In this document: positions 1 to 64,000 of the stretch, one piece after another
How the letters are laid out: each line of letters begins with the position of its first letter
Position numbering within the stretch: the stretch's first letter is position 1
From: Acidimicrobiales bacterium
GTDB taxonomy: Bacteria > Actinomycetota > Acidimicrobiia > Acidimicrobiales > SHLQ01
Assembly (NCBI GenBank): GCA_965216815.1
Contig: OZ244202.1
Coordinates: forward strand, 1,233,762 to 1,297,761
Direction of reading: 5' to 3'
Length of the DNA: 64,000 bases
Made by a program: the position numbers and the translations under genes
Notes under the pieces: generated by a model
Databases searched by the model: none
The model's input: only the letters and a program-made list of their open reading frames with translations
Told to the model about the DNA's origin: nothing

Positions 1-788
1 CGACGATGATCGTGGCCGAACGCGGGATGCCGTCGTTGTGGCTGATCGTCGCGACCGTCATCGGCGGCAGCCTCGCGGCGGGCGGAGCGAACGCGGTCAA
101 CATGTATGTCGATCGCGATATCGACGCGCTCATGGAGCGCACCCGCGATCGCCCGCTCGTGACCGGCGTGATCCGCCCGACAGAGGCGCTCGCGTTCGCC
201 GTGGGGCTCGAAGTCGTCGCGTTCGTCTGGCTCTGGGGCTTCGTCAACTTGCTCAGCGCGGTCCTGGCCGTGAGCGCCTGCCTCTTCTATGTGTTCGTCT
301 ACAGCCTGTGGCTGAAGCGGAGGTCGGCGAGCAACATCGTCATCGGCGGTGCCGCCGGGGCTGTGCCGGTTCTCGTGGGCTGGGCCGCGGTCACCAACAG
401 CCTCGACTGGGCACCCGTCGTGCTCTTCGCCATCATCTTCTATTGGACGCCACCACACTTCTGGGCACTCGCGATCCGCTACAAGGACGACTACACAGCG
501 GCGTCGGTTCCGATGCTTCCGTCGGTTCGATCGATGCGTACCGTTGCCCAACGCATCCTTATCTACACGCTGCTCCTCTGGGCGCTCACGCTGGTGTTCG
601 CGGCGGTCGGCGAGATGGGTGCGATATACCTCGTCGCTGCGCTCGCACTGGGAGCCGTCTTCGCCGCCATGGCCATCGGGCTCTTGCGTTCGCCGACCTC
701 GAAGCGGGCCATGCAGCTGTTCCACTATTCGATCACTTACGTGACCTTGTTGTTCGGTGCGATGGCGCTCGACCAGCTAGTGCAGTGA
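1..788 (+). CDS. ctaB: protoheme IX farnesyltransferase (heme O synthase), 5' end outside window
   Basis: ORF 6..788. It carries UbiA-family signatures 'NMYVDRDIDALMERTRDRPL' and 'YWTPPHFWALAIRY' and is polytopic. The usual N-terminal ~40 aa are absent, so the gene probably starts upstream of position 1. Confidence 0.9.
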   Translation, partial: TMIVAERGMPSLWLIVATVIGGSLAAGGANAVNMYVDRDIDALMERTRDRPLVTGVIRPTEALAFAVGLEVVAFVWLWGFVNLLSAVLAVSACLFYVFVYSLWLKRRSASNIVIGGAAGAVPVLVGWAAVTNSLDWAPVVLFAIIFYWTPPHFWALAIRYKDDYTAASVPMLPSVRSMRTVAQRILIYTLLLWALTLVFAAVGEMGAIYLVAALALGAVFAAMAIGLLRSPTSKRAMQLFHYSITYVTLLFGAMALDQLVQ

Positions 789-933
789 CCGAGTCGGCCC
801 TGGCTCCCGTCCGGTTCGTTGCGCCGAACCGATCATGTGTAATGTCCCGCCCCGATGCGCGGATTCGGTCGCACGGCCGCGTAGCATCGCTTGTCGCCCG
901 GTACACGAACGCGTCCCGATCCAGAAGCTGCCC

Positions 934-2544
934 ATGACCCTCACAGAAGCCCCACCGGCCACCGTGGAACCCAGCGTGACCCCCGAGCCCGAGTCGGGCC
1001 TCTATGGCGTGGTCACGAGTACCGACCACAAGACGGTCGGCAAGCTCTACGTGGGCTTCGCACTCCTGTTCGGACTCGTGGCACTGGTCGTGGGTGCACT
1101 CGCTGCTATCGAGGGTGTCGACCCCGACTCGTTCGACATCTTCTCCGATGCCGATGGATTGGCGCAGGCGACGAGCCTGCTCTGGACCGTCGGGTTCTTC
1201 GGGTCGGCGATCCCGCTCCTCATCGGGTTGGCCGCTGTCGTGGTTCCACTCCAGGTCGGGTCGCCGGCGGTCGCCTTTCCCCGTGCGCTCGCAGCTTCGT
1301 TTTGGACCTGGCTCATCGGAGCGTTCCTCCTCGGTCTCGGATACGCCCTCGACGGTGGTCTCGGCGCCAGCGCCGCCGGAAGCGACTCCGAGGCGGTAGC
1401 CCTGAGCGTCGCAGCGATGGGCATGGTCGCGGTAGCGCTCATGCTCGCTCTCGTCTGCCTGGTCACGACCGTCATCGCCCTGCGTCCCGAAGGCATGTCG
1501 CTCTCCCAGGTCCCGTTCTTCGGGTGGTCGATGCTCGTGGCCGGGGCTTTCTGGCTCGCCTCCATGCCCGTGCTGGTCGCCAACGTGCTCGTCGCCTACG
1601 TCGACCTGCGCGGTCGCCCGGCGATCTTCACCGGATCAGAGGACTCGATCGCGGGGCAGTTCGATTGGTTCTTCACGCCGCCCCAAGCACTGCTCGTGCT
1701 GGTCCCCGTGCTCGGCATCGTCGCCGACATCGTCCAAGCGTCGATCCGTGGCCGGCAACGCAACTACGGTCTCGTCCTCGGCGGCATCGCGGTGTTCGGG
1801 CTCCTCTCCTACGCCGCCGACATGCAGACCGCCTTCGACTACAGCATCAGCCCGGTCACAAGCGAGTTCCTCTACCTGGCGGGCGGCATCGCCATCATCC
1901 TGCCGTTCCTAGTCGTCCTCGGCGGCATCCTCGACTCGCTGATCGTGGGTCGTCTGCGAATCGGGACTCCCTCGCCGTCACTTCTCGCGGCGCTCATTAC
2001 GTTCGACCTAGTCGCAGCTGCTGTGGTCACAGCTGTCCTCCGATCGATCGAGCCGCTCGATCTCGTCGGAACGCCGGCCGATAGAGGTGTAGCAGTGCTC
2101 GCTCTCACGGGTGCACTTTGCGGTGCCCTCGCCGGATGGATCCACTGGGGTCCCAAGTTCACCGGCCGGCCCAGACCGAGCGGACTCGCGGTCGGTGCCA
2201 CCGCCGGATTGCTCGTCGGTGGGGCCGTGGCCGGCCTCGCCTTGTTCGTCGCCGGCTTCTTCGACCCGGGCGAGAGCGTGCTCGACACGCTCTCGGCGCT
2301 CACGGCCGTCGGCCTTCTCATCGCAGCGGTTGCCGTCGGCGGAGCGCTCGTAGCCCTGGTCGTGCAGATCGGCGGTCCTGAATCCGATGACGATGGTGAA
2401 TCCGAAGTCGACGTCGACGACGGTGGCGTCACCCTCGAATGGGCGGCTCCGACCCCGCCGCCGCTTGGCAACTTCGCCGAGCCCGTCGGGCCGGTGGCGA
2501 GTCCCCAGCCGCTTCTCGACACCGACGACGGAGACGAGTCATGA
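934..2544 (+). CDS. heme-copper oxidase subunit I-like membrane protein lacking all canonical heme/CuB histidine ligands
   Basis: Start taken at the ATG at 934 inside ORF 835..2544. It aligns end to end with the window's own CtaD ('TDHKTVGKLY', 'VPLQVGSPAVAFPR', 'RPEGMSLSQVPFFGW', C-terminal 'TLEWAAPTPPPLGNF'). The ligand motifs are replaced: TMHG->LLWTVG, GHPEVY->TPPQAL, AHHMF->AADMQ, AHFHY->AVLAL. Only 2 His remain in the protein. Confidence 0.75.
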   Translation: MTLTEAPPATVEPSVTPEPESGLYGVVTSTDHKTVGKLYVGFALLFGLVALVVGALAAIEGVDPDSFDIFSDADGLAQATSLLWTVGFFGSAIPLLIGLAAVVVPLQVGSPAVAFPRALAASFWTWLIGAFLLGLGYALDGGLGASAAGSDSEAVALSVAAMGMVAVALMLALVCLVTTVIALRPEGMSLSQVPFFGWSMLVAGAFWLASMPVLVANVLVAYVDLRGRPAIFTGSEDSIAGQFDWFFTPPQALLVLVPVLGIVADIVQASIRGRQRNYGLVLGGIAVFGLLSYAADMQTAFDYSISPVTSEFLYLAGGIAIILPFLVVLGGILDSLIVGRLRIGTPSPSLLAALITFDLVAAAVVTAVLRSIEPLDLVGTPADRGVAVLALTGALCGALAGWIHWGPKFTGRPRPSGLAVGATAGLLVGGAVAGLALFVAGFFDPGESVLDTLSALTAVGLLIAAVAVGGALVALVVQIGGPESDDDGESEVDVDDGGVTLEWAAPTPPPLGNFAEPVGPVASPQPLLDTDDGDES

Positions 2545-3125
2545 ACGCGCATGCGCTTCCAGCGGCGCCGCCGACCCGGCCGCGCACCCTGTTCATCGCG
2601 ACCACCTTCGCGTCGGTCGGTGTAGTGATGTTCTTCGCTGCGCTCTTCGGCATCTACATCGGTGAGCGATCCAATGTCGTCGGTGCCGGCGGCGACTGGT
2701 TTCCCGAAGGGTCGATCTCGCTCGTGCCGGGCGGGATGATGATGATCACGATGCTCATGTCGGCGGTCACCGTTCAGTGGGCCGTCTACGCGATAGCGCG
2801 CGACGATCGCACCCACACCTACCTCTCGCTCGGCTTGACCGCCCTGCTCGGCGCGGCGGTCATCAACCAGATGGTGTTTGTCTGGATCAACTTCGCCGAG
2901 CCGATCGACGCATCGATCGCAGCGTTGCTGTTCTACGTGATCACCGGAGCGTTCATAGCGCTGCTGGTCGTAGCACTCGTGTTCGTATTTCTTGTCGCCG
3001 TCCGCACGATGGCGGGCAACTACGGCCATCGGAACTCCGATGGCATCACTGCGGCGGCGCTGTTCTGGTACGTGACGGTCGCGGTCTACGCGGCGGTCTG
3101 GTATGCGATCTTCGTGACGAAGTAG
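2541..3125 (+). CDS. heme-copper oxidase subunit III-like membrane protein
   Basis: The ATG at 2541 overlaps the upstream stop (ATGA). This is the tail of ORF 2439..3125. It is a 5-TM protein that aligns with CtaE in this window ('LFIATTFASVGVVMFFAALFGIY', C-terminal 'ALFWYVTVAVYAAVWYAIFV' against 'GLYWHFVDVVWIFIFTVVYL'). Confidence 0.75.
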   Translation: MNAHALPAAPPTRPRTLFIATTFASVGVVMFFAALFGIYIGERSNVVGAGGDWFPEGSISLVPGGMMMITMLMSAVTVQWAVYAIARDDRTHTYLSLGLTALLGAAVINQMVFVWINFAEPIDASIAALLFYVITGAFIALLVVALVFVFLVAVRTMAGNYGHRNSDGITAAALFWYVTVAVYAAVWYAIFVTK

Positions 3126-3130
3126 GCACC

Positions 3131-3964
3131 ATGCTCACAACAGGGTTCAAACTCTTCTATGGAATCGCCATCGCAGCGCTGGTGTCGGCTGCCGTGCTCG
3201 GATACACGAGCGGCGGCAACCACCTAGGTCCACTGACGCTCGGCTACAAGGGCAGCGTCGGGTTCCACTTCGGCTACGTGGTGCTCGTCACCGCAGGTTT
3301 TGCCAGCGGCGCCGTCGGCCTGGTGCTCCAAGCGTTCCGCGATGGCGATGCCGAGGCGGTCGCTCAGGTGGTCGGCACCGAAGTCGCGCCTGTCGGCCAG
3401 ACACCGCTGAACGGCTCGTTCTGGCCGCTGGGTGCAGGCTTCGCCGTAGCGGTCACCCTGGTCGGGCTCATACTGCACCCGGCGATAGCGGTCACCGGCC
3501 TGGCGCTTCTGGCAGTCGTGATCTTCGAATGGACCATGTCGGCGTGGTCAGATCGCGCAACCGGCGATCCGGTTGCCAACCGCGAACTGCGCGACCGCAT
3601 CATGCGCCCCATCGAGATACCGGTTCTCGCATTCGGCGGTGTCGCTGTCATCGTGCTCGCCGTGTCCCGTATCCTCCTGACCTCGAGCAAGCTAGGGGCG
3701 GTCATCGTCGCCACCGTCGTGGCCGCACTCGTGTTCGGCGTTGCCGTGCTGTTGTCCGCTCGCCCCAAGATCAACAAGAACGTCGCGACCGCTGCCGTGT
3801 TGATCGGAGCGGTGGGGGTCCTCACCGCCGGCATCGTTTCGGCCGTAAACGGTGAGCGCGACTTCGAACACCACGGTGAGGAGAGCCATGGCGCCGAGGC
3901 GTCGGTGGACGAAGGCGCCGATGGCGACGAGAGCGGAACCGAAGGTGAGGCGAGCGATGAATAG
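3131..3964 (+). CDS. polytopic membrane protein whose N-terminal half resembles actinobacterial oxidase subunit IV (CtaF-like); acidic C-terminal tail
   Basis: ATG at 3131 within ORF 2777..3964, 5 nt after the upstream stop. 'NGSFWPLGAGFAV...LAVVIFEWTMSAW' recalls the CtaF 'SWWP...FEYY' pattern. About 6 hydrophobic segments. The tail is 'EHHGEESHGAEASVDEGADGDESGTEGEASDE'. Confidence 0.6.
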   Translation: MLTTGFKLFYGIAIAALVSAAVLGYTSGGNHLGPLTLGYKGSVGFHFGYVVLVTAGFASGAVGLVLQAFRDGDAEAVAQVVGTEVAPVGQTPLNGSFWPLGAGFAVAVTLVGLILHPAIAVTGLALLAVVIFEWTMSAWSDRATGDPVANRELRDRIMRPIEIPVLAFGGVAVIVLAVSRILLTSSKLGAVIVATVVAALVFGVAVLLSARPKINKNVATAAVLIGAVGVLTAGIVSAVNGERDFEHHGEESHGAEASVDEGADGDESGTEGEASDE

Positions 3965-5183
3965 ACGCTCCGTTCTGCGCATCGCGCTCGTCGCAACCAT
4001 CGGCCTTCTGCTGGCTGGTTGTGCGAGCGACGCCCCGCTCGACTCACTCGAGCCGAGGGGCGAGAACGCGCGCAACATCGACAACCTCCTGAACCCGGTT
4101 TTTTGGATCGCGGTCGTCGTCTTCGTACTGGTGCTCGGTGCCACGCTGTACATGTCGTGGAAGTTCCGCGTAAAGGAATACGCCGACGACGACTTCCCGA
4201 AGCCCGTCGCCGGCAACACGCTGCTCGAAATCGGGTGGACGCTCGTGCCCGCTGTGATTCTCTGTGTCATCGCGGTGCCCAGCATGGCGCTGCTGTTCGA
4301 CCTCAACGACAACGACAACCTCGACACCGCGTACGAGGACCTCGATGTCGTGGTGGTCGGCCAACAGTGGTGGTGGGAGTTTCGCTACTACTTCGACGGC
4401 TTCGACCCCTCCATCGACGACCTCGACACTCCGGCCGATGTCGTGACGGCCAACCAGATGTACATCCCCGCCGACCAGGACGTGCCGCTGTTCGTGACCT
4501 CTCGCGATGTCGTTCACAGCTTCTCGGTGCCCGTGCTCAACGGAACCAAGGACGCGGTTCCCAACCTCTACAGCCCTTGGAAGATCCAAGCCGACGAGCC
4601 GGGCGTCTACTTCGGCACGTGTCGTGAATTCTGCGGTCTCAGCCACGCCCTCATGCGGACTCAAGTGGTCGCCGTCGAACAGGGCGAGTTCGATCGCTGG
4701 GCGGCCCAAAAACGCGAACCCTACGACGGTCCCGGCGACGTGATGTCCTACGTCGACTCTGCCAAGGCCGCGGCGGACGGCGACGGCGAGGCCGTCGAAC
4801 CGACGACTGCCGAGGGCCGCGGCGCGGCCGTTTTTCGCTCTCAGTGCTCGTCATGTCACCTAATCGACGGCGTGAACGACGACATCTACGACGGTGCCGA
4901 GCTCGTATCGGGCGCGGCGCCCGACCTCACACACTTTGCGTCGCGCAGTTCCTATGCCGGCTCGCTGTTCGAGCTGTACGACCGAGACGGCGGGGTCGAC
5001 CGGAATCAGCTCGAGGCATGGATCCGTAATCCGGCGGCCGAAAAGCCTGCCGACGCAGAAGGCTTGCGCGGCATGCCCGACCTCGGGTTGAGCGAGGATC
5101 AGATCGACGACGTCGTCGCGTTCTTGCTCACCGCGGGCGAGGAACCGAGCGACTTCATCAAGGCAGAGACGGTGGTCGACTGA
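3957..5183 (+). CDS. ctaC: cytochrome c oxidase subunit II with fused C-terminal cytochrome c domain (caa3 type)
   Basis: ATG at 3957 within ORF 3852..5183. Lipoprotein-like signal 'LLLAGCAS'. CuA site 'HSFSVP...CREFCGLSHALM'. C-terminal heme c motif 'CSSCH' with 'RGMPD'. Confidence 0.9.
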   Translation: MNRRSVLRIALVATIGLLLAGCASDAPLDSLEPRGENARNIDNLLNPVFWIAVVVFVLVLGATLYMSWKFRVKEYADDDFPKPVAGNTLLEIGWTLVPAVILCVIAVPSMALLFDLNDNDNLDTAYEDLDVVVVGQQWWWEFRYYFDGFDPSIDDLDTPADVVTANQMYIPADQDVPLFVTSRDVVHSFSVPVLNGTKDAVPNLYSPWKIQADEPGVYFGTCREFCGLSHALMRTQVVAVEQGEFDRWAAQKREPYDGPGDVMSYVDSAKAAADGDGEAVEPTTAEGRGAAVFRSQCSSCHLIDGVNDDIYDGAELVSGAAPDLTHFASRSSYAGSLFELYDRDGGVDRNQLEAWIRNPAAEKPADAEGLRGMPDLGLSEDQIDDVVAFLLTAGEEPSDFIKAETVVD

Positions 5184-5208
5184 TGACCCCGACCCGGAGC
5201 GTGCGCTG

Positions 5209-7236
5209 ATGGCAATCACCGAAGAGCCACCGAAGGAACTCACGACGGGTGAGGATGTGGTCGAGACGATCGAGCGGCCGCTCGGGGTTCTCACCCGCCC
5301 GCAGGGCAGCACAGGGTGGAAGAGCTGGCTGACCACGGTCGACCACAAGCGCATCGGCATCCTCTATGGCGCTGCAGCCCTGGTGTTCTTCGTACTCGGT
5401 GGCCTAGAAGCTCTCGCGATGCGCGTTCAGCTCGCTGCGCCCAACGGCACGTTCCTGTCGGCCGACACCTACAACCAGATGTTCACCATGCACGGCGTCA
5501 CGATGATCTTCCTCGTCGCCATGCCCCTCGCTGCGGCCTTCGCCAACTATCTGCTGCCGCTCCAGATCGGCGCTCGAGACGTAGCGTTCCCGCGGCTCAA
5601 CGCGCTGAGTTTCTGGGTGTTTCTCGCCGGTGGCCTGTTCCTCGTGTCGTCGCAGTTCATAGGCGGATGGTTCACGAACGCGCCCGACTGCGGCTGGTTC
5701 TGTTACCAGCCAAACGGCGGAGTGCTGTTCTCGCCGAGCCGCGGTGTCGACTTCTACGCCGTAGGCATTCAGATCACGGGCATCGCATCGCTGGTGTCGG
5801 CGATCAACCTCATCGTCACGGTGCTCAACATGCGCACACGCGGCATGTCCTTGTTCCGCATGCCTGTGCTGAGCTGGATGCTGCTGGTCACCCAGTTCCT
5901 ACTCCTCTTCGCCATCCCGGTCATCACCGTCGGCCTCTTCCTCGTGATGTTCTCCCGGCTCTGGGGTGCGCAGTTCTTCAACGTGGCCGCAGGGGCCGAG
6001 CCGCTGTTGTGGCAACACCTGTTCTGGATATTCGGCCACCCCGAGGTGTACATCCTCGTGCTGCCGGCATTCGGGATCGTGTCCGAGGTCATTCCCGTGT
6101 TCAGCCGCAAACCGATCTTCGGCTATTCGTTCATGGTCTTCTCGGGCATCGCTATTGGGTTCATGGGCTGGGGCGTGTGGGCCCACCACATGTTCGCTTC
6201 GGGCCTCGGCCCGATCTCGGTCGCAGCGTTCTCGCTGTCGACGATGTTCATCGCCGTGCCCACGGGCGTGAAGATCCTCAACTGGTTGGCGACGATGTGG
6301 GGCGGCAAGCTCAAGTTCGACACGCCGATGCTGTTCGCGGTCGCGGTCATGTCGATGTTCACGATCGGCGGACTGTCAGGTGTGACCCACGCTCTCGCCG
6401 CACCCGACACCCAGCAGACCGACACCTACTACATCGTTGCGCACTTCCACTACGTCGTGTTCGGAGGCATCATCAACGGTCTCTTCGCCGGGTTCTACTT
6501 CTGGTGGCCGAAGGCGTTTGGCTACAAGCTCGACGAAACCTGGGGCAAGGCGAACTTCTGGCTGATGACAATCGGTATGACGCTTACGTTCGGACCGATG
6601 CACGTACTCGGACTCCAGGGCATGAGTCGGCGCTACTACACCTACTCCGACGGGTACGGGTTTGCGTTCTGGAACTTGATCGTCACTATCGGTGCGTTCG
6701 TCATCGCCGTCGGTGTGCTCGCCTTCGTCATCAACATCCTCCTGTCGTGGCGCAGGGCGCAGTCGCTTCCCCCGGTCGGCCCCGATCCTTGGGACGCACG
6801 GACGATCGAATGGATGATCCCGAGCCCCACGCCCGAGCACAACTACGACGAGCTGATCGATGTGCACGGCGTCGACGAGTTCTGGCACCGCAAGTACTCC
6901 TATGACGACGACGGAAACGTGACGCGTATCGCGACTGGCGACGAGATCGCCCAGACGGGCGACGCGACCGATGTTCACCTGCCGTCTCCGTCGTATTGGC
7001 CGATCGTGTTGGCCGCCGGCTTGCCGATCATCGGCTATGGCCTCATCTACAACCTCTGGCTCTGCGTGCTCGGCGGCCTGCTGGTCGTCGCCTCGATCTA
7101 CGGCTGGGTGATGGAGCCCACAGACGATCCCGACGCTGTGCACGACGACCACGACGATGATGACGATGACGACACCGGCGATGCCGACGAACTCGCGTCG
7201 GTGGCAGATTCCGAGGAGGGCAGCGACGATGGCTGA
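5209..7236 (+). CDS. ctaD: cytochrome c oxidase subunit I
   Basis: ORF 5209..7236. All ligand motifs are present ('FTMHG', 'WIFGHPEVY', 'WAHHMF', 'VAHFHYV'). Long Asp-rich C-terminal tail. Confidence 0.95.
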   Translation: MAITEEPPKELTTGEDVVETIERPLGVLTRPQGSTGWKSWLTTVDHKRIGILYGAAALVFFVLGGLEALAMRVQLAAPNGTFLSADTYNQMFTMHGVTMIFLVAMPLAAAFANYLLPLQIGARDVAFPRLNALSFWVFLAGGLFLVSSQFIGGWFTNAPDCGWFCYQPNGGVLFSPSRGVDFYAVGIQITGIASLVSAINLIVTVLNMRTRGMSLFRMPVLSWMLLVTQFLLLFAIPVITVGLFLVMFSRLWGAQFFNVAAGAEPLLWQHLFWIFGHPEVYILVLPAFGIVSEVIPVFSRKPIFGYSFMVFSGIAIGFMGWGVWAHHMFASGLGPISVAAFSLSTMFIAVPTGVKILNWLATMWGGKLKFDTPMLFAVAVMSMFTIGGLSGVTHALAAPDTQQTDTYYIVAHFHYVVFGGIINGLFAGFYFWWPKAFGYKLDETWGKANFWLMTIGMTLTFGPMHVLGLQGMSRRYYTYSDGYGFAFWNLIVTIGAFVIAVGVLAFVINILLSWRRAQSLPPVGPDPWDARTIEWMIPSPTPEHNYDELIDVHGVDEFWHRKYSYDDDGNVTRIATGDEIAQTGDATDVHLPSPSYWPIVLAAGLPIIGYGLIYNLWLCVLGGLLVVASIYGWVMEPTDDPDAVHDDHDDDDDDDTGDADELASVADSEEGSDDG

Positions 7237-7825
7237 AGCCGCGCTCGACACCCACGCACATCCCGAGACCAACACCGGGATGTCGCACAACAAGCTCGCG
7301 ATGTGGGTGTTCCTGGCCTCCGAGTGCCTCCTCTTCGGTGGGCTCATCTCGACATACATCCTCTACAGGCACGACACCAACGGTGGGCCGACGGCGGGCG
7401 ACGTGTTCGACATCCCCTTCACGTCGGTCAGCTCCTTCGTGTTGCTCCTCAGTTCGCTCACGATGGTGCTCGCGTTGTCGGCGCTTCAGCGAGGCGACGA
7501 GTCGCGCAACCGCCTTTGGCTGATCACGACCGCGCTCCTCGGAGCGGTCTTCATCGGAGGCCAGGTCTACGAGTTCACCGGCTTCCTCAGGGAGGGTCTC
7601 GGGTTCACCACGAGTCCGTTCAGCTCGTCGTTCTTCACGCTCACCGGGTTCCACGGCGTCCACGTGAGCATCGGCATCGTGATGCTGATGTCGCTCGTGG
7701 TTGTATCGCTGAAGGGAGACCTTCCGAAGGAGCGTGCCGAGACCGTCGAGATCGTCGGCTTGTACTGGCACTTCGTCGACGTGGTGTGGATCTTCATCTT
7801 CACCGTCGTCTACCTGACCGTGTGA
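7229..7825 (+). CDS. ctaE: cytochrome c oxidase subunit III
   Basis: ATG at 7229 overlaps the ctaD stop by 8 nt (ORF 7157..7825). Motifs 'FFTLTGFHGVHVSIG' and 'GLYWHFVDVVWIF'. Confidence 0.9.
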   Translation: MAEAALDTHAHPETNTGMSHNKLAMWVFLASECLLFGGLISTYILYRHDTNGGPTAGDVFDIPFTSVSSFVLLLSSLTMVLALSALQRGDESRNRLWLITTALLGAVFIGGQVYEFTGFLREGLGFTTSPFSSSFFTLTGFHGVHVSIGIVMLMSLVVVSLKGDLPKERAETVEIVGLYWHFVDVVWIFIFTVVYLTV

Positions 7826-7835
7826 GGATCGAACG

Positions 7836-8162
7836 ATGACCCAGACCGTTTCGCCCGACACCACCGAAGATCACGAGCACGACCATCCATCCGACCGCAC
7901 CTACGTCGGTATCGCGATCGTGCTGGCGATAATCACCGCGGCCGAGGTGCTCACCTACTTCGTCGACATCGGCGACGCCCTCATACCGGCCCTGATGATC
8001 ATGATGGTCGCCAAGTTCTTCCTCGTGGCAGCGTTCTTCATGCATCTCAAGTTCGACATCCCGATGTTCACTCGTCTGTTCGTCGGAGGCATAGCTCTGG
8101 CGACGATCGTGTACGTGGTGATGCTTACCGCCTTTCAGTTCTGGGACACTTTCGACTTCTGA
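7836..8162 (+). CDS. ctaF: cytochrome c oxidase subunit IV (small Bacillus/caa3-type subunit)
   Basis: ORF 7836..8162. A 3-TM, 108-aa protein with 'KFFLVAAFFMHLKFD', sitting directly after ctaE. Confidence 0.8.
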   Translation: MTQTVSPDTTEDHEHDHPSDRTYVGIAIVLAIITAAEVLTYFVDIGDALIPALMIMMVAKFFLVAAFFMHLKFDIPMFTRLFVGGIALATIVYVVMLTAFQFWDTFDF

Positions 8163-8210
8163 CGTCTCTGGGTCGGCACATCACATGCCGGTGCCCACAA
8201 AAGAGGACCG

Positions 8211-9140
8211 ATGCTCGCCGTTTCGATAGCCGGTTTCGAAGCACACCCCGAGATCTGGCTGATGGTCGCTGCAATCGCCGGTTTGGGCATCTACGCCGTA
8301 CGCGTCATCGGACCGAAGGCGGTTCCCGAAGGCGAGCCGGTGGTCACGGGCCGCCAGAAGCTCTACTTCTGGGCCGGGCTGTTGCTGTTGTGGATCGCTG
8401 CTGACTATCCGGTGCACGAGATCGGCGAACAGCAGCTCTATTCGGTGCACATGCTGCAACATCTCGCGTTCACGTTCTTCGTACCCCCGCTGTTCCTCAT
8501 GGCGACCCCCCGCTGGTTGGTCGATTTGGTGATGACTCCGGGGCGGGTCGTCGACCGGTGGTTTCGCAGGCTGGCCTTGCCCGTCGTCGCGGGCGTGTTG
8601 TTCAACTTCGTTCAGGCTCTCACCCACTGGGAGAAGGTGGTCGAGCTGTCGGTCGAGAACGGGCTGTTCCATTACCTCGTTCACCTACTCGTGTTCACGA
8701 CCGCGCTGTTGATGTGGGTGCCGGTCGTCGGACCATTCCGCGAGCTGCAGCTCAGCCCGTTCGGCAAGTGCATCTACCTGTTTCTCATGTCGGTGATTCC
8801 GACGATCCCAGCGGCGTGGCTCACGTTCGCAGAGAACCCGGTCTATGACGTGTACGACCATCCTGACCGCCTGTGGGGTGTTTCGGTCGCTGACGACCAA
8901 CAGGCGGCCGGCATGGTCATGAAGATCCTCGGCGGGTTCTACCTCTGGGCGGTCATCGCGGGGATTTTCTTCCGCTGGTCGGTCGACCAGAGAAAGCAGG
9001 ACGTGATCGATCGTGAGCGCTACCGCGAGGAGAGGGAGCGAACACTGGACCGACCCGACGAGAGCGACGATGCCCTCACCTTCGCCGACATCGAGGCGCG
9101 ATTCGAAGACGTGCCACCCCCCGCCGACCGGGTTCCCTGA
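8211..9140 (+). CDS. ctaG: cytochrome c oxidase assembly factor CtaG (caa3_CtaG family)
   Basis: ORF 8211..9140. Polytopic, with 'YSVHMLQHLAFTFFVPPLFLMATP', located downstream of ctaCDEF. Confidence 0.85.
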   Translation: MLAVSIAGFEAHPEIWLMVAAIAGLGIYAVRVIGPKAVPEGEPVVTGRQKLYFWAGLLLLWIAADYPVHEIGEQQLYSVHMLQHLAFTFFVPPLFLMATPRWLVDLVMTPGRVVDRWFRRLALPVVAGVLFNFVQALTHWEKVVELSVENGLFHYLVHLLVFTTALLMWVPVVGPFRELQLSPFGKCIYLFLMSVIPTIPAAWLTFAENPVYDVYDHPDRLWGVSVADDQQAAGMVMKILGGFYLWAVIAGIFFRWSVDQRKQDVIDRERYREERERTLDRPDESDDALTFADIEARFEDVPPPADRVP

Positions 9141-9150
9141 CGCGACCCTT

Positions 9151-9216
9151 CGCGACCCCGGTGTCAGACCAAAGTTTCACTTTCGCGACCCCGGTGTCAG
9201 ACCAAAGTTTCACTTT
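9151..9216. repeat. two perfect tandem copies of a 33-bp unit 'CGCGACCCCGGTGTCAGACCAAAGTTTCACTTT'
   Basis: Direct reading gives 9151-9183 identical to 9184-9216, with a partial copy 'cgcgaccc' at 9141-9148. It lies between convergent ctaG and serS. The second copy contains the last codons and stop of serS. Confidence 0.9.
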
Positions 9217-10465
9217 CGGGCGGGTCGAGGCGGTCGAACGCGCAGTACGGCTGAAGCACGTCCGGGACCTGTAGTGACCCGTCGGGTTGTTGGTAGTGCT
9301 CGAATAGGAACACGAGCATGCGCGCCACCGGCACCCCGGTGCCGTTGAGTGTGTGCACGAACGAGGATCCGCCGGCGGTCTTGACCCGCGTATCGAGCCT
9401 TCGCGCCGAGTAGTCGAGGTAGTTGGAGCACGACGTGATCTCGCGGTAGCGACCTTCGGACGGTAGCCACACCTCGCAGTCGAACTTCTTCGCTGCCGCG
9501 GCCCCTAGATCGCCGGCAGCGACGTTGATGACCCGGTAGGGCAGCCGGAGGTCGTCGAGGATTTCGCGTTCGATCGTCAGTAGGCGGTCGAGCTCGTCCC
9601 ACGATGAGTCAGGATCGGTGAACGAGAACATCTCGACTTTGTCGAACTGATGCACCCGGAAGATGCCCCTCGTGTCCTTGCCGTAGGTTCCGGCTTCGCG
9701 CCGAAAGCAGGTCGAGAACCCGGCATAGCGCGCCGGCAGCTCGTCGGCATCGAGGCGCTCCCCACGGTGAAGGCCCGACAGCGGGACCTCGGCGGTGCCG
9801 ACGAGAAACAAGTCGTCCTCGACCGTCTCGTACACCTGGTTGCGGTCGGTCGGGAAGAACCCGGCCTCGACCATCATCTCCTCGCGCACCAGCACGGGCG
9901 GCACGACGGGTTCGAAACCGTGGCCGATCACCTTGTCGAGCGTCCACTGCACGAGAGCGAACTCGAGTTGCACAGCACCGCCACGCAGGTAGGCGAAGCG
10001 GCTGCCGCTGTTCCTCGCGCCTCGCTCTGAGTCGACGAGACCCATCGCCTCGCCGAACTCTGCATGATCCATCGCAGGAGCGTCGATCGTGTCGCCGACG
10101 GTTTCGAGGAGCTCGAAGTCTTCTTCACCCCCGGACGGAACCGAGGGATGTGCCGGGTTCGGCACGTCGAGCACGAGCCTATCCAGCTCATCGCGCACGG
10201 CTTCGAAAGCCGCCTCGGCCTCGTTGAGTCGCTCCTTCAGCATCCCGGCTGCTTCGATCTTCGCCGGTCGGTCGTCAGGGTCGGATCGACCGATCTCCTT
10301 CGAAGCAGCGTTGGACTCCGCGCGCAGCGACTCGACCGCAGTCTGTCGCTCTCGTCGATCGGCATCGAGGGCTAGCAGTCGGTCGAGCATCGCCTCGTCG
10401 GCGCCCTTGCGGACCGCGCCGTCTCGGTACGCTGGGTCGTCACGAAGTGCTCGAAGGTCGATCAC
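9197..10465 (-). CDS. serS: seryl-tRNA synthetase
   Basis: ORF 9197..10465. N-terminal coiled-coil arm plus class II core ('FRREAG', 'RVHQFDKVE', 'GTGVPVARML'). The C-terminal 'ESETLV*' is encoded inside the 33-bp repeat. Confidence 0.95.
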   Translation of the reverse strand: MIDLRALRDDPAYRDGAVRKGADEAMLDRLLALDADRRERQTAVESLRAESNAASKEIGRSDPDDRPAKIEAAGMLKERLNEAEAAFEAVRDELDRLVLDVPNPAHPSVPSGGEEDFELLETVGDTIDAPAMDHAEFGEAMGLVDSERGARNSGSRFAYLRGGAVQLEFALVQWTLDKVIGHGFEPVVPPVLVREEMMVEAGFFPTDRNQVYETVEDDLFLVGTAEVPLSGLHRGERLDADELPARYAGFSTCFRREAGTYGKDTRGIFRVHQFDKVEMFSFTDPDSSWDELDRLLTIEREILDDLRLPYRVINVAAGDLGAAAAKKFDCEVWLPSEGRYREITSCSNYLDYSARRLDTRVKTAGGSSFVHTLNGTGVPVARMLVFLFEHYQQPDGSLQVPDVLQPYCAFDRLDPPESETLV

Positions 10466-10546
10466 GGTGCACGACGGTACCGTGCCGGCTGACCTACCGG
10501 CGGTTGTTTTGGGCCTGACACCCCGCGTAGTTCGGGTGGGGCAGCT

Positions 10547-10870
10547 TCACGCGAGCGCCCGACCCAACGCGGCGGCGGCGATGCACAGTGCAAGCGACAC
10601 GGACACATAGAGAGCAGCGGCCGATGTAGAGCGACGCGATCGGAGCTGGTAGCCGAGCAGCGAGAGCGCCGAATACGACGTGAGCGCGCCGAGAGCGCCG
10701 TACGCAACGGGCTCGGCGACCGAGGCTGTCGTGGAGTCGAGAAGGCCGACGACGAACGATCCGGCGATATTTACGGCGAGCAAGCCGACCCCGTTTGGTA
10801 GTCGGGCAGCGGCCTGCCACCGGACGAGCGCCCCGAGCGCGCCGGCGACGATAACGAGAGCCCCGGTCAC
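10547..10870 (-). CDS. crcB: fluoride channel CrcB/FEX family protein (second of pair)
   Basis: GTG at 10870 overlaps the upstream crcB stop (GTGA). This is the tail of ORF 10547..11371. A 4-TM, ~107-aa protein with 'LLAVNIAGSFVVGLL'. Confidence 0.8.
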   Translation of the reverse strand: MTGALVIVAGALGALVRWQAAARLPNGVGLLAVNIAGSFVVGLLDSTTASVAEPVAYGALGALTSYSALSLLGYQLRSRRSTSAAALYVSVSLALCIAAAALGRALA

Positions 10871-11211
10871 AGCACGACCCCGGCGCGTCGGATCGCCTCG
10901 ATCGCCAGCACTCCGGCCACCGCGGACACGAACGCGTATAGCGCTGCCTCGGTGACCATCCCCATGTGCACTAGCTCGGTGACCTCGAGCGCGAACGTAG
11001 ACACCGTCGTGAGGCCGCCGCAGAACCCGATCCCGAACGCGTCTCGGTGCCGTCGGTGGTCGAAGCGCGGTGCGACCACCACTAGCAGCGCCGTGCCGAC
11101 GACGTTGACACCGAGCGTCGGCCACGGGACCGAGGTCAGATCGATGTCGGAGAGGATCAGCCATCGGGTGAAGGCGCCGAGCGCACCTCCGAACGCGATC
11201 CACCGGTACAT
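10867..11211 (-). CDS. crcB: fluoride channel CrcB family protein (first of pair)
   Basis: ATG at 11211 within ORF 10867..11316. Motifs 'GGALGAFTRW', 'TLGVNVVGTALL', 'GFCGGLTTVSTF'. Confidence 0.85.
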   Translation of the reverse strand: MYRWIAFGGALGAFTRWLILSDIDLTSVPWPTLGVNVVGTALLVVVAPRFDHRRHRDAFGIGFCGGLTTVSTFALEVTELVHMGMVTEAALYAFVSAVAGVLAIEAIRRAGVVL

Positions 11212-11229
11212 CGGAGGCGAGCGTACCCT

Positions 11230-11871
11230 GTGGCAATGGACGTGGCCGCCGCACGCGAGCGCTTCGAAACGGAGGGCCTTTCGATCGCCGATGTCTCTCC
11301 TCACCCGATCGACCAATTCGACGCTTGGTTTTCAGCGGCCGAGGAGGTCGGCTACTTCGAGCCCGAGGCAATGATCCTTTCGACGGTCGATGCCGATGGC
11401 GTCGTCGATGCCCGCACCGTGCTGTGCCGCGGAACCGGCCCCGACGGTTTCCGCTTCTTCACCAACTATCTGAGCGCGAAGTCGATCGCGTTGGATCACT
11501 CGGACTCGGTCGCCCTGCTGTTCACCTGGGTTGAGCTACGCCGACAGATCCGCGTTGTGGGGAACGCGGCGAGGCTCGACGACGACGCCAACGACGCCTA
11601 CTTCGCATCGAGGCCACGCGGCAGCCAGATCGGCGCGTGGGCCTCACCCCAGAGCGAGGTCATCGCCGACCGAAAGGCTCTCGACAACGCCTACCGTGAG
11701 CTCGAAGAGCGATTCGCCGGCGGGTCGGTGCCCCGGCCCCCTCATTGGGGCGGCTACCTCGTGAGGCCGCGAGCGATCGAGTTCTGGCAGGGTCGCCCCA
11801 ACCGGCTCCACGATCGGGTTCGGTACCGGCTCGTCGACGACTCTTGGATCATCGAACGACTGGCGCCCTGA
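11230..11871 (+). CDS. pdxH: pyridoxamine 5'-phosphate oxidase
   Basis: ORF 11230..11871. Motifs 'EPEAMILSTVDADG', 'RQIRVVGNA', 'YFASRPRGSQIGAWASPQS', 'IEFWQGRPNRLHDR'. Confidence 0.9.
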   Translation: MAMDVAAARERFETEGLSIADVSPHPIDQFDAWFSAAEEVGYFEPEAMILSTVDADGVVDARTVLCRGTGPDGFRFFTNYLSAKSIALDHSDSVALLFTWVELRRQIRVVGNAARLDDDANDAYFASRPRGSQIGAWASPQSEVIADRKALDNAYRELEERFAGGSVPRPPHWGGYLVRPRAIEFWQGRPNRLHDRVRYRLVDDSWIIERLAP

Positions 11872-12493
11872 CCGCAGCGTCGGGCCTGTCGGTGTAATCC
11901 TCGACGGTTTCGACGATGGCGGCGATGACCTGGTCCACCTGGGCGGCGCGTGAGACGCCGGCGTGGTCGGACCAGCCCCACTCCTCGCGGTTCCAGCGCG
12001 CACCGGGCGGCAACTCGACCTGCACCCCGGCGTTGGCGGGCAGATTGACCGGATTGTCCGGATGTATGCCCCTCAACTCCGTCGGGATCGACTCGAGGTC
12101 GTCGACGACCTCGAACTCGTCACCGAGATTCGTTCGCAAACGGTCACCGAGACTCATGGCCAGGGCGCGGTTGCGGCCGCCGAGCATCACGGTTCTCAGT
12201 TGGTCGTGGCGACCGAATCCATGGATCGTCATCACGGTCTTCACGTGGGCGAAGAACCCATCCAATGCTGCCGAATCCGAGGGGTCGACGTCGGCCGACG
12301 CGATGTGCACATCGGGATCGTCGGGCAGTGCGAGCCCGTAGTACGAGGCTCCGCATGCCGCGGCTGCCTCTTTCGCGATCACGTCGGTGACCTTCTCGAG
12401 TCCGCCTCCGTGGTAGGCGCAGATGCCGAACGACGAACGGAGCTCGCTCTCCTCGGCCACATCGTTTCGGCGCAGCAGGCTACGAAGACGCAC
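11849..12493 (-). CDS. poly-gamma-glutamate hydrolase family protein (DUF867-like)
   Basis: ORF 11849..12493. 'AYHGGGLEKVTDVIAKEAA' and 'MTIHGFG' resemble the HGGGIExGT / HG motifs of this family. Confidence 0.65.
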   Translation of the reverse strand: MRLRSLLRRNDVAEESELRSSFGICAYHGGGLEKVTDVIAKEAAAACGASYYGLALPDDPDVHIASADVDPSDSAALDGFFAHVKTVMTIHGFGRHDQLRTVMLGGRNRALAMSLGDRLRTNLGDEFEVVDDLESIPTELRGIHPDNPVNLPANAGVQVELPPGARWNREEWGWSDHAGVSRAAQVDQVIAAIVETVEDYTDRPDAAVRAPVVR

Positions 12494-12555
12494 GCCCAGA
12501 CCCTAGGACGCTGGCTGCGTACCCGACACCTGCCCGTACCAGGTGTCGCTAGACA

Positions 12556-13680
12556 CTAGGACGCCGGCAGTTGTTCGGACTTAGCCGCCTCGGTTGGCCG
12601 GTTCCGGCGGAGGATCGAGGCAAGAACGAGCACCAACACCGCCACCACCGCGATCTCGAGGACCACCGCCCAACGAAGTGGGTCGGTGATCCAGTGCGCG
12701 ATTCGTTCCGGGAGCCCGGCGATGAGACGCAGGGCGGGGAGAACGATCAGCTCACCCTGGTATCCGAGCACCTCGATCGCGGCGACCCCACCTACGAACC
12801 CTCGGCTGTACAACCTGAATCGTCCGGGTTCGATCGATGGCTTCATGCCCCACAGGACGAGGCCCACGATCGCCAAGACGAGCACGAGCCCGATGTGGGT
12901 GGCACCGACATCGCTGATCCAGCCGTTGAGGTGCGCCTGGAGCTCGTCGAGACGATCCTGCACGGGGTTCGTAGTCACCCCGACCGGGTCGCGGAAAACC
13001 TGAATCTCATACCAGCCGTAGCTGACGAGATAGAGGCCGGCGACAACCAGTAGGCCACCTGAGACCCGGTTGACGTACGGCAGGAACGACCGCATCTTCT
13101 GGGCGACCGACTCGCGCGCCATCGAGAGCGAGAGGGTCAGGAAGAGCACCACTGCGCCCATGCCGGCGGCGTAGGCGAGAAAGACAGCGATGCCTTCGAA
13201 GAAGCCCTCGTCGGTGAACGAGGTCGTGATCGTGCTGAGGAAGAGCGGTGCCGTGCATCCGAACGACACGACGGCGAAGCTCACGCCGAAGAGAAACACT
13301 GACCCGAGGTTTCGCGTCTGTCCACCCTTGTTCAGGCGGGGGAGGTTGAGCCTTGGTTCGAATCCTGCCAGCATCGCGATTCCGAGCGGAACGAGCAGCA
13401 CCCCGGTGACGAGGGTCACCCACGGGAGCCGCTCCTCGATCGCCCCGGAGGTGATGATGTTGCGGGTGATGAGTCCGATGATGCCGAACACGACGACGAA
13501 GCTCGCGGTGATGACGAGACCGACGACGAGGCCTCGAAGGGTCGATGTGCGCGAGTCGCCGTCTCCGCTGTCGTCGCTGATGAAGTAGGCCAGGTAGGTA
13601 GGGAGCATCGCGAAGCCGCACGGGTTGAACGCTGCGACGAGCCCGAGCGAGAAGGGATATGCCAGTTCGACGTCGATCAC
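12556..13680 (-). CDS. ccdA: cytochrome c biogenesis thiol-disulfide transporter CcdA/DsbD family, with extra C-terminal TM region
   Basis: ORF 12556..13680. Motifs 'GLVAAFNPCGFAMLPTYLAYF' and 'VSFGCTAPLF'. Confidence 0.85.
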   Translation of the reverse strand: MIDVELAYPFSLGLVAAFNPCGFAMLPTYLAYFISDDSGDGDSRTSTLRGLVVGLVITASFVVVFGIIGLITRNIITSGAIEERLPWVTLVTGVLLVPLGIAMLAGFEPRLNLPRLNKGGQTRNLGSVFLFGVSFAVVSFGCTAPLFLSTITTSFTDEGFFEGIAVFLAYAAGMGAVVLFLTLSLSMARESVAQKMRSFLPYVNRVSGGLLVVAGLYLVSYGWYEIQVFRDPVGVTTNPVQDRLDELQAHLNGWISDVGATHIGLVLVLAIVGLVLWGMKPSIEPGRFRLYSRGFVGGVAAIEVLGYQGELIVLPALRLIAGLPERIAHWITDPLRWAVVLEIAVVAVLVLVLASILRRNRPTEAAKSEQLPAS

Positions 13681-14264
13681 AGTTCGAACACCTCGTCGAT
13701 CCTCTCGCGAAGAGCGTCGGCCGTCAGGAGCCCGGCATGACTGTCGACGAGCTGACCGTCGGCGCCGAGAAACAGCGTCGTCGGCATCGCCAGACCCTCG
13801 ATCTCGCGGAAGAACCAGCCGTCGGGATCACGTCCGAGCATGTAGGTCACGCCGGTGGTTTCGGCGAGCTCGGCGGCTGCTTCGGCGCGATCGGAGGTGT
13901 TCATGCCCACGAACGTCACGACATCGCCGACGTCGTTGTGCACCTCTTCGAAGTCGGGCATCTCCGCAATGCACGCCTGACAGGTCGAGGCCCAGAAGTT
14001 GACGATGGTCGGGGTACCCATGAGTGCCGCCAATGATGTGGAACCACCGTCGAACGTCTCGAACTCGGTAGTCAGGAAATCCGGAGTCGTGTCGTCGATC
14101 GGGGGAAGCTCGGTGGGCTCGCCAAGCTCGGCGACATCAGCGCCATCGCTGGCCGCCGAGTCGCCGTCGTCATCGTCGGTCAGCACAACGAACGCGACGA
14201 TGAGCGCGAGTAAAGCGATCGTGAACCCCGCGGTGAGCAGGGTGCGTTGGCGCCGTGTGTACAT
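13677..14264 (-). CDS. TlpA/ResA-family thioredoxin-like thiol:disulfide oxidoreductase, membrane anchored
   Basis: ORF 13677..14264. N-terminal TM segment, 'IVNFWASTCQACIAEMP' (CxxC). It overlaps the ccdA start by 4 nt. Confidence 0.85.
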   Translation of the reverse strand: MYTRRQRTLLTAGFTIALLALIVAFVVLTDDDDGDSAASDGADVAELGEPTELPPIDDTTPDFLTTEFETFDGGSTSLAALMGTPTIVNFWASTCQACIAEMPDFEEVHNDVGDVVTFVGMNTSDRAEAAAELAETTGVTYMLGRDPDGWFFREIEGLAMPTTLFLGADGQLVDSHAGLLTADALRERIDEVFEL

Positions 14265-14438
14265 CGTGATCGGTCCGCTCTCGTCGTGAGGCCAATCCTA
14301 CGGGTGAACGGAACCCCGCTGAACCCGCGCGCATTCCGGCCCGCCGCAGCAAACCTGACTCACCCTGTCGGGTCCGGCGCTTCTGCAGCACGCCGGACCC
14401 GCTTGGGTGGGGAGGCCCCTGCGGTCGGAGGCTCGCCA

Positions 14439-14461
14439 GGGGTCGTCGCACCGACGACCCC
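14439..14461 (-). terminator. hairpin downstream of the whiB7-like gene
   Basis: 'GGGGTCGTCG cac CGACGACCCC' gives a perfect 10-bp stem. It is nested in an outer CGGAGGC/GCCTCCG pairing. It lies ~45 nt after the stop at 14504. No clear U-tract. Confidence 0.45.
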
Positions 14462-14503
14462 ATCCGTTGCCTCCGACCGCCGTGTGGGGACCAGGTCCGA
14501 GTG

Positions 14504-14845
14504 TCAGCTCGCGACCGGGACTCGGACCTCGGCCGGGATGGGTACCACCGGCAGCCGGTCCTCGGGCCGCGGGACCTTGGGGGGACGGCCGCGGCGACGC
14601 TTGACGGTCAGCATGCGACCACCGAGGAAGAGCTGTCCGCCCCAGACTCCGCATGGCTCCTCACGCTCGAGCGCTCCCTGGAGGCACGGGGTGAGAACTT
14701 CGCAGCCGGCGCAAATGCTCTTGGCCGTTGCGATGTCGCCGAGATCCTCGGAGAAGAAGACCGCGGGGTCGACGTCTCCGGAGGCGCACGACGCTAGTCG
14801 CTTCCAGCTTTGCTGCTCTTCCTCGATGTCCAGACGGGAGCTCAT
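14504..14845 (-). CDS. whiB7: WhiB-family Fe-S transcription factor with C-terminal AT-hook (WhiB7/WblC type)
   Basis: ATG at 14845 within ORF 14504..15100, preceded by 'GAGAGGAGATGGGCGC'. Four Cys (C..C-x20-CAGC-x5-C), 'EPCGVWGG' and AT-hook 'RRRGRPPK'. Confidence 0.85.
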   Translation of the reverse strand: MSSRLDIEEEQQSWKRLASCASGDVDPAVFFSEDLGDIATAKSICAGCEVLTPCLQGALEREEPCGVWGGQLFLGGRMLTVKRRRGRPPKVPRPEDRLPVVPIPAEVRVPVAS

Positions 14846-14928
14846 GCGCCCATCTCCTCTCAGTGTCTGCGTGTCGGTGGTTTGTAGGTGGTCGGGTTGT
14901 TGTCGGTGTCGGTCTTGTATGGCTCGGT

Positions 14929-14965
14929 CGAAAAACGAAGAAGGCCGCCGGTTTCCCGGCGGCCC
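14929..14965 (-). terminator. intrinsic terminator/attenuator inside the whiB7 leader
   Basis: The minus strand reads 'GGCCGCCGG gaaa CCGGCGGCC' followed by 'UUCUUCGUUUUUCG'. It sits ~85 nt upstream of the whiB7 ATG and 24 nt after the candidate uORF stop. Confidence 0.55.
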
Positions 14966-14988
14966 AGAGCGGTATCGACATGTGCCTT

Positions 14989-15138
14989 TCAGCGGTGTCG
15001 TCCCTCTCCGGGCCATCGGTACACGTTCGTGGTGGGTGTCCCCGAACCGAGCCAGTTGGCTGGACCGTGCGCATGCGCGCAGGTGCGCGTCATGTTGCAC
15101 GGAGTGGCAAACATGGAGATGCGCTTTCGGCTGATCAT
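14989..15138 (-). CDS. candidate leader peptide uORF (49 codons) of the whiB7 leader
   Basis: ATG at 15138 within ORF 14989..15300 gives 'MISRKRISMFATPCNMTRTCAHAHGPANWLGSGTPTTNVYRWPGEGRHR*'. The SD is weak ('GAAGAG'). The position relative to the terminator matches known WhiB7 attenuation architecture. Confidence 0.3.
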   Translation of the reverse strand: MISRKRISMFATPCNMTRTCAHAHGPANWLGSGTPTTNVYRWPGEGRHR

Positions 15139-15197
15139 CGGTCGGTGCTCTTCGGTCGGTTTTGCTCGGCTACAACTCGACCACGCCAAACGACCCA

Positions 15198-15220
15198 CGT
15201 CAAGGGAATATTGGGAATTC
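15198..15220 (-). promoter_or_regulatory. candidate whiB7 promoter: -35 'TTGACG' immediately preceded by the AT-rich tract 'GAATTCCCAATATTCCC'
   Basis: Read on the minus strand. An AT-rich site abutting the -35 box is the arrangement used by AT-hook WhiB7 proteins for autoactivation. No -10 box was confidently identified. Confidence 0.4.
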
Positions 15221-15253
15221 GATCGAAAGGGAAACCCTCTCGCGGTGTCTGGA

Positions 15254-15406
15254 GGCCGCGCGGCTAGGTGCCTAAGCCCGAACCACATGGGGTCAGGCAC
15301 CGAGCTCAGGGCGCGCTGAGCCCAAGATCACTTCGAGCTCGGTGCCTGACTGCTGCATTGGCGCTTTCAGTCAGGCGACAGGTGGTCGCCTATCCGCTAA
15401 CGCTCC
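15254..15406 (+). repeat. ~155-bp intergenic repeat element, copy 1 (16-bp perfect internal stem 15292-15307 / 15335-15350)
   Basis: Near-identical to 37339..37494 along its whole length ('GGCCGCGCGG..GGTGCCTAAGCCCGAACCACATGGG..GTCAGGCACCGAGCTC...GAGCTCGGTGCCTGAC...GCATTGGCGCTTTCAGTCAGGCG.CAGGTGGTC..TATCCGCTAACGCTCC'). No coding potential. Confidence 0.85.
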
Positions 15407-15421
15407 TGCCGCCACCCGAAG

Positions 15422-16510
15422 CTAGGCGGCCGGGGCGTAGGTGCGCATGCCTTCGCGCTCGCTGGCGATCGTGTCACCCATGATCCGCAGGTGTTCGAGA
15501 TGCGCGTAGGTCTCGCTCTCGGCCATCTCACCCCACGAGCGCTCGCGAAACAGCCTGCGCATGTAGGCGTTGACGCTGGCCTCTCCGAGCTCGTCGGCGA
15601 GCTCGCGGAGTAGATCGAGCCGTTCCTCGTGGTGCAGCTTGATGTCGTCGGCGCGAGCGCCGAGGTCCTCGAACATCACACCGTGGGCCGGTAGCACGAG
15701 CTCGGTCTCGAACTCGTGCATGCGGTCGAGGCTCTCGAAGAAGGCGGCCAAAGGGTCTTCTTGCGGTGTGATCCCGCCGATGTGGGGTGTGATCGTGGGC
15801 AGAACGTGATCGCCGGACAGCATGATCTTGCCGATCGGGTCATAGAGGCACAGATGGTCCTCGGTGTGGCCAGGCGTGTGCACGGCGATCCACTCTCGCC
15901 GGGCGAGCGTGATCACCTGCGAGTCATCGAGCTTGGTCGTCGGCGCCGGCAGCCGGAACGACGACATGGCGGTCGAACCCGATTCGCGGAATCGCTCCAG
16001 AGCGACGTCGGGAGGGGAAAACTTGTTGCCCCACGGTGTCTCGCGCTGGAAGAGCTCCCGCAGCTCGTCGATGCTCATGTTGCGTGGTTCGAGAGAATCG
16101 AAATCGAGGTTCTCACGCCACTCGCGCCGCGATGCCTCGTCGCGAAACCAGCTGTGGGTTATGAGCCCGACCTCGCGATCAAGGTCGTTGGCGATCTGGT
16201 GGTACCCGCCGAAATGGTCGGGGTGGGAGTGGGTGACGACCACCGTGTGAACGTTCGAGGCCTTGGCGCCGTAGTCGGCGAGCCTCTCGCGAAGCGCGGC
16301 GTACGAATGGTCGTGCGGGAGACCCGGGTCGACGAGGGCCAGGCCGTGCTCGTCTTCGAGGATGTAGCAGTTCACGTGACCGAGCCCTGGCATGTCGACC
16401 GGCAACTGCATGCGTGCGATGCCGGGCGCAACCTCGACTATGTCGGTGGTAGCCGAGGCCTGTTCGCTCTTGGGTGGCCGGGAATCCTCGGCCCGATTTG
16501 GGTTCGTCAT
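15422..16510 (-). CDS. MBL-fold metallo-hydrolase
   Basis: ATG at 16510 overlaps the orn stop (ATGA); within ORF 15422..16765. Motif 'VVVTHSHPDHFGG' (HxHxDH). Confidence 0.8.
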   Translation of the reverse strand: MTNPNRAEDSRPPKSEQASATTDIVEVAPGIARMQLPVDMPGLGHVNCYILEDEHGLALVDPGLPHDHSYAALRERLADYGAKASNVHTVVVTHSHPDHFGGYHQIANDLDREVGLITHSWFRDEASRREWRENLDFDSLEPRNMSIDELRELFQRETPWGNKFSPPDVALERFRESGSTAMSSFRLPAPTTKLDDSQVITLARREWIAVHTPGHTEDHLCLYDPIGKIMLSGDHVLPTITPHIGGITPQEDPLAAFFESLDRMHEFETELVLPAHGVMFEDLGARADDIKLHHEERLDLLRELADELGEASVNAYMRRLFRERSWGEMAESETYAHLEHLRIMGDTIASEREGMRTYAPAA

Positions 16511-17061
16511 GTCGAGGTCTCGGCCTCGGCGGTGTTGAGCAGCCGGGAGCGGTAGTACCGCAGCTCTTCGAGACTCTCGACGATGTCGTCCATGGCGCGG
16601 TGGCCTGCGGCTTTCGTCGGGGCTTCGGCGACCACTTCGGGGTGCCAGCGTCGAGCGAGCTCCTTGATGGTTGACACATCGATCGAGCGGTAGTGGAGGA
16701 AGTCCTCGATGTCGGGGAGCTGCTTTGCGAGGAACCTTCTGTCGGTTCCTATGGAGTTTCCGCACAGAGGCACCGATCGCGCCTCGTCGATGTGGGACCG
16801 AAGGAACTCGAGGGTCTCGTTACCCGCTTCCTCGAGCGTGATCTGCGAGGTACGGATCTTGTCGAGGAGCCCGCTCGATGTGTGCATCTCGACGACGACC
16901 GGCTCCATGGCATCGAGCGCGTCCTGCGGTGCACCGATGACCAGATCGGGCCCGGTGGCGATGATCTCGAGCTCATCGTCGGTGATGAGCGTCGCGATCT
17001 CGACGATGACGTCGGAGTCCGGATCGAGTCCGGTCATTTCGAGATCCATCCAGGCGAGCAT
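16507..17061 (-). CDS. orn: oligoribonuclease
   Basis: ORF 16507..17061. DEDDh exonuclease motifs 'WMDLEMTGL', '[12 protein letters not shown]', 'HRAMDDI'. Confidence 0.9.
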
Positions 17062-17141
17062 GGCCCGCCAGTGTACGGAGCGGGCGCGAAAGCCACTTCG
17101 ACACCCCGAACGGCCATGGCGACGGCACTAGTGTCACGGCG

Positions 17142-17576
17142 ATGAAGGTGCCCCTCAAGAAGCTCGTCGATCACGCGGTCGCCCCTGCCTACGCTCGACC
17201 AGGAGACGCGGGTGCCGATCTCGTGGCTGCTGAAGCGCTGACGCTCGGCCCCGGCGGTGGGCGCGCCCTGGTTTCGACCGGCGTCGCAATCGCGCTCCCG
17301 GAAGGTTACGCAGCCTTCGTGCAGCCGCGAAGCGGCCTGGCGCTGAAGCACGGGGTGACGTGTCTCAATACGCCGGGACTCATCGACTCCGGCTATCGCG
17401 GTGAGCTGAAGGTGCTTCTGATCAATACCGACCCCGAGCGGCCGTTCGAGGTTCAACCCGGTGAGCGCATAGCCCAGCTGGTGATCCAGCGGGTCGAGGA
17501 GGCCGAGTTCACCGTCGTCGACGACCTTCCCGACAGCGAACGCGGAGAGGGTGGGTTCGGTTCGACCGGCCGCTGA
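17142..17576 (+). CDS. dut: dUTP diphosphatase
   Basis: ORF 17142..17576. Motifs 'AGADL', '[10 protein letters not shown]', '[11 protein letters not shown]', '[10 protein letters not shown]'. Confidence 0.95.
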
Positions 17577-17589
17577 GCAGTTCCCTAAG

Positions 17590-18009
17590 TCAGTCGGGCC
17601 GGGACTTGTGGATCGAAACCACGCCGTCCTCGCGGCTGACTTGACGGCCGTCGACGAGCCCATCGGTCAGAGACAAGAACCGCTCCTCGGCCTCGCCGTC
17701 GATGTCGTGCACCGGCGAGACCCAGAGCCGGACAACGATTTCGGAGAGGTCGCCGTCGTACTCGATGAATACCTCGTCATCCGGGTCAGCCGAGTCGAGC
17801 AGCATGATCATCGCCTCGTCGAGGGCCAGCCGGAGGTCGTCGATTGTGCGGAGGGGAAACCCGAGCCGAAGTGCGATCGACGCTGCACCGATGCGCGCGA
17901 GCCGCGCGTATCCCGGTCTCGCGGGGAGACGCATCGAGACGACATCACTCCCTGTCGACCTTTCCGGGCGTAGCACCGCACCAGGATGGCATGCGATGAG
18001 ATGCTTCAC
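17590..18009 (-). CDS. hypothetical protein (possible anti-sigma-regulatory-factor-like fold)
   Basis: ORF 17590..18009. GTG at 18009 overlaps the ligase stop (GTGA). 'MRLPARPGYARLARIGAASIALRLGF...IDDLRLALDEA' resembles the N-terminus of RsbW-like HATPase domains, but no ATP-binding boxes were seen. Confidence 0.45.
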   Translation of the reverse strand: MKHLIACHPGAVLRPERSTGSDVVSMRLPARPGYARLARIGAASIALRLGFPLRTIDDLRLALDEAMIMLLDSADPDDEVFIEYDGDLSEIVVRLWVSPVHDIDGEAEERFLSLTDGLVDGRQVSREDGVVSIHKSRPD

Positions 18010-18950
18010 GCAGGTTCGGTGTGATCGAATCGGACCTCGGCCGGTCGCTTGTCGTCTCGCAGCCCGAGGAGGACGGCATGGCGTAGCCGTCGATCGGGGG
18101 TGAGTTCGGCGAAGTCGACCTCGACGACGAAGGGTTGCGCGATCCAGATGGCGTCGGGCTCGCTTTCGGCGCCCAGCGGCAGGGCGTCATCGGAGCGTTC
18201 GGCGAGGCGCGCGCCGATCGAGCGGAGAAGGCGGTCGTCGAACCCCGACCCGACCCGACCACAACACCGGAGGTCGTCGTCGAAGCGGGTAGCCAGCACG
18301 AGCGAGCCAACCGTGCCACTGCGCTCTCCGGCACCGGGTGTGTAGCCGACCGCCACGAACTCCTGACGCCGTGTCAGCTTCACCTTGATCCACTGTCGTG
18401 AGCGACGACCGCTCTGATAGGTGCTCGAACCGAGCTTTGCAAGCACGCCCTCGAGCCCCTGAGAGGCCGCGGACTTCAATAGCGCGCCGCCGTCCTTACC
18501 CACCTCGGTCGTCAGCCAGGAAGGGCCGTCGTCGAGCACTGCGTCCAGGCCGCCGCGGCGGTCGTCGAAGGGCAGACGACGGATGTCGTTGCCGTCGAGC
18601 ATCAACAGATCGAAAACGAGGTACACCACAGGGTTGGCGACGACATCGTCGCGGCTGGCATGGCGGTGCATTCGCGCCTGGAGGCGAGCGAAGCTGGGTC
18701 GGCCGGTTCGTTCGTCCATCGCGACAAGCTCGCCGTCGAACACGGCGTCGAGCCCGACTTGTTCGTGGAGCAGCTCGAGCTCAGGGAAACCCGCGGTGAT
18801 GTCGCGCCCGTTGCTCGACCATGCGGTTACTCCGTCGTCGTCGATGCCGACGATCGCCCGCATGCCGTCCCATTTCAGCTCGAACCGCCAGTCGTCGCCC
18901 AGCGGCAGCGGTCCGCTCGTCGCGCGCATGGGTGCGATCGGTTCGAGCAC
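18006..18950 (-). CDS. ATP-dependent DNA ligase (adenylation + OB domains only)
   Basis: ORF 18006..18950. Motif I 'ELKWDGMR', plus 'FDGELV', 'LVFDLL', 'EGVLAK', 'WIKVK'. Confidence 0.85.
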   Translation of the reverse strand: MLEPIAPMRATSGPLPLGDDWRFELKWDGMRAIVGIDDDGVTAWSSNGRDITAGFPELELLHEQVGLDAVFDGELVAMDERTGRPSFARLQARMHRHASRDDVVANPVVYLVFDLLMLDGNDIRRLPFDDRRGGLDAVLDDGPSWLTTEVGKDGGALLKSAASQGLEGVLAKLGSSTYQSGRRSRQWIKVKLTRRQEFVAVGYTPGAGERSGTVGSLVLATRFDDDLRCCGRVGSGFDDRLLRSIGARLAERSDDALPLGAESEPDAIWIAQPFVVEVDFAELTPDRRLRHAVLLGLRDDKRPAEVRFDHTEPA

Positions 18951-18997
18951 CCGCCTACGGTACTAGCAGCCCGCAGGACCGAAAGGACTGGGAACCG

Positions 18998-19243
18998 GTG
19001 GCGATTCTGATCGACAGAGCACGCTGGCCCGGCCGCGGAACGAAGTGGGCGCACCTCGTGAGCGACGCCGACATCGAGGAGCTTCACGCGTTCGCCGCCG
19101 AAGCCGGCCTGCCGCGAAAGGCGTTCCACGACGACCACTACGACGTGCCGGAGAGGTTCTGGCCCGAGATCGTAGCTGCGGGGGCGAAGGTCGTCGAGAG
19201 TCGTGAAGTCGTGCAGGCGCTGCGCCGCAACGGTCACCGCTGA
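18998..19243 (+). CDS. DUF4031-like small protein
   Basis: GTG at 18998 within ORF 18821..19243, preceded by 'AAAGGA'. Sequence 'WAHLVSD..IEELHAFA...GLPRKAFH.DHYDVP'. Confidence 0.6.
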   Translation: MAILIDRARWPGRGTKWAHLVSDADIEELHAFAAEAGLPRKAFHDDHYDVPERFWPEIVAAGAKVVESREVVQALRRNGHR

Positions 19244-19328
19244 CGACGACCGCTTCCGACCTCAGCAGGTTCAAACAGGCGCCTCGCCGACCGATGGGAG
19301 GACATGAACCCCACCGGTCGAGTGGCAC

Positions 19329-19892
19329 ATGGCTGATGTGTCGGCGGATTCGACCACACATCGCGAGTCCGAGGCGGCGCCACTCGCCACCGGCGCGCGC
19401 GAATCAGCGCGGATGGACGCGCTTGTTCGGGCCCACGCCGCGACCCTCTTCAGGTTCGCAAGATCGATCGTGCACGACGACGGCCTTGCCGAGGACGTGG
19501 TCCAGGAAGCACTCGTCAAGGCTTGGAGGAGGGGCCCGATCGCGGACGACGGGTCGATTCCCCGTGCATGGCTCATGACGGTCACACGAAACACCGCGAT
19601 CTCGATGCTCCGGGCGCGCCGCGACCTGCCGCTCGGGCCCGACGACCTTCCCGAACAGGCGGCACCGCACGATACCGACCGGACCGTCGAGGGCAGGGAC
19701 GCTGTCGAGCGGCTCGAATCGGTTCTCACGGCCCTCGACGAGGAAGCGAGAACTCTGATTCTGTTGCGAGAGGTCGATGGCCTCTCCTACGACGACCTCG
19801 CCGAGATGCTCGACATGCCGCTTCCAACGGTGAAGACCCGACTGTTCCGGGCCCGACGACAACTCAAGGCAGCGATGGAGGAATGGCGATGA
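19329..19892 (+). CDS. ECF-type RNA polymerase sigma-70 family factor
   Basis: ORF 19329..19892. Region 2 'DDGLAEDVVQEALVKAWR' and region 4 'LSYDDLAEMLDMPLPTVKTRLFRARRQL'. Confidence 0.85.
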   Translation: MADVSADSTTHRESEAAPLATGARESARMDALVRAHAATLFRFARSIVHDDGLAEDVVQEALVKAWRRGPIADDGSIPRAWLMTVTRNTAISMLRARRDLPLGPDDLPEQAAPHDTDRTVEGRDAVERLESVLTALDEEARTLILLREVDGLSYDDLAEMLDMPLPTVKTRLFRARRQLKAAMEEWR

Positions 19893-20206
19893 TCCGCCGC
19901 ACACACCCCGGCCATGACGATTTGCGTCGCTGGCTCGAAACCGAGAAGCCCGAGCGCGTCGGCGACCACGTGAGTGGCTGCGGTGAATGCATGGCTTATC
20001 TCGAGACCGTCACCGACCTCGAGTCCGATCTGGTGAGCTCCTTGAACCAAGCGTGGTCGGCGCCGATGGGAATCGAGCAACGCACCGCTACCGGAGTCGA
20101 GCACCGCATTCGCCGCGAGGAGACGATGCTCGGATTCCTCGATCTCTTCGCCATTGGAGGCGACGTGTTCCGAACCCTGATCGACGAGGAGCCATTCGAT
20201 GGTTGA
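19883..20206 (+). CDS. zinc-finger (HxxxCxxC, ZAS-type) anti-sigma factor
   Basis: Tail of ORF 19523..20206. ATG at 19883, or at 19889 overlapping the sigma stop. Motif 'HVSGCGEC'. No convincing TM segment. Confidence 0.6.
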   Translation: MAMIRRTHPGHDDLRRWLETEKPERVGDHVSGCGECMAYLETVTDLESDLVSSLNQAWSAPMGIEQRTATGVEHRIRREETMLGFLDLFAIGGDVFRTLIDEEPFDG

Positions 20207-20930
20207 TACCTGGGTACTTGCCACAGGGGCGGTCGTCGTCGGCCTGCTCTCGGGGATCATCGGCGCTGCTCTGATCCGACGGATCTTCGGTCAACGCGGC
20301 GAGGATCGCCCTGAGATGGTCGACGCGGCCCGCGCCGCCGCGCTGTTCGTCTTCTTGTTCTTCAGCGTGATCGGAGTGGTCGTAGCCGTCGGATTGAGCG
20401 ACCGGGACATGCTCGAGACGGTGCCGGCGGACCTCCTCGCGTACTCGCCCCGCATCCTCGCAGCCGGGCTGATATTGATCATCGGACGCGCGGCCGCCCA
20501 CGGTCTCGGTGGAATCGTTGCCCGCGCACTCGACCGCGGGCACAACGAGGGTGTGCAGTTGGCGACGACGGTGCGCTATCTCGTGACCGCAGCAGCTTTC
20601 GTGCTCTCGATCAGCCAGCTCGGCATCGACGCGACGATTCTCTACATCGTCACGGCTGCTGTCGTGTTCGCGATCGCCCTCGCCTTCGCACTGCTCGTCG
20701 GCCTCGGCGGCCGTGAGCTGGGTGTCGACCTCGCGGTCGGTCGCTACATACAACGATCCGTGCAGGTCGGCGACGTGATCCGCGTCGGCGAGATCCGCGG
20801 TCGCGTGGTTGCTCTGCACAAGGCTTCGGTCGAGATCGAGACGGGGCCCGATTCGCGCATGCACGTACGCAACTCGCAGGTGTTCGATGCGGCACCCGAG
20901 GTCACACGGGCAGCTGACCTAACAGGGTGA
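20199..20930 (+). CDS. small mechanosensitive-channel (MscS)-like membrane protein
   Basis: ORF 20199..20930. Overlaps the anti-sigma stop by 8 nt. About 4 TM segments, then an MscS beta-domain-like 'VQVGDVIRVGEIRGRVVALHKASVEIET..DSRMHVRNSQVF'. Confidence 0.6.
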   Translation: MVDTWVLATGAVVVGLLSGIIGAALIRRIFGQRGEDRPEMVDAARAAALFVFLFFSVIGVVVAVGLSDRDMLETVPADLLAYSPRILAAGLILIIGRAAAHGLGGIVARALDRGHNEGVQLATTVRYLVTAAAFVLSISQLGIDATILYIVTAAVVFAIALAFALLVGLGGRELGVDLAVGRYIQRSVQVGDVIRVGEIRGRVVALHKASVEIETGPDSRMHVRNSQVFDAAPEVTRAADLTG

Positions 20931-21075
20931 AATCTGGCGGTCGTGGGTCGTTCGACCTAATTCGCCGATTTCGCGCGACTTCTGGGCCTCTGGAGCGTCA
21001 TACCGGTACACGCCCGATCGGAAAGTGCACAGCTCGGGTGTCACATTTCGGACTGGACTCCCGAACATGCCTCTC

Positions 21076-21106
21076 GATGGGCCGGAACCTCAGGTTCCGG
21101 CCCATC
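21076..21106. terminator. perfect 14-bp hairpin between the MscS-like gene and tRNA-Lys
   Basis: 'GATGGGCCGGAACC tca GGTTCCGGCCCATC'. It lies 26 nt past the 3' end of the minus-strand tRNA. No U-tract on either strand. Confidence 0.4.
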
Positions 21107-21131
21107 GTCGTGTACGCCCGATGAACCGATG

Positions 21132-21204
21132 TAGGCCGCCTGGGGCTCGAACCCAGCACCTTGAGATTAAAAGTCTCCTGCTCTACCCGATGAGCTAGCG
21201 GCCC
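21132..21204 (-). tRNA. tRNA-Lys (anticodon UUU)
   Basis: The reverse complement folds as a cloverleaf: acceptor GGGCCGC/GCGGCCU, D-arm GCTC..GAGC, anticodon loop CTTTTAA, T-arm CTGGG-TTCGAGC-CCCAG. CCA is not encoded. Confidence 0.9.
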
Positions 21205-21271
21205 ACGCAGAAGGGTACACGTGGGCCACACCCACCTCCTGCGACGATCGGAGCAGGGGTGAGTCACGTAA

Positions 21272-22248
21272 CCTATTTCGGCGGACGTCGATCCCAACGT
21301 CGACGTGCCGGCCGACCAGTGGCAGGACGATCACATCACGGTGCCTGCTACGGTGTGGCCAGCACCGCTGGGGCGCTCGGAACGATGAACGTCTACCGCA
21401 GCGATGGTTCGAGCCAGACGATCGGACCGCTCGCAGCGGGAGCATCGACACGCGTCCTTGGCTCTGCGGACCGCCAGGGCAACGGCACGGCGGTGAGGGC
21501 CACCGGTATGACACAAGAGTCGGGCGCGATCCAGCAGGCCGACAGCGACGGCGGTGAATCGACGACCTTCCTTCCGACGGCGCTTCTCGACTCCCAGTAT
21601 TACCTGCCGTCGAACTCACAGTACGTGGCGTTCTCCTGTCCGACGTCGATGACGATCTACGTGGGGGCCGCGGCGGTGCCCTGCAATTCGCCGGCGGTCG
21701 GACACCCCGGTCATGGGCACAAGTCTGGCGGCGGCCTTGGTGCGGGCACCGAGATCCGCCGTCGACCGGCAAGCCGTTCTTCGCCCACTACGAAGATGCA
21801 GCAACGAACGACGGGACCAATCTGCTCGGCATGAACGTCTTCCGTGATCCGCTGGCCACGTCGGTGTCGACATCGATGGCACAGCGCGAAGGCCTCTATC
21901 CGACGGGCGGGCTGTTGGGCATTTGGACGAGCGCCGACATCGACACAAACGCAACCGGCAGCGGGATCTTCGGGTTGCTCGCCCACTACGCGGCGCTCGC
22001 CCCGGGAACCAGCATCATGTACCGGGTCGTATCGGCGCCCGATAGGCCAGTCTCGTCACCGCGGCGTCGTCGGACCCGACGGCACGCCGGCGACGTTCTA
22101 TGACCCGGGTGGGGTCGGTGAGCCGTTCGCCTACGGGCTCGACACCACGGCGCAGTGGCTGAGGGTCGAGGCCTATCTCGCTACGACCAACGCCTTCAAC
22201 ACACCCAGGCTCGAGATCGTCAGCGTGGGGCCGACCTCGTCGAAATGA
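21272..22248 (+). pseudogene. putative disrupted gene: coding signal hops between three frames and there is no start codon at its 5' end
   Basis: Protein-like stretches appear in three frames. Frame 2 (21272-21388) gives 'ADVDPNVDVPADQWQDDHITVPATVWPAP'. Frame 1 (21385 to ~21760) gives 'MNVYRSDGSSQTIGPLAAG...YYLPSNSQYVAFSCPTSMTIYVG'. Frame 3 (~21765 to ~22050) gives 'GKPFFAHYEDAATNDGTNLLGMNVFRDPLATSV...IMYRVVSAPD'. Frame 1 (~22060-22248) gives 'GPDGTPATFYDPGGVGEPFAYGLDTTAQWLRVEAYL...RLEIVSVG'. Each annotated ORF ends in an R/S/T/P-rich off-frame-looking tail. Confidence 0.35.
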
Positions 22249-22613
22249 CCTCGAATCCCTCACCTGTTCCGATCACCGGCGGCGCCGACTTCGACGAGTG
22301 GCTAGTGCGGGCATGGACCGACGACGCATCGCTCGCGGGCGCGTCCGCCAACTACGCGCTCGCGGCGCACTCGGGACTGTCGGCGGGATCGAAGGCGGAG
22401 GTCACCACCGACCACCCGGCCAGCCAGATCGAGATCTCGGGGGGACTGGTCACCATCCCGGCGGGGCCGATGTTCGCCACGGCGTCGGGGCCACACTCGG
22501 TGCGAGCCGCGGGCAAGACCATGTCGGGCGTCAGCCTGGACGTTGTCTTCGAGGCGGATCTGACCGCGACCTTGCCCTTCGTGCAGCACCGTTTCAGCTT
22601 CGCCATCACCTGA
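22245..22613 (+). CDS. hypothetical protein
   Basis: ATG at 22245 overlaps the preceding stop (ATGA); within ORF 22155..22613. Composition is coding-like. No family recognised. Confidence 0.5.
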   Translation: MTSNPSPVPITGGADFDEWLVRAWTDDASLAGASANYALAAHSGLSAGSKAEVTTDHPASQIEISGGLVTIPAGPMFATASGPHSVRAAGKTMSGVSLDVVFEADLTATLPFVQHRFSFAIT

Positions 22614-22644
22614 CACAGCGCGCCGGGCCGTTAGCCTCGTCGCC

Positions 22645-22821
22645 GTGATCGACGCCACCGACCCCTCGCACGAGCCCGACACCGACTCTGCCGAGGCTGA
22701 CGCGCTCGAAGCCGACATCAATCTCGTCGATGCTGCTATGCGCCACCTCGTCGACGGCGACCTCGACGCCGCCGAAGCCGCGCTCGCCGGCCTCGACCGC
22801 GTAAGTGAAACTTTGGTCTGA
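22645..22821 (+). CDS. candidate 58-aa acidic protein whose last 6 codons and stop lie in the 33-bp-family repeat
   Basis: GTG at 22645 gives 'VIDATDPSHEPDTDSAEADALEADINLVDAAMRHLVDGDLDAAEAALAGLDRVSETLV*'. Strong GC3 bias. No obvious SD. Below the 60-aa cut-off of the ORF track. Confidence 0.3.
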   Translation: MIDATDPSHEPDTDSAEADALEADINLVDAAMRHLVDGDLDAAEAALAGLDRVSETLV

Positions 22822-22880
22822 CACCGGGGTCGCCAAATCTGGCCGCGTAAGTGAAACTTTGGTCTGACACCGGGGTCGCG
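22803..22880. repeat. two copies (46-bp period) of 'AAGTGAAACTTTGGTCTGACACCGGGGTCGC', the inverse of the 9151-9216 unit
   Basis: The copies are 22803-22833 and 22849-22880, each preceded by 'CCGCGT'. They are the reverse complement of the unit at 9151-9216. They lie between the convergent small ORF and the histidine phosphatase gene. Confidence 0.9.
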
Positions 22881-22886
22881 TGGCCG

Positions 22887-23483
22887 CTACAAGATGTCGG
22901 GTGCTTGGGCGGTCAGCTCGTCCGGGTCGACGAGGATGACTCGATCACCTAGGTGTGGGGTCCCGTCGGACCAGTGGACCCATCGGGACCCGAGGTTCGG
23001 GATGCGCTCGAACTCTGCACCCAGCCAGCCCTCGGTCGCGTAGATCACACCTCCGTGGCATACGACGATCACCGTCTCGCACGCCGATCGCGCCACGATG
23101 CGTTCGAGCGCTCCTCGGGTACGGGCGAGAAAAGAGTGATCGTCCTCGTAGCCGGGCGGTCGTCTCCCGTCGGCCAGATATCCGGGCCACTCGACTTCGA
23201 TCTCCGGCCGGGTCATCCCCGACCATGCTCCGGCATCGCGCTCGACCAACGCCGGCTCGATCTCGACCGGCCCGATGCCTAGTTCGTTCGCGATGATCGA
23301 AGCGGTCTCGTGGGCGCGAACGAGCGGCGAGGCGACGAGCGCGTCGACCGCACCCAGTGCTCGGGCAGCGTGGGCGGCCTGGAGTCGTCCCAGATCGGTG
23401 AGAGGCGGGTCGGCTCGGCCCTGCCAACGGCCCGCGGCATTCCATTCGGACTCGCCGTGTCGTATCAGAAGCAGGTCGGTCAC
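22887..23483 (-). CDS. histidine phosphatase (phosphoglycerate mutase-like) family protein
   Basis: ORF 22887..23483. Motif 'LLLIRHGESEWNAAGRWQGRADPPLT' (RHG catalytic motif). Confidence 0.85.
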   Translation of the reverse strand: MTDLLLIRHGESEWNAAGRWQGRADPPLTDLGRLQAAHAARALGAVDALVASPLVRAHETASIIANELGIGPVEIEPALVERDAGAWSGMTRPEIEVEWPGYLADGRRPPGYEDDHSFLARTRGALERIVARSACETVIVVCHGGVIYATEGWLGAEFERIPNLGSRWVHWSDGTPHLGDRVILVDPDELTAQAPDIL

Positions 23484-23548
23484 GGCGCATGACGGTAGCG
23501 GACCGCGCTCATGGACCCATTCGACAGACCCGGGCGTAGAGTCACGTT

Positions 23549-23788
23549 GTGGCTACGTTGCGGCTGTTCGCCGGGATCCGTGAAGCGGCCGGGACGGGTT
23601 CTATAGAGCTCCAGGGCGAGACGGTCGCCGAGGTCATCGACACGGCGCGCGATCGATTCGGTACCGAGTTCTCAGCGATGGTGCAGCTCTGTCGAGTCTG
23701 GCTCAACGGCGAGCCGGCCGAGCCCGGCGACGCGGTGGGACCCGACGACGAAGTTGCGTTGCTCCCACCGGTTTCGGGAGGTGCGTGA
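23549..23788 (+). CDS. MoaD/ThiS-family ubiquitin-like sulfur carrier
   Basis: ORF 23549..23788, 79 aa. 'MATLRLFAGIREAAG...' ends in 'PPVSGGA', i.e. Gly-Gly plus one extra residue. Confidence 0.75.
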   Translation: MATLRLFAGIREAAGTGSIELQGETVAEVIDTARDRFGTEFSAMVQLCRVWLNGEPAEPGDAVGPDDEVALLPPVSGGA

Positions 23789-23791
23789 AGG

Positions 23792-24187
23792 TCAGCCGGC
23801 CGCCGCTACCACGGTCAGGGTCGCTTCCATGCCTGCCTCGCGATGGCCGGCGATCGAGCAATAGATGACGTAGTCACCCTCGGGGAGGTCGATGCTTCCG
23901 GTGTCGGTGTCGCCGGCCACCTCGAGCAGGAGCTCGTCCTCGTATCCTTCGATGAGCAGGTCGTGCGGCACGGTTCCGTCGTGGACGTATTCGATCTCGA
24001 TCGTCCCGGCGGTGGCCTTGTAGGCGTCCTTGTCGAAGTCGAGCGAATCGAGCGCATCGATCGTGAGAGCGTTGCCTGGTTCGTCACCGCCATCTCCTCC
24101 GTCATCGTCGCCGCCGCAACCGGGCAAGAGCGCGAGCGCAAGGACGGCGCCAAGCGCCATGGAAACGAACTTCTTGTTGGAGAACAC
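23792..24187 (-). CDS. cupredoxin (type-1 blue copper, plastocyanin/azurin-like) lipoprotein
   Basis: GTG at 24187 within ORF 23792..24253, preceded by 'AGAGG'. Lipobox 'LALLPGCGG'. Copper ligands H in 'VPHDL' and C/H/M in 'YCSIAGHREAGM'. Confidence 0.75.
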   Translation of the reverse strand: MFSNKKFVSMALGAVLALALLPGCGGDDDGGDGGDEPGNALTIDALDSLDFDKDAYKATAGTIEIEYVHDGTVPHDLLIEGYEDELLLEVAGDTDTGSIDLPEGDYVIYCSIAGHREAGMEATLTVVAAAG

Positions 24188-24321
24188 GGGAACCTCTTCG
24201 GTGTCGCTGTCGGAAGCCAACGCTACCGCCGATCGTCGGCCCTGCCGGGCCACGGCGGGGTCGCGCTACCCTTCGGTTCGGTCGATCACCGGCATCTCTC
24301 GAGCCGATCCCCGGAGGGAAG

Positions 24322-24876
24322 ATGACTCCCGACATCGAAGTCACGACGGCGAAAGCCTTCTCCTCGGATCTCGAGGACCTCGAGACCTCCGAGGTCCGCA
24401 GCCGGCGGTCTCTGGCTCAGCAGGTCGAGAACGCCACGTCGTTTGTCCGGAGGCTCGCTCAGGGCCGCCTCGATATCGTCGCCGCCGAGCTCGCACGTCG
24501 TGCGTCGAGCGGCGAGGTCGGCGATCTGGCCGAGCTCATCGGTCAACTACCGGACATACTCTCGGACGGACCCGCGGGCGGCTCTGGCGCGGCGCCGGCC
24601 GCCGGTGCTCGTCCACCGCTGGAGCTCGAGCCCGACCGCGGCGTCGTCGCCGATCTCAGCGCTCAGCTCGACGCCATCTGTCCGATGGGCGACGTCTCCG
24701 TGTTGACCGAGCTCGGTGACCCTGCGCTCGCATCGATGCGAGACCAGGTAGCGGCGTTCGAGCAGGACGTTTCGTTCGTGCGTCGCCAGCTCCACGACGT
24801 GATCGCTGCGCTCCAGGCTGAGATCACGCGTCGATACATGTCGGGTGAAGAGAGCGTGGAGTCCCTGTTGTCGTGA
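24322..24876 (+). CDS. RsiG-like helical protein carrying a c-di-GMP-binding E(X)3S(X)2R(X)3Q(X)3D motif
   Basis: ORF 24322..24876. 'ENATSFVRRLAQGRLD' (nt 24427-24474) matches the motif exactly. 'EQDVSFVRRQLHD' (from nt 24760) keeps only E, S and R. Confidence 0.6.
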   Translation: MTPDIEVTTAKAFSSDLEDLETSEVRSRRSLAQQVENATSFVRRLAQGRLDIVAAELARRASSGEVGDLAELIGQLPDILSDGPAGGSGAAPAAGARPPLELEPDRGVVADLSAQLDAICPMGDVSVLTELGDPALASMRDQVAAFEQDVSFVRRQLHDVIAALQAEITRRYMSGEESVESLLS

Positions 24877-26096
24877 CCCGCGTCGCCGTTCTGTCGCTGC
24901 ACTCCTCTCCGCTCACCCAGCCGGGCGTCGGCGACAGCGGTGGCATGAACGTCTACATCCGCGAGCTCGTCTCGTCGCTCGCACACGTCGGCATCCACTG
25001 CGACGTCTACGTGCGCAGGTGGAGCGACGATCTACCCGACGAGGTGGAGGTCGAACCGGGTTTCCGTGTCGTGCACGTGCGGGCCGGGCGCACCCAGCTC
25101 ACGAAGGAACGGCTGCCCGGCATCGTCGACGAGTTCGGGGCCGGAGTCCGTGACGACATCGTAAGGCGCGGAGGAGTAGACGTTCTGCACGCCAACTACT
25201 GGCTGAGCGGTGTGGTCGGCCATGCGCTCAAGCACGAACTCGACGTGCCGCTCGTGTCGACCTTTCACACGCTCGCTCGCGTCAAGGCCGACACCGGCGA
25301 CGCCGAGCCTCAACGCCGTGTCGCTGCGGAGACCGCGGTGATCGGGTGCAGCGACGTGATAGTCGCCAACGCGGTTGCAGAAGTCGATCAGCTCGTCGAG
25401 CTCTACGGCGCGACACGCGATCGGGTCGAGATCGTTCCTCCAGGCGTCGTGCACGCCTTCTTCTCGCCCGGCGACACCGCCGGTGCTCGCAGAGCTCTCG
25501 GACGCGACCCGGCTACGCCGACTTTGCTCTTCGTCGGTCGAATCCAGCCCCTGAAGGGCCTCGACGTCGCTGTGCGCGCCCTCGCGGAACTCGAACGCCG
25601 CGACGCCGAGCTGATCATCGTCGGCGGGGCCAGCGGTAGCGATGGGCCGAGTGAGCTGCGACGCATCCGGTCCCTCGTCGACGTTCTCGATCTGAAGGAC
25701 CGGGTCAGCTTCGTCGACCCCCAGCCTCACCACAGGCTCTCGACGTTCTATCGCGCTGCCGATGTGTGTTTGATGCCGTCGCGCTCGGAGTCGTTCGGTC
25801 TCGTCGCGCTCGAGGCGGCGGCATCGGGTGTTCCGGTGGTGGCGGCCGATGTGGGCGGGCTGAGCACCCTCGTTCAGCACGGGCGAACCGGATACTTGGT
25901 CGATGGACGAAACCCGGCAGAGTATGCCCGGTATGTCGACCGGATATTGGCCGACCCCGAGACGGCGACCGAACTCGCTGCCAACGCCTTCGAACGATCG
26001 AACGGTTTCACCTGGGCGGCTACCGCGGGGCGACTGCGCCGCATATACGGCGACGTGACCCGCCACGCATTGCTGCAGTGCGAAGCGGTGGGGTGA
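24873..26096 (+). CDS. mshA: D-inositol-3-phosphate glycosyltransferase (mycothiol biosynthesis)
   Basis: ORF 24873..26096. Motifs 'VAVLSLHSSPLTQPGVGDSGGMNVYIREL' and the GT4 C-terminal 'PSRSESFGLVALEAAASGVPVVA'. Confidence 0.9.
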   Translation: MTRVAVLSLHSSPLTQPGVGDSGGMNVYIRELVSSLAHVGIHCDVYVRRWSDDLPDEVEVEPGFRVVHVRAGRTQLTKERLPGIVDEFGAGVRDDIVRRGGVDVLHANYWLSGVVGHALKHELDVPLVSTFHTLARVKADTGDAEPQRRVAAETAVIGCSDVIVANAVAEVDQLVELYGATRDRVEIVPPGVVHAFFSPGDTAGARRALGRDPATPTLLFVGRIQPLKGLDVAVRALAELERRDAELIIVGGASGSDGPSELRRIRSLVDVLDLKDRVSFVDPQPHHRLSTFYRAADVCLMPSRSESFGLVALEAAASGVPVVAADVGGLSTLVQHGRTGYLVDGRNPAEYARYVDRILADPETATELAANAFERSNGFTWAATAGRLRRIYGDVTRHALLQCEAVG

Positions 26097-26545
26097 GAGA
26101 ACCCCGACCCGACGCCGAGGCGGGCGCCGCCGACGAGCTGCGTCGTTGGGGCGCGGCGACCCTCGCGGAGAACCCGGTCGTCGATGCCTTTATCGAGGAG
26201 CCACCGGCTCCCTGGCGCATGCGCTTTCGCGGTGAGGACAAGGACGTGTCGACGATCTACTTCACGCTCGCGCAGCGGTCGCTGCGATACGAGACGTTTT
26301 TCACCCCGGATCCGGAGGACGATCGGGAAGCTTGTTTCGCCTACCTCCTGGGCCGCAACGCCGACATGCGGCTGTTGCGCTTCTACGTCGGCGAGGAGCG
26401 GGCGATATTCCTCGGCGGTTCGACCCAGGTGCAACATGTCGATGCGGAGCTGCTCGACGCTGTGCTCGGCTCGTTCTACGAGGCGATCGAACGCAGCTTC
26501 CGCACGGTCTTGCGCATCGGCTTCGCCCGCCGAATGTCGCGCTAG
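26093..26545 (+). CDS. YbjN-domain protein
   Basis: GTG at 26093 overlaps the mshA stop (GTGA); tail of ORF 25766..26545. Sequence 'VSTIYFTLAQRSLRYETFFTPDP...FAYLLGRNADM'. This gene commonly follows mshA in actinobacteria. Confidence 0.7.
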   Translation: MREPRPDAEAGAADELRRWGAATLAENPVVDAFIEEPPAPWRMRFRGEDKDVSTIYFTLAQRSLRYETFFTPDPEDDREACFAYLLGRNADMRLLRFYVGEERAIFLGGSTQVQHVDAELLDAVLGSFYEAIERSFRTVLRIGFARRMSR

Positions 26546-26562
26546 CGCTCAGCCCGCTCTCC

Positions 26563-26593
26563 ATGAAGGTGACCGTCTCCCGGTCACCTTCAT
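26563..26593 (+). terminator. perfect 13-bp hairpin after the YbjN-like gene
   Basis: 'ATGAAGGTGACCG tctcc CGGTCACCTTCAT', 18 nt after the stop. No U-tract. Confidence 0.5.
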
Positions 26594-26649
26594 ACCCCTG
26601 TAAGCCGTGATATTGCGCCGACCGATATTACTGGCACCCCAGAATGTTA

Positions 26650-26678
26650 TTGCATTTCAATATATGTCATGTTATTCT
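26650..26678 (+). promoter_or_regulatory. candidate sigma-70-type promoter in an AT-rich island
   Basis: 'TTGCAT' (26650-55), 17-nt spacer, 'TATTCT' (26673-78). It sits in a locally AT-rich ~90-bp stretch (26600-26690) upstream of the M23 peptidase gene. Confidence 0.45.
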
Positions 26679-26703
26679 GAGTTTGGCTCCGAGGTCGAAA
26701 GAT

Positions 26704-27987
26704 GTGTCGGGACGATCGGGGAAGTTCGCGCTCGACCCTTGGACGGCCTCGGGGCCGCCGCGCCGATGGCGCGTTGCGATCCTGTTACGATCACCGGCCG
26801 TGCGTTCGCCTCGCCTACCGAGACGTGTCGCCGGCGTCGTCGTCGCCGGGCTCATGATCGGCACCCTGCCGGCAGCGGTGGCCGCCGAAAGCGACGACAT
26901 CCGCGCCGAACGCGATCGAGCCCGGGCCGCGGCGGCCCAGGCAGCCGAGGATCTCGAGCCGCTTCTCGCCGAGGACTCCGAGCTCGAGAAGGCGGTCGAC
27001 GACCTCACCATCTATGTCGACAACCAGCAGGCGATCGTCGACGCTGCGCAACAGGAGCTCGACGCGACCGAAGCGGCGATCGGCGATGCCGAGAGCCGAC
27101 TCGTCCGACTCGAACAGCAGCTCGAGCTTCTGCGAGACCAGCAGCGAGCGGCGTTGGTCAAGGAGTTCATCGGCATAGGCACCTCCGAGCGAGATCGCGT
27201 CCTGGAAGCGGGATCCGCGAACGAGGCGAACCGACGCTCGTTCATGTTCGATCTCGCCAACCACGAGAACGCGGACGCGGTCGACGACGTGCGCGCTGTC
27301 GAAGACGAGGTCGCCGCGCTCGAGCTGACGCTCGAAGGAGACCGCCAGAGAGTGGTCGAGCTTCGCGAGCGCGAACAGCAACGGCTCGATCAGCTCGAAG
27401 AGGCATTGGCCGCGCAAGAAAGCGCACAGGGGGCGCTCGACGACCGCATCGCCGCATTCCAGGCCGAGGTCGATGCGCTCGAGGCGGCGGCCGAGGAGCT
27501 CGAGGAAGATCTCGCCGCAGCGATAGAGGCAGAGGAGGCCGCGGCGCGGCCGGAGCCGCCGTCACCTGGCGAGGAGCCGCGTCCGAACGTCGAACCGCCG
27601 CCGAACGCACCCGAGTCGACCGAATCGCTGAGCTGGCCGGCGTCGGGCACACTCACGTCGCGGTTCGGTCCGCGCTGGGGGCGCAATCACAACGGCATCG
27701 ACATCGCGGCATCGACGGGCACGCCGGTCAGCGCGGCAGCCGCCGGAACGGTCCTGCGTGCGGGGAGCTACAGCGGGTACGGGCTCGTCGTGATGATCGA
27801 CCACGGCGATGGACTCGTGACCGTCTACGGGCATCACTCGAGCCTCGCGGTCACGACGGGGGAGCGGGTCTCGCGGGGCCAGCGCATCGGCGCGATGGGT
27901 TGCACCGGCAGCTGCACGGGACCGCATGTCCATTTCGAGACCCGCATCAACGGCGTTCCCTACGACCCGCTGCTCTTTCTCCCGTAG
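26704..27987 (+). CDS. secreted M23-family (LytM) peptidoglycan endopeptidase with N-terminal coiled-coil region
   Basis: ORF 26644..27987. The start is uncertain: GTG 26704 after 'GAGG', or GTG 26800 giving signal peptide 'VRSPRLPRRVAGVVVAGLMIGTLPAAVAAE'. C-terminal motifs 'HNGIDIAA', 'MIDHGDGLVTVYGH', 'GPHVHFE'. Confidence 0.85.
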   Translation: MSGRSGKFALDPWTASGPPRRWRVAILLRSPAVRSPRLPRRVAGVVVAGLMIGTLPAAVAAESDDIRAERDRARAAAAQAAEDLEPLLAEDSELEKAVDDLTIYVDNQQAIVDAAQQELDATEAAIGDAESRLVRLEQQLELLRDQQRAALVKEFIGIGTSERDRVLEAGSANEANRRSFMFDLANHENADAVDDVRAVEDEVAALELTLEGDRQRVVELREREQQRLDQLEEALAAQESAQGALDDRIAAFQAEVDALEAAAEELEEDLAAAIEAEEAAARPEPPSPGEEPRPNVEPPPNAPESTESLSWPASGTLTSRFGPRWGRNHNGIDIAASTGTPVSAAAAGTVLRAGSYSGYGLVVMIDHGDGLVTVYGHHSSLAVTTGERVSRGQRIGAMGCTGSCTGPHVHFETRINGVPYDPLLFLP

Positions 27988-28065
27988 CCCGAACCCCAGG
28001 GGTGTCAGGCAGCGAGCTCACAACGCACTGGACCAAGATCACTTGGAGCTCGGTGCCTGACACCG
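27986..28065 (+). repeat. short (80-bp) copy 3 of the ~155-bp repeat family (19-bp stem with 1 mismatch)
   Basis: 'AGCCCGAACCCCAGGGGTGTCAGGCAGCGAGCTC...GAGCTCGGTGCCTGACACCG'. The arms are 28001-28019 and 28046-28064. It lies between the M23 peptidase stop and proC. Confidence 0.8.
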
Positions 28066-28111
28066 ATCAGTGAAGGCAGTAGTCCGAAGTCTGGACGGGT
28101 AACTTGCCGGT

Positions 28112-28900
28112 ATGCAGGTTGTCGGTGGTGGGAAGATGGGTGGAGCCTTGGTCGGCGGAATCCGAGCCGATCAGCCCGATGCGAAAATCACCGTCGTCGA
28201 ACCAGACGAGGCGCGTCGGGCAGAACTCGCCACCGAGCTGCCCGGCGTTTCGGTGAGCGAGGTGCCGACCGATGACCCCGAGGTAGTGATCGCGGTCAAG
28301 CCCGACATCGTCGAGTCGGTCTGTCGAGTGCTCGGTGGCCTGGGCGTCAGGCGGGTTCTCTCGATTGCCGCCGGTGTCACGACCGAACGCATCGAAGCCG
28401 CTCTCGAAATCGACGCCGCCGTCGTTCGCGCCATGCCGAACACACCGGCGCTTGTCGGGGAGGGCATGGCCGCCATCTGTGCGGGCACCCGGGCAAAGCC
28501 CGACGATCTGTCCTGGGCGAGCTCGATTCTCGGAGCGGTCGGCGACGTTGTAGTAGTCGACGAGTCGGAACTCGACGCGGTGACGGGTGTGAGTGGCTCC
28601 GGCCCGGCCTACGTCTTCCTCCTCGCCGAGGCCCTCATCGATGCTGGCGTGGCCAACGGACTCGATGCCGCGACCTCGACGCGCCTGGTCGAACAAACAC
28701 TGCTCGGAGCTTCGACCCTTCTCGCTCGCTCCGTCGACGATGCGGCGATACTTCGCCGAAACGTGACCTCGCCCAACGGGACCACTGCAGCGGGGCTGGA
28801 GGTCTTCGCCGAACGGGGTTTCCACGCGCTGATCGGCGACGTCGTCAAAGCCGCGACCGAGCGTTCTCGTGAGCTCGGCCGGGCACAGCACGGGCACTGA
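28112..28900 (+). CDS. proC: pyrroline-5-carboxylate reductase
   Basis: ORF 28112..28900. Motifs 'VVGGGKMGGALVGG', 'RAMPNTPALVGEG', 'GSGPAYVFLLAEAL', 'VTSPNGTTAAGL'. Confidence 0.9.
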   Translation: MQVVGGGKMGGALVGGIRADQPDAKITVVEPDEARRAELATELPGVSVSEVPTDDPEVVIAVKPDIVESVCRVLGGLGVRRVLSIAAGVTTERIEAALEIDAAVVRAMPNTPALVGEGMAAICAGTRAKPDDLSWASSILGAVGDVVVVDESELDAVTGVSGSGPAYVFLLAEALIDAGVANGLDAATSTRLVEQTLLGASTLLARSVDDAAILRRNVTSPNGTTAAGLEVFAERGFHALIGDVVKAATERSRELGRAQHGH

Positions 28901-29759
28901 TCCGGTGGAAACCCGATACGGCACGGTGTCGTTCCTGTCCGACTTCGGGTATGCCGACGAATTCGTCGGAGTGGTGCACTCGGTCATCAAGTCGATCGCA
29001 CCGGCGGTGACGATCGTCGATGTGACACACGGCATCGCTCGACACGACGTGCGCGCCGGTGGACTCGCCCTCGCCCGGGCAGCGCAGTATCTGTGCCCCG
29101 GTGTCGTCGTTGCGGTGGTCGACCCCGGCGTCGGCTCGACGCGGCGTGCCGTCGCCGTCGAGGTCGGCGACGGAGACTCGATCCTCGTCGGGCCCGACAA
29201 CGGGCTTCTCGCACCGGCGGTCGCACTGGTCGGGGGGGCGAGTCGAGCGGTCGAGATCACGAGTGCCGAGCACCGGCTGGCCGGCGCCGGGTCGACCTTC
29301 GACGGACGCGACGTCTTCGCACCGGCCGCCGCGCACCTGTGCAACGGAGTCTCGCTCGACTCGCTCGGTCCTGCGATCGATCCGGCGACGCTCATGCCGA
29401 GCACAGTCCCCGTGCCCGAGATCTCCGACGACGAGGTCATCGCTTCGATCATCTGGATCGACGCGTTCGGCAACGCGCAACTCAACGTCGGGCGCGACGA
29501 TCTGGTCGGCCCAGGGCCATGGTTAACCCGTATCGGCGACGACACACGGGTCGTCGCTCATCATGCGACCTACGGCGACATCCCGTCGTCGCAGCCCGGT
29601 CTCGTCACCGACTCGCAAGGTCTGCTCGCACTCTGCATCGACCGGGGTGACGCCTCGGTCGAGCTCGCGCTGAACGAGGGAACCGAGATCGTCTTCACCG
29701 AGGCTGACGCGCCCGCCCCAGTTCGCGTCGACCTCGACAACCCAGCTACAAGGAACTGA
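28869..29759 (+). CDS. SAM hydroxide adenosyltransferase / SAM hydrolase family protein (DUF62)
   Basis: ORF 28869..29759. Motifs 'VSFLSDFGYADEFVGVVHSVI', 'VVDPGVGSTRRAV', 'LVGPDNGLL', 'IIWIDAFGNAQLN'. The start may be slightly downstream. Confidence 0.8.
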   Translation: MSSAGHSTGTDPVETRYGTVSFLSDFGYADEFVGVVHSVIKSIAPAVTIVDVTHGIARHDVRAGGLALARAAQYLCPGVVVAVVDPGVGSTRRAVAVEVGDGDSILVGPDNGLLAPAVALVGGASRAVEITSAEHRLAGAGSTFDGRDVFAPAAAHLCNGVSLDSLGPAIDPATLMPSTVPVPEISDDEVIASIIWIDAFGNAQLNVGRDDLVGPGPWLTRIGDDTRVVAHHATYGDIPSSQPGLVTDSQGLLALCIDRGDASVELALNEGTEIVFTEADAPAPVRVDLDNPATRN

Positions 29760-29761
29760 CA

Positions 29762-29851
29762 ATGCGTCCCGGAACCACGATCGTCCTCGCAATTCTGCTC
29801 ATCATGATTCTCGGAGCGGCCGTCATACAGTTCGTGCTGCAGGCGGGATGA
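29762..29851 (+). CDS. candidate 29-aa single-TM micro-protein
   Basis: 'AAGGAA' lies 7 nt before the ATG at 29762. Product 'MRPGTTIVLAILLIMILGAAVIQFVLQAG*'. It starts 2 nt after the upstream stop. Below the ORF-track cut-off. Confidence 0.3.
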   Translation: MRPGTTIVLAILLIMILGAAVIQFVLQAG

Positions 29852-29859
29852 CCCCCGGG

Positions 29860-30675
29860 TCAGACGCCGGCGATGAGGTTCGTGCGAGCGAAGCGCCTTC
29901 GACCGCGGGATATCAGTGCCAGGGCGACAACCCACACGAGCGTTCCGATCGCGACGGCTACAGGCGCATCGACGAGCAGGATGCCCGTCGACTGCCCGAC
30001 GAGCAGGAAGATCAGCGGGAGGATCACGGCGCCGCCCAACTGGTTGGCCTCCTGGGTCGTCTTCGCACGGGCGGAGATGCGGATCATGACACCGATGCCG
30101 AGAGCTGCCACCGCCGGAGCGACCCAGAGGATCATCACCAGCCAGAGGTCGGTCGGCACGAATACCCGGCCGAGCACGGGCCAGGCGGTCACGTTGGCGA
30201 CTACGCAGAACGCGGCGAACCCGATCCAGGAGACGGCAACGGCAGGCACGTAGGCGGTGAGGAACTTGGCTGCGAACAGATCGTCGTCGGAGATCGGTTG
30301 GTGCAGCAATCCTTCGAGCGTGCGCCGTTCCTTCTCCCCGGCGAAGGCGTCGGCGGCGACGACAGCGGAGACCATGAGTGGAACGATCAGGAACAGCGGA
30401 GCCAGCAGGTAGCCGTTGACCAGAATGACGAGCCGCTCTTCGGGTGGGTGCGAACGGACGGTGTCGGCCAGCGCCCCGGGAAGTGAATCAAGAATTCCGT
30501 CGATGTCGACCTCGCCGCGTGCAGCGGCCGCGATGCCGAGCATCAACGGGAGAACGACGAGCAGCAACGTGGGCACGAGAAGCATCGGCAGGAAGATCGC
30601 CTTGGCCCGCCTTATGGCGGTGAGGTCCTTGCGAACGATTGCCGCGACGCCGTCGCGGTGCTCGACGCGGATCAC
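29860..30675 (-). CDS. ABC-2-type transporter permease
   Basis: GTG at 30675 overlaps the ATPase stop (GTGA); within ORF 29860..31089. Six hydrophobic segments, 'AFAGEKERRTLEGLL'. Confidence 0.75.
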   Translation of the reverse strand: MIRVEHRDGVAAIVRKDLTAIRRAKAIFLPMLLVPTLLLVVLPLMLGIAAAARGEVDIDGILDSLPGALADTVRSHPPEERLVILVNGYLLAPLFLIVPLMVSAVVAADAFAGEKERRTLEGLLHQPISDDDLFAAKFLTAYVPAVAVSWIGFAAFCVVANVTAWPVLGRVFVPTDLWLVMILWVAPAVAALGIGVMIRISARAKTTQEANQLGGAVILPLIFLLVGQSTGILLVDAPVAVAIGTLVWVVALALISRGRRRFARTNLIAGV

Positions 30676-31658
30676 GGCGCAGCCACCGTCGGCTCTGCCG
30701 GCGCCACGGCGGGTGTCGAAGCCCGCGCCGAACGCGAGAGGACTTCGAAATAGACGTCCTCGAGACATGGAGTGCGCACGGCCGCCTCGAAGACGTCGTG
30801 TCCGCCGCCGATCAACTCGCGCATCAGAACGGGGACGACGTCGCGGTCGCCGACCCGGACCCGCAGTTGGCACCCAGAAACTGCAGCCTTGGTCACCCCG
30901 GGCGTGCGACGCGACAGCTCGACCGCAGCGTCTCCGTCGCAACCTCTGCCGAGCTCGATCTCGACGGGAACATCGGACCAGAGCTGCCCGACCAGATCGC
31001 CCAGATGACCGTTGGCCAGGACGGAACCGTGCTCGAGGACGACGATGCGGGCCGGCAGGCGTTCGGCTTCGGCCAACACGTGTGTACACAGCACGATGGT
31101 CCGGCCCCGCTCCGCGGCGAGCATCTCGATCAATTCGGTCACCTCACGAGTCGACGTCGGATCGAGACCCGACGTCGGTTCGTCGAGAAAGAGCACCTCC
31201 GGGTCGTCGAGCAGCGCCCTCGCCAGCGCGACCCGCTTGCGCTGGCCTGTTGAGAACCCGTTGGTGAGACGATGCCGCGAATTGGCGATGCCGAACTGGT
31301 CGAGCAGCGTCTCAATCCGCTCCTCCGTGAGATCGGCGGACATGCCGCGCAGTCCGGCGACGAGCCTGAGGTTCTCGTCTGTGGTGAGCCGGTCGTCGAG
31401 GCCCGCGTGTTCGGTGAGCACGCCGGTTCGGGCGCGTACGAGATTCCCTTCGCTCGCAGGATCGAGTCCGAGCACCCGCGTCGAACCCGAGTCGGGGAGG
31501 AGGATGCCGTTGAGGAGTCGAATCGTCGTCGTCTTGCCGGCTCCGTTCGGTCCGAGAAGCGCAACGATCTCACCGGGTTCGATATCGAGATCGAGCCCGT
31601 CGAGTGCCACCTCGTCACCGAAGGTGCGGACGACCTGTCTTGCTTCGATTGCGGCCAT
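30672..31658 (-). CDS. ABC transporter ATP-binding protein
   Basis: ATG at 31658 within ORF 30672..31970. Walker A 'GPNGAGKTT', signature 'FSTGQRKR', Walker B 'LFLDEPTSGLD'. Confidence 0.9.
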   Translation of the reverse strand: MAAIEARQVVRTFGDEVALDGLDLDIEPGEIVALLGPNGAGKTTTIRLLNGILLPDSGSTRVLGLDPASEGNLVRARTGVLTEHAGLDDRLTTDENLRLVAGLRGMSADLTEERIETLLDQFGIANSRHRLTNGFSTGQRKRVALARALLDDPEVLFLDEPTSGLDPTSTREVTELIEMLAAERGRTIVLCTHVLAEAERLPARIVVLEHGSVLANGHLGDLVGQLWSDVPVEIELGRGCDGDAAVELSRRTPGVTKAAVSGCQLRVRVGDRDVVPVLMRELIGGGHDVFEAAVRTPCLEDVYFEVLSRSARASTPAVAPAEPTVAAP

Positions 31659-31662
31659 CGAC

Positions 31663-32409
31663 TCAGTGGTTCTGTGCGACCGCGACGAGGGCCTCGACCA
31701 GATCGCCGATCTGGGCGGGCGCCACGCGCGGTTGGGGCGGCGCTGTCGTGGTCGTAGCAGCCGTGGTCGTGGTCGTCTGCGGGCCTGGATCGGGTTGCGC
31801 CGGTTGGGACGGGGCAGGAGCCGGAGCGGCCGTCGGCGGTGGCTGAGGGGCGGTGGGTGGCGGGGCGGGTGCCTCGGTCGGCGGCGGGGGAGGTGGCGCC
31901 GGGGCGGGTTCGGACGCCAGCTGCATGAAGCGATGGGTCGTGTAGAGCACGTCTCCTTCGCGCACGACACCGACGCCGAGGTGGGTGTATGCGGGGTCGA
32001 GGACGTTGGCCCGATGACCGGGCGAGTTCATGAAGGCGTCCATTACCGACGCGACGCTTGGGCCGACGCCGACGTTTTCGCCGAGTTTCTGCCAATCGGC
32101 CGTGATTCCCGCGCTGATCGGGTTGGCATGGCTTATCTGACCTGCGGCCGCCATTTGGTGCGACCACGACCGGCTGGCTTCCACAAGCTCGTTGTGGACG
32201 GTGAGAGGCGGCAGGCCGGCGCCCGAGCGATGTGAGTTGACCAGCGCCACGAACTCGGATTCCTCGCCGGGGCTGAGGTCGGCGGAGCTGGCCGGAGATG
32301 CGCTCGCAACGGCTGCCGCGAGAGCGACGATCATCGTGATGAGAATCAGTGCGCGAGGACTCCGGCGACGAACGGTGCCGGGGTGTCGTCCATTCGAGAT
32401 GCTCGCCAC
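31663..32409 (-). CDS. secreted CAP/SCP (PR-1-like) domain protein with Pro/Thr-rich C-terminal region
   Basis: ORF 31663..32409. Signal peptide 'ALILITMIVALAAAVASA'. CAP motifs 'LVNSHRSGAGLPPL', 'GENVG', 'NSPGHRANVLDPAYTHLGVGV'. The stop is 5 nt before the ABC ATPase start. Confidence 0.8.
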   Translation of the reverse strand: MASISNGRHPGTVRRRSPRALILITMIVALAAAVASASPASSADLSPGEESEFVALVNSHRSGAGLPPLTVHNELVEASRSWSHQMAAAGQISHANPISAGITADWQKLGENVGVGPSVASVMDAFMNSPGHRANVLDPAYTHLGVGVVREGDVLYTTHRFMQLASEPAPAPPPPPPTEAPAPPPTAPQPPPTAAPAPAPSQPAQPDPGPQTTTTTAATTTTAPPQPRVAPAQIGDLVEALVAVAQNH

Positions 32410-32561
32410 TTCTACCCTTCGTGCCCGCGATGTCCGGAACCGCGCAACGCGGTCCTACAAAGGACATCGGCTCGATGGACCCCCATCTTGAGGATGCGCC
32501 GCGGTCCGAGCCGACGGAGGTTCGAGATTCGCGATCGTCGTGTTTCTCATAGAGTGACGCG

Positions 32562-34043
32562 ATGAACTTCACGTCGGTCCTCGACGGCGCCAGCGATGAT
32601 GCGGTCGCGCTCGAGCATCACTCGGTGTCGGTCACCTACCGAGAACTGCGCGATCGCGTCGCCGCCGCTGCGGCACAGCTCGTGTCGCTCGGCGTCGAGC
32701 CCGGCGACCGCGTAGCCATCGCATGCGCGAACACCCCTACCTTCGTGGCCGGGTTCTTCGCAATCACGCACATCGGCGCGGTCGCCGTGCCCCTCAACCC
32801 CGCGAGTCCGGGTCCGGAGATCGCGAGGGAATTGTCGGTCGTCGACGCCAGGGCCATCATCGTCGGTCCCCGCTGCGCGCCTGCTCTCGCCGGCACCGAA
32901 TTGGCTGTCGAGTATCGACTCGTGCCGGCCGGTGTCGAGTTCGCCGACGCGGTCACGATCGAGGTCGAGCGCCCGGACGATCCGCCCGAGCGCCATGACG
33001 CTTCGGCCGACGACGTCGCTGTGCTCATGTTCACGAGTGGCACGGCGGGAGCTCCACAAGCAGCCGAGCTGACCCACGGCAACCTCTTGGCGAACCTCGA
33101 CCAGATGGGCGCACATCCCGGCGGGCTGGACGACGAGCCTCAGATCGTGCTCGGCGCGCTCCCGTTCAGCCACATCTACGGCCTCACGATGGTGCTCGGG
33201 TTCACGCTTCGGCGCGGCGGCACCGTTGTGCTGATGGAGCGCTTCGATGCCAGCTCGGCTCTCGCAGCGATCGACGACGCGGCGGTGACCGTCGTAGCCG
33301 GTGCACCGGCGATGTGGGCTGCGTTCGCGTCGTTGCCAGAGTTCGATTCTGCCGCCTTCGGAAGTGTCAAGACTGCCGTCTCCGGCGCAGCGGCCCTGCC
33401 CCCCGAAGTGCACGCGGCGGTCCTCGAGCGTTTCGGAGTCGATGTCCGGGAGGGCTACGGGTTGACCGAGGCTGCGCCGGCGGTCACGAGTGCGGTCGGT
33501 ACTGAAGCGCCTCCTGGTTCGGTCGGTCGTCCGCTCCCGGGTGTCGAGGTTCGACTCGTCGATGAGTCGGGCGACGACGCTCTCATAGGTGACGCCGGAG
33601 AGCTGTGGGTGAGGGGCCCAAACGTTTTCCACGGCTATTTCGGCGCCGATCCAACCGAGGACTCGCCGGTCGACTCCGACGGATGGCTCCATACCGGTGA
33701 CGTCGCGATCGTCGACGAGAACGGATTTCTATATCTCGTCGACCGGCAGAAGGACCTGATCATCGTCTCGGGGTTCAACGTCCACCCGTCCGAGGTCGAG
33801 GAGATCTTGCGGCTGCACCCCGGCATCGAAGATGCCGGGGTGGTCGGAGCGCCCGATGCGAACACCGGGGAAACGGTGCACGCAGCCGTCGTCGTCGCGG
33901 ACGGCACCGTGCTCGAGGTCGAGCAGGTGATCGACCACTGCGCGGCGCACCTCGCGACCTACAAGTGCCCAACGGCTGTGGAGTTCGTCGACAGCGTGCC
34001 TCGTTCCGCGAGTGGCAAGCTCGTCCGCCGCGCCCTTCGCTGA
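32562..34043 (+). CDS. AMP-dependent acyl-CoA synthetase/ligase (FadD-like)
   Basis: ORF 32562..34043. Motifs 'MFTSGTAGAPQAA', 'GYGLTEAAP', 'WLHTGDVAIVDENGFLYLVDRQKDLI', C-terminal 'SASGKLVRR'. Confidence 0.85.
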   Translation: MNFTSVLDGASDDAVALEHHSVSVTYRELRDRVAAAAAQLVSLGVEPGDRVAIACANTPTFVAGFFAITHIGAVAVPLNPASPGPEIARELSVVDARAIIVGPRCAPALAGTELAVEYRLVPAGVEFADAVTIEVERPDDPPERHDASADDVAVLMFTSGTAGAPQAAELTHGNLLANLDQMGAHPGGLDDEPQIVLGALPFSHIYGLTMVLGFTLRRGGTVVLMERFDASSALAAIDDAAVTVVAGAPAMWAAFASLPEFDSAAFGSVKTAVSGAAALPPEVHAAVLERFGVDVREGYGLTEAAPAVTSAVGTEAPPGSVGRPLPGVEVRLVDESGDDALIGDAGELWVRGPNVFHGYFGADPTEDSPVDSDGWLHTGDVAIVDENGFLYLVDRQKDLIIVSGFNVHPSEVEEILRLHPGIEDAGVVGAPDANTGETVHAAVVVADGTVLEVEQVIDHCAAHLATYKCPTAVEFVDSVPRSASGKLVRRALR

Positions 34044-34070
34044 CGTCACCGCCAAACTACGGTTGGGTTC

Positions 34071-34616
34071 GTGCGCGGCATGGGGTTCTTTCACGGCACC
34101 CGCATCGGTAGGGCGATCACCGGTGTCCTGACCGTCGTCATCGTCGGTGCCGTGCTGTTGTGGAACATCCCAGACCCCGACGTGCGCGCCAGCGCGCAGG
34201 ATCGTGTACGGCCCGTCGTGAACGCGCTGGTCCTCAATCAGGGGTGGGGGCTGTTCGCGCCGAACCCGACCAGGACCTCGGCGCGCGTCTACGCCGAGGT
34301 CACCTTCGACGACGGATCCACCCTCGAGTACGACTTCCCCGATGGCGACCCGTTCGTGGGTGCGTTGCGCGAGTACCACTGGCGAAAGGTCGAGCGTCGG
34401 CTGAGGCAGGACAAGAACCGGTCGCTGTGGCGGCCGACTGCCGAGTGGATAGCCGAGCGCCTCTCCGACGACGACCGGACGGTGACCACCGTCGAGCTGT
34501 ACCGCCAGGAGGCGCGGACTCCCGACGCCGGATCGGGCGCTCCGCTCGTATGGGAGATCGAGCGGTTCTTCACCTATCGACGCCCGGTCGGGTCGTCGCC
34601 AGAGGGAGGCCGCTGA
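34071..34616 (+). CDS. membrane-anchored hypothetical protein, partner of the downstream HTTM protein
   Basis: ORF 34071..34616. One N-terminal TM segment, 'NQGWGLFAPNP'. It ends 1 nt before the HTTM gene. It resembles the small proteins paired with SdpB/HTTM-family genes (inference). Confidence 0.5.
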   Translation: MRGMGFFHGTRIGRAITGVLTVVIVGAVLLWNIPDPDVRASAQDRVRPVVNALVLNQGWGLFAPNPTRTSARVYAEVTFDDGSTLEYDFPDGDPFVGALREYHWRKVERRLRQDKNRSLWRPTAEWIAERLSDDDRTVTTVELYRQEARTPDAGSGAPLVWEIERFFTYRRPVGSSPEGGR

Positions 34617-34617
34617 C

Positions 34618-35577
34618 GTGACCGACCTCGCAGCTGCCCCCGCCGAGACGCCCACGCGCTGGGCGAGGTTCTCAGGGGCTCTCAGTCGGTTTTGGTTCGC
34701 TCCGATGCGCGCGTCCACCTTTGTGTTGTTCCGCTCAGCGCTCGCGGTGACGGTCCTGGTGTGGATGATCGCCTTGTTGCCCGACCTGAAGACGTTCTTC
34801 GGTGAGTCCGGCTTGAGGCCCAACCCGATCTACGCCGAGTTCCGCTACGGGTTGTTCCAGTGGTTCCAGTCCGACACGGCGTTGGTGGTCGTCTATGTCT
34901 CGACACTCGTTGCGGCATCGATGGTGCTCGCAGGTCGACTCGTGCGCGTCGCCGCGCCTGCGATGTGGGTGGGGGTGATGTCGTTCCAGCTCGACAACCT
35001 GTCGATACTCAACGCGGGCGACGAGCTGCTGCGGATCTGGTGCGCCTACTTCGCCATCTATGCGCTGATCACGCCGAACGCGATCACGAGCCGATCGCTC
35101 GGATCCCTCTTCGGACCGGACCGCGACGACGCGGTTGCACCGATGTGGCTGCTGCGTGTCGTGCAGATACAGATGACGATCATCTATCCCGCGTCGGTGA
35201 TCGCCAAGCTCGACGGCGACCGCTGGCACGACGGCACGGCCGCCCTCTATGCCTTCCAGCTCGAGGACTTCAAGCGGTTCTGGGTGCCCGATGTGGTGGC
35301 CGACAACCTCGTTGTCGGCTGGGTGCTCACCTACGGAACGCTCCTGCTCGAGGTCCTGATCCCGGTCATGTTGTGGATCCCCCGCACCCGCCGTGTTGCG
35401 ATCGTCGCAGGGATCGCGTTGCACGTGGGCTTCGACTACGCCATGCGACTCGGCTTCTTCGCCTGGTCGATGACGATCGGCTACATCGCGTTCCTGACGG
35501 CCTCGGAGGCCGACTGGGTGCTCCGCAGGCTTCCGTTCAGCCGGACGCGAGTCCGTCGCGCGGCAAGACAACGGTGA
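34618..35577 (+). CDS. HTTM-domain (vitamin K-dependent gamma-carboxylase-like / SdpB-like) membrane protein
   Basis: ORF 34618..35577. 'FWFAPMRASTFVLFRSALAVTVLVWM' and polytopic, typical of the HTTM family. Confidence 0.8.
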   Translation: MTDLAAAPAETPTRWARFSGALSRFWFAPMRASTFVLFRSALAVTVLVWMIALLPDLKTFFGESGLRPNPIYAEFRYGLFQWFQSDTALVVVYVSTLVAASMVLAGRLVRVAAPAMWVGVMSFQLDNLSILNAGDELLRIWCAYFAIYALITPNAITSRSLGSLFGPDRDDAVAPMWLLRVVQIQMTIIYPASVIAKLDGDRWHDGTAALYAFQLEDFKRFWVPDVVADNLVVGWVLTYGTLLLEVLIPVMLWIPRTRRVAIVAGIALHVGFDYAMRLGFFAWSMTIGYIAFLTASEADWVLRRLPFSRTRVRRAARQR

Positions 35578-36847
35578 AGACGGTGCCGACCCCGACCTCG
35601 CTGTCGACGTCGATCGAGCCCCCGTGCGCACGCACGAACTCCGCCGCGATCGCCAAGCCGAGTCCGCTGCCCCCGGTCGATCGGCTGCGCGATGCGTCGA
35701 CACGTGAGAACCGGTCGAAGATGCGCGGTAGCTCCTCGGCGGGGATACCACAGCCGGTGTCGCGCACGTCGACAGCGATGCGATCGGAGTCCTCGACGCT
35801 CATGGTCACCGATCCTCCCGCCTCGGTGTGTTCGATCGCGCTGGCGACGAGGTTGGTGAGCATCTGCTGAATGCGGTGGTCGTCGACGAAGGCCATCGCC
35901 CCCGTCGTGTCTTCGCAGCCAGCGTGACGCCCGCGGCATCGGCTGCCGGTCGGCTGACCGAAGCCACCCGCTCTACTAGATCACCGATGTCGCAGTTCGC
36001 TCGGCGAAGCTGGAGCCGCCCTGCATCGGCCAGGGAGAGCTGCTGCAGGTCGTCGACAAGCCTCTAGAGTCTCGTCACCTCGTCGTGGAGCAGATCGACC
36101 GTCTCCGGAGCCGGTTCGACCACCCTGTCCTGTACCCCTCGAGATACCCACGAAGGTTGGAAAGCGGCGTGCGCAGCTCGTGGGCGACGTCGGTCGTCAA
36201 TCTACGCCGCGCCTGATCCTCCGACTGCAGCGACGAGGCCATGTCGTTGAACGCCGTGCCGAGTAGTTCGAGCTCGGTAGCCCCGCCGACCTCGACGCGC
36301 GTCGCGAGGTCACCGGTCGACATGCGCCGCGCCGCCCCGGTCAACGACTCGATTGGCTCGACGATTCGACGCGCTAGGAGCACGGTCGCAGCGGCAGCAG
36401 CTGCGACGACGCCGGCGACGGCGATCCAGAACCAGGCGGATCGTCCCGAGGTGAATGGGCTGGCAGTATCGGAGCCGATGCCGACGAACAGCTGCAGCGG
36501 CGGTGCGGTGACAGCGCCGCCGAAGTCGGGTGGGATCGAGACCAGCTCCTCGTCGAGCGGGGGCCGCCCGGGAGGAACTGTTCAGGTGGGATCTCGAACT
36601 CGATCAGCGTGCTCGACGGATCGACGATGGTCGCTTCGCGGGGAAGCGGTTGTGGCTCTCCGTCGACCAGCAGTGCGCTGTCGGCCAGTACGTCGCCGTC
36701 CAGTGTTGCTACGGCGATGCGTTCGTCGAAGGCGCGGGCCAGCGCCTCGACCTCGGTCTCGACACCGATCCAGCTGGCACGATCGTGCCCGTAGAACGCG
36801 AGCGAGTCGCGGATGATGATCTCAGCATCGAGGTCGCTTTCGAGCGA
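35537..36847 (-). pseudogene. decayed sensor histidine kinase (sensor domain, TM2, HAMP, HisKA, HATPase_c) with 3 frameshifts and 1 in-frame stop
   Basis: Fragments: ORF 35537..35896 (HATPase 'DTGCGIP', 'GGSGLGLAIA'), ORF 36075..36383 (HAMP plus H-box 'DVAHELRTPL') and the tail of ORF 36374..37330 (sensor domain). Frameshifts fall at homopolymers 35899-35903, 36135-36138 and 36559-36563. An in-frame TAG sits at 36064-36066 ('EVTRL*RLVDDLQQLSLADAG'). TM1 and the N-terminus are missing. Confidence 0.65.
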
Positions 36848-37330
36848 GCGGTCGAACCCGTCGTAGTCGAACCCGAACGCCGCTTCGAACAGTTCTTTGC
36901 GGGAGAACGCCCGTCCCGGATCTGCGGCGACTGTCGCGAGGATTGCGAACTCCTTCGGAGTCGTGACCACCGGGGTTCCGTCGATCGCCACCTCATGGCG
37001 TGATCGGTCGACCACCAACGTGCCGGCGACGAGCGACCGGGCTGTCTCGCGGCTGTTCGTGCGGCGCAACAGCGTCCTAACTCGTGCCACCAACTCGCGT
37101 GGACTGAATGGCTTGGCGACGTAGTCGTCGGCCCCGAGATCGAGCCCGAGAAGCATGTCGTCCTCGGTCGAGCGGGCGGTCAACATGATGATCGGGACCT
37201 CGCTCTCGTGGCGCAGAACGCGACAGACGTCGAGCCCGTCGACCTTCGGCATCATGACGTCGAGCAACACAAGGTCGGGCTCCCGACGCCGAGCCTGATC
37301 GATTGCGGCTCGACCGTCACCAACGACCAC
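36848..37330 (-). pseudogene. remnant of an OmpR-family response regulator, truncated at both ends
   Basis: 'VVVGDGRAAIDQARRREPDLVLLDVMMPKVDGL...MLTARSTEDD...DDYVAKPFSPRELVARV' followed by 'TPKEFAILATVAADPGRAFSRKELFEAAFGFDYDGFDR'. The beta1/acidic-pocket N-terminus is absent and repeat copy 2 sits in its place. The recognition helix and wing are absent and the frame runs straight into kinase sensor-domain sequence. Confidence 0.6.
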
Positions 37331-37338
37331 GACACTGT

Positions 37339-37494
37339 GGCCGCGCGGTTGGGTGCCTAAGCCCGAACCACATGGGTGTCAGGCACCGAGCTCAAGGCGC
37401 GCTGAGCCCAAGATTGCTACGAGCTCGGTGCCTGACACCGCTGCATTGGCGCTTTCAGTCAGGCGTCAGGTGGTCACTTATCCGCTAACGCTCC
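37339..37494 (+). repeat. ~155-bp intergenic repeat element, copy 2 (19-bp perfect stem 37375-37393 / 37421-37439)
   Basis: Aligns with 15254..15406 over its full length. It abuts the truncated 5' end of the response-regulator remnant. Confidence 0.85.
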
Positions 37495-37550
37495 CGACAC
37501 CATGGTGGTTCGGACTCGCACGGGTAATCCGCGCGGTCTCCTGACACCGG

Positions 37551-38025
37551 TTACGCGGATTCGGCGACCGGCGGGCAGAACTCCATGACGACCTCACCGC
37601 AGTCTTCGGGCAGCTCGTCGCCGTACCGTTCCGCGAAGAACTCGTCGACGAGCTCCCATGTGGCTTCGTCGGTGTTCTCGTCGAAGACCGGGAAGCGGAT
37701 GCCGAGCTCGTCGTTTTCGACTTCGACGGTGATGCCGTTGGCGGCGAGGTGGGCGACGAGTTCGTCGGTCTCCTTGTTGAGCTCAGCGAGCTCTTCGGCC
37801 GATGGTTCCCAACCCCGGGGGGTATCTCGCATTCGATGATGCCCCGCCCGGTGGGTGGTCGACGGGAGGGGCCACATTCGGTGGTGGCTCGTTGGCGTCG
37901 GTCGTCGTCGGTGGCGATTCGATCTGGGGATCGTCCTGGGCCAACGACGGCCCGGCCAGAGCGACGAAACCGAACGAAGCGGCCGCGACTCCCGCAGCGG
38001 CGATCCTGAAACGGTTGACTGGCAT
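37551..38025 (-). pseudogene. secreted acidic protein split by a frameshift in a C4G6 run (or an assembly error)
   Basis: ATG at 38025 follows an 'AAGGAG' SD. Signal peptide and Pro-rich linker 'MPVNRFRIAAAGVAAASFGFVALAGPSLAQ...PPGGAS' are in one frame (tail of ORF 37783..38805). The acidic domain 'WEPSAEELAELNKETDELVAHLAANGITVEVEND...' is in another (ORF 37551..38129). The junction is at 37813-37822. Confidence 0.5.
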
Positions 38026-38141
38026 GGGTTTACTCCTTCTTCGGGGGATGGCCCGAGAGTGCGGGATCGGATGTGAAGAAGTGATGTGGAAGCCGTGTGG
38101 ATCCATGTGTTCCCCGGACGGCGGACCACCGAGAACCACTA

Positions 38142-38159
38142 TGTGAATTCGTGCACGAA
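38142..38159 (+). promoter_or_regulatory. Rex-operator-like inverted repeat upstream of rex
   Basis: 'TGTGAATTCGTGCACGAA' compared with the Rex box TTGTGAA-N4-TTCACAA. It lies 20 nt before the rex GTG. A 'TACCGT' -10-like hexamer sits at 38166-38171. Confidence 0.45.
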
Positions 38160-38178
38160 CCTCGTTACCGTTGGGTTC

Positions 38179-38823
38179 GTGGGCGACGAACACGAGTCGA
38201 TTCCTGAGGTGACGGTTACGCGGCTTCCCGTGTACCGCCGTTGTCTGCTCGAGCTGAAGAGCGACGGGGTCGCCACCGTGTCCTCCGAGCGCCTCGCTTC
38301 GATGGCCGGGGTCAACGCAGCGAAGGTTCGCAAAGACCTCTCGTATCTCGGCTCCTACGGCACGCGCGGCGTCGGCTATGACGTCGATTTCCTGTTGTTC
38401 GAGGTCAGTAGGGAGCTCGGGCTGACCACCGACCGGCCCGTCGTCATCGTCGGGGCCGGCAACCTCGGGTCGGCCCTCGCGCGGTATTCGGGTTTCAACG
38501 ATCGCGGCTTCCCGGTGGAAGCGCTTCTCGACAACGACCCGGAGCGAATCGGACAACGCATCGGTTCGCTCGAAATCAACGATCTCGACGACATCGAAGC
38601 CGTCGTCGACCGCCACGACATTGCGATCGGGGTCATCGCCACGCCACCCGAGTCCGCCCAGGACGTGGCCGATCTTCTCGTCGGTGCTGGTGTTCGGTCC
38701 ATCCTCAATTTCGCACCGCGGCTGCTCGATCTCGACGAATCGGTGTCGGTGCGCCGCGTCGACCTCGCGACCGAGCTTCAGGTGCTCAGCTTCTACCAGC
38801 AGCACGGCGAGCCGGTGTCGTGA
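38179..38823 (+). CDS. rex: redox-sensing transcriptional repressor Rex
   Basis: GTG at 38179 within ORF 38086..38823. Motifs 'IPEVTVTRLPVYRR', 'KVRKDLSYLGSYGTRGVGYDV', Rossmann 'VVIVGAGNLGSAL', 'ILNFAP'. Confidence 0.85.
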   Translation: MGDEHESIPEVTVTRLPVYRRCLLELKSDGVATVSSERLASMAGVNAAKVRKDLSYLGSYGTRGVGYDVDFLLFEVSRELGLTTDRPVVIVGAGNLGSALARYSGFNDRGFPVEALLDNDPERIGQRIGSLEINDLDDIEAVVDRHDIAIGVIATPPESAQDVADLLVGAGVRSILNFAPRLLDLDESVSVRRVDLATELQVLSFYQQHGEPVS

Positions 38824-39431
38824 GTCGACCGGCCTTCCTCGTCGGGCTGCGGCTCGAGGGGCGAGCCGTGCTGGTTGTAGGCGCCGGTCGCGTGGCGCTC
38901 CGCAAGACGAACGAGCTGATCGACGCCGGAGCAGTGATCACGGTCGTCGCACCCCGCGTCGATCCCAGCTTCGCCGACCTCGACGTGGTCGTCGAGCGAC
39001 GGCGATACGAACGCGGCGAGGCGGCGGACTACTGGTTCGTCGTCACAGCTACCGATGACCCATCGGTCAACGAAGCCGTACATGCGGATGGCGTCGCCGC
39101 CTCGGTGTTCGTGAACGCAGCCGACGATCCTGCGAACTGCACCGCGATCCTGCCCGCCCGCCTTCGGCAGGGCGACCTGACGGTTGCGGTCTCGACGAAC
39201 GGCCGATCACCGGCGTTCGCGTCGTGGCTCAAAGGTCGTATCGGAGATCAGCTCGGACCGGAATATCATGTGCTGTTGGAAGTGTTGGCCGACGAGCGCG
39301 ACGCGATGATTTCTGCCGGCGAGTTCACAGAGGGACGGAGTTGGCAGGTCGCGCTCGAATCGGGAATTGTTGATCTGGTTCGGTCTGGTCGCCTCGACGA
39401 GGCCAGGGAGCTGTTGCGCGCGTGTCTGTAG
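38820..39431 (+). CDS. precorrin-2 dehydrogenase / sirohydrochlorin ferrochelatase (siroheme synthase N-terminal-domain type)
   Basis: ORF 38820..39431. GTG overlaps the rex stop. 'LEGRAVLVVGAGRVALRK' NAD-binding fold, 'AVSTNGRSPAFASWLK'. Confidence 0.8.
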   Translation: MSRPAFLVGLRLEGRAVLVVGAGRVALRKTNELIDAGAVITVVAPRVDPSFADLDVVVERRRYERGEAADYWFVVTATDDPSVNEAVHADGVAASVFVNAADDPANCTAILPARLRQGDLTVAVSTNGRSPAFASWLKGRIGDQLGPEYHVLLEVLADERDAMISAGEFTEGRSWQVALESGIVDLVRSGRLDEARELLRACL

Positions 39432-40672
39432 TGGTCATCGGTGTCAATCACCGCACAGCGAGTCTCGATCTGCTCGAGCGGCTCAACGTCGACGCCTCGC
39501 GCCTGCCGAAGGTTCTGCACGACCTCACCTCCCGTCCGCACATCTCCGAGGCCGTCGTTCTCTCGACGTGCAACCGCACCGAGGTCTACGTGCAGGCCGA
39601 GCGCTTCCACGGCGCGTTCGACGACGTCCGCGATGCGCTATGCGACTGGTCGCACCTGCCGCCCGAGGAGTTCGCCGATCACCTGACGACGCTCTATGAC
39701 GGCGACGCGATCGGGCATCTCTTCGACGTCGCCTGCGGTCTCGACTCCGCCGTGCTGGGTGAGCACGAGATCCTCGGCCAGGTTCGCAGTGCGTGGCAGG
39801 GAGCCGAGGACGAGGGCAGCGTCGGGTCGACGCTTCGCCCGGTGTTCCGCCACGCTCTCGAGGTCGGCAAGCGCGCCCGCACCGACACCGACATCTCGCG
39901 CAACGTCACGTCGGTGTCTCAGGCTGCGGTGGCCATGGCCGCGCAGCATCTCGGATCGTTGACCGAGCGAACCGTGCTCCTGATCGGTACCGGCGACATG
40001 GGTCAGGGCATGGCGACCGCCCTAGCTCGCAGCGGTGTCGGATCGCTCGTGGTTGCAAACAGGACCTTCGAGCACGCCGAGGGGCTCGCCGTGCGACTCG
40101 GCGGCGCCGCGGCCAGGCTCGACGATCTCTCCGACCACCTCGTCGCCGCCGACGTGTTGCTCACGTCGACCGGCGCGACCTCGTTGATGATCGAACACGC
40201 CACGATCGACGAAGTTCTGTCGCGCCGGGACGGGCGGCCGCTCCTCATCGTCGACATCGCCGTGCCGCGCGACGTCGATCCCGGCGCGGCCGACATCCCC
40301 GGGGTCACGTTGCTCGACATGGACGATCTCGGCGCTTTCGCCGAAGCGGGCGTCGCTGGTCGTCGGCGGGAGGTCGACGCAGTTCGGGCGATCATCGACG
40401 ACGAGGTCGAGCGCTACACGGCGATCGCTTCGGCACGCGAGCTCGATCCACTCATCACCGTCTTCCGAAGGAAGGTCACCGAAATCGCCGAGGCCGAGGC
40501 GGGCCTCCACGGAGCCGAGCTGTCCGACGGGGACCGTGAAGCGCTGCGGCGTTCGGTTCGCGCATCGGTGAACAAGATGCTTCATGAACCAACCGTCGCT
40601 CTGAAGAAGGCCGCAGGCACCGCGCGCGGCGAGCGTCTCGCCGACGCACTGCGTGATCTCTTCGATCTCTGA
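39422..40672 (+). CDS. hemA: glutamyl-tRNA reductase
   Basis: ORF 39422..40672. Motifs 'VIGVNHRTASLDLLERL', 'VLSTCNRTEVY', 'VLLIGTGDMG'. Confidence 0.95.
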   Translation: MSVVVIGVNHRTASLDLLERLNVDASRLPKVLHDLTSRPHISEAVVLSTCNRTEVYVQAERFHGAFDDVRDALCDWSHLPPEEFADHLTTLYDGDAIGHLFDVACGLDSAVLGEHEILGQVRSAWQGAEDEGSVGSTLRPVFRHALEVGKRARTDTDISRNVTSVSQAAVAMAAQHLGSLTERTVLLIGTGDMGQGMATALARSGVGSLVVANRTFEHAEGLAVRLGGAAARLDDLSDHLVAADVLLTSTGATSLMIEHATIDEVLSRRDGRPLLIVDIAVPRDVDPGAADIPGVTLLDMDDLGAFAEAGVAGRRREVDAVRAIIDDEVERYTAIASARELDPLITVFRRKVTEIAEAEAGLHGAELSDGDREALRRSVRASVNKMLHEPTVALKKAAGTARGERLADALRDLFDL

Positions 40673-40693
40673 GCGCGTACTGCTCGACGGCGG

Positions 40694-41572
40694 TTGCCGG
40701 TGAATCGTGTGCGCGCAGCCACGCGTGGCAGCGCCCTCGCGCTCTGGCAGACCCGCCACATAGCGTCGCTGCTTGCGGCCGATGATCCGGAGCTGATGGT
40801 CGAGGAGATAGTGGTCTCGACATCGGGTGACCGCCGTCTTGACGTCGCGATCGCCGATATCGGCGGTAAAGGGGTGTTTGTCAAGGAGGTGCAGTCCGCG
40901 GTACTCGAAGGGCGAGCCGACATCGCGGTTCACAGTGGCAAGGATCTTCCGGCCGTCACACCCGAAGGTTTGGTCATCGCCGCGGTTCCCGAGAGGGCCG
41001 ACCCCCGCGATGTGCTGATCGGGCTCCCGCTCGACGGCCTCGCCACTGGCGCCGTCATCGCCACCGGCTCCGCGCGTCGACGAGTACAGCTCGCTGCGCT
41101 CTGTTCGGGACTCGTGTTCGAGGAGCTGCGCGGCAACATCGAAACGCGGCTCGCCCGCGCAGACGAGTTCGATGCGATCGTTCTCGCAGCTGCGGGACTC
41201 GACCGGCTGGGAGCGACGCCGCCCAACTCCGAGGCGATTCCGGTCGACGCGATGGTGCCGCAGGTCGCGCAAGCCGCGCTCGTCGTGGAGTGTCGTGCCG
41301 ATGACCAAGCGATGCAACGACGTCTGGCGAGCATCGAACACGCAGAGTCCCGACGATGCGTCGACGCCGAGCGGGCGTTTCTCGCGAGGCTTGGCGGCGA
41401 CTGCTCGATGCCGGCCGGAGCGCACACCGTGATCGAGCGCGATCGGCTTCGCTGCACCGGGGTGCTGGCCGGTGATTCGCGGTCGCTGCCGCACCGGGTG
41501 GTCGAGACCGGAGACGACCCCGTCGCACTCGGCACGGCGGTCGCCGAACGCCTGCTCAGGGCTATCGGATGA
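40694..41572 (+). CDS. hemC: hydroxymethylbilane synthase (porphobilinogen deaminase)
   Basis: ORF 40694..41572. Motifs 'RGSALALWQT', 'TSGDR', 'GGKGVFVKE', 'HSGKDLP', 'RGNIETRL', 'LGGDCSMP'. Confidence 0.95.
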   Translation: MPVNRVRAATRGSALALWQTRHIASLLAADDPELMVEEIVVSTSGDRRLDVAIADIGGKGVFVKEVQSAVLEGRADIAVHSGKDLPAVTPEGLVIAAVPERADPRDVLIGLPLDGLATGAVIATGSARRRVQLAALCSGLVFEELRGNIETRLARADEFDAIVLAAAGLDRLGATPPNSEAIPVDAMVPQVAQAALVVECRADDQAMQRRLASIEHAESRRCVDAERAFLARLGGDCSMPAGAHTVIERDRLRCTGVLAGDSRSLPHRVVETGDDPVALGTAVAERLLRAIG

Positions 41573-43020
41573 GCGTCTACCTCGTCGGCGCCGGCCCCGG
41601 TGATCCCGGCTTGCTCACGGTCCGAGCGGCCGAGCTGCTCGCGAACGCGGACGTCGTCATCTACGACCGACTCTCGGTGTCCGCCGTGCTCGAGCTGGTG
41701 CCCGACGACGCCGAGCTCCTCAACGTAGGGAAGACACCCGGTGGGCCATCGACTAGCCAGGATCGAATCAACGAAATGCTGATCGCCTGTGCGGCGACAC
41801 ATGACACAGTCGTTCGGCTGAAGGGCGGAGATCCGTTCGTCTTTGCCCGCGGCGGAGAGGAGGCGATCGCGCTCTCCGCGGCCGGCGTCGGGTTCGAGGT
41901 CGTCCCGGGAATCACCTCAGCGATCGCCGTGCCGGCGTACGCGGGCATTCCCGTAACCCAGCGGCATTCGTCGACGTCGCTGACCGTGGTGACGGGACAC
42001 GAGGATCCGACGCGGCCCGATTCCTCGGTCGACTGGGAAGCGATCGCCCGGGTCGGCGGCACGATCGTGATCCTCATGGGTGTCGGTCGCATCGACGAGA
42101 TCAGCGCCGGTCTGATCGCTGGTGGCCTGCCTCGATCGACACCCGCCGCTGCGATCCGGTGGGGCACGCGACCCGAACAGCACACGGTGCGCACGACACT
42201 CGCCGACCTGGCCGACGCCGACCTCGAACCGCCGTCGACGATCGTGGTCGGCGAGGTCGCTGCGCTCGATCTCGACTGGTACGAGTCACGCCCACTGCAG
42301 GGGCGCAGCGTGGTGGTGACCCGGCCGCGTCTGCAGGCCGGAGCGCTCGTCGACCTCCTCCGCCGCCGGGGAGCACACGTCGTTCTGCAGCCGGCGATCG
42401 AGATCGAATCCGCCCCCGACCAAGGGGCTGCGCTCGCCGCGGCGCTTCACGATATCGACAGCTACGAATGGGTCGTATTCACCTCGGCGAACGGCGTCGA
42501 CGCGGCGATGAGCGAGGTTCGCGATGCACGATCATTGGGCGGCGTCTCGATCGCAGCGGTCGGTTCGGCCACCGTCGCACGCCTCGATCGTTCGGGAATC
42601 GCCGCCGATCTGGTACCCGAGGTAAACACGGCCGAGGCGCTGGCCGACCGATTCAGCCCTCCGCCCACGCCCGACGCGAAGGTGCTGCTCGTCAGAGCGC
42701 TGGAGGGTCGAGAGGTCGTACCCGATCGTTTGCGCTCCCAGGGCTGGCAGGTCGATGTCGTAGCGGCGTACCAGACCTCATCTCGCGGCGACTCGATCGA
42801 TGCCGATGCCGTCGCGGCTGCCGACGTCATCACGTTCGCCTCGCCGAGTGCCGTCGATGCGACGGTCGCCGGGGTGGGTATCGACCGCCTGCCGCCGGTG
42901 GTTGCGTCGATTGGTCCGACGACGACTGCCGCGCTCGGCGCACACGGCATCGAAGATGTGATCGAGGCTGATGTGCACACCGCCGCCGGCCTCGTCGACC
43001 AACTCGAACGCGAGCTCTAG
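41569..43020 (+). CDS. bifunctional uroporphyrinogen-III C-methyltransferase / uroporphyrinogen-III synthase
   Basis: ORF 41569..43020. N-terminal 'VYLVGAGPGDPGLLTVRA...VVRLKGGDPFVFARGGEE' (CobA) and a C-terminal HemD-like half. Overlaps the hemC stop by 4 nt. Confidence 0.9.
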   Translation: MSVYLVGAGPGDPGLLTVRAAELLANADVVIYDRLSVSAVLELVPDDAELLNVGKTPGGPSTSQDRINEMLIACAATHDTVVRLKGGDPFVFARGGEEAIALSAAGVGFEVVPGITSAIAVPAYAGIPVTQRHSSTSLTVVTGHEDPTRPDSSVDWEAIARVGGTIVILMGVGRIDEISAGLIAGGLPRSTPAAAIRWGTRPEQHTVRTTLADLADADLEPPSTIVVGEVAALDLDWYESRPLQGRSVVVTRPRLQAGALVDLLRRRGAHVVLQPAIEIESAPDQGAALAAALHDIDSYEWVVFTSANGVDAAMSEVRDARSLGGVSIAAVGSATVARLDRSGIAADLVPEVNTAEALADRFSPPPTPDAKVLLVRALEGREVVPDRLRSQGWQVDVVAAYQTSSRGDSIDADAVAAADVITFASPSAVDATVAGVGIDRLPPVVASIGPTTTAALGAHGIEDVIEADVHTAAGLVDQLEREL

Positions 43021-43051
43021 GCACCGTGGCGTTGGCGCCAGCGAGCTGCGG

Positions 43052-44455
43052 TCAGCCGAGGGTGTCGACGCGATGATCGCGGTCGGCGACGTGTTGGGCG
43101 TGTGAGGGCAACCCGATCGCTATCAGCGCACCTGCGACGCCGATGAAGACGAGCATCGTCATCGCCTGACGGACCCCGTCGAGTGACTCGCCGGTATCGG
43201 TGTTGGCGAGAAATGTCACGACGACAGCGACCGCGATCGTGCTGCCGATCTCCTGGAAGATGCGACTCATCGCCCCACCGATGCCCAGCTTCGGCGCGGG
43301 CACGGTTGCGACCGCGGCTGCCTGGCTGGCTGCGTGACCCAGGCCCACGCCGACCGAATATAGCCCCGCGGCGGGGAGCCAGAGTCCGAATAGGTCCGGT
43401 TCGTAGCTGATTGCCGACGCGAACCACACGCCGGAAAGGCTCATGATGATCGCGCCCGGCAGGATGACGGCCCGGTGACCGAACCGGTCGGCGAGACGAC
43501 CGCTGAAGATCGACAGCGGACCCCCGATCGCGGGGATGAATGCAACGCCGAGGCCGGATTCGAACTCGGACCATCCCCACGCTTCCTGGAGAAACGTGAG
43601 GAAGGTCAGGAACGTGGCCGCAAAATTGCCTGCGACCAGGATCGACAACAGGTTTGCCCGACTGAACTGACGGTTTCGGAACAGGGTGATTTCGAGGATG
43701 GGAGCGGTGTGTTCACGCGAGCGGAGAACTACGAGAGTCAACAGGGCCCCGGCGATCAGGAACGCAGCGACGACCGCCGTGCTGGTCCAGCCCCAGGTGT
43801 TGCTCTGGACGATGGCCAGCGCAAGGCTGCCGACGCCAACCATGAGCGCGGCGGCGCCGAGAAAGTCAGGTGCCCCGGTCTTGTCCCCGCCCAGGGTCTT
43901 GGGAAGGAAACGCGCACCGACGGCGAGGGTGATGAGGCCGATCGGAATGTTGACTGCGAAAGCCCAGCGCCACCCCACCGCATAGATGAGAGCGCCGCCG
44001 ACGACCGGCCCGAACGCTGCCGAGATTCCTCCGACTCCACCCAGCGCGCCGATCGCGGTCGAGCGTCGCTCGGGACCGAACGTGTCGAGCAGGATTGCCA
44101 GAGCGGCCGGGCTCTCGAGAGCGAAACCCGCGGCCTGAACGACGCGGGCTGCGACCATGAGCTCGATCGACGGAGCGAGGGCGACCAGCGCGGAGCCGAA
44201 CGTCAGGAGCGCGACGCCGATGAGGAAGAGCTTCTTGCGCCCGAATCGATCGGCGAGCCAACCGCCGGGAACCATGAGGGACGCGAGCGTGATCGAGTAG
44301 GCGGTCAGCGTCCATGAGGTCGCTGTTGTCGACGCGTCGAACGTCTCCTCGAACTCACTGAAGGCGACGAAAACGAGCGAGAAGTTGAGCGTCCCGACCA
44401 GAGTCGCGCCGATGATGAGGGTGAAGACTCGCCAGGGCGAAGCGGTCGGCTGCAC
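43052..44455 (-). CDS. MFS transporter (14-TM DHA2-like drug:H+ antiporter type)
   Basis: ORF 43052..44455. '[16 protein letters not shown]' motif A and about 14 hydrophobic segments. Confidence 0.85.
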
Positions 44456-44515
44456 CCGGTAGGCCTACACAACGGCGTGAGGGTGCGTCCATTTCCTTCC
44501 GCTATCGTCCCGCCC

Positions 44516-45391
44516 ATGAAAGGCATCATTCTCGCCGGAGGCACGGGATCGCGGCTCCATCCGATCACGCTCGGAACCTCCAAGCAGCTCCTTCCGGTGT
44601 ACGACAAGCCGATGATCTACTACCCGATCTCGGTTCTGATGCTGGCCCGGATCCGAGAGATCCTGGTAATCACGACTCCCGAGGACTCCGACGCCTTCCA
44701 GAGGCTGCTCGGCGACGGTTCCCAGTGGGGAATCGACCTCTCGTACGCTGTGCAGCCGAGCCCCGACGGCCTCGCACAGGCGTTCATCATCGGAGCCGAC
44801 TTCCTCGCCGGCAAGGGTTGCTCGCTGGTCTTGGGCGACAACCTCTTCTATGGCGCCGGCCTGTCGGCACAGCTGAACGCCGCGGCGGCGAAGGCGACCG
44901 GTGCGACGGTGTTCGGCTACCACGTACGCGATCCCGAGCGATACGGAATCGTCGAGCTCGGCGACGACGGGCGCGCGATCTCGATCGAGGAGAAGCCGAG
45001 CCAGCCGCGCAGCAACTGGGCGGTGACCGGTCTCTATTTCTTCGATGGGCGCGTCGTCGAGGCGGCCGAGCAGGCCGAGCCGTCCGATCGGGGTGAGCTC
45101 GAGATCACTTCGGTGATCGACTACTACCTCGAGCGGGGCGAGCTCGACGTGATGAAGCTCGACCGTGGGTATGCCTGGCTCGATACCGGCACATTCGATT
45201 CGATGGTCGAGGCGGCGGAGTTCGTTCGCGTCATCCAACATCGTCAGAGCGCACAGATCGCATGCCTCGAGGAGATCGCCTACGAGCAGGGTTGGATCTC
45301 GATCCACGCAGTGCGTTCTCGCGGCGAGACGATGGCGAAGAACGCCTACGGCCAGTACCTACTCGACATCGCCGACGGTACCCCTCGCTGA
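44516..45391 (+). CDS. rfbA: glucose-1-phosphate thymidylyltransferase
   Basis: ATG at 44516 within ORF 44477..45391. Motifs '[18 protein letters not shown]', '[16 protein letters not shown]', '[13 protein letters not shown]'. Confidence 0.9.
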
Positions 45392-45432
45392 CACGAGTAG
45401 GACAGGGGGTCTGTCCCCCTGTCCTACTCGTG
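45392..45432. terminator. perfect 18-bp palindromic hairpin immediately after rfbA (member of a 2-copy family)
   Basis: 'CACGAGTAGGACAGGGGG tctgt CCCCCTGTCCTACTCGTG'. The 24-nt core 'GAGTAGGACAGGGGGTCTGTCCCC' recurs at 57105. Confidence 0.6.
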
Positions 45433-45445
45433 CCAAAGGTCCCTA

Positions 45446-45958
45446 GTGGTGGCAGCGTGGATGTGGCTGAGTGGGGCGATGGAGCGGCAGGTCAAGCCGA
45501 GGGAATGGGCCATCGACCGAGGCGGTCTCGAGATCATCCCGGGCGACGTGTGCCAGAAGCTGCTCGAAGCCAGCGAGGTCGGGCGTATCGCGTTCGTCGC
45601 GGCCGGCTCGCCGGTCGTGCTTCCGGTCAACTTCCGGTTCTACGCCCGCCGAATCGTGTTTCGCTCGACGGTCGGATCGAAGCTGAATGCCGCCGCGATG
45701 GGCGACCCGGTCGCATTCGAGATCGACGACTGGGACGCGCGCACCCGGACGGGGTGGAGCGTCATGGTTCGGGGAAGGGCGGCCGAGGTGACCGATGCCG
45801 CCCTTCTGGCCGAGCTGTACGACCTTGGTCTTCGGCCGTGGGCTGACCCGACGCTTCGCACCCGGTGGGTTCAGGTGCTTCCGAGCGACATCGACGGACG
45901 ACGGATTCCGAGACGGTCTGTTCCAGCGACTGCTGTCGAAGCCGCTCCCATCGGCTAA
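45446..45958 (+). CDS. pyridoxamine 5'-phosphate oxidase-related FMN-binding (split-barrel) family protein
   Basis: ORF 45446..45958. Sequence 'VGRIAFVAAGSPVVLPVNFRFYARRIVFRS...FEIDDWDARTRTGWSVMVRGRAAEV'. The start is uncertain (an ATG at 45479 is possible). Confidence 0.7.
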   Translation: MVAAWMWLSGAMERQVKPREWAIDRGGLEIIPGDVCQKLLEASEVGRIAFVAAGSPVVLPVNFRFYARRIVFRSTVGSKLNAAAMGDPVAFEIDDWDARTRTGWSVMVRGRAAEVTDAALLAELYDLGLRPWADPTLRTRWVQVLPSDIDGRRIPRRSVPATAVEAAPIG

Positions 45959-45967
45959 AACGCCGCT

Positions 45968-46609
45968 ATGGCGGTTCGAGTCTTTCTTCTCGACGATCAC
46001 GACGTGGTGCGCGCCGGGCTGGCGGCACTGATCGACGGCACTCCCGATCTCGAGGTGGTCGGGCAGGCGTCGACGGTCGGAGCGACCCTCGATGCGGTGC
46101 GGGAGTGCAAGCCCGACGTTGCGGTGTTCGATGCGAGGTTGGGAGACGGCTCGGGAATCGACGCATGCCGAGCGGTTCGAGCCGAAATGGGCGACATCAA
46201 GTGCCTCGTGCTCACAGCATTCGAGGACGACCAGGCGCTCGTCGATGCGGCCGAGGCGGGCGCCGCTGCGTTCGTGCTCAAGGAGGTGCGAGGCGACGCC
46301 GTGCTCGACGCGATCGGCAAGGTCGCCGCGGGGCATCAGCTGATCGATCGCGACCGTCTCAACGCGGCGCGAGCACGCATGCGTGAGAGCGGCGAGCAAA
46401 AGATCGCTGACCTGACCCCGAAGGAGCGGCAGATCTTCGAGTTGATCGGCGACGGGCTTTCGAACCGCGAGATCGCTGACCGGATGTACCTCGCCGAGAA
46501 GACGGTGAAGAACTACGTATCAAAACTGCTCATGAAGCTGGGGAAGGTGAGGCGCACCGAAGCGGCAGCGCTCGCCGCCCGCCTCGCGGAGCGCGACGCG
46601 CGCCGTTGA
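45968..46609 (+). CDS. NarL/LuxR-family response regulator
   Basis: ORF 45968..46609. Receiver 'VFLLDDHDVVRAGL...PDVAVFDARLGDGSG' and HTH 'LTPKERQIFELIGDGLSNREIADRMYLAEKTVKNYVSKL'. Confidence 0.9.
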   Translation: MAVRVFLLDDHDVVRAGLAALIDGTPDLEVVGQASTVGATLDAVRECKPDVAVFDARLGDGSGIDACRAVRAEMGDIKCLVLTAFEDDQALVDAAEAGAAAFVLKEVRGDAVLDAIGKVAAGHQLIDRDRLNAARARMRESGEQKIADLTPKERQIFELIGDGLSNREIADRMYLAEKTVKNYVSKLLMKLGKVRRTEAAALAARLAERDARR

Positions 46610-46663
46610 CCACCGCGGTCAGCCGTGTCGCTTCCGTCGGGCGGCGCCGTATGATCCGGCGCG

Positions 46664-47665
46664 GTGGACTACCGGGCGGAGCTCGACGCGGAAATGGTGT
46701 GGGAGTCGGCTCCCGACGCGCTGATCCTCGTCGGCGTCGATGGAGTGATATGGCTCGCCAACGGTGAGGCGGAGCGATTGTTCGGCTACGACCGTGACGA
46801 ACTTGTGGGGATGACCGTCGAGGACGTCGTGCCGCCCGAAGCCGTCGCCGTTCACACTCAGCACAGACGCGACTATGCCGACCAACCGCGGCGACGGCCG
46901 ATGGGGATCGGGTTGCGCCTCGAGGCCCTTCACCGGCGAGGCCACCGCATCCCCGTCGATGTCAGCCTTGCGCCGCTCGAGCTGGGCGGTCAGTCGTGCA
47001 CTTTGGCTGCCGTTCGCGACATGAGCGACCGGAATCAGGTCGAGAGTCAGCTGGTCGATGCCACGAGGCGGCAGCTCCTCCAGGACGAACGAGACCGGGT
47101 CGCTCGCGACCTCCACGACACGGTAATACAGGAGCTGTTCGCGCTCGGTATGCAACTACAGGCCACCGTGTCCGACATCGGCGATGCCGGGGCCGCCGAG
47201 AGGGTCGAGTCGACGGTCGAGGCGATCGACGGGGTCATCCGTCAGATTCGCGGTCTCATCTTCGATGTGGCTGGAGACGAAGACGTCGACATTCGCAGCC
47301 AAATCGTCGATGTCGCGGCGAGGCTCACGCCGACCCTCGGATTCGAGCCGCGACTGAGCTTCGAGGGACCGGTCGAGTCGGTTCTGTCGACCGAGCTGGT
47401 CGATGAGATCGTTCCGATCGTGCGAGAGGCGCTGACCAACGTCGCAAAGCACGCTGACGCTTCGATGGCCGATGTCGTGTTGCAAGTAGGCGACAACGTC
47501 GAGCTACGGGTGGTCGACGACGGCCGCGGCATACCGTCGGACGCGCCGCGAGGAAACGGCCTCGGCAACCTGACCCGTCGGGCTGTGCTGCTCGGCGGTC
47601 GGCTCGAGGTCGAGCCGGGTTCCGACGGTGGCACCGAGCTCAACCTGTCGATTCCGATCGACTGA
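46664..47665 (+). CDS. cytoplasmic PAS-domain sensor histidine kinase (HisKA_3 type)
   Basis: ORF 46664..47665. PAS 'APDALILVGVDGVIWLANGEAERLFGYDRDELVG', H-box 'RDLHDTVIQELFA', 'NVAKHA', 'DDGRGIP', 'GNGLGNL'. Confidence 0.85.
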   Translation: MDYRAELDAEMVWESAPDALILVGVDGVIWLANGEAERLFGYDRDELVGMTVEDVVPPEAVAVHTQHRRDYADQPRRRPMGIGLRLEALHRRGHRIPVDVSLAPLELGGQSCTLAAVRDMSDRNQVESQLVDATRRQLLQDERDRVARDLHDTVIQELFALGMQLQATVSDIGDAGAAERVESTVEAIDGVIRQIRGLIFDVAGDEDVDIRSQIVDVAARLTPTLGFEPRLSFEGPVESVLSTELVDEIVPIVREALTNVAKHADASMADVVLQVGDNVELRVVDDGRGIPSDAPRGNGLGNLTRRAVLLGGRLEVEPGSDGGTELNLSIPID

Positions 47666-47723
47666 CAGCGGCGTCGGGCCCGTTGTTACCATCGGCCGGG
47701 TGGCTGCGAATCCCGAAGGACCG

Positions 47724-48734
47724 ATGAAGGCTGCCATCTATCGCCGACGGGGTCAGCTCGACGTCACGGACGTGCCGATGCCCGACCTCGGCGAAACAGA
47801 CGTGCTCGTCGAGGTGAGCCACTGCGGCATCTGCGGAACCGATCTCCATTCGGTGCTCGAAGGCTGGGGTCGCCCCGACTCGATCGGTGGTCATGAATGG
47901 TCTGGCGTCGTCGTCGAATGCGGCTCCGGTGTAGCGAGCCTCGAGAAGGGCGATCGTGTCATCGGTGTGGCCGAGCCGGGTTGTGGGCGTTGTTCGGCAT
48001 GTGGCTCGAACCGTCCGTCGCTTTGTTCCGGTCGGGCCTCTCCCGGTGTCGATGCGTTCCAGGGAGCGTTCGCCAGCTACGTCGCCGCCAGTGCCGACGC
48101 GGTTATGTCGATCCCCGATGACTTGTCGTTGCGCGATGCAGCGTTCGCCGAGCCGCTCGCGGTATCGCTGCATGCCATTTCCCAGGGTGCGCTCCAGGGC
48201 CGACACCGGGTGCTCGTATCGGGCGCCGGACCGATCGGGCTGGCAGCCGCGGCCGTGCTCATCGACGCCGGATTCGCGGTCACCGTCAGCGAGCCGGGCG
48301 AGACTCGTAGAGAGCTTGCGGCAAAGCTCGGTGCCGCTGTCACCACGCCGACGGACCTCGCTGTTCCCGCCATGCCGAACGACCTCATCGACGATCCGTT
48401 CGACGCCGTGATCGAGTGCTCGGGCGTTCGCAGCGCGATCGAGTCGGGGCTCGGTCAGCTCGACCGGGCCGGACGGATGGTCCTCGTAGGCACCGGGATG
48501 GACTACCCGCGGCTCGACATCAACCGCGTGCTGTTGAACGAGATCGAGATCACGGGCGCCTACAACTACGACGCTGACGGTTTCGAGCGTGCGGTCGGCA
48601 TGCTCGCCGACCGCCGCGTGGACACATCGTTGCTCATCGAGCCCGGCGCGATCGACCTCGACGACATGCTCGAGACCATGCATGGGCTGGTCGACGGTCG
48701 GATCGGCGGAAAGGTGCTCGTGGCGCCCACATGA
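47724..48734 (+). CDS. zinc-dependent medium-chain alcohol/polyol dehydrogenase
   Basis: ATG at 47724 within ORF 47628..48734. Motifs 'VSHCGICGTDLH', 'GHEWSGVV', 'CGRCSACGSNRPSLC', 'VSGAGPIGL'. Confidence 0.85.
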   Translation: MKAAIYRRRGQLDVTDVPMPDLGETDVLVEVSHCGICGTDLHSVLEGWGRPDSIGGHEWSGVVVECGSGVASLEKGDRVIGVAEPGCGRCSACGSNRPSLCSGRASPGVDAFQGAFASYVAASADAVMSIPDDLSLRDAAFAEPLAVSLHAISQGALQGRHRVLVSGAGPIGLAAAAVLIDAGFAVTVSEPGETRRELAAKLGAAVTTPTDLAVPAMPNDLIDDPFDAVIECSGVRSAIESGLGQLDRAGRMVLVGTGMDYPRLDINRVLLNEIEITGAYNYDADGFERAVGMLADRRVDTSLLIEPGAIDLDDMLETMHGLVDGRIGGKVLVAPT

Positions 48735-48768
48735 AACGATTCGAGTCGAAGACCGAGAGGACCACACA

Positions 48769-49206
48769 ATGACCAAAGAATTCGCAGGGCCTGCCAGGTT
48801 CAATCACGTCGCGATGAGCATGCCGTCCTCGGCGCTGAGCTCGGATGGGCGGCGAGACATCTGCCAGTTCTACGGCGACGTGTTCGGGTGGCAGGAGATC
48901 CCGCAGATGACCGTCGAGGACGAGCGGCTCGTGCTGAGCGTGCACCGGGTCGACCAGTTCATCTACCTGATCGCCGACGACGAGCCGATGAGGGCCCCGC
49001 GGCTGGACCACTTCGGTGTGTCGGTGGACAGCGTCGAGGATCTGACCACCACACTCGACAAGGCGAAGGCCTTCGCAGCCGAAGACGATCGCGTCGACAT
49101 CATCGACTATCAGGTCGAGGACCACGAGGTCCTCAAGCTGCACAGCTTCTACGTGCGCTACCTGCTGCCGATGATGGTCGAGGTGCAACACTTCCAATAC
49201 GAGTAG
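48769..49206 (+). CDS. VOC (glyoxalase/bleomycin-resistance/dioxygenase) family protein
   Basis: ATG at 48769 within ORF 48589..49206. 'FNHVAMSM...FYGDVFGW...LDHFGVSVDS' is typical of the VOC fold. Confidence 0.6.
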   Translation: MTKEFAGPARFNHVAMSMPSSALSSDGRRDICQFYGDVFGWQEIPQMTVEDERLVLSVHRVDQFIYLIADDEPMRAPRLDHFGVSVDSVEDLTTTLDKAKAFAAEDDRVDIIDYQVEDHEVLKLHSFYVRYLLPMMVEVQHFQYE

Positions 49207-49273
49207 CAGCGCACCGCTCGACGGTCACTCTTCGTGGTGGCATGGGCGGCGGGGCGGATTGTAGGGTGGTTTG

Positions 49274-51544
49274 ATGGGGAGAAGGCGCTGTGCGATCGCG
49301 GTCGTCGCCGTCGCGGTCGTGGCCACCGCATGTGAGTTTGTCCCGAATCCGCAGTGGCCATCGGGTAGCTGCCAGGGCGAGGACGCGACTCACGGGTTCA
49401 TGTTCTTCGGACATCCCGACTTCGATCCACCCGGCGGGAGCTATCACCGCGCCACCGACGGCGACGATGTGATCACGATCGCGAACGGGCCGGTGACCGT
49501 GGATGCAGGCGATGGCGATGACCTGATCTGTGTTGTCGATACTCGGTCGACCGGTCCCGGTGAGACGATCACGATCATCGGCGGCGATGGCGACGACACG
49601 ATCGTGGGCAGTGCGTCGACGCTGGAGTATTGCGAAGCAGAGACGACCACCGATTGCGACGAGGTCGGTGATCCGACCGCTCCGCCCAACGTGATCTACA
49701 TCATGGCCGATGATCTTGGCTGGGGTGATCTAAGCGCGCTGAATCCAGCCTCTCCGATCGATACGCCGAACCTCGATCGTCTGATCGACGCCGGCCAGTC
49801 GTGGAGTCACTTCCGTTCCGCCGGCGTCGTTTGCACGCCCACAAGAGCCGCCTACTTGTCCGGTCAGGATCCCGCCACGGTTCGGATGCGAACAATCGTT
49901 GGGTCGGGAAGCACTATGGGGCTTGGCGCAGAGATCGAGACCCTCGCCGAGCTTTTCAACGGCGCGGGCTATGACACGTCTCATGTCGGCAAGTGGCACC
50001 TCGGGGGAGGGGATGCATTCGACCCGGTCACCGCCGGATTTCAGACCTCGGTGAGTTCAGCCGGGTTCTACACCGACTTCCAGCTGTTCACCGACACCGG
50101 TCTCGCGGTCACACACGGCGAACCGAATCAGCGAGGAGAAACGGTTCTCGAGGACTTTTCTGCGAGCGGTCATACAACTGAGGTCTTCACCGACAGGGCG
50201 ATCGGACTCGTCGACCAGAGCGTGGCGGCGGGCAATCCGTTCTTCCTCAATCTGTGGTTCAACGCGCCGCACGTCGAGACACCGATCGACGAAGTGCCAT
50301 GGAGCCTCCCGGAGTCGTCGCCGCTCCACGGCGACCCGAACGCTACCCCCGCGGAGGTCTACATCGAGCTCGTTCAGGTGCTCGATGCACAGGTGGGACG
50401 CCTGCTCGATTCCCTCGAACCTGCCACCGCGGCCAACACGCTCGTGATTTTCACCAGCGACAATGGCGCATGGCAACCCTTGCCGAACTTCCTGCCGTGG
50501 TCGACCGAACCCTTCAGAGGCCAGAAGAACACGCACTACGAGGGTGGTCTTCGCGTGCCGTTCATCGCCCGCTGGCCCGGCACGATCGCACCCGGTTCGA
50601 CCAGCGACGCGTTCGGCACTACCGAAGATGTGTTCGCCACGTTCGCCGACATCATCGCAGCGACACCGTCGAATCCCGGTCCGGGAGCCAGTCTGCTCAC
50701 GGCGTTCGAAGGCGACAGCAGCCAATCGGTTGACGACCGAATCGTCGTATTCGAAGGATCGGATCTGGTGAAGAAGGCAGATGTCGATGTCGCCAACCCC
50801 TACGACTGGGCGGTCATCGAGGACAACCGGTGGAAACTCGTATCGCTGAACCACGGAGTGTTGCAATACGGCTTCTTCGACCTGGTCGCCGACCCGGGCG
50901 AGCAGGTGAACCTCGTGAACGACCCCGCCCACGCGTCGAAGGTCGCCGCGCTCGAGGCCTATTACGTGGACTGGCGCAAGAACGCGAGTCGAGCCGACCT
51001 CGTTTCCGGTGGCCAGCCCATCGGCACGAACTGGAGCGAGACCTACACCGGAACCAACTCGACCGCGATCGATCCACACCCCACGATGGACTCGGGGAAC
51101 GCCGACCTGACATTTTCGCTCGATGTCACGCCGACAGCAGACTCGCTCGGCACCCCAGCCGGAGTCGTGATCGCTGACCGGCCCGGGTCGTTCACCGTCA
51201 AGATCACGCCTACCGATCAGGTGCAGGTCACCTTCGTCAACAGTCTGGGGCAGATGCCGACCCTCACGTCGACCTCAACGTTGCAGGCGGGGGTCACGAC
51301 CCGCGTCTCGGTCACTGCCAAGGGCTGGCAGCAAGGCGCGGTTCGAGACACCTTTGGTCGTCTCTATCTCGACGCCGTCCGCGAGGACTTCCAACCCATT
51401 GCCCCGTTGTTCCACTTCGTCGGACTCGCTGGCACGGCGCTGTTCGTCGGCAACTCGGCGGCCGGTGACGGGTTCGTCGGTACGATCGACGACCTCGAGC
51501 TCCACAACCGCACCCTCGACGCAACCGAATTGCTGGCGCTCTAA
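49274..51544 (+). CDS. lipoprotein sulfatase (formylglycine-type) with N-terminal Ca-binding-like GDGDD repeats and C-terminal LamG-like domain
   Basis: ORF 49271..51544. Lipobox 'VVATAC', 'GGDGDDTIVG', sulfatase core 'IMADDLGWGD' plus 'CTPTRAAYLSGQ' (CxPxR), and C-terminal 'FVGTIDDLELHNRTL'. Confidence 0.85.
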   Translation: MGRRRCAIAVVAVAVVATACEFVPNPQWPSGSCQGEDATHGFMFFGHPDFDPPGGSYHRATDGDDVITIANGPVTVDAGDGDDLICVVDTRSTGPGETITIIGGDGDDTIVGSASTLEYCEAETTTDCDEVGDPTAPPNVIYIMADDLGWGDLSALNPASPIDTPNLDRLIDAGQSWSHFRSAGVVCTPTRAAYLSGQDPATVRMRTIVGSGSTMGLGAEIETLAELFNGAGYDTSHVGKWHLGGGDAFDPVTAGFQTSVSSAGFYTDFQLFTDTGLAVTHGEPNQRGETVLEDFSASGHTTEVFTDRAIGLVDQSVAAGNPFFLNLWFNAPHVETPIDEVPWSLPESSPLHGDPNATPAEVYIELVQVLDAQVGRLLDSLEPATAANTLVIFTSDNGAWQPLPNFLPWSTEPFRGQKNTHYEGGLRVPFIARWPGTIAPGSTSDAFGTTEDVFATFADIIAATPSNPGPGASLLTAFEGDSSQSVDDRIVVFEGSDLVKKADVDVANPYDWAVIEDNRWKLVSLNHGVLQYGFFDLVADPGEQVNLVNDPAHASKVAALEAYYVDWRKNASRADLVSGGQPIGTNWSETYTGTNSTAIDPHPTMDSGNADLTFSLDVTPTADSLGTPAGVVIADRPGSFTVKITPTDQVQVTFVNSLGQMPTLTSTSTLQAGVTTRVSVTAKGWQQGAVRDTFGRLYLDAVREDFQPIAPLFHFVGLAGTALFVGNSAAGDGFVGTIDDLELHNRTLDATELLAL

Positions 51545-51585
51545 ACGCCATAGACTGCGTGCGAAGTCGACCGGCGAGTGCATCC

Positions 51586-52572
51586 ATGTCCTATCCCGAA
51601 CGTCGCATGCGGCGACTACGACGAACTCCAGCGCTGCGGCGGCTGGTCGCCGAGACGCGGCTCCACCCTTCGGACCTCATCGCGCCGATGTTCGTGCGCG
51701 AGGGCATCGACGAGCCGATCGACATTCCGTCGTTGCCCGGTGTCGTCCAGCATTCGATGGACTCGCTGCGGCGTGAGGCGAGGACGCTCACCGAGCTGGG
51801 CGTCGGTGCCATCGTCCTCTTCGGCATTCCCGAACACAAAGACGCCGAAGGGTCCGAGGCTTGGAACGCCTATGGCGTAGTGCAGGTCGCTCTGCGGCAT
51901 CTCACCGAGGATCTCGGCGACGATCAGGTCCTCATCGCCGACCTGTGTGTCGACGAGTACACCGACCACGGGCACTGTGGCATCGTCGACGAACACGGTG
52001 TCGTCGACAACGACTCGACGCTCGAGCTCTATTCGCGCGCGGCCGTCGCGCAAGCCGATGCGGGCGCCGACGTCATCGCTCCCTCGGGAATGATGGACGG
52101 GCAGGTCGCGTCGATTCGTGCCGCCCTCGACATCGCCGACCACTCCGACACTCCGATTCTCGCCTACGCGGCCAAGTACGCATCGGCGCTCTACGGCCCG
52201 TTCCGTGACGCCGTCGACGTCACCATCGCAGGCGGAGGTGACCGCAAGGCATACCAACAAGATCCCCCGAACCTGCGCGAGGCGATGGAGGAGATCCGCC
52301 TCGACATCGAGGAGGGCACCGACATGGTCATGGTCAAACCGGCGCTCAGCTACCTCGATGTCATCTCGGCCGCGCGCGACCGGGTCGACGTACCCCTCGC
52401 CGCATACCACGTGTCGGGTGAGTACTCGATGGTGAAGGCCGCCGCCGCCAACGGCTGGATCGACGGCGCCGCTGTGGCGATGGAGCAGACGTTGGCCATC
52501 AAACGTGCCGGCGCCGACATGATCCTCACCTATTTCGCCAGGGATCTGGCCACCGCTCTCGGGGCTCGATGA
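51586..52572 (+). CDS. hemB: porphobilinogen synthase (delta-aminolevulinate dehydratase)
   Basis: ATG at 51586 within ORF 51559..52572. Motifs 'RRMRRLRRTPALRRLV', 'APSGMMDGQV', 'YAAKYASALYGPFRDA', 'MVKPA'. Confidence 0.95.
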   Translation: MSYPERRMRRLRRTPALRRLVAETRLHPSDLIAPMFVREGIDEPIDIPSLPGVVQHSMDSLRREARTLTELGVGAIVLFGIPEHKDAEGSEAWNAYGVVQVALRHLTEDLGDDQVLIADLCVDEYTDHGHCGIVDEHGVVDNDSTLELYSRAAVAQADAGADVIAPSGMMDGQVASIRAALDIADHSDTPILAYAAKYASALYGPFRDAVDVTIAGGGDRKAYQQDPPNLREAMEEIRLDIEEGTDMVMVKPALSYLDVISAARDRVDVPLAAYHVSGEYSMVKAAAANGWIDGAAVAMEQTLAIKRAGADMILTYFARDLATALGAR

Positions 52573-53834
52573 CAAGCGAGTTGTTCGCTCGTGCCCAGCG
52601 TGTGATTCCGGGTGGGGTCAACTCGCCGGTGCGCGCGTTCGGTTCGGTTGGCGGAGAGCCGTTCTTCGTCGAGCGGGCCAGTGGTCCCAACGTCTGGACG
52701 ACCGACGGCAGGAGGCTCATCGACTACGTGATGAGCTACGGGCCCGGGATCCTGGGCCACGCCCATCCCGAGGTCGTAGAGGCGGTTGCCCGGGCAGCCA
52801 AGGATGGGCTCTCCTACGGCGCGCCGACGCTGCGGGAGGTCGAAATGGCCGAGCTGCTGTGCGAGCGCGTGCCAGGTCTCGACCAGGTGCGGCTCGTGTC
52901 GAGTGGCACCGAGGCAGCCATGTCCGCGATTCGCCTTGCCCGCGGCCACACCGGCCGGGAGGTGCTGGTGAAGTTCGCAGGCAACTATCACGGCCACAGC
53001 GACGCGCTTCTCGCGGCCGGAGGAAGCGGCGTAGCCAACCAGGGCCTCAGCGGCTGTGACGGTGTCACATCAGGGGCCGTCGCCGACACGATCGTCGCCC
53101 CTTACAACGAGGTGCCCATCCTCGATGACGGTGTTGCCGCAGTGATCGTCGAGCCGGTGGCAGCCAACATGGGCGTGGTCGCTCCGGCGCCCGGGTTCCT
53201 CGAAGGTCTGCGGGCCGAGTGCGACCGCGTCGGCGCCCTGCTCCTGTTCGACGAGGTGATCACCGGCTTCCGATTGGGGCCGGGTGGAGCAGCCGAGATG
53301 TTCGGGGTCACACCCGATCTCTGGTGTTTCGGCAAGGTCATCGGCGGCGGGCTCCCCGTCGGTGCCTTCGGCGGCCGCTCCGACGTCATGGCGTCGCTCG
53401 CCCCGCTCGGCGGCGTCTATCAGGCAGGCACTCTGTCGGGCAATCCCCTCGCAACCGCAGCTGGGTTGGCAACGTTGGGTCGGCTCGACGATGCGGCCTA
53501 TGCGCAGCTCACGACGACCGCGACTCGCCTCGCGGATGGCATGGCGAGCGCTTTGGCCAATGCCGGTGTCGAGGCGGTAGTGCCGCGCGTCGGTTCGTTA
53601 GTTGGTGTCTTCTTCAGCTCCGCTGCTCCGTCGGAGTTCGACGCTGCATCGGCCGCGGCCGACAACGGGATCTATCCGCGGTTCTTCCACGGCATGCTCG
53701 AGCGAGGAGTTGCTCTGGCGCCGGGCCCGTACGAGGCGCTGTTCGTGAGCCTCGCCCACGACGACGAAGTCATCGACGAGACCGTCGATGTGGTCGCAGG
53801 CGTCGCGGCCGATATGGCGGAGGGGAAGCGATGA
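52569..53834 (+). CDS. hemL: glutamate-1-semialdehyde 2,1-aminomutase
   Basis: ORF 52569..53834. ATGA overlap with hemB. Motifs 'IPGGVNSPVRAF', 'FDEVITGFR', 'GKVIGGGLPVGAFGG'. Confidence 0.95.
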   Translation: MTSELFARAQRVIPGGVNSPVRAFGSVGGEPFFVERASGPNVWTTDGRRLIDYVMSYGPGILGHAHPEVVEAVARAAKDGLSYGAPTLREVEMAELLCERVPGLDQVRLVSSGTEAAMSAIRLARGHTGREVLVKFAGNYHGHSDALLAAGGSGVANQGLSGCDGVTSGAVADTIVAPYNEVPILDDGVAAVIVEPVAANMGVVAPAPGFLEGLRAECDRVGALLLFDEVITGFRLGPGGAAEMFGVTPDLWCFGKVIGGGLPVGAFGGRSDVMASLAPLGGVYQAGTLSGNPLATAAGLATLGRLDDAAYAQLTTTATRLADGMASALANAGVEAVVPRVGSLVGVFFSSAAPSEFDAASAAADNGIYPRFFHGMLERGVALAPGPYEALFVSLAHDDEVIDETVDVVAGVAADMAEGKR

Positions 53835-55336
53835 GCTCTGTGAGCCGAGAGGGCTCCTGGCCCGACGATCTGGCCTACGAGGCCGACACGCTGGCTGCGA
53901 CATTCGTCGCCGATCACGCCGTCGACCGCATCTGGCAGCGCGATCACACGCTGTGGCAGCCCGACCCGACCGAGATCACCGATCGGCTCGGCTGGCTCGA
54001 TGTGATCGACGACATCGATGTCGACGAGCTCACATCGTTCGCGCAGGGTTGTCGCGAAGATGACATCGTCGATGCCGTTGTCCTCGGCATGGGCGGGTCG
54101 AGCCTCTACCCCGAGGTGCTTGCCCAAACCTACGGCCCGGGAGCCGATGGCGTCACGCTCCGGACGCTCGACACGACCGACCCGGCAGCCATCGCGCGGG
54201 TGCTCACCGAATGCGACGCCGAGACCACCTTGTTCATCGTCGCCTCGAAGTCCGGGACGACCATCGAAACGCGTAGCCAGTGCGAGTACTTCTGGTCACA
54301 GGTCCCCCGCGGCGATCGCTTCGTCGCCATCACCGACCCCGGCTCCGAATTGGGCGCGCTCGCGGCCGAGAGAGGCTTCCGTGCGACCTTCGAGAACCGC
54401 TCCGACATCGGCGGCAGGTTCTCGGCACTGTCTCTGTTCGGTCTGGTTCCCGCAGCTCTGCTCGGTGTCGATGTGTCTGCGATGATCGACTCGGCTCGCG
54501 AGGCGTCTGAAGCGTGTCGAAGCGATGGCGTCGACAACCCAGCCGTAGCCCTGGCAGCCGGCGTCGTTGCTGCCAATCGGGCAGGGCGCGACAAGCTCTG
54601 CCTCATAGACGACCCGGCGATGCCTGCATTCGGTCTTTGGTTCGAACAGCTCATCGCCGAGTCGACGGGCAAACACGGCGTCGGGGTGTTGCCGGTCGTC
54701 GGCGACCCAGCGATGACCGGCGACGATCGTCTGTTCACAAGGTGGGACGGTATCCCGCCCTCAGCGGACGGACCGACCCTCTCGATCGACCGGTGGGGAG
54801 CGGACGATCTCGGCGCGCTCGTGTTCGTCTGGGAGATGACGACCGCCCTCATCGGCGTCGGGCTCGGGCTGAACCCGTTCGACCAGCCCGACGTCGCATC
54901 GGCCAAGGCAGCGACAAATGCTGTTCTCGCCGATGGCCTCGGCGATGTCTCGACGGTGCCGCTCACCTCGCTCACCGACCAGATCCGGCCCGGCGATTAC
55001 GTTGCGATCACGGCCTATGTAGACCCTGGATCGCCGGTTGTCGCAAAGCTCGAGGCTGCTCGACTCGCCATCGGTGAGCGCTTCGGCGTGGCGACGACCT
55101 TCGGGCTCGGCCCGAGGTTTCTCCATTCGACCGGACAGCTTCACAAGGGCGGCCGGTCCAATGGGGTCATAGTGCAGGTGGTCGGAGATGACGACCTCGT
55201 CATCGACATTCCGGGACGGGACTTCGACTTCGCCACGCTCAAACAGGCACAGGCGGAAGGTGACCTGCGCGCTCTTCGCGACCGCGGCATCCGAGCCGGC
55301 CGCGTCGCACTCGAGGAGCTACTCGACCTCTACTGA
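53831..55336 (+). CDS. pgi: glucose-6-phosphate isomerase
   Basis: ATG at 53831 overlaps the hemL stop (ATGA); in frame with ORF 53219..55336, whose upstream part is Arg-rich overlap with hemL. Motifs 'VVLGMGGSSL', 'LFIVASKSGTTIET', 'GGRFSALS'. Confidence 0.85.
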   Translation: MSSVSREGSWPDDLAYEADTLAATFVADHAVDRIWQRDHTLWQPDPTEITDRLGWLDVIDDIDVDELTSFAQGCREDDIVDAVVLGMGGSSLYPEVLAQTYGPGADGVTLRTLDTTDPAAIARVLTECDAETTLFIVASKSGTTIETRSQCEYFWSQVPRGDRFVAITDPGSELGALAAERGFRATFENRSDIGGRFSALSLFGLVPAALLGVDVSAMIDSAREASEACRSDGVDNPAVALAAGVVAANRAGRDKLCLIDDPAMPAFGLWFEQLIAESTGKHGVGVLPVVGDPAMTGDDRLFTRWDGIPPSADGPTLSIDRWGADDLGALVFVWEMTTALIGVGLGLNPFDQPDVASAKAATNAVLADGLGDVSTVPLTSLTDQIRPGDYVAITAYVDPGSPVVAKLEAARLAIGERFGVATTFGLGPRFLHSTGQLHKGGRSNGVIVQVVGDDDLVIDIPGRDFDFATLKQAQAEGDLRALRDRGIRAGRVALEELLDLY

Positions 55337-55343
55337 CGCCCAC

Positions 55344-56210
55344 TCAGCTCAGCGCGCCGTGGGCGGTCAGCTCATCGCGCAGCGCGAGTAGCTCCGGGCG
55401 CTGGTCCATGAAGCTGAACTTGTCGGCGAGCACGGTGCGCGGTTCTGCCGGGCTGCCTACGAGCCACGCCATGAACGTCTCCGCGAAATCCTCGTGAGAC
55501 GAGCTTGCCGCGTAGTGGGTGGTGTGGGTGTCGGCCTGGAACGGTGCCGGTTCAGACCAGAACCGCTGCGACCATTCGGTGAGAATCGATCCCGGCCTCC
55601 CGCACCCGAGCTCCATGGCAATCCAATCGTCGGCGCACTCGCCTCGACTGAACTCGAAATCGCTGCTGGCGAAGCTCACGAGGTGACCCACCTCGTGCAG
55701 AAGCGTGTGTTCCAAGAGATCGGGGGTCGCGAGGTCGGCCCGATCGACGCTGAGGATCCAGGTATCGGGCGCGCGAGACGAACGGTGCACGATGGCGACG
55801 ATGCTCCCCGGCTGCTCCTCGATCACCGAGAGCTGCACGAACCTGTCGCTCCAACCCGCAGGCACGACCCTAGTGATGCGCTCCCACAGAGCTTCATGGG
55901 CCGGATCGATGCCGTGGTCGGTGGGTTCCAGATGGCCGTCACCCACGACGTAGGCAGCGAGGACGTCGACCGGACGGTCGTAGGCGACCGGTTCGGCGTC
56001 GTCGGCGAACGGAGCATTGGCTGCTATCTGAGCAGCGGTGCCGATCTCGACTGGTTCGGTCGAAGGGCTCGTCGCCTGGACGACCCCGACCGTGAACGAA
56101 AGCGAAGCCCCGATGCAGGTGACCGCTCCGACGGTCCACAACAGGAGCCGTCGCGATGTTGAAACCGGGGCAAGTGCAATCGGGGCGATACCAGAAACGG
56201 TACGGCTCAC
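55344..56210 (-). CDS. secreted putative zinc metalloprotease (HExxH)
   Basis: ORF 55344..56210. N-terminal hydrophobic signal/anchor, 'TLLHEVGHLV' and a downstream 'HEDFAETF'. Confidence 0.6.
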   Translation of the reverse strand: MSRTVSGIAPIALAPVSTSRRLLLWTVGAVTCIGASLSFTVGVVQATSPSTEPVEIGTAAQIAANAPFADDAEPVAYDRPVDVLAAYVVGDGHLEPTDHGIDPAHEALWERITRVVPAGWSDRFVQLSVIEEQPGSIVAIVHRSSRAPDTWILSVDRADLATPDLLEHTLLHEVGHLVSFASSDFEFSRGECADDWIAMELGCGRPGSILTEWSQRFWSEPAPFQADTHTTHYAASSSHEDFAETFMAWLVGSPAEPRTVLADKFSFMDQRPELLALRDELTAHGALS

Positions 56211-56290
56211 CTCCCGTCGGGGTCATGGGCCGCGTCGACCATTCGGCGGGGCCACATTGCTCACGCTTCAACCCGGCTACTCTCGCCGTC

Positions 56291-57100
56291 ATGGCGGATT
56301 CCAATGTCGCCGGACGCATTGCGGCCATCGAACGTGATGGCTACGTCGTGGTCGAGGACGCGTTCGACGACGACCTCGCAGCCGGGCTTCGCGAGGCGAT
56401 CGATCGGCTCGAGCGGGATCTGTCGATCCAGCCTGCGAACAACCGGTTCGAGGGCACAGCGACGTGGCGGATCTACAACCTGTTGGCGCTCGATCCGTTG
56501 TTTCGCCGCGTGCCGGTACATGCCGACGTGCTCCCGGTCGTCGAAGGCGTGCTCGACCGGGAGTGCCTGATCAGCTCCGTGTCGTCGATCGTCATCGGGC
56601 CCGGCGAGTCGGCTCAGCCGATACACGCCGACGACCAGGTGATGCCCTGGCCGAAGCCCCCGGCGTCGGCGATCGTCTGCAACAGCATGTGGGCGCTCAC
56701 CGATTTCACCGAGGAGAACGGGGCGACCCGTATCGTGCCGGGCTCGCATCGTGCCGACGCATCGCCGACCTACGGCCAACACTACGAATCGATCCCGGCC
56801 GAGATGAGTGCGGGCAGCGTCCTCATCTGGCACGGGTCGCTGTGGCACGGCGGAGGAGCCAACGAGACCGATCGTCGACGCTACGGCATCGCCATGAACT
56901 ACTGCGCTGGGTGGATCAGACAGCAGGAGAACCAACAGCTCGGTATCCCGCTCGAACTCATCGCCGAGTTCGAGCCTCGTCTTCGTGAGCTCTGTGGATT
57001 CGGTACCTACCGCGGACTCATAGGACACATCGACCGCGACACGGCCTCGCGCCGCCTGTTCGGAACCGCTGAGCGCCCGATGCTCTGGGACGAGACCTAG
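56291..57100 (+). CDS. phytanoyl-CoA dioxygenase (PhyH) family Fe(II)/2-oxoglutarate oxygenase
   Basis: ATG at 56291 within ORF 56156..57100. Motifs 'QPIHADD', 'ENGATRIVPGSH', 'LWHGGGAN'. Confidence 0.8.
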   Translation: MADSNVAGRIAAIERDGYVVVEDAFDDDLAAGLREAIDRLERDLSIQPANNRFEGTATWRIYNLLALDPLFRRVPVHADVLPVVEGVLDRECLISSVSSIVIGPGESAQPIHADDQVMPWPKPPASAIVCNSMWALTDFTEENGATRIVPGSHRADASPTYGQHYESIPAEMSAGSVLIWHGSLWHGGGANETDRRRYGIAMNYCAGWIRQQENQQLGIPLELIAEFEPRLRELCGFGTYRGLIGHIDRDTASRRLFGTAERPMLWDET

Positions 57101-57104
57101 CACA

Positions 57105-57139
57105 GAGTAGGACAGGGGGTCTGTCCCCGCGTCCTACTC
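57105..57139. terminator. imperfect copy of the 45392-type palindromic hairpin between convergent genes
   Basis: 'GAGTAGGACAGGGGG tctgt CCCCGCGTCCTACTC' has two central mismatches. It lies between the PhyH stop (57100) and the geranylgeranyl reductase stop (57161). Confidence 0.5.
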
Positions 57140-57160
57140 AGGTTCGTGCGTCTGGCTGCG

Positions 57161-58408
57161 TCAAGCCAGCGGTTCGGGGACAAGGCCCACGATGCGTTCG
57201 ATCGCCTTGTAGGCGAGCTCGGCGGAGTGGACTTCGTCGTCACGCAACAGGTTCGCCATGATCCGCAGCGCCCACTCCATCAGCGATCGCGATCGCATTC
57301 CGACCCTGGTCAGCTGACGCAACAGTGCTGGTCGGCCGATCACCTTGGCGAACAGGCGCGCCGTCTTGAAGTAGAGGCGGAACCGCTCGTCGAGGATCTC
57401 GTCGTACCGGCGCAGGACCAGGGCGCTGCCGGTGGCGGTCGCTTGCTCGACGAGGGAGGCTGCTAGTCGGCCGGTCTCGTACGCATAGTCGATTCCCTCG
57501 CCGTTGAAAGGGTTGATCGAACCGGCTGCGTCGCCGACCAGCAACCAGTTGGGCCCCACCTTCGGCCCGACCGATCCCGCCATCGGGAGTCGACCGCCGG
57601 TCGGGGGTTGGGTCGGGGAGTCGGGGTCGATCTGCCAGTAGTCGGGCATCGTGCGTGCGAACTCGTTCATCAGGTGCGACGTGTTGACGCTGCGGTAGTC
57701 GCGGAACGTCGACAACAGACCGATGCCGACATTGATCGTTCCGTCGCCGACTGGAAAGATCCAGCCGTACCCCGGCATCGAGTTGCCGTTGCGGTCGCGG
57801 ATGTCGAGCGCGCTCTCGATCCACGGGTCGTCGTGCAGCGGGCTCTCGAAGTACGTGCGGATCGCCATTCCCTGCGGGTAGCTGCGGTTGCGGCTCGAGC
57901 CGAGCGCGCGCCCGAACCGCGAGTTCGCGCCGTCGGCAACGACGACGTAGCGGGCGCGGATCTCTCGTTCGTCCCCGGTCTGGGTGTCGCGCACGATCGC
58001 GCCGACGAGGTGACCGTCGTTCAAGAGCGGCTCGGTGGCCTCGGTGCCGGTGTGGAGGGTCGCCCCGGCGCGGGCCGCGTTCTCGGCGACGAGAGGGTCG
58101 AGGTCGTGGCGTCGTACGACGTAGCCGTGACCGGGGTAGACGGGGTGGTCGGGCCATTTCATCTCGAGCGCCCGCCCGTGAGCGACCGCGCGTAGGCCGT
58201 CGTAGCGGTGGTAGGCGGTCAGGTCTATGCCCATCTCGTCGAGCTGGTGAACCGCCCGTGGGGTCAGGCCGTCGCCGCAGGTTTTGTCGCGAGGAAACGT
58301 CTTGCGCTCGACGACGACGACGTCGAGTCCGGCCTTTGCGGCCCAGTAGCCGGTGGCTGCGCCGCCGGGACCGCCGCCGACCACCAGCAGGTCGTGACGA
58401 TCGCTCAT
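57161..58408 (-). CDS. geranylgeranyl reductase family flavoprotein (menaquinone/isoprenoid side-chain reductase type)
   Basis: ORF 57161..58408. Motifs 'DLLVVGGGPGGAATGYWAAKAGLDVVVVER', 'CGDGLTP', 'LLVGDAAGSINPFNGEGI'. Confidence 0.85.
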   Translation of the reverse strand: MSDRHDLLVVGGGPGGAATGYWAAKAGLDVVVVERKTFPRDKTCGDGLTPRAVHQLDEMGIDLTAYHRYDGLRAVAHGRALEMKWPDHPVYPGHGYVVRRHDLDPLVAENAARAGATLHTGTEATEPLLNDGHLVGAIVRDTQTGDEREIRARYVVVADGANSRFGRALGSSRNRSYPQGMAIRTYFESPLHDDPWIESALDIRDRNGNSMPGYGWIFPVGDGTINVGIGLLSTFRDYRSVNTSHLMNEFARTMPDYWQIDPDSPTQPPTGGRLPMAGSVGPKVGPNWLLVGDAAGSINPFNGEGIDYAYETGRLAASLVEQATATGSALVLRRYDEILDERFRLYFKTARLFAKVIGRPALLRQLTRVGMRSRSLMEWALRIMANLLRDDEVHSAELAYKAIERIVGLVPEPLA

Positions 58409-58438
58409 CGGTCCACCTCATCGTGAGTTGGGATGTGG

Positions 58439-59248
58439 CTACTCGCCGAGTGCGATCTCGCCGACACCCGCTTCGCCTGCAGCCTCGACGATCGGTGCGA
58501 GCGCTTCGTCGATCTCCTCGATCGACATGCCGTCGAAGGACTCGGGCAGTTCGAGCTCGCCGGTCTCGATCATCTCGTCGACCACCTCGGCGAGGGCGGG
58601 GTCGGCGGCACCTTGCTCGATGCGTTCGTATACCACGACAGCGAGAAGCTCTTCTCCGGAGATCGAGGCCCCGAAGGCGGGCATGATTCCGCCGCCACCG
58701 ATCGTTCGCGCTCCGCCGGGACGGTCGGGATCGCCGTACACGTCGCCGGCGGGGCCGTAGCCGTCGGTGCCGAGCGCAACCCACTCGAAGTGCTCGGTGA
58801 ACGACGGGAAGGTCAACAGCACCTCGCCTCCGGCGAGCGCCGGACCGGAACCGCCGCCGCCGGTCGCGCCGTGACAGCCTGCGCATTGCTCGGCGTAGAT
58901 CGTTTCACCTTCGCCGAGGAGGCCTTCGGCTTCCTCGGGTGGGTTCTCGAGCGTGCCGACGTAGAGGAACGCCCAGATGGGGAGGAACAGAACGACCGGT
59001 GCAGCCCACACAGGCATGCGCCGGCGCTTCTCGGCGTCCTCGACGTAGGGAGCGACCGGTTCGGGCTCGGGCGGTGCTTCGGGAACGGCGGGTGCCGCTG
59101 GAGCGGCGGCCGCGGCGGGTTCGGCCGCTTCGCTGGTCTCGGTCGTCGCGGGTGTCGACTCGGCGGCAGGCGCGTCGCCCGTTGAGAGTCCCAGCGCGGC
59201 GCGTCGCTCGCGACTGCGTTCCAGTAGGTACTCGGGGATCTCGGTCAA
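58439..59248 (-). CDS. membrane-anchored mono-heme class I cytochrome c with acidic C-terminal domain
   Basis: ORF 58439..59248. N-terminal 'MTEIPEYLLERSRERRAAL', Pro/Ala-rich linker, one TM segment, 'CAGCHG' and distal 'IMPAFG'. Confidence 0.8.
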   Translation of the reverse strand: MTEIPEYLLERSRERRAALGLSTGDAPAAESTPATTETSEAAEPAAAAAPAAPAVPEAPPEPEPVAPYVEDAEKRRRMPVWAAPVVLFLPIWAFLYVGTLENPPEEAEGLLGEGETIYAEQCAGCHGATGGGGSGPALAGGEVLLTFPSFTEHFEWVALGTDGYGPAGDVYGDPDRPGGARTIGGGGIMPAFGASISGEELLAVVVYERIEQGAADPALAEVVDEMIETGELELPESFDGMSIEEIDEALAPIVEAAGEAGVGEIALGE

Positions 59249-59437
59249 CGTGCCTCCACGGCAAGTGCATCAACGGCGAGTGAAATGAGCCGAGCGAACA
59301 TTATGCCCACGTTAGCCACGCTGACCACACGGACCCCGCCTACATTCATCAGGTCCGACTCGGCGTTGTGGCGACGCCGCGTCTCACCTATTCGAGCGAC
59401 AGTCGTCGGGGCCCTGGCGTCGAGCCGCATGCGCCCG

Positions 59438-59516
59438 GCAGACCTCCGGTCTGCTTGGAGTTCCCGCTAGCGGGAACTCCGGCAGCGAAGCACGAGTTTC
59501 GGCTCGCCGAAACTCG
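59438..59516. other. three consecutive near-perfect hairpins in a 640-bp intergenic region
   Basis: H1 59438-59454 'GCAGACC tcc GGTCTGC'. H2 59457-59480 'GGAGTTCCCG ctag CGGGAACTCC' (a 24-nt perfect palindrome). H3 59493-59516 'CGAGTTTCGG ctcg CCGAAACTCG'. Confidence 0.4.
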
Positions 59517-59663
59517 AAGGAACGCCAAGGCGTGCCCGAGGACGAACGGGCTCGACGCTGGGGTGGCGACGGGAGCGGGGCAGGCGGCCCCGATGTGCAC
59601 GCGAGAAAATTCGCATGGTAGACAACGCCCGGTTCGGCCCGTTCAGCGCCACGGTCGATACAC

Positions 59664-59682
59664 TTGTGCACGGATTCACGAA
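59664..59682 (+). promoter_or_regulatory. Rex-operator-like inverted repeat upstream of the Rieske/cytochrome b6 operon
   Basis: 'TTGTGCA CGGA TTCACGA' matches TTGTGAA-N4-TTCACAA at 6/7 + 6/7 positions. It lies ~200 bp upstream of the TTG start at 59886. The core 'GTGCACG' is shared with the rex site. Confidence 0.45.
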
Positions 59683-59885
59683 GTCGGTGCACGAGGTCGT
59701 GGTGTCCCGTACGGGTCGGTTCGGACGGCTCGAGCGACGACGCGTCGACCGGTCGCCGGTTGAACGATAGATTTCAAACAAGTTGCTGCACGATGCGTCG
59801 TGTCGCCGGGTTCGGGGCCTAACATGCCGACCGGTCGGCAGGGCCGTCACAGGTTGTTCGAGCAGGGTCAAGAAGGAGGGTTGCG

Positions 59886-60341
59886 TTGGTCGCATTCATC
59901 GTTTCGATCGTCGCAACACTGGCGTTGGTCGGCGGCATCATGTGGTACATGAAGCGACGTCCGGTCGGCGCGCCGCTCACCTGGGGCGAAGCGATGCTCG
60001 GCGCCACCTACGTCTTCCTCCTGTTGTTCCTTCTCTATGGCGTCGTCCCTCACCAGTGGCTGACGTGGGCCGACAACGAGCTGGGGTGGCGTCCCGACAA
60101 GCTCCTCATCGGTCCCGAGATGGCCTGGACCGGCGGTCAGGGCCTCCTCGAATGGGCGCTGCCGTTCACGCTCCACTACCAGGTGATTCGCGACATCATC
60201 GCGGTGGTCATCTATGTCATCGGACTCGGAGGCACGATGGCGGTGTGGGTCATGTGGCAGAACCGAGACGCCGACCAGGTCGAAGAAGAACCGACTTCCG
60301 AGTTCGGTCGACCGCTGGTCAAAGAAGGCGCAACGGTATGA
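59886..60341 (+). CDS. 3-TM hypothetical membrane protein, first gene of the Rieske/b6 operon
   Basis: ORF 59886..60341. The TTG start is preceded by 'AAGGAGGG'. No family recognised. Its stop overlaps the ferredoxin start (ATGA). Confidence 0.6.
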   Translation: MVAFIVSIVATLALVGGIMWYMKRRPVGAPLTWGEAMLGATYVFLLLFLLYGVVPHQWLTWADNELGWRPDKLLIGPEMAWTGGQGLLEWALPFTLHYQVIRDIIAVVIYVIGLGGTMAVWVMWQNRDADQVEEEPTSEFGRPLVKEGATV

Positions 60342-60754
60342 CCACCACCGACGCCAACCCTCCTCTGCCCGAGTTCCGCGACGACTACGTCCTCCAGGAG
60401 GTCGGCGCCGATTGGCTCCAGGCGCAGGTCAAGCCCAAGCAGTTCATTCACATCGACCAGTCCGAGTGCATCATGTGCGAGGGCTGCGTCGACATCTGTC
60501 CGTGGAAGTGCATCCACATGGTCGAGCCCGAGGCGGTCGACGAGGCCGTCGGCACCGAGCTCCCGGGCCGCGATCCGAGCGATCACGTCATCTTCACCAT
60601 CGACGACGATGTCTGCACCCGCTGCGCTCTGTGCGTCGACCGCTGCCCGACCGGAGTGATCATCCTCGGCAAGCTCGCCGAGCCACCCGCCGACGGCGAC
60701 CCGCACATGCGTACCAACTCACACGGCTACGGATACGGGATGCGACTGGCATGA
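60338..60754 (+). CDS. 2x[4Fe-4S] ferredoxin-type protein
   Basis: ATG at 60338 in frame with ORF 59783..60754. Two complete motifs, 'CIMCEGCVDICP' and 'CTRCALCVDRCP'. Confidence 0.8.
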   Translation: MTTTDANPPLPEFRDDYVLQEVGADWLQAQVKPKQFIHIDQSECIMCEGCVDICPWKCIHMVEPEAVDEAVGTELPGRDPSDHVIFTIDDDVCTRCALCVDRCPTGVIILGKLAEPPADGDPHMRTNSHGYGYGMRLA

Positions 60755-60805
60755 CCGTGCACACGAGCGATCGATTCGACCGGGGTAACGAGGGAGCGTC
60801 CCAAC

Positions 60806-61588
60806 GTGGCAACTGACAAAGCGCCGCTGCCCGAGCGCATGCAGGAGAAGGCCTCCGAGCTAGGCGACTCGATCCAGGGCTCCCAGGCGTGGACCTCGAT
60901 CTTCCGCCCGGGTTCGATATTCCGGAAGGGCTACACCGACAGCCCGAGGAACCGCTCCTACGTGATCATGAACAGCGTGCTCTATCACCTCCACCCGGTG
61001 AAGGTGAAGCGGCACGCGGTCAAGGTCAGCTACACGCTTTGTCTGGGCGGCCTCAGTTTCTTCCTCTTCATCCTGCTCACCGTCACCGGCATATTCTTGA
61101 TGTTCTTCTACCGACCGACGGCCGCAGCCGCCTGGGACGACATCTCGACCCTCCAGACCTCGGTGACCTTCGGCCTGCTCGTGCGCAACATGCACAGATG
61201 GGCGGCCCATCTCATGGTGCTGTCGGTGTTCTTGCACATGGCCCGCGTCTTCTACCACGGTGCTTACAAGCCACCGCGAGAGTTCAACTGGGTAATCGGC
61301 GTGATCCTGCTCACGCTCACCCTGCTGTTGTCGTTCACCGGCTACCTGCTGCCGTGGGACCAGCTGGCTCTGTGGGCTGTGACCGTGGGTACGAACATGA
61401 TGGGATTCACACCCGTTTTCGGTGATCAGGTCAGATTCGTGCTGCTCGGAGGGGTCGAAATCGGCACTGACACGCTGCTGCGCTGGTACGTGCTGCACGT
61501 GCTGATGTTGCCCTTCGTCATCGTGATCTTCATGGCAATCCACTTCTGGCGCGTCCGCAAGGACGGCGGAATCTCAGGACCGCTGTAG
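60806..61588 (+). CDS. qcrB: cytochrome b6-type subunit (N-terminal four-helix half of cytochrome b)
   Basis: ORF 60806..61588. Heme ligand pairs in 'RNMHRWAAHLMV...FLHMARVFYHG' and 'RWYVLHVLMLPFVIVIFMAIHFWRV'. GTG start after 'GAGGGAG'. Confidence 0.9.
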   Translation: MATDKAPLPERMQEKASELGDSIQGSQAWTSIFRPGSIFRKGYTDSPRNRSYVIMNSVLYHLHPVKVKRHAVKVSYTLCLGGLSFFLFILLTVTGIFLMFFYRPTAAAAWDDISTLQTSVTFGLLVRNMHRWAAHLMVLSVFLHMARVFYHGAYKPPREFNWVIGVILLTLTLLLSFTGYLLPWDQLALWAVTVGTNMMGFTPVFGDQVRFVLLGGVEIGTDTLLRWYVLHVLMLPFVIVIFMAIHFWRVRKDGGISGPL

Positions 61589-61590
61589 CC

Positions 61591-62394
61591 ATGACAGAGA
61601 TCCCCGAACACCTGCTCAAGAGGGCCCAGGAGGCTCGCGAGAAGGCCGCCGCTAAGTCCGGCGGCGATGCCGCCGAGTCGAGCCCTGCGACCGGCGATGC
61701 CGGTGACGACGCGCCGGCGAGCGAGGCCGCCAGCAAGATACCCGCCCACCTGCTCGAACGGTCACGCGCCGCGCGTGCCAAGGCCGGCGGCGACGATGCG
61801 CCGGCCGATACCCCTGCTGCGGCGACTCCGGCTGCCGCGGGTGACGGCGGTGGTGGCGAAATGGTTACCTCCGGAGCGCCGGTTCCGACCGGTCCCGACG
61901 GTCACACGCAGCGGCTGCTCACCGTCGTCAAGTCGGGTTCGATCCAAGACGTCAAGGCCAAACCGCAGGACAAGGTCCACACGTGGCCCCACCTGCTCGT
62001 CATCGAGTTCGTAGCTGCGCTGGTCATAACCGCATTCACATTGGTCTTTTCGATCTTCGTCAACGCGCCGCTGCTCGAGTTGGCCAACTTCAACGAGACC
62101 CCCAACCCGTCGAAGGCACCTTGGTACTTCCTCGGCCTTCAGGAACTGCTCACGATGTTCCACCCGATGGTCGCCGGCGTGACCATTCCGGGCATGGGCA
62201 TCTTCATGTTGATCCTCGCTCCGTACATCGACAAGAACCCGTCGAACAAGCCCGAGGATCGCAAGTTCGCCATCGCGATCATGACCTTGCACCTCATGTT
62301 CTGGACCGTGCTGGTCATGATCGGATCGTTCTTCCGTGGACCGGGTTTCAACTTCGTGTTCCCGTGGAACGATGGACTCTTCTTCGAGCTGTAG
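61591..62394 (+). CDS. subunit IV-type protein (C-terminal half of cytochrome b) with ~100-aa N-terminal extension
   Basis: ORF 61591..62394. 'NPSKAPWYFLGLQELL' is a PEWY-equivalent motif. 3 TM segments. The extension carries two 'IPxHLLxRS' repeats. Confidence 0.8.
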   Translation: MTEIPEHLLKRAQEAREKAAAKSGGDAAESSPATGDAGDDAPASEAASKIPAHLLERSRAARAKAGGDDAPADTPAAATPAAAGDGGGGEMVTSGAPVPTGPDGHTQRLLTVVKSGSIQDVKAKPQDKVHTWPHLLVIEFVAALVITAFTLVFSIFVNAPLLELANFNETPNPSKAPWYFLGLQELLTMFHPMVAGVTIPGMGIFMLILAPYIDKNPSNKPEDRKFAIAIMTLHLMFWTVLVMIGSFFRGPGFNFVFPWNDGLFFEL

Positions 62395-62409
62395 GCAGGT
62401 GATCGACCA

Positions 62410-63261
62410 ATGAGTGCGTTGGCCATAGCCGTTCCGATCCTGATCGTGCTCGCCGCCGTCGTGTTGTTCGCGGCCTACCGGCGACGCGATGCCGGCGACG
62501 CCACCGGGCAGCTCTCGCGAGAAACGCGCAAACGCGACGTCGGTGAACCGCTCGTCGGGCAAGAGTCGCCCCCACCGACCGGCAAAGCGATAGAGCGCGC
62601 CGCGGTGATCGAGCGGACCCAGGGCGAGCTGGTCCCCACCGAAACGGCTCCCCCTGCGCCGTACGTACCGCCCGACATCGAGGAGATCGGCGTCAACCGG
62701 CGCCAGTTCCTCAACCGCAGCATCGTCGGCTCGTTCGCACTCGGCCTAGGAGGGTTCGGCGCCGCTTGCGTCGCCTTCCTGTGGCCTCAAGGCGGCGAGG
62801 GCTTCGGGTCTCGCATCAACGTAGGCTTGCTGTCGGACGTCAAGGCCGAGATCGGCGACAACAATGGGTTCCTCTACAAGCCCGAGGGACGTATGTGGGT
62901 GACCGAGTACCCGGTCGGGGCAATCGAGAAGGCACGGGCCGTGTATCCCGACAACGTCATCAGCGGCATGCAGGAGGGCGTCGTCGCCCTCTACCAGAAG
63001 TGCCCTCATCTCGGCTGCCGAGTGCCCGAATGCGTGACCTCGCAGTGGTTCGAGTGCCCATGTCACGGCTCTCAATACAACCGCGTCGGTGAAAAGCGCG
63101 GTGGCCCTGCGCCGCGGGGTATGGATCTGTTCGCGATGGAGATCGCCGACGGAAACCTCGTCGTCGACACGGGCACGATCGTCAACGGAGCCCCGATCGG
63201 GACCAACACGACCGGTCAGGAAGCCGAAGGCCCACACTGTCTGGGAGAGTCGGACCACTGA
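62410..63261 (+). CDS. qcrA: Rieske [2Fe-2S] iron-sulfur subunit
   Basis: ORF 62410..63261. 'CPHLGC' and 'CPCHGS' boxes. An internal twin-arginine-like 'NRRQFLNRS' precedes a TM segment. There is an extra N-terminal TM segment. Confidence 0.9.
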   Translation: MSALAIAVPILIVLAAVVLFAAYRRRDAGDATGQLSRETRKRDVGEPLVGQESPPPTGKAIERAAVIERTQGELVPTETAPPAPYVPPDIEEIGVNRRQFLNRSIVGSFALGLGGFGAACVAFLWPQGGEGFGSRINVGLLSDVKAEIGDNNGFLYKPEGRMWVTEYPVGAIEKARAVYPDNVISGMQEGVVALYQKCPHLGCRVPECVTSQWFECPCHGSQYNRVGEKRGGPAPRGMDLFAMEIADGNLVVDTGTIVNGAPIGTNTTGQEAEGPHCLGESDH

Positions 63262-64000
63262 TGTCGTCCTCGTTCGCAATCGTCCTCGGGGCGACCTCGA
63301 CCCAGCGCGCAATCGGGTGGATCCTTGCGTCCCTGGTCGTCGTCGGTTTGCTGGGCTACTTCCTGTTCAATCTCCGGACCGGGAACAAGGAGATCGGCTC
63401 GGAGATCGAGCTCGCTCCCAACCGCAAGCCCTACTACGACGACGAGATCCTCGAGGGCCGCAAGCTCGACCTGTCGCTCAGCTTTGCGCTCGTGCTGTTG
63501 ACCTTCACCGCCGTCGCGCTGCCGATCTACTGGCTAGCCGAGCCCGGCCGGATGGCAGGCGCCGAGGAGGGCCTCGACCGCACGCTCACCAACCGTGGCA
63601 CGGACCTTTATGACGAGAACTGTGCGAATTGCCATGGGCCCGGCGCGACGGGCGGGTCGACCGCCGTCACGCTCACCGACGAGAACGGAGACTTCGTCGC
63701 GCAGGTCACCTGGGCCGCGCCATCGCTGACCACTGTGTTGTCGCGTTTCGATGAGGACGAGGTTCGCCACATCCTCAACTTCGGGCGCAACGGAGTCATG
63801 CCCGCCTGGGGTGCGCCCGGCGGCGGCCCGATGACCACCCAACAGATAGACGAGCTCATCTATTACATGCGGTCGGTGCAGCTCACGCCCGAAGAGGCAT
63901 CCAAGGAGGTCGAAGACGGCATACGCGCCGGCGTGCGCCAGGAGCTCATCGACACCGGTGAGGTCTCGGCCGACGCCCCCGCCGAGGAGATCGACGCCGC
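63261..64000 (+). CDS. qcrC: membrane-bound cytochrome c subunit (QcrC-like), 3' end outside window
   Basis: The frame is open from the ATG at 63261 (TGATG overlap with the Rieske stop) to the window end. It is absent from the ORF track because no stop is reached. Two TM segments, 'PIYWLAEPGR', 'CANCHG', 'GVMPAWG'. Confidence 0.8.
   Translation, partial: MSSSFAIVLGATSTQRAIGWILASLVVVGLLGYFLFNLRTGNKEIGSEIELAPNRKPYYDDEILEGRKLDLSLSFALVLLTFTAVALPIYWLAEPGRMAGAEEGLDRTLTNRGTDLYDENCANCHGPGATGGSTAVTLTDENGDFVAQVTWAAPSLTTVLSRFDEDEVRHILNFGRNGVMPAWGAPGGGPMTTQQIDELIYYMRSVQLTPEEASKEVEDGIRAGVRQELIDTGEVSADAPAEEIDA

Follow-up and report, generated by a model that had tools for sequence, protein, structure and literature searches.

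The window analyzed here, a 64,000-nucleotide stretch of Acidimicrobiales DNA, opens with a cytochrome oxidase gene cluster that poses a question: why would three intact open reading frames resembling oxidase subunits I, III, and IV, yet devoid of the residues that bind heme and copper, be kept between ctaB and ctaC? We refer to these genes as I*, III*, and X. The cluster as a whole reads ctaB-I*-III*-X-ctaC-ctaD-ctaE-ctaF-ctaG, with every gene on the forward (+) strand.

Layout of the module and its resident oxidase

The upstream flank of the module is ctaB, which encodes heme O synthase (positions 6 to 788; Pfam UbiA, E 5e-63) and is truncated at its 5′ end by the window edge. Next come I* (934 to 2544), a subunit I paralog of 536 aa and 12 helices, III* (2541 to 3125), a divergent subunit III paralog of 194 aa and 5 helices, and X (3131 to 3964), a protein of 277 aa. 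The genes are packed closely: the ATG of III* overlaps the TGA of I* as ATGA, a 5-nt gap separates III* from X, and X overlaps ctaC by 8 nt, with the ctaC ATG at 3957 and the X stop at 3962 to 3964. An earlier note on this DNA had given the same span and frames, which our re-derived boundaries match, and had described the frames as open, GC3-biased, and unlike a decaying pseudogene. This description agrees with GC3 values of 0.80 (I*), 0.85 (III*), and 0.78 (X), vs. 0.83 to 0.89 for ctaB through ctaG, and with the intact orthologs described below. The I* sequence is also identical to a protein called on an NCBI/ENA contig. The three genes appear to be co-transcribed with ctaC and the remaining caa3 operon, and we infer that they are translationally coupled to ctaC. 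Upstream of the module are the heme-a genes ctaA/ctaB and downstream of it the oxidase structural genes, and the same operon includes the assembly factor gene ctaG.

The resident caa3 oxidase begins with ctaC (3957 to 5183), whose caa3-type product joins subunit II to a cytochrome c domain (Pfam COX2_TM, COX2, and Cytochrom_C). The functional subunit I gene, ctaD (5209 to 7236; Pfam COX1, 501 bits), encodes every ligand, and the C-terminus of its product is a fused helix pair like subunit III helices 1 and 2, with a Pfam Cyt_c_ox_IV match of 34 bits at residues 592 to 636. The next gene, ctaE (7229 to 7825; Pfam COX3, 75 bits), encodes a functional 5-helix subunit III that is CyoC/QoxC-like in NCBIfam (156 to 162 bits); its start is ambiguous, as an alternative ATG lies at 7157. 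The cluster closes with ctaF (7836 to 8162; Pfam COX4_pro, 37 bits), a Bacillus-type subunit IV, and ctaG (8211 to 9140; Pfam Caa3_CtaG, 141 bits), the caa3 assembly factor.

Oxidase folds without cofactor sites

As the earlier note had proposed, I* is homologous to the window CtaD over its full length (27% identity, BLASTP E 4e-28). Its Pfam COX1 (PF00115) match reaches 110 bits (E 1.4e-31, cutoff 34.8), compared to 501 bits for the resident CtaD, and it remains below the NCBIfam equivalog cutoffs (153.6 vs. 670.75 for CtaD_CoxA and 118.1 vs. 880 for cyt_aa3_Actin). The best PDB match of the I* profile is mycobacterial CtaD (312 bits), and the AF2 model of I* (pLDDT 87, pTM 0.91) aligns to A-type COX1 structures with TM-scores of 0.75 to 0.82 (Foldseek). 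Alignment and model together indicate that I* keeps the 12-helix subunit I fold and that its canonical chemistry is gone.

The loss of chemistry was assessed at the reference ligand positions of heme a (H102 and H421), heme a3 (H419), and CuB (H284, H333, and H334), at the cross-linked Tyr, and at the D- and K-channel proton-path residues D132, N139, E286, T359, and K362. In these alignments, the window I* had lost the canonical residue at all six His ligand positions and also at the cross-linked Tyr and E286. Its only two His are the non-ligand His of a TDHK motif and one that aligns to the Phe just before the WPK motif of CtaD. These are the substitutions and the two non-ligand His that the earlier note had reported, and the ligand tables extend the pattern to 81 I* orthologs, in which His occurs at the CuB positions in 0/81, at H419 in 2/81, at H102 in 6/81, and at H421 in 14/81. 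At the heme, CuB, Mg, Arg-pair, D-channel, and K-channel positions, these orthologs carry other residues, which mostly vary from one sequence to the next. Along the proton path, D132 is replaced by S or A, N139 by A, E286 by Q, T359 by V, and K362 by Y, V, L, or F; of the 81, 60 have Gln in place of H333 and 55 have it in place of E286. The structural residues R137, W280, and P285 are retained in 80 to 81 of the 81. Neither the I* nor the X family has an invariant His, Cys, or Met column, start Met aside, and the family alignments of the module proteins contain almost no conserved ionizable residues inside the membrane helices. An acidic low-complexity stretch also occurs inside I*, and CtaD in the same genome carries an acidic tail.

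The second protein, which had been called subunit III-like, does match Pfam COX3 (PF00510) at 30.3 bits (cutoff 23.8, profile positions 86 to 252) and NCBIfam aa3_CtaE_Actin with an E of 1e-12, although its 48.6 bits fall under the cutoff of 190. III* is colinear with CtaE over the full length at about 22% identity, and it lacks the canonical CtaE motifs, having conserved residues of its own instead. By alignment, III* retains the 5-helix subunit III fold.

Assignment of X relied on its family, which comprises 1270 cluster representatives at 50% identity, as the window X alone had no Pfam or NCBIfam match (Pfam to E 1). The top PDB match of the X-family profile was mycobacterial CtaF (E 0.035). 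Weak PF12270 (Cyt_c_ox_IV) matches were present in 25 of 47 X-family members, one of which (P0227) scored 31.1 bits, above the cutoff of 26.9. Aligning the X family to CtaF with hhalign gave a probability of 62% (E 7.7e-5), the top Foldseek match of the N-terminal domain was 7q21_F (probability 0.85), and the SxWP...EW motif of subunit III helices 1 and 2 is found in helices 3 and 4. The four N-terminal helices (residues 1 to 140; positions 3131 to 3550) are therefore likely homologous to CtaF at the family level, the window sequence alone being below threshold. Residues 141 to 243 (3551 to 3859), for which a search with the X-family profile found no homolog, consist of a highly conserved Arg-rich linker that is predicted to be cytoplasmic (DRATGDPxANRxLRxRxMxPIEIP), three TM helices (147 to 184, 187 to 210, and 216 to 240 in the AF2 model), and a conserved GER motif; helix 5 contains a conserved SR motif. 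The protein ends in a His/Glu/Asp-rich tail (3860 to 3964, stop codon included) that is predicted to lie outside the membrane, facing outward. His makes up 12.8% of X-family tails, compared to 0.9% of the protein body; the median tail has 4 His, 163 of 175 tails have at least 2, and no Cys or Met is conserved in them. The earlier description of the third protein as a membrane protein with a CtaF-like first half is supported at the family level for the N-terminal half, and it left out three extra helices and the tail.

Conservation and a sister-clade intermediate

We surveyed loci found through I* or through I′, the subunit I paralog of a sister clade. The order ctaB-I*-III*-X-ctaC-D-E-F-G was present in 84/84 related Acidimicrobiia loci, as far as contigs reach, and carriers included Microthrix, Iamiaceae, Aquihabitans, and Poriferisocius. 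Among copies uncut by contig ends, every ORF was intact (82/82 I*, 82/82 III*, and 79/79 X), and dN/dS was 0.19 for I*, 0.16 for III*, and 0.14 for X, vs. 0.19 for ctaC and 0.22 for ctaE. A pseudogene or decaying duplicate was rejected given these intact copies and a dN/dS of 0.14 to 0.19. Judged from these comparisons, the module is lineage-wide, ancient, and under purifying selection, rather than an oddity of one genome. It was never seen apart from ctaCDEF in the ~100 loci found via I* or I′. Still, I* diverges faster than CtaD, with 33 to 43% identity to the window copy compared to 62 to 77%. Rate covariation did not discriminate among partners, as all cta genes correlated at 0.87 to 0.96 and residual correlations were alike for every pair.

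The profile searches led to COX1, COX3, and, at the family level for X, Cyt_c_ox_IV, and to no transporter family. That the module arose by duplication, as the earlier note had put it, was not established: the I* profile gives Mycobacterium smegmatis CtaD 307 bits and the resident CtaDs 272 to 312 bits, so that I* is no closer to the latter, and III* and X look closer to the aa3 type of Actinobacteria than to the Bacillus-like genes of the resident oxidase. The bcc-aa3 supercomplex of Mycobacterium and Corynebacterium has the same folds in its CtaD (subunit I, 12 helices), CtaE (subunit III, 5 helices), and CtaF (a subunit IV of its own, 4 helices, with the SxWP hairpin), and the best matches are I* to mycobacterial CtaD, III* to aa3_CtaE_Actin, and, at the family level, the X N-terminal domain to CtaF. 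However, the module scores far under the equivalog cutoffs, has no heme a, heme a3, or CuB ligands, Mg site, Arg pair, or D and K channels, includes no CuA-bearing subunit II, and adds three helices and a tail to X. The resident caa3 oxidase, with its Bacillus/Thermus-like operon, shares an operon with the module and is always co-inherited with it, but differs in having all ligands, subunit III helices 1 and 2 fused to CtaD, and a COX4_pro-type subunit IV.

Gene order is unchanged in the sister clade, with I′ and X′ in the module slots. I′ keeps the heme His (H102 in 19/19, H421 in 20/20, and H419 in 15/20), while its CuB ligands and channel residues are uniformly replaced (H284 by R in 21/21, H333 by A in 20/21, H334 by G in 19/21, and the channel residue D132 by R in 19/19). 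The C-terminus of X′ matches Pfam Cupredoxin_1 above the cutoff, and all 11 of the 11 complete X′ proteins contain a CDFHxxM motif and an upstream HN, the type-1 copper ligands. Among PDB sequences, this cupredoxin domain best matches auracyanin and other blue-copper proteins, and it also aligns to the CuA domain of CtaC (probability 71%). In three sister-clade loci (L089, L090, and L098), a gene for a TlpA/ResA-like CxxC thioredoxin lies between X′ and ctaC. We know of no description of a fusion between a copper domain and a CtaF-like membrane protein. Membrane-anchored blue-copper carriers are known from other oxidase systems, including auracyanin (Chloroflexus), sulfocyanin SoxE (Sulfolobus SoxM complex), and halocyanin; X′ likewise ends in a type-1 copper cupredoxin, whereas the window X has none.

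The tail of X occupies the site of this domain. No cupredoxin was found in the window X (by Pfam) or in 78/78 close orthologs; Cupredoxin_1 is present at the tail position in the orthologs L089 and P0194, and ligand-less cupredoxin remnants occur in L028, L036, and many X-family representatives. The latter recall CyoA/QoxA, the quinol-oxidase subunit II whose cupredoxin lost CuA and kept its fold, although CyoA sits in an active enzyme with other cofactors and the window module is without any redox site. Given its three extra helices and the sister-lineage cupredoxin, X has what reads as a subunit-II-like topology. Because the sister clade, with the same gene order, keeps heme His and blue copper without CuB, the window module is what a stepwise loss has left of an older CuB-less heme/blue-copper module, now stripped of all its sites. 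The comparison places the loss of CuB and the channels first, followed by the blue-copper site and the hemes.

Candidate roles of the module

Taken by its sequence, I*-III*-X is a cofactor-less, non-catalytic paralog of the A-type heme-copper oxidase core that cannot reduce O2, carry electrons via canonical sites, or conduct protons via the D and K pathways. The core of the earlier note, that intact and selected I/III/IV paralogs had kept the membrane scaffold and lost heme a/a3 and CuB binding, thus held. We found no published description of such a module. A scaffold-only role is suggested because the module was retained after the loss of every redox site and was never seen without ctaCDEF. 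We therefore tentatively favor, with a little under even confidence, a non-catalytic membrane scaffold physically tied to the caa3 oxidase, preferably as a stable supercomplex partner. The scaffold would associate with the oxidase and serve as a structural partner inside the supercomplex, and the functional oxidase would have come to depend on it before the redox centers were lost, so that the module was retained. Support for this association so far consists of operon coupling and strict co-occurrence with ctaCDEF. A precedent in principle is CydB (cytochrome bd subunit II), the heme-less structural paralog and obligatory partner of catalytic CydA, which is likewise a duplicated oxidase subunit that lost its hemes and was kept as a structural partner. 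However, CydB belongs to an unrelated family, its partnership has been seen structurally whereas that of the module is read from genes, and only a single subunit is cofactor-less in bd, compared to a whole multi-subunit core here. A 24-helix scaffold is also costly, and the conserved external His-rich tail would better suit metal handling or assembly than passive scaffolding.

That tail is central to another reading, which we consider possible but unlikely, in which I*-III*-X is an assembly platform that, as the paralogous scaffold NifEN does for NifDK, transiently docks new CtaC at a subunit-II-like site and then hands it to CtaD. The X tail might capture copper or present it for CuA loading, a step about which we have similar doubt. 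The 8-nt X/ctaC overlap, the position of the module between ctaA/ctaB and the structural genes, the presence of CtaG in the operon, and the thioredoxin gene between X′ and ctaC would all fit, as would a His-rich tail outside the membrane at the cupredoxin site of sister lineages. Yet oxidase assembly factors known so far are small compared to a complete 24-helix core, the acidity of the tail is not specific to X, and Cys and Met, which usually bind Cu(I), are not conserved in the tail. We give about the same limited credence to the idea that the sister-clade module is still a redox-active electron relay or second catalytic half wired to caa3, with the window module being the emptied structural half of the supercomplex. 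I′ may then hold a bis-His heme and a second heme without CuB or proton channels, fed or drained by the X′ blue copper.

An independent membrane function on the old oxidase scaffold, as a proton/ion conduit or transporter merely co-transcribed with caa3, seems improbable to us. Purifying selection without any cofactor site would be explained, and there are conserved polar residues, including the Gln at the H333 and E286 positions and the SR motif in X helix 5. However, the conduit idea of the earlier note is disfavored by the family-wide replacement of D132, N139, E286, T359, and K362 by non-conducting residues (Q at E286 and mostly small or hydrophobic residues elsewhere), by the near absence of conserved ionizable residues in the membrane helices, and by the constant company of ctaCDEF in the ~100 loci. 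Most improbable in our estimation is a functionless relic, or a module that is redox-active via non-canonical ligands. The faster divergence of I* and the single His kept at H421 or H102 in some orthologs could be taken in its favor, but the uncut copies are all intact, their dN/dS stays under 0.2, and both position and length have been maintained. Moreover, because the replacements at ligand sites differ between orthologs, no alternative ligand set appears to be conserved.

Acidimicrobiia occur abundantly in seawater, soils, sponges, and activated sludge, and genome annotations of their aerobic respiration show nothing beyond an ordinary caa3 oxidase. The pipelines label I* a “cbb3-type cytochrome c oxidase subunit I” and X a “hypothetical protein”; since I* is misnamed as an oxidase subunit, gene-count surveys will over-count terminal oxidases in this class. 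A selected, cofactor-less oxidase core raises non-catalytic scaffold roles in supercomplex architecture, assembly, or copper handling, and the question is experimentally approachable because living lineages preserve steps of the redox-center loss. The CuB-less heme and blue-copper variant of the sister clade could be a new enzyme type derived from heme-copper oxidases. If it is indeed a relay or second catalytic half whose counterpart in the window has been emptied, the module would be a previously unrecognized, oxidase-derived respiratory module of Acidimicrobiia and, in the window, a whole-complex pseudoenzyme of a respiratory chain whose evolutionary intermediates survive in living lineages.

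Gene layout and subunit homology

The cta cluster is tightly packed on the plus strand at window positions 1–9140. It opens with ctaB (6–788; UbiA family), followed by three ORFs designated I* (934–2544; 536 aa, a COX1 homolog), III* (2541–3125; 194 aa, a COX3 homolog), and X (3131–3964; 277 aa). The remaining genes are ctaC (3957–5183; COX2 plus cytochrome c), ctaD (5209–7236; COX1 plus a C-terminal helix pair with the Pfam name Cyt_c_ox_IV), ctaE (about 7229–7825; COX3), ctaF (7836–8162; COX4_pro), and ctaG (8211–9140; Caa3_CtaG). Because ctaC carries COX2 plus cytochrome c, this resident oxidase is of the caa3 type. The earlier note had placed the coordinates and boundaries of the three extra genes correctly, including an ATGA overlap coupling the I* stop to the III* start and an overlap of the X stop with the ctaC ATG. 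The latter overlap is 8 nt long, and III* and X are separated by 5 nt. GC3 was 0.78–0.85 in I*, III*, and X vs. 0.83–0.89 in neighboring genes, and a promoter and terminator scan of window 1–9400 gave no signal above the shuffled background.

The wider neighborhood is heme- and respiration-related. Downstream of the cta cluster, at a distance of about 3.4 kb, a gene for a CcdA-like protein (DsbD_TM; 12556–13680, minus strand; 374 aa, longer than the domain) adjoins one for a TlpA/ResA-like redoxin (13677–14264, minus strand), and this pair probably reduces thiols during the maturation of cytochrome c or CuA. A gene for a Rex-type redox-sensing regulator sits beside genes of heme biosynthesis, namely hemA, a fused cobA-hemD, and a probable hemL of the class-III aminotransferase type (38086–38823, 39422–40672, 41569–43020, and 52569–53834). 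Just past serS lie the overlapping minus-strand ORFs 10547–11371 and 10867–11316, the latter CrcB-like (fluoride channel); there may be two crcB genes in tandem here.

I* proved to be a homolog of CtaD, with 27% identity to the window CtaD over 451 columns (E 4e-28), and matched Pfam COX1 over positions 2–404 of 436 (E 1.4e-31, 110 bits; 501 bits for the real CtaD). Its AlphaFold2 model (pLDDT 87, pTM 0.91) contains 12 long helices and, when superposed on A-type structures of subunit I, reached TM-scores of 0.75–0.82, mycobacterial CtaD being the top match. The subunit-III-like character proposed for III* was likewise borne out by a Pfam COX3 score of 30.3 bits (threshold 23.8). Among NCBIfam models, III* fits actinobacterial aa3 CtaE best (E 1e-12); the real CtaE instead resembles CyoC/QoxC. 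The two proteins are colinear end to end, with canonical CtaE motifs lost from III* and conserved residues of its own gained. In the functional CtaD, residues at about 592–675 form the fused helix pair (PSPSYWP...; Pfam Cyt_c_ox_IV), which is equivalent to helices 1–2 of a seven-helix subunit III and is followed by a very acidic tail (DAVHDDHDDDDDDD...). An acidic insert is also present in I*, upstream of its TLEW motif.

The suggestion that the first half of X resembles CtaF was supported for its four N-terminal helices at the family level, by profile, hhalign, and Foldseek, but not for the window sequence alone, which had no Pfam or NCBIfam match. When the X-family profile was compared with the PDB, the top match was the mycobacterial “cytochrome c oxidase polypeptide 4” (E 0.035, nearly the whole chain covered), followed by helices 1–2 of seven-helix subunit III, matched via an SxWP motif. 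Matches to PF12270 were weak and found in 25 of 47 members, with one homolog (P0227) scoring 31.1, above the gathering score of 26.9. Alignment of the X family with CtaF by hhalign gave a probability of 62% (E 7.7e-5). Foldseek with the AF2 model of X (pLDDT 78) returned a weak top match (probability 0.85) to 7q21_F, which is chain F in the supercomplex of C. glutamicum, and no match for the three C-terminal helices.

In X, the CtaF-like domain leads into an almost invariant Arg-rich linker (DRATGDPxANRxLRxRxMxPIEIP), which is followed by three further helices, then by a conserved GER motif, and finally by a tail. Homology to subunit III and CtaF, together with the positive-inside rule, would place the linker in the cytoplasm and the tail outside. 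The tail (window 3860–3964) follows the family motif GER(D/E)F(E/H)HH..H. Across the X family, His makes up 12.8% of tail residues vs. 0.9% of the protein body (median 4 His per 27 residues), and 163 of 175 members have at least two His there. This predicted extramembrane tail may bind metal. Database records annotate I* as “cbb3-type cytochrome c oxidase subunit I” and X as a “hypothetical protein.”

Loss of cofactor and channel residues

The earlier note had reported that all six His ligands are lost from I* and that its two remaining His lie elsewhere. Both statements agree with our BLAST and MAFFT alignments, in which window I* has no His at any ligand position and also lacks the Tyr and Glu of the HPEVY motif. 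One remaining His falls in the non-ligand TDHK motif, and the other lies opposite a Phe that immediately precedes the WPK motif of CtaD.

To follow these positions through the family, 81 I* orthologs were aligned with 56 genuine CtaDs encoded in the corresponding loci. The heme a ligand H102 is mostly Tyr (32), Ser (15), or Phe (7), with His in 6; its partner H421 is Asn in 37 of 81 and His in 14. The heme a3 ligand H419 is Val, Met, or Gln (His in 2/81). Among the CuB ligands, H284 is Ala, Gln, Asn, Gly, or Pro and never His, H333 is Gln in 60/81, and H334 is Ser, Pro, Gly, or others. The proton channels are altered as well: the D-channel end E286 is Gln in 55/81, the entry D132 is Ser or Ala, and N139 is Ala in 75/81, while the K-channel residues T359 and K362 have become Val and Tyr, Val, Leu, or Phe, respectively. 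The Asp of the Mg site is likewise lost from the family, as is the Arg pair. By contrast, R137, W280, and P285 are retained in 80–81 of the 81 orthologs, and the best-conserved blocks are the canonical non-ligand motifs TDHK, PLQVG..AFPR, R..GM.L...P...W, W...QP.VY, and TLEW...SPPP.GNF.

Window I*-III*-X cannot bind heme or CuB at any conserved site and has neither a D nor a K pathway. An alternative conserved metal or heme ligand set was ruled out, because the replacements at ligand sites vary among orthologs and because the family alignments of I* and X contain no invariant His, Cys, or Met column. At both H333 and E286 (Q298 and Q251 in window I*), the family most often carries Gln, and these residues may form a conserved hydrogen-bonding pair filling the former active-site cavity.

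Conservation and stepwise loss of redox centers

A protein search recovered about 50 His-poor I* homologs at 31–44% identity. Querying species-representative genomes with an alignment of nine closer I* sequences yielded 295 confirmed relatives, and the best 80 of these were kept. All 80 are metagenome-assembled genomes except one isolate, Aquihabitans sp. G128. Most bear names of Acidimicrobiia groups, namely Acidimicrobiales, Ca. Microthrix, Microthrixaceae, Iamiaceae, Aquihabitans, Ca. Poriferisocius, or Sva0996, and the remainder carry names only at the phylum level or vaguer. The synteny that the earlier note proposed to survey was recovered, as the order ctaB, I*, III*, X, ctaC, ctaD, ctaE, ctaF, ctaG was kept in 84/84 loci within contig reach, with ctaA divergently upstream in related loci. 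All copies lying wholly within a contig (82 I*, 82 III*, and 79 X) were uninterrupted ORFs, and their lengths were conserved.

Median dN/dS (Nei-Gojobori, 345 pairs of moderately diverged genomes) was 0.19 for I*, 0.16 for III*, and 0.14 for X, compared to 0.19 for ctaC, 0.22 for ctaE, 0.12 for ctaD, and 0.11 for ctaB; the pairs are non-independent and dS is probably underestimated in these GC-rich genes, but the comparison between genes holds. In the loci examined, the module is therefore intact, under purifying selection, and always immediately upstream of and coupled to ctaC, in keeping with the earlier reading that it is not decaying into pseudogenes. The X family alone comprises 1270 cluster representatives at 50% identity (E up to 0.001). 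A mirror-tree comparison of evolutionary rates in the module and in ctaC/D/E gave similar correlations for all pairs.

Profile scores were also compared for two possible origins of I*, tandem duplication of the resident ctaD and survival from an actinobacterial aa3 oxidase. Against the I* profile, mycobacterial CtaD reached 312 bits and Bacillus QoxB 282 bits, and M. smegmatis CtaD (307 bits) fell within the range of the resident CtaDs (272–312 bits); for the resident CtaD, Bacillus and Mycobacterium scored about equally. The architecture of III* plus X is that of an actinobacterial aa3 oxidase rather than of the resident Bacillus-like operon.

One homolog, P0050, keeps the heme histidines in the same gene context, and a metagenome scan with it revealed a sister clade of 21 sequences sharing this gene order. 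Its I* counterpart, I', retains H102 (19/19), H421 (20/20), H419 (15/20), an acidic residue at E286 (E or D, 21/21), and Y288 (19/21). The CuB ligands are replaced by Arg at H284 (21/21), Ala at H333 (20/21), and Gly at H334 (19/21), and the channel residues by Arg at D132 (19/19) and Leu or Val at K362. The accompanying X' is longer than X and ends in a cupredoxin domain (Pfam Cupredoxin_1, 40.9 bits; cutoff 27), with the type-1 copper ligand set (F/Y)HN ... CDFHxxM in 11/11 complete copies. An example is L089 (I' 3812–5446, X' 6031–7041); further loci are L090, L092, L096, L098, L101, L103, and L106.

The best PDB sequence matches of this cupredoxin were auracyanin, blue-copper domain proteins, amicyanin, and plastocyanin, so that, as to a possible derivation from subunit II, sequence search favors blue-copper proteins of the auracyanin and amicyanin type. 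Against the CuA domain of CtaC, hhalign aligned the copper domain only (probability 71%, ligands in register), with no alignment of the membrane helices. By the predicted topology, helices 6–7 of X with an outward cupredoxin would reproduce the arrangement of subunit II. I' and X' may constitute a separate enzyme of heme-copper oxidase descent that has kept redox activity. A gene for a TlpA/ResA-like CxxC thioredoxin lies between X' and ctaC in L089 (7043–7625; no Pfam match at E 0.01 at the chosen start), L090, and L098; a similar gene follows X' in L103 and lies downstream of ctaG in L106.

X homologs span a range of states. Copper-site cupredoxins occur in P0194, P0227, P0238, P0285, and P0315, and in many other homologs the beta domain lacks ligands, as in L028 and L036 (X orthologs of 357 aa), P0244, and P0250–P0253. 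This beta-rich C-terminal domain of about 110 aa has no Cys or His to bind copper and looks like a cupredoxin kept after loss of its metal site. Only “...PLPxPSQTVIRVGN” remains of the C-terminal domain in Aquihabitans/Iamiaceae X, and only the His/acid tail at this position in window X. Together with the sister-clade state, this range indicates that redox centers were lost stepwise and repeatedly, CuB and the channels first and blue copper and the hemes later.

Possible roles of the module

The overall observation of the earlier note, intact but ligand-less oxidase paralogs, was confirmed. Because the module outlives all of its cofactors and was never seen without ctaCDEF, we infer that its retained role needs only the scaffold and concerns the caa3 oxidase. 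Our favored explanation, to which we give slightly less than an even chance, is that I*-III*-X would be a stable structural partner in an oxidase supercomplex, with dependency on the module having become fixed while an older form was still redox-active. The main rival, distinctly less likely, is that the module would serve CtaC transiently as a platform for assembly or copper handling, which would fit the predicted external His-rich tail of X, the overlap of X with ctaC, and the TlpA-like neighbor gene in the sister clade. An independent ion-conducting role, such as the proton or ion conduit raised by the earlier note, is disfavored by the residue replacements and improbable. That the module is a relic or has a cryptic redox role can be largely dismissed, and this is the most doubtful reading of all.

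Compared to the A-type oxidase core, the module shares the same folds. It nonetheless falls outside functional CtaD, CtaE, and CtaF by the defining ligand and channel features and by NCBIfam cutoffs. Conceptually, the nearest precedents are CydB, the cytochrome bd subunit that lacks heme, and the quinol oxidase subunit II that lacks CuA, but neither is a whole cofactor-less core as in I*-III*-X. In a full-text literature search, neither oxidase paralogs without ligands nor a ctaB-I*-III*-X-ctaC operon turned out to have been described; the article PMC8756737 was unrelated. With its function inferred, the module is of real interest to bioenergetics.

Follow-up and report, generated by a model that had tools for sequence, protein, structure and literature searches.

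A palindromic intergenic repeat family, possibly of MITE type, in the chromosome of an uncultured Acidimicrobiia lineage

What kind of element is a structured, non-coding repeat that lies between genes at several places in one bacterial chromosome? We addressed this question in a window of 64,000 nucleotides (64 kb; the whole stretch of DNA that was analyzed) from an Acidimicrobiales bacterium. The window is core chromosome of an Ilumatobacteraceae-like bacterium, containing genes for cytochrome oxidase, the bc1 complex and haem biosynthesis as well as serS, whiB, rex and proC (Pfam searches of about 60 ORFs). An earlier note on this DNA had described three copies of a repeat of about 155 bp, all intergenic and all in the same orientation, and had suggested that they could be a MITE, a REP-type element, or a family of small RNAs or terminators. 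We find that there are indeed three copies, that all are on the + strand, and that all are intergenic. The copies (A, B and C), their parts and two associated features are as follows.

15243..15414 (+): copy A, with a complete left terminal inverted repeat (15243-15297) and a right repeat reduced to its innermost ~10 nt (15405-15414)
15292-15307 and 15335-15350 (+): arms of the main hairpin of copy A, with a 27-nt loop, followed by the 3' module (15351-15414)
37339..37549 (+): copy B, with a left terminal repeat (37339-37383) lacking its outer 11 nt and a complete right repeat (37493-37549)
37375-37393 and 37421-37439 (+): arms of the main hairpin of copy B, with a 27-nt loop, followed by the 3' module (37440-37492)
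27986..28095 (+): copy C, with the left repeat reduced to its inner unit (27986-28009) and a strongly diverged 3' part (28065-28095)
28001-28019 and 28046-28064 (+): arms of the hairpin of copy C, with one G.G mismatch and a 26-nt loop
10511..10546 (-): solo repeat-unit fragment, CCGAACTACGCGGGGTGTCAGG, upstream of the serS start
36374..37338 (-): pseudogene of a response regulator, cut short exactly where copy B begins; it flanks the element and lies outside it

Copies A (15254-15414) and B (37339-37502) are identical at 148 of 164 alignment columns, with 13 mismatches and three gap columns (~90% identity; divergence 8-10%), and nhmmer detects them in the window with E-values of 1e-53 and 7e-57. 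A profile built from these two copies finds copy C at 27983-28067 (E = 2e-15) and has no other match in the window. The similarity that the earlier note reported between A and B therefore stands, but its extent of about 155 bp does not, because A begins at 15243 and B reaches 37549. Copy C, as claimed, is shorter and keeps the core hairpin, but it does not stop at 28065: its 3' part, though diverged, can be followed to about 28095. There are also two partial units in the opposite orientation, one being the right end of B (37493-37549) and the other the solo fragment at 10511-10546, so that the 64-kb window contains three dispersed copies and two partial units. A short unit, CCGAAC-N4-8-GTGTCRGG, has four exact pattern matches in the window (0 expected), located in the left side of B, in copy C, in the right terminal repeat of B, and in the solo fragment on the - strand; the left side of A is a one-base variant of this unit and is also detected by the profile. 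The motif GGTGTCAG occurs 10 times in the window (2.3 expected), and the 16-mer of the hairpin arm six times (1.7 expected).

The longer extent of the element follows from an inverted copy of the 5' module carried by B. The reverse complement of the last 57 nt of B (37493-37549) aligns with the left side of A only if the start of A is moved 11 nt upstream, to 15243. The two modules read CGGTGTCTGGAGGCCGCGCGG..CCCGAACCACATGGGGTCAGG (A, 15243-15297) and CGGTGTCAGGAGACCGCGCGG..TCCGAACCACCATGGTGTCGGG (B, reverse complement of 37549-37493). Their alignment score is 42, compared to maxima of 30 in 5000 shuffles and 25 among 12,552 real background windows. The right terminal module belongs to the element, since A and B have its innermost ~10 nt in common and in both copies these are continuous with the 3' module. 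The reconstructed consensus is thus about 222 bp long and has imperfect terminal inverted repeats of about 55 nt, built around GGTGTCAGG, with a GGTGTCAGG-type site at both the start and the end of each terminal repeat. This 222-bp element is a composite of two loci, its left repeat being complete only in A and its right repeat only in B, and as such it folds into a rod (-131.9 kcal/mol, z = -9.2). None of the three copies is complete at both ends: the right repeat is missing from A, the left repeat of B is short of its outer 11 nt, and little of the left repeat survives in C. In every copy, the truncated side is the one that touches a gene. The terminal inverted repeats and the truncation of all copies at gene boundaries go beyond what was noticed on first reading. 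A resemblance of the terminal repeat to the ends of Tn3-family elements (GGGGTCTGA...TAAG) was dropped, the ends here beginning with CGGTGTC and not GGGG.

At every copy, the distance to the stop codon of the co-directional gene upstream is 0-7 nt. Copy A ends 7 nt from the stop codon (15422-15424, - strand) of a gene for an MBL-fold hydrolase, a protein whose C-terminus is intact and conserved and whose next-best public relative is 71% identical. A - strand ORF has its stop codon (37551-37553) 1 nt beyond the right end of B. At its left edge, C has 2 nt in common with the TAG stop codon of an M23 peptidase gene, and the proC start is at 28112. Relative to their upstream genes, A and B are in antisense orientation and C is in sense orientation. 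A truncated gene beside one copy, mentioned in the earlier note, is the pseudogene at the left edge of B. Its Pfam Response_reg match begins at profile position 28 of 111, the receiver domain being without positions 1-27, and its winged-helix domain stops at position 47 of 77.

The two-component system to which this pseudogene belongs (35537-37338, - strand) appears to be dead, with the N-terminus of the regulator missing and a break within the winged-helix domain. Its partner kinase is frameshifted, with HAMP+HisKA and HATPase_c in different frames; the internal breaks in these two genes could be long-read frameshift errors. At copy C, the M23 peptidase gene (26102-27987) separates ybjN from proC, two genes that are neighbors in four relatives. 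A leader-like sequence (..TTTCAAT..GATCGGGGAAGT.CG..) is found ahead of the M23 gene in the window; in relatives (loci L081 3230-4001 and L082 876-1510) it is found ahead of proC and ends in a hairpin and a T-run. It has no Rfam match, and could be an undescribed cis-regulatory RNA.

The core of each copy is a long hairpin. The stem of 16-19 bp and loop of about 27 nt described previously are present in all three copies: the stem is 16 bp in A, a perfect 19 bp in B, and 19 bp with the one G.G mismatch in C. The core hairpins have folding z-scores of -6.0 to -7.3 relative to dinucleotide shuffles. The two smaller features in the earlier description were also recovered, namely a GGTGCCT segment that could alternatively pair with the first arm (15263-15279 with 15289-15305, 82% complementary) and a downstream CCTGAC/GTCAGG mini-hairpin (15344-15352 with 15368-15376). 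These alternative pairings are real, but they are to be expected wherever one motif recurs on both strands. An attenuator that switches among 1:2, 2:3 and 3:4 pairings was set aside, there being no leader peptide and no U-tract.

What is conserved is the sequence of the arms and not merely their pairing. Between B and C the arms are identical at 37 of 38 positions and the loop at 16 of 27 (Fisher p = 1.3e-4). The 24 predicted pairs include no compensatory changes, in a comparison of three near-identical copies that has almost no power to reveal covariation, and the few substitutions and indels present in the stem break pairs. This pattern of arm conservation points to protein recognition or recent copying as more probable causes than selection for an RNA fold. 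In outline, the core is a 19-bp inverted doublet of GGTGTCAGGCACCGAGCTC with a variable 27-nt spacer. The arm itself is only weakly palindromic, its self-complementarity consisting of a 4-bp GGTG/CACC pairing and a GAGCTC hexamer. In the repeat, GGTGTCAGGCACC is a near-palindromic 13-mer, and a GGTGYCWGRCACC-type site recurs on both strands inside each copy.

The repeat has no coding potential, as the earlier note had stated. The two indels in copy A shift the reading frame, so no ORF is conserved between them, and six-frame translations had 0 matches in a collection of 5.8 billion proteins (a collection that includes the proteins of the source genome, so that zero matches carry no information about copy number). 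A small-protein reading, based on ORFs beginning MPKPEPHG..., was rejected because A and B differ in frame and such an ORF is absent from C. With Rfam 15 at the gathering score, the sole match in the window is a tRNA (21132-21204); at E <= 10, copy A yields only chance matches to miRNA hairpins, at 13-19 bits compared to gathering scores of 52-92. Terminator scans found nothing within the elements, in which no T-run follows the stem on either strand and the loop is 26-27 nt, and a search for a promoter in the element found none. Among the ~60 ORFs of the 64-kb window, Pfam identified no transposase, integrase, reverse transcriptase, or Y1 transposase/RAYT. Readings of the repeat as an integron attC site or a retron were rejected, the integrase, the reverse transcriptase and an array all being absent from the window.

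Searches outside the window returned no homologs. We used nhmmer to compare profiles of the full-length element, the core, the terminal unit and the 3' module to 80 loci from Acidimicrobiia relatives (~1.2 Mb) and found only noise. Exact gapped-pattern scans for the hairpin gave 0 matches in 185,579 GTDB species-representative genomes, JGI metagenomes and IMG/VR, the same type of scan for the 3' module gave 0 matches in metagenomes, and blastn gave 0 matches in plasmid and phage collections. The pattern GGTGTCAGRC has a few matches in the relatives' loci, by our own estimate at the rate expected by chance, one of them in an apparently coding acidic repeat.

The spacer between the MBL hydrolase gene and whiB, which contains copy A, is ~580 nt long here, compared to 142-484 nt (median 459) in 10 relatives whose gene order is the same. 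It thus exceeds theirs by ~100-440 nt, and theirs do not contain the element. The whiB-proximal half of the spacer aligns with that of the closest relative (L001), which also lacks the element; the relatives have about 70% protein identity (<=77%), a distance at which the spacer is too diverged for a clean empty-site alignment with L001. At the site of copy C, direct reading of the spacer upstream of proC in the relatives' loci L081 and L082 showed that the element is absent. As judged from these sequence comparisons, the family is lineage-restricted and matches nothing public.

Our best reading of these results is that the repeat is an intergenic palindromic element of the MITE or REPIN class, a new family of a known and common kind of element. 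More specifically, A, B and C may be what is left of a non-autonomous, lineage-specific palindromic insertion element of MITE type, now eroded and probably immobile, and we put the probability of this reading at about one half. Dispersed non-coding copies in unrelated intergenic contexts, terminal repeats of ~55 nt, absence from relatives, and eroded ends all support a MITE or REP class. Of the earlier suggestions, it is thus the MITE or REP-type options that gain support, whereas the small RNA or terminator options gain none, given the lack of any Rfam match, U-tract, promoter or compensatory change and the inconsistent orientation relative to genes. MITEs are about 50-500 bp long and have no coding capacity; the reconstructed element is 222 bp and non-coding, and its multiple copies are seen within the 64-kb window itself (three, with two partial units).

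A possible history is that the element was mobilized in trans by a transposase encoded elsewhere in the 4.45-Mb chromosome, with the GGTGTCAGG sites repeated in the element's ends serving for recognition. New copies would have settled in the small free spaces directly 3' of genes, and subsequent deletions may have cut each copy back to the boundary of the neighboring gene. Whichever way round it lies, the GC-rich hairpin would give a read-through transcript of the upstream gene a strong 3' stem-loop, which could stabilize or end that transcript as a by-product of the element's presence, and not as the reason for it. If the MITE reading is true, an IS with ends beginning CGGTGTCAGGAG is expected in the chromosome.

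Among known elements, the repeat has most in common with bacterial MITEs such as the Correia elements of Neisseria and the ERIC/IRU elements of enterobacteria. Like them, it is non-coding and in the size range of ~100-220 bp, it has terminal inverted repeats through which the whole element folds as a rod, and it occurs as dispersed intergenic copies beside genes, including truncated or inactive ones. It differs from them in several respects. It has no sequence similarity to any known element, and it adds a second, better-conserved internal hairpin doublet. We identified no IHF site or promoter, and no target-site duplication around copies none of which keeps its two termini, and the host is an uncultured Acidimicrobiia lineage. 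The terminal repeats of Correia elements are ~26 nt, whereas those found here are ~55 nt. Bacterial MITEs in general are intergenic, near genes and often co-transcribed with them, and truncated or inactive copies are common (PMC10969869). The literature library that we searched contains no paper mentioning MITEs together with Acidimicrobiia.

One observation does not follow from a simple cut-and-paste MITE model: the best-conserved part of the element is the internal hairpin doublet and not the termini. This is a better fit to a REPIN-like element or to a hairpin selected by the host. If the repeat were a REPIN, what replicates would be the ~19-nt REP-like sequence GGTGTCAGGCACCGAGCTC as an inverted doublet, together with its variable spacer, and the copying, by way of a single-stranded hairpin, would be the work of a HUH/Y1 transposase (RAYT-like) encoded by a single-copy gene. 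On this view, the longer modules common to A and B would represent a higher-order arrangement, and the solo units would be decayed singlets. We regard this as the main alternative, possible but doubtful. It accounts for the nearly invariant arms and much less conserved spacer, which form an inverted doublet with the same pattern as in REPINs (PMC3116915), for copy C having kept mainly the doublet, and for the solo units at 10511-10546 and 37493-37549. It also accommodates the location of the copies, extragenic and directly 3' of genes, and the excess of GGTGTCAG (10 compared to 2.3 expected), a motif present in a second, unrelated short-repeat family as well. That three hairpin copies are on one strand despite differing flanking genes is weak evidence in the same direction (n = 3). 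Against this reading, there is no Y1/RAYT gene within the window, and terminal inverted modules of ~55 nt are foreign to REPINs. A REP unit is an imperfect palindrome that follows a conserved GTAG-type tetranucleotide, and REPINs are normally present in tens to hundreds of copies. The arm here is only weakly palindromic by itself (GGTG...CACC, 4 bp), and when we read copies A-C directly we found no GTAG-type 5' motif.

The details of the doublet can be compared to those of REPINs. Near-invariant inverted 16-19-mers, a less conserved spacer, a predicted ssDNA or RNA hairpin, extragenic location and decayed singlets are common to both (PMC3116915). The distance between arm starts is 43-46 nt here and 71 bp in the GI REPIN of Pseudomonas fluorescens, and the present repeat has the extra ~55-nt terminal modules and no RAYT gene in the window. 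Compensatory changes are common in REPIN alignments (PMC3116915), whereas there are none here, among only three copies. The library that we searched contains no paper that connects RAYTs with Actinobacteria.

It is less likely that the hairpin is an RNA signal that serves the host, acting after stop codons as a 3'-end, stabilizer or insulator that works in either orientation and without a U-tract, and that was spread by duplication or recombination instead of transposition. The proximity of every copy to an upstream stop codon (0-7 nt) suggests such a role, as do the very stable stem and the conservation of the arm sequence well beyond that of the loop. Two further short palindromic repeat families in the window are also located on stop codons, and MITE-type elements can serve as terminators or as targets of RNases (PMC10969869). 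However, a U-tract, a promoter and an Rfam family are all absent, there are no compensatory pairs, and the substitutions and indels that exist break pairs. In addition, the orientation relative to the upstream gene varies between copies, one copy flanks a dead gene, and the element is missing from the orthologous spacer in all the relatives examined. A related proposal, which we consider similarly improbable, is that GGTGTCAGG is the recognition core of an undescribed REP-like system of Acidimicrobiia. Several palindromic families, at least this one and a second one with the unit GACCCCGGTGTCAGACCAAAGTTTCACTT, would then be kept by one dedicated protein (a domesticated transposase or a host factor) as gene-end signals, free of U-tracts and independent of orientation, in a compact high-GC genome.

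More improbable still is a cluster of DNA-binding sites for a host protein, in which the 13-mer GGTGTCAGGCACC would form a regulatory or nucleoid-organizing module instead of selfish DNA. The stem does conserve sequence and not just pairing, and each copy has repeated GGTGYCWGRCACC-type sites on its two strands. The sites are nevertheless confined to the repeat elements, with no free operators upstream of genes (the fragment near serS is a possible exception), there is no regulon logic among the neighbors (MBL hydrolase/whiB, M23/proC and the pseudogene), and a transposable element explains the terminal inverted modules more simply. Lastly, an assembly artefact or chance similarity, a caution raised by a chromosome that seems to be of long-read MAG type, with frameshifts in some genes, can be excluded because the copies have unique coding flanks and differ from each other by substitutions and indels, with nhmmer E-values from 1e-15 to 1e-57.

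If the MITE or REPIN class assignment is true, it adds a family from a poorly studied, uncultured branch of the Acidimicrobiia, and it leaves the current understanding of how such elements work unchanged. The repeats mark spots that are prone to recombination and rearrangement, as at B, next to a two-component system in decay, and at C, next to an M23 gene specific to the lineage. For gene callers and assemblers they are a possible source of error, and they may shape the 3' ends of transcripts.

The modular make-up of the copies also resembles that of the pneumococcal BOX, RUP and SPRITE elements, which are mosaics whose copies retain different subsets of modules and which coexist with unrelated intergenic short-repeat families, some of them terminator-like (PMC10969869). 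The pneumococcal elements belong to another phylum and have other sequences, and the tandem amplification of an internal module is not seen in the family described here.

Other short repeats and hairpins are present in the window. The second repeat family, with the unit GACCCCGGTGTCAGACCAAAGTTTCACTT(A), has two tandem copies each at 9149-9214 (+) and 22790-22880 (-). Its unit at 9197 overlaps the stop codon of serS, and the one at 22803 provides the TAA stop codon of the upstream ORF. This family has the motif GGTGTCAG in common with the main repeat. A third family consists of a 35-nt near-perfect palindrome, GAGTAGGACAGGGGG-TCTGT-CCCCCTGTCCTACTC, at 45389-45435 and 57105-57139. One of these sites is just past the stop codon of an NTP-transferase gene and the other is between two convergent genes; the palindrome looks like a terminator, without a T-run. 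A perfect 16-bp inverted repeat with a 1-nt spacer (CGATGGGCCGGAACCT A AGGTTCCGGCCCATCG) is located at 21075-21107, just downstream of the tRNA gene (21132-21204, - strand). Finally, the leader of whiB contains a terminator-like hairpin, GGGCCGCCGG-GAAA-CCGGCGGCC followed by TTCTTCGTTTT (14942-14965, - strand), some 100 nt before the start codon. This hairpin, perhaps an attenuator or part of a structured 5' UTR, is conserved in the closest relative (L001, ~11365-11400).
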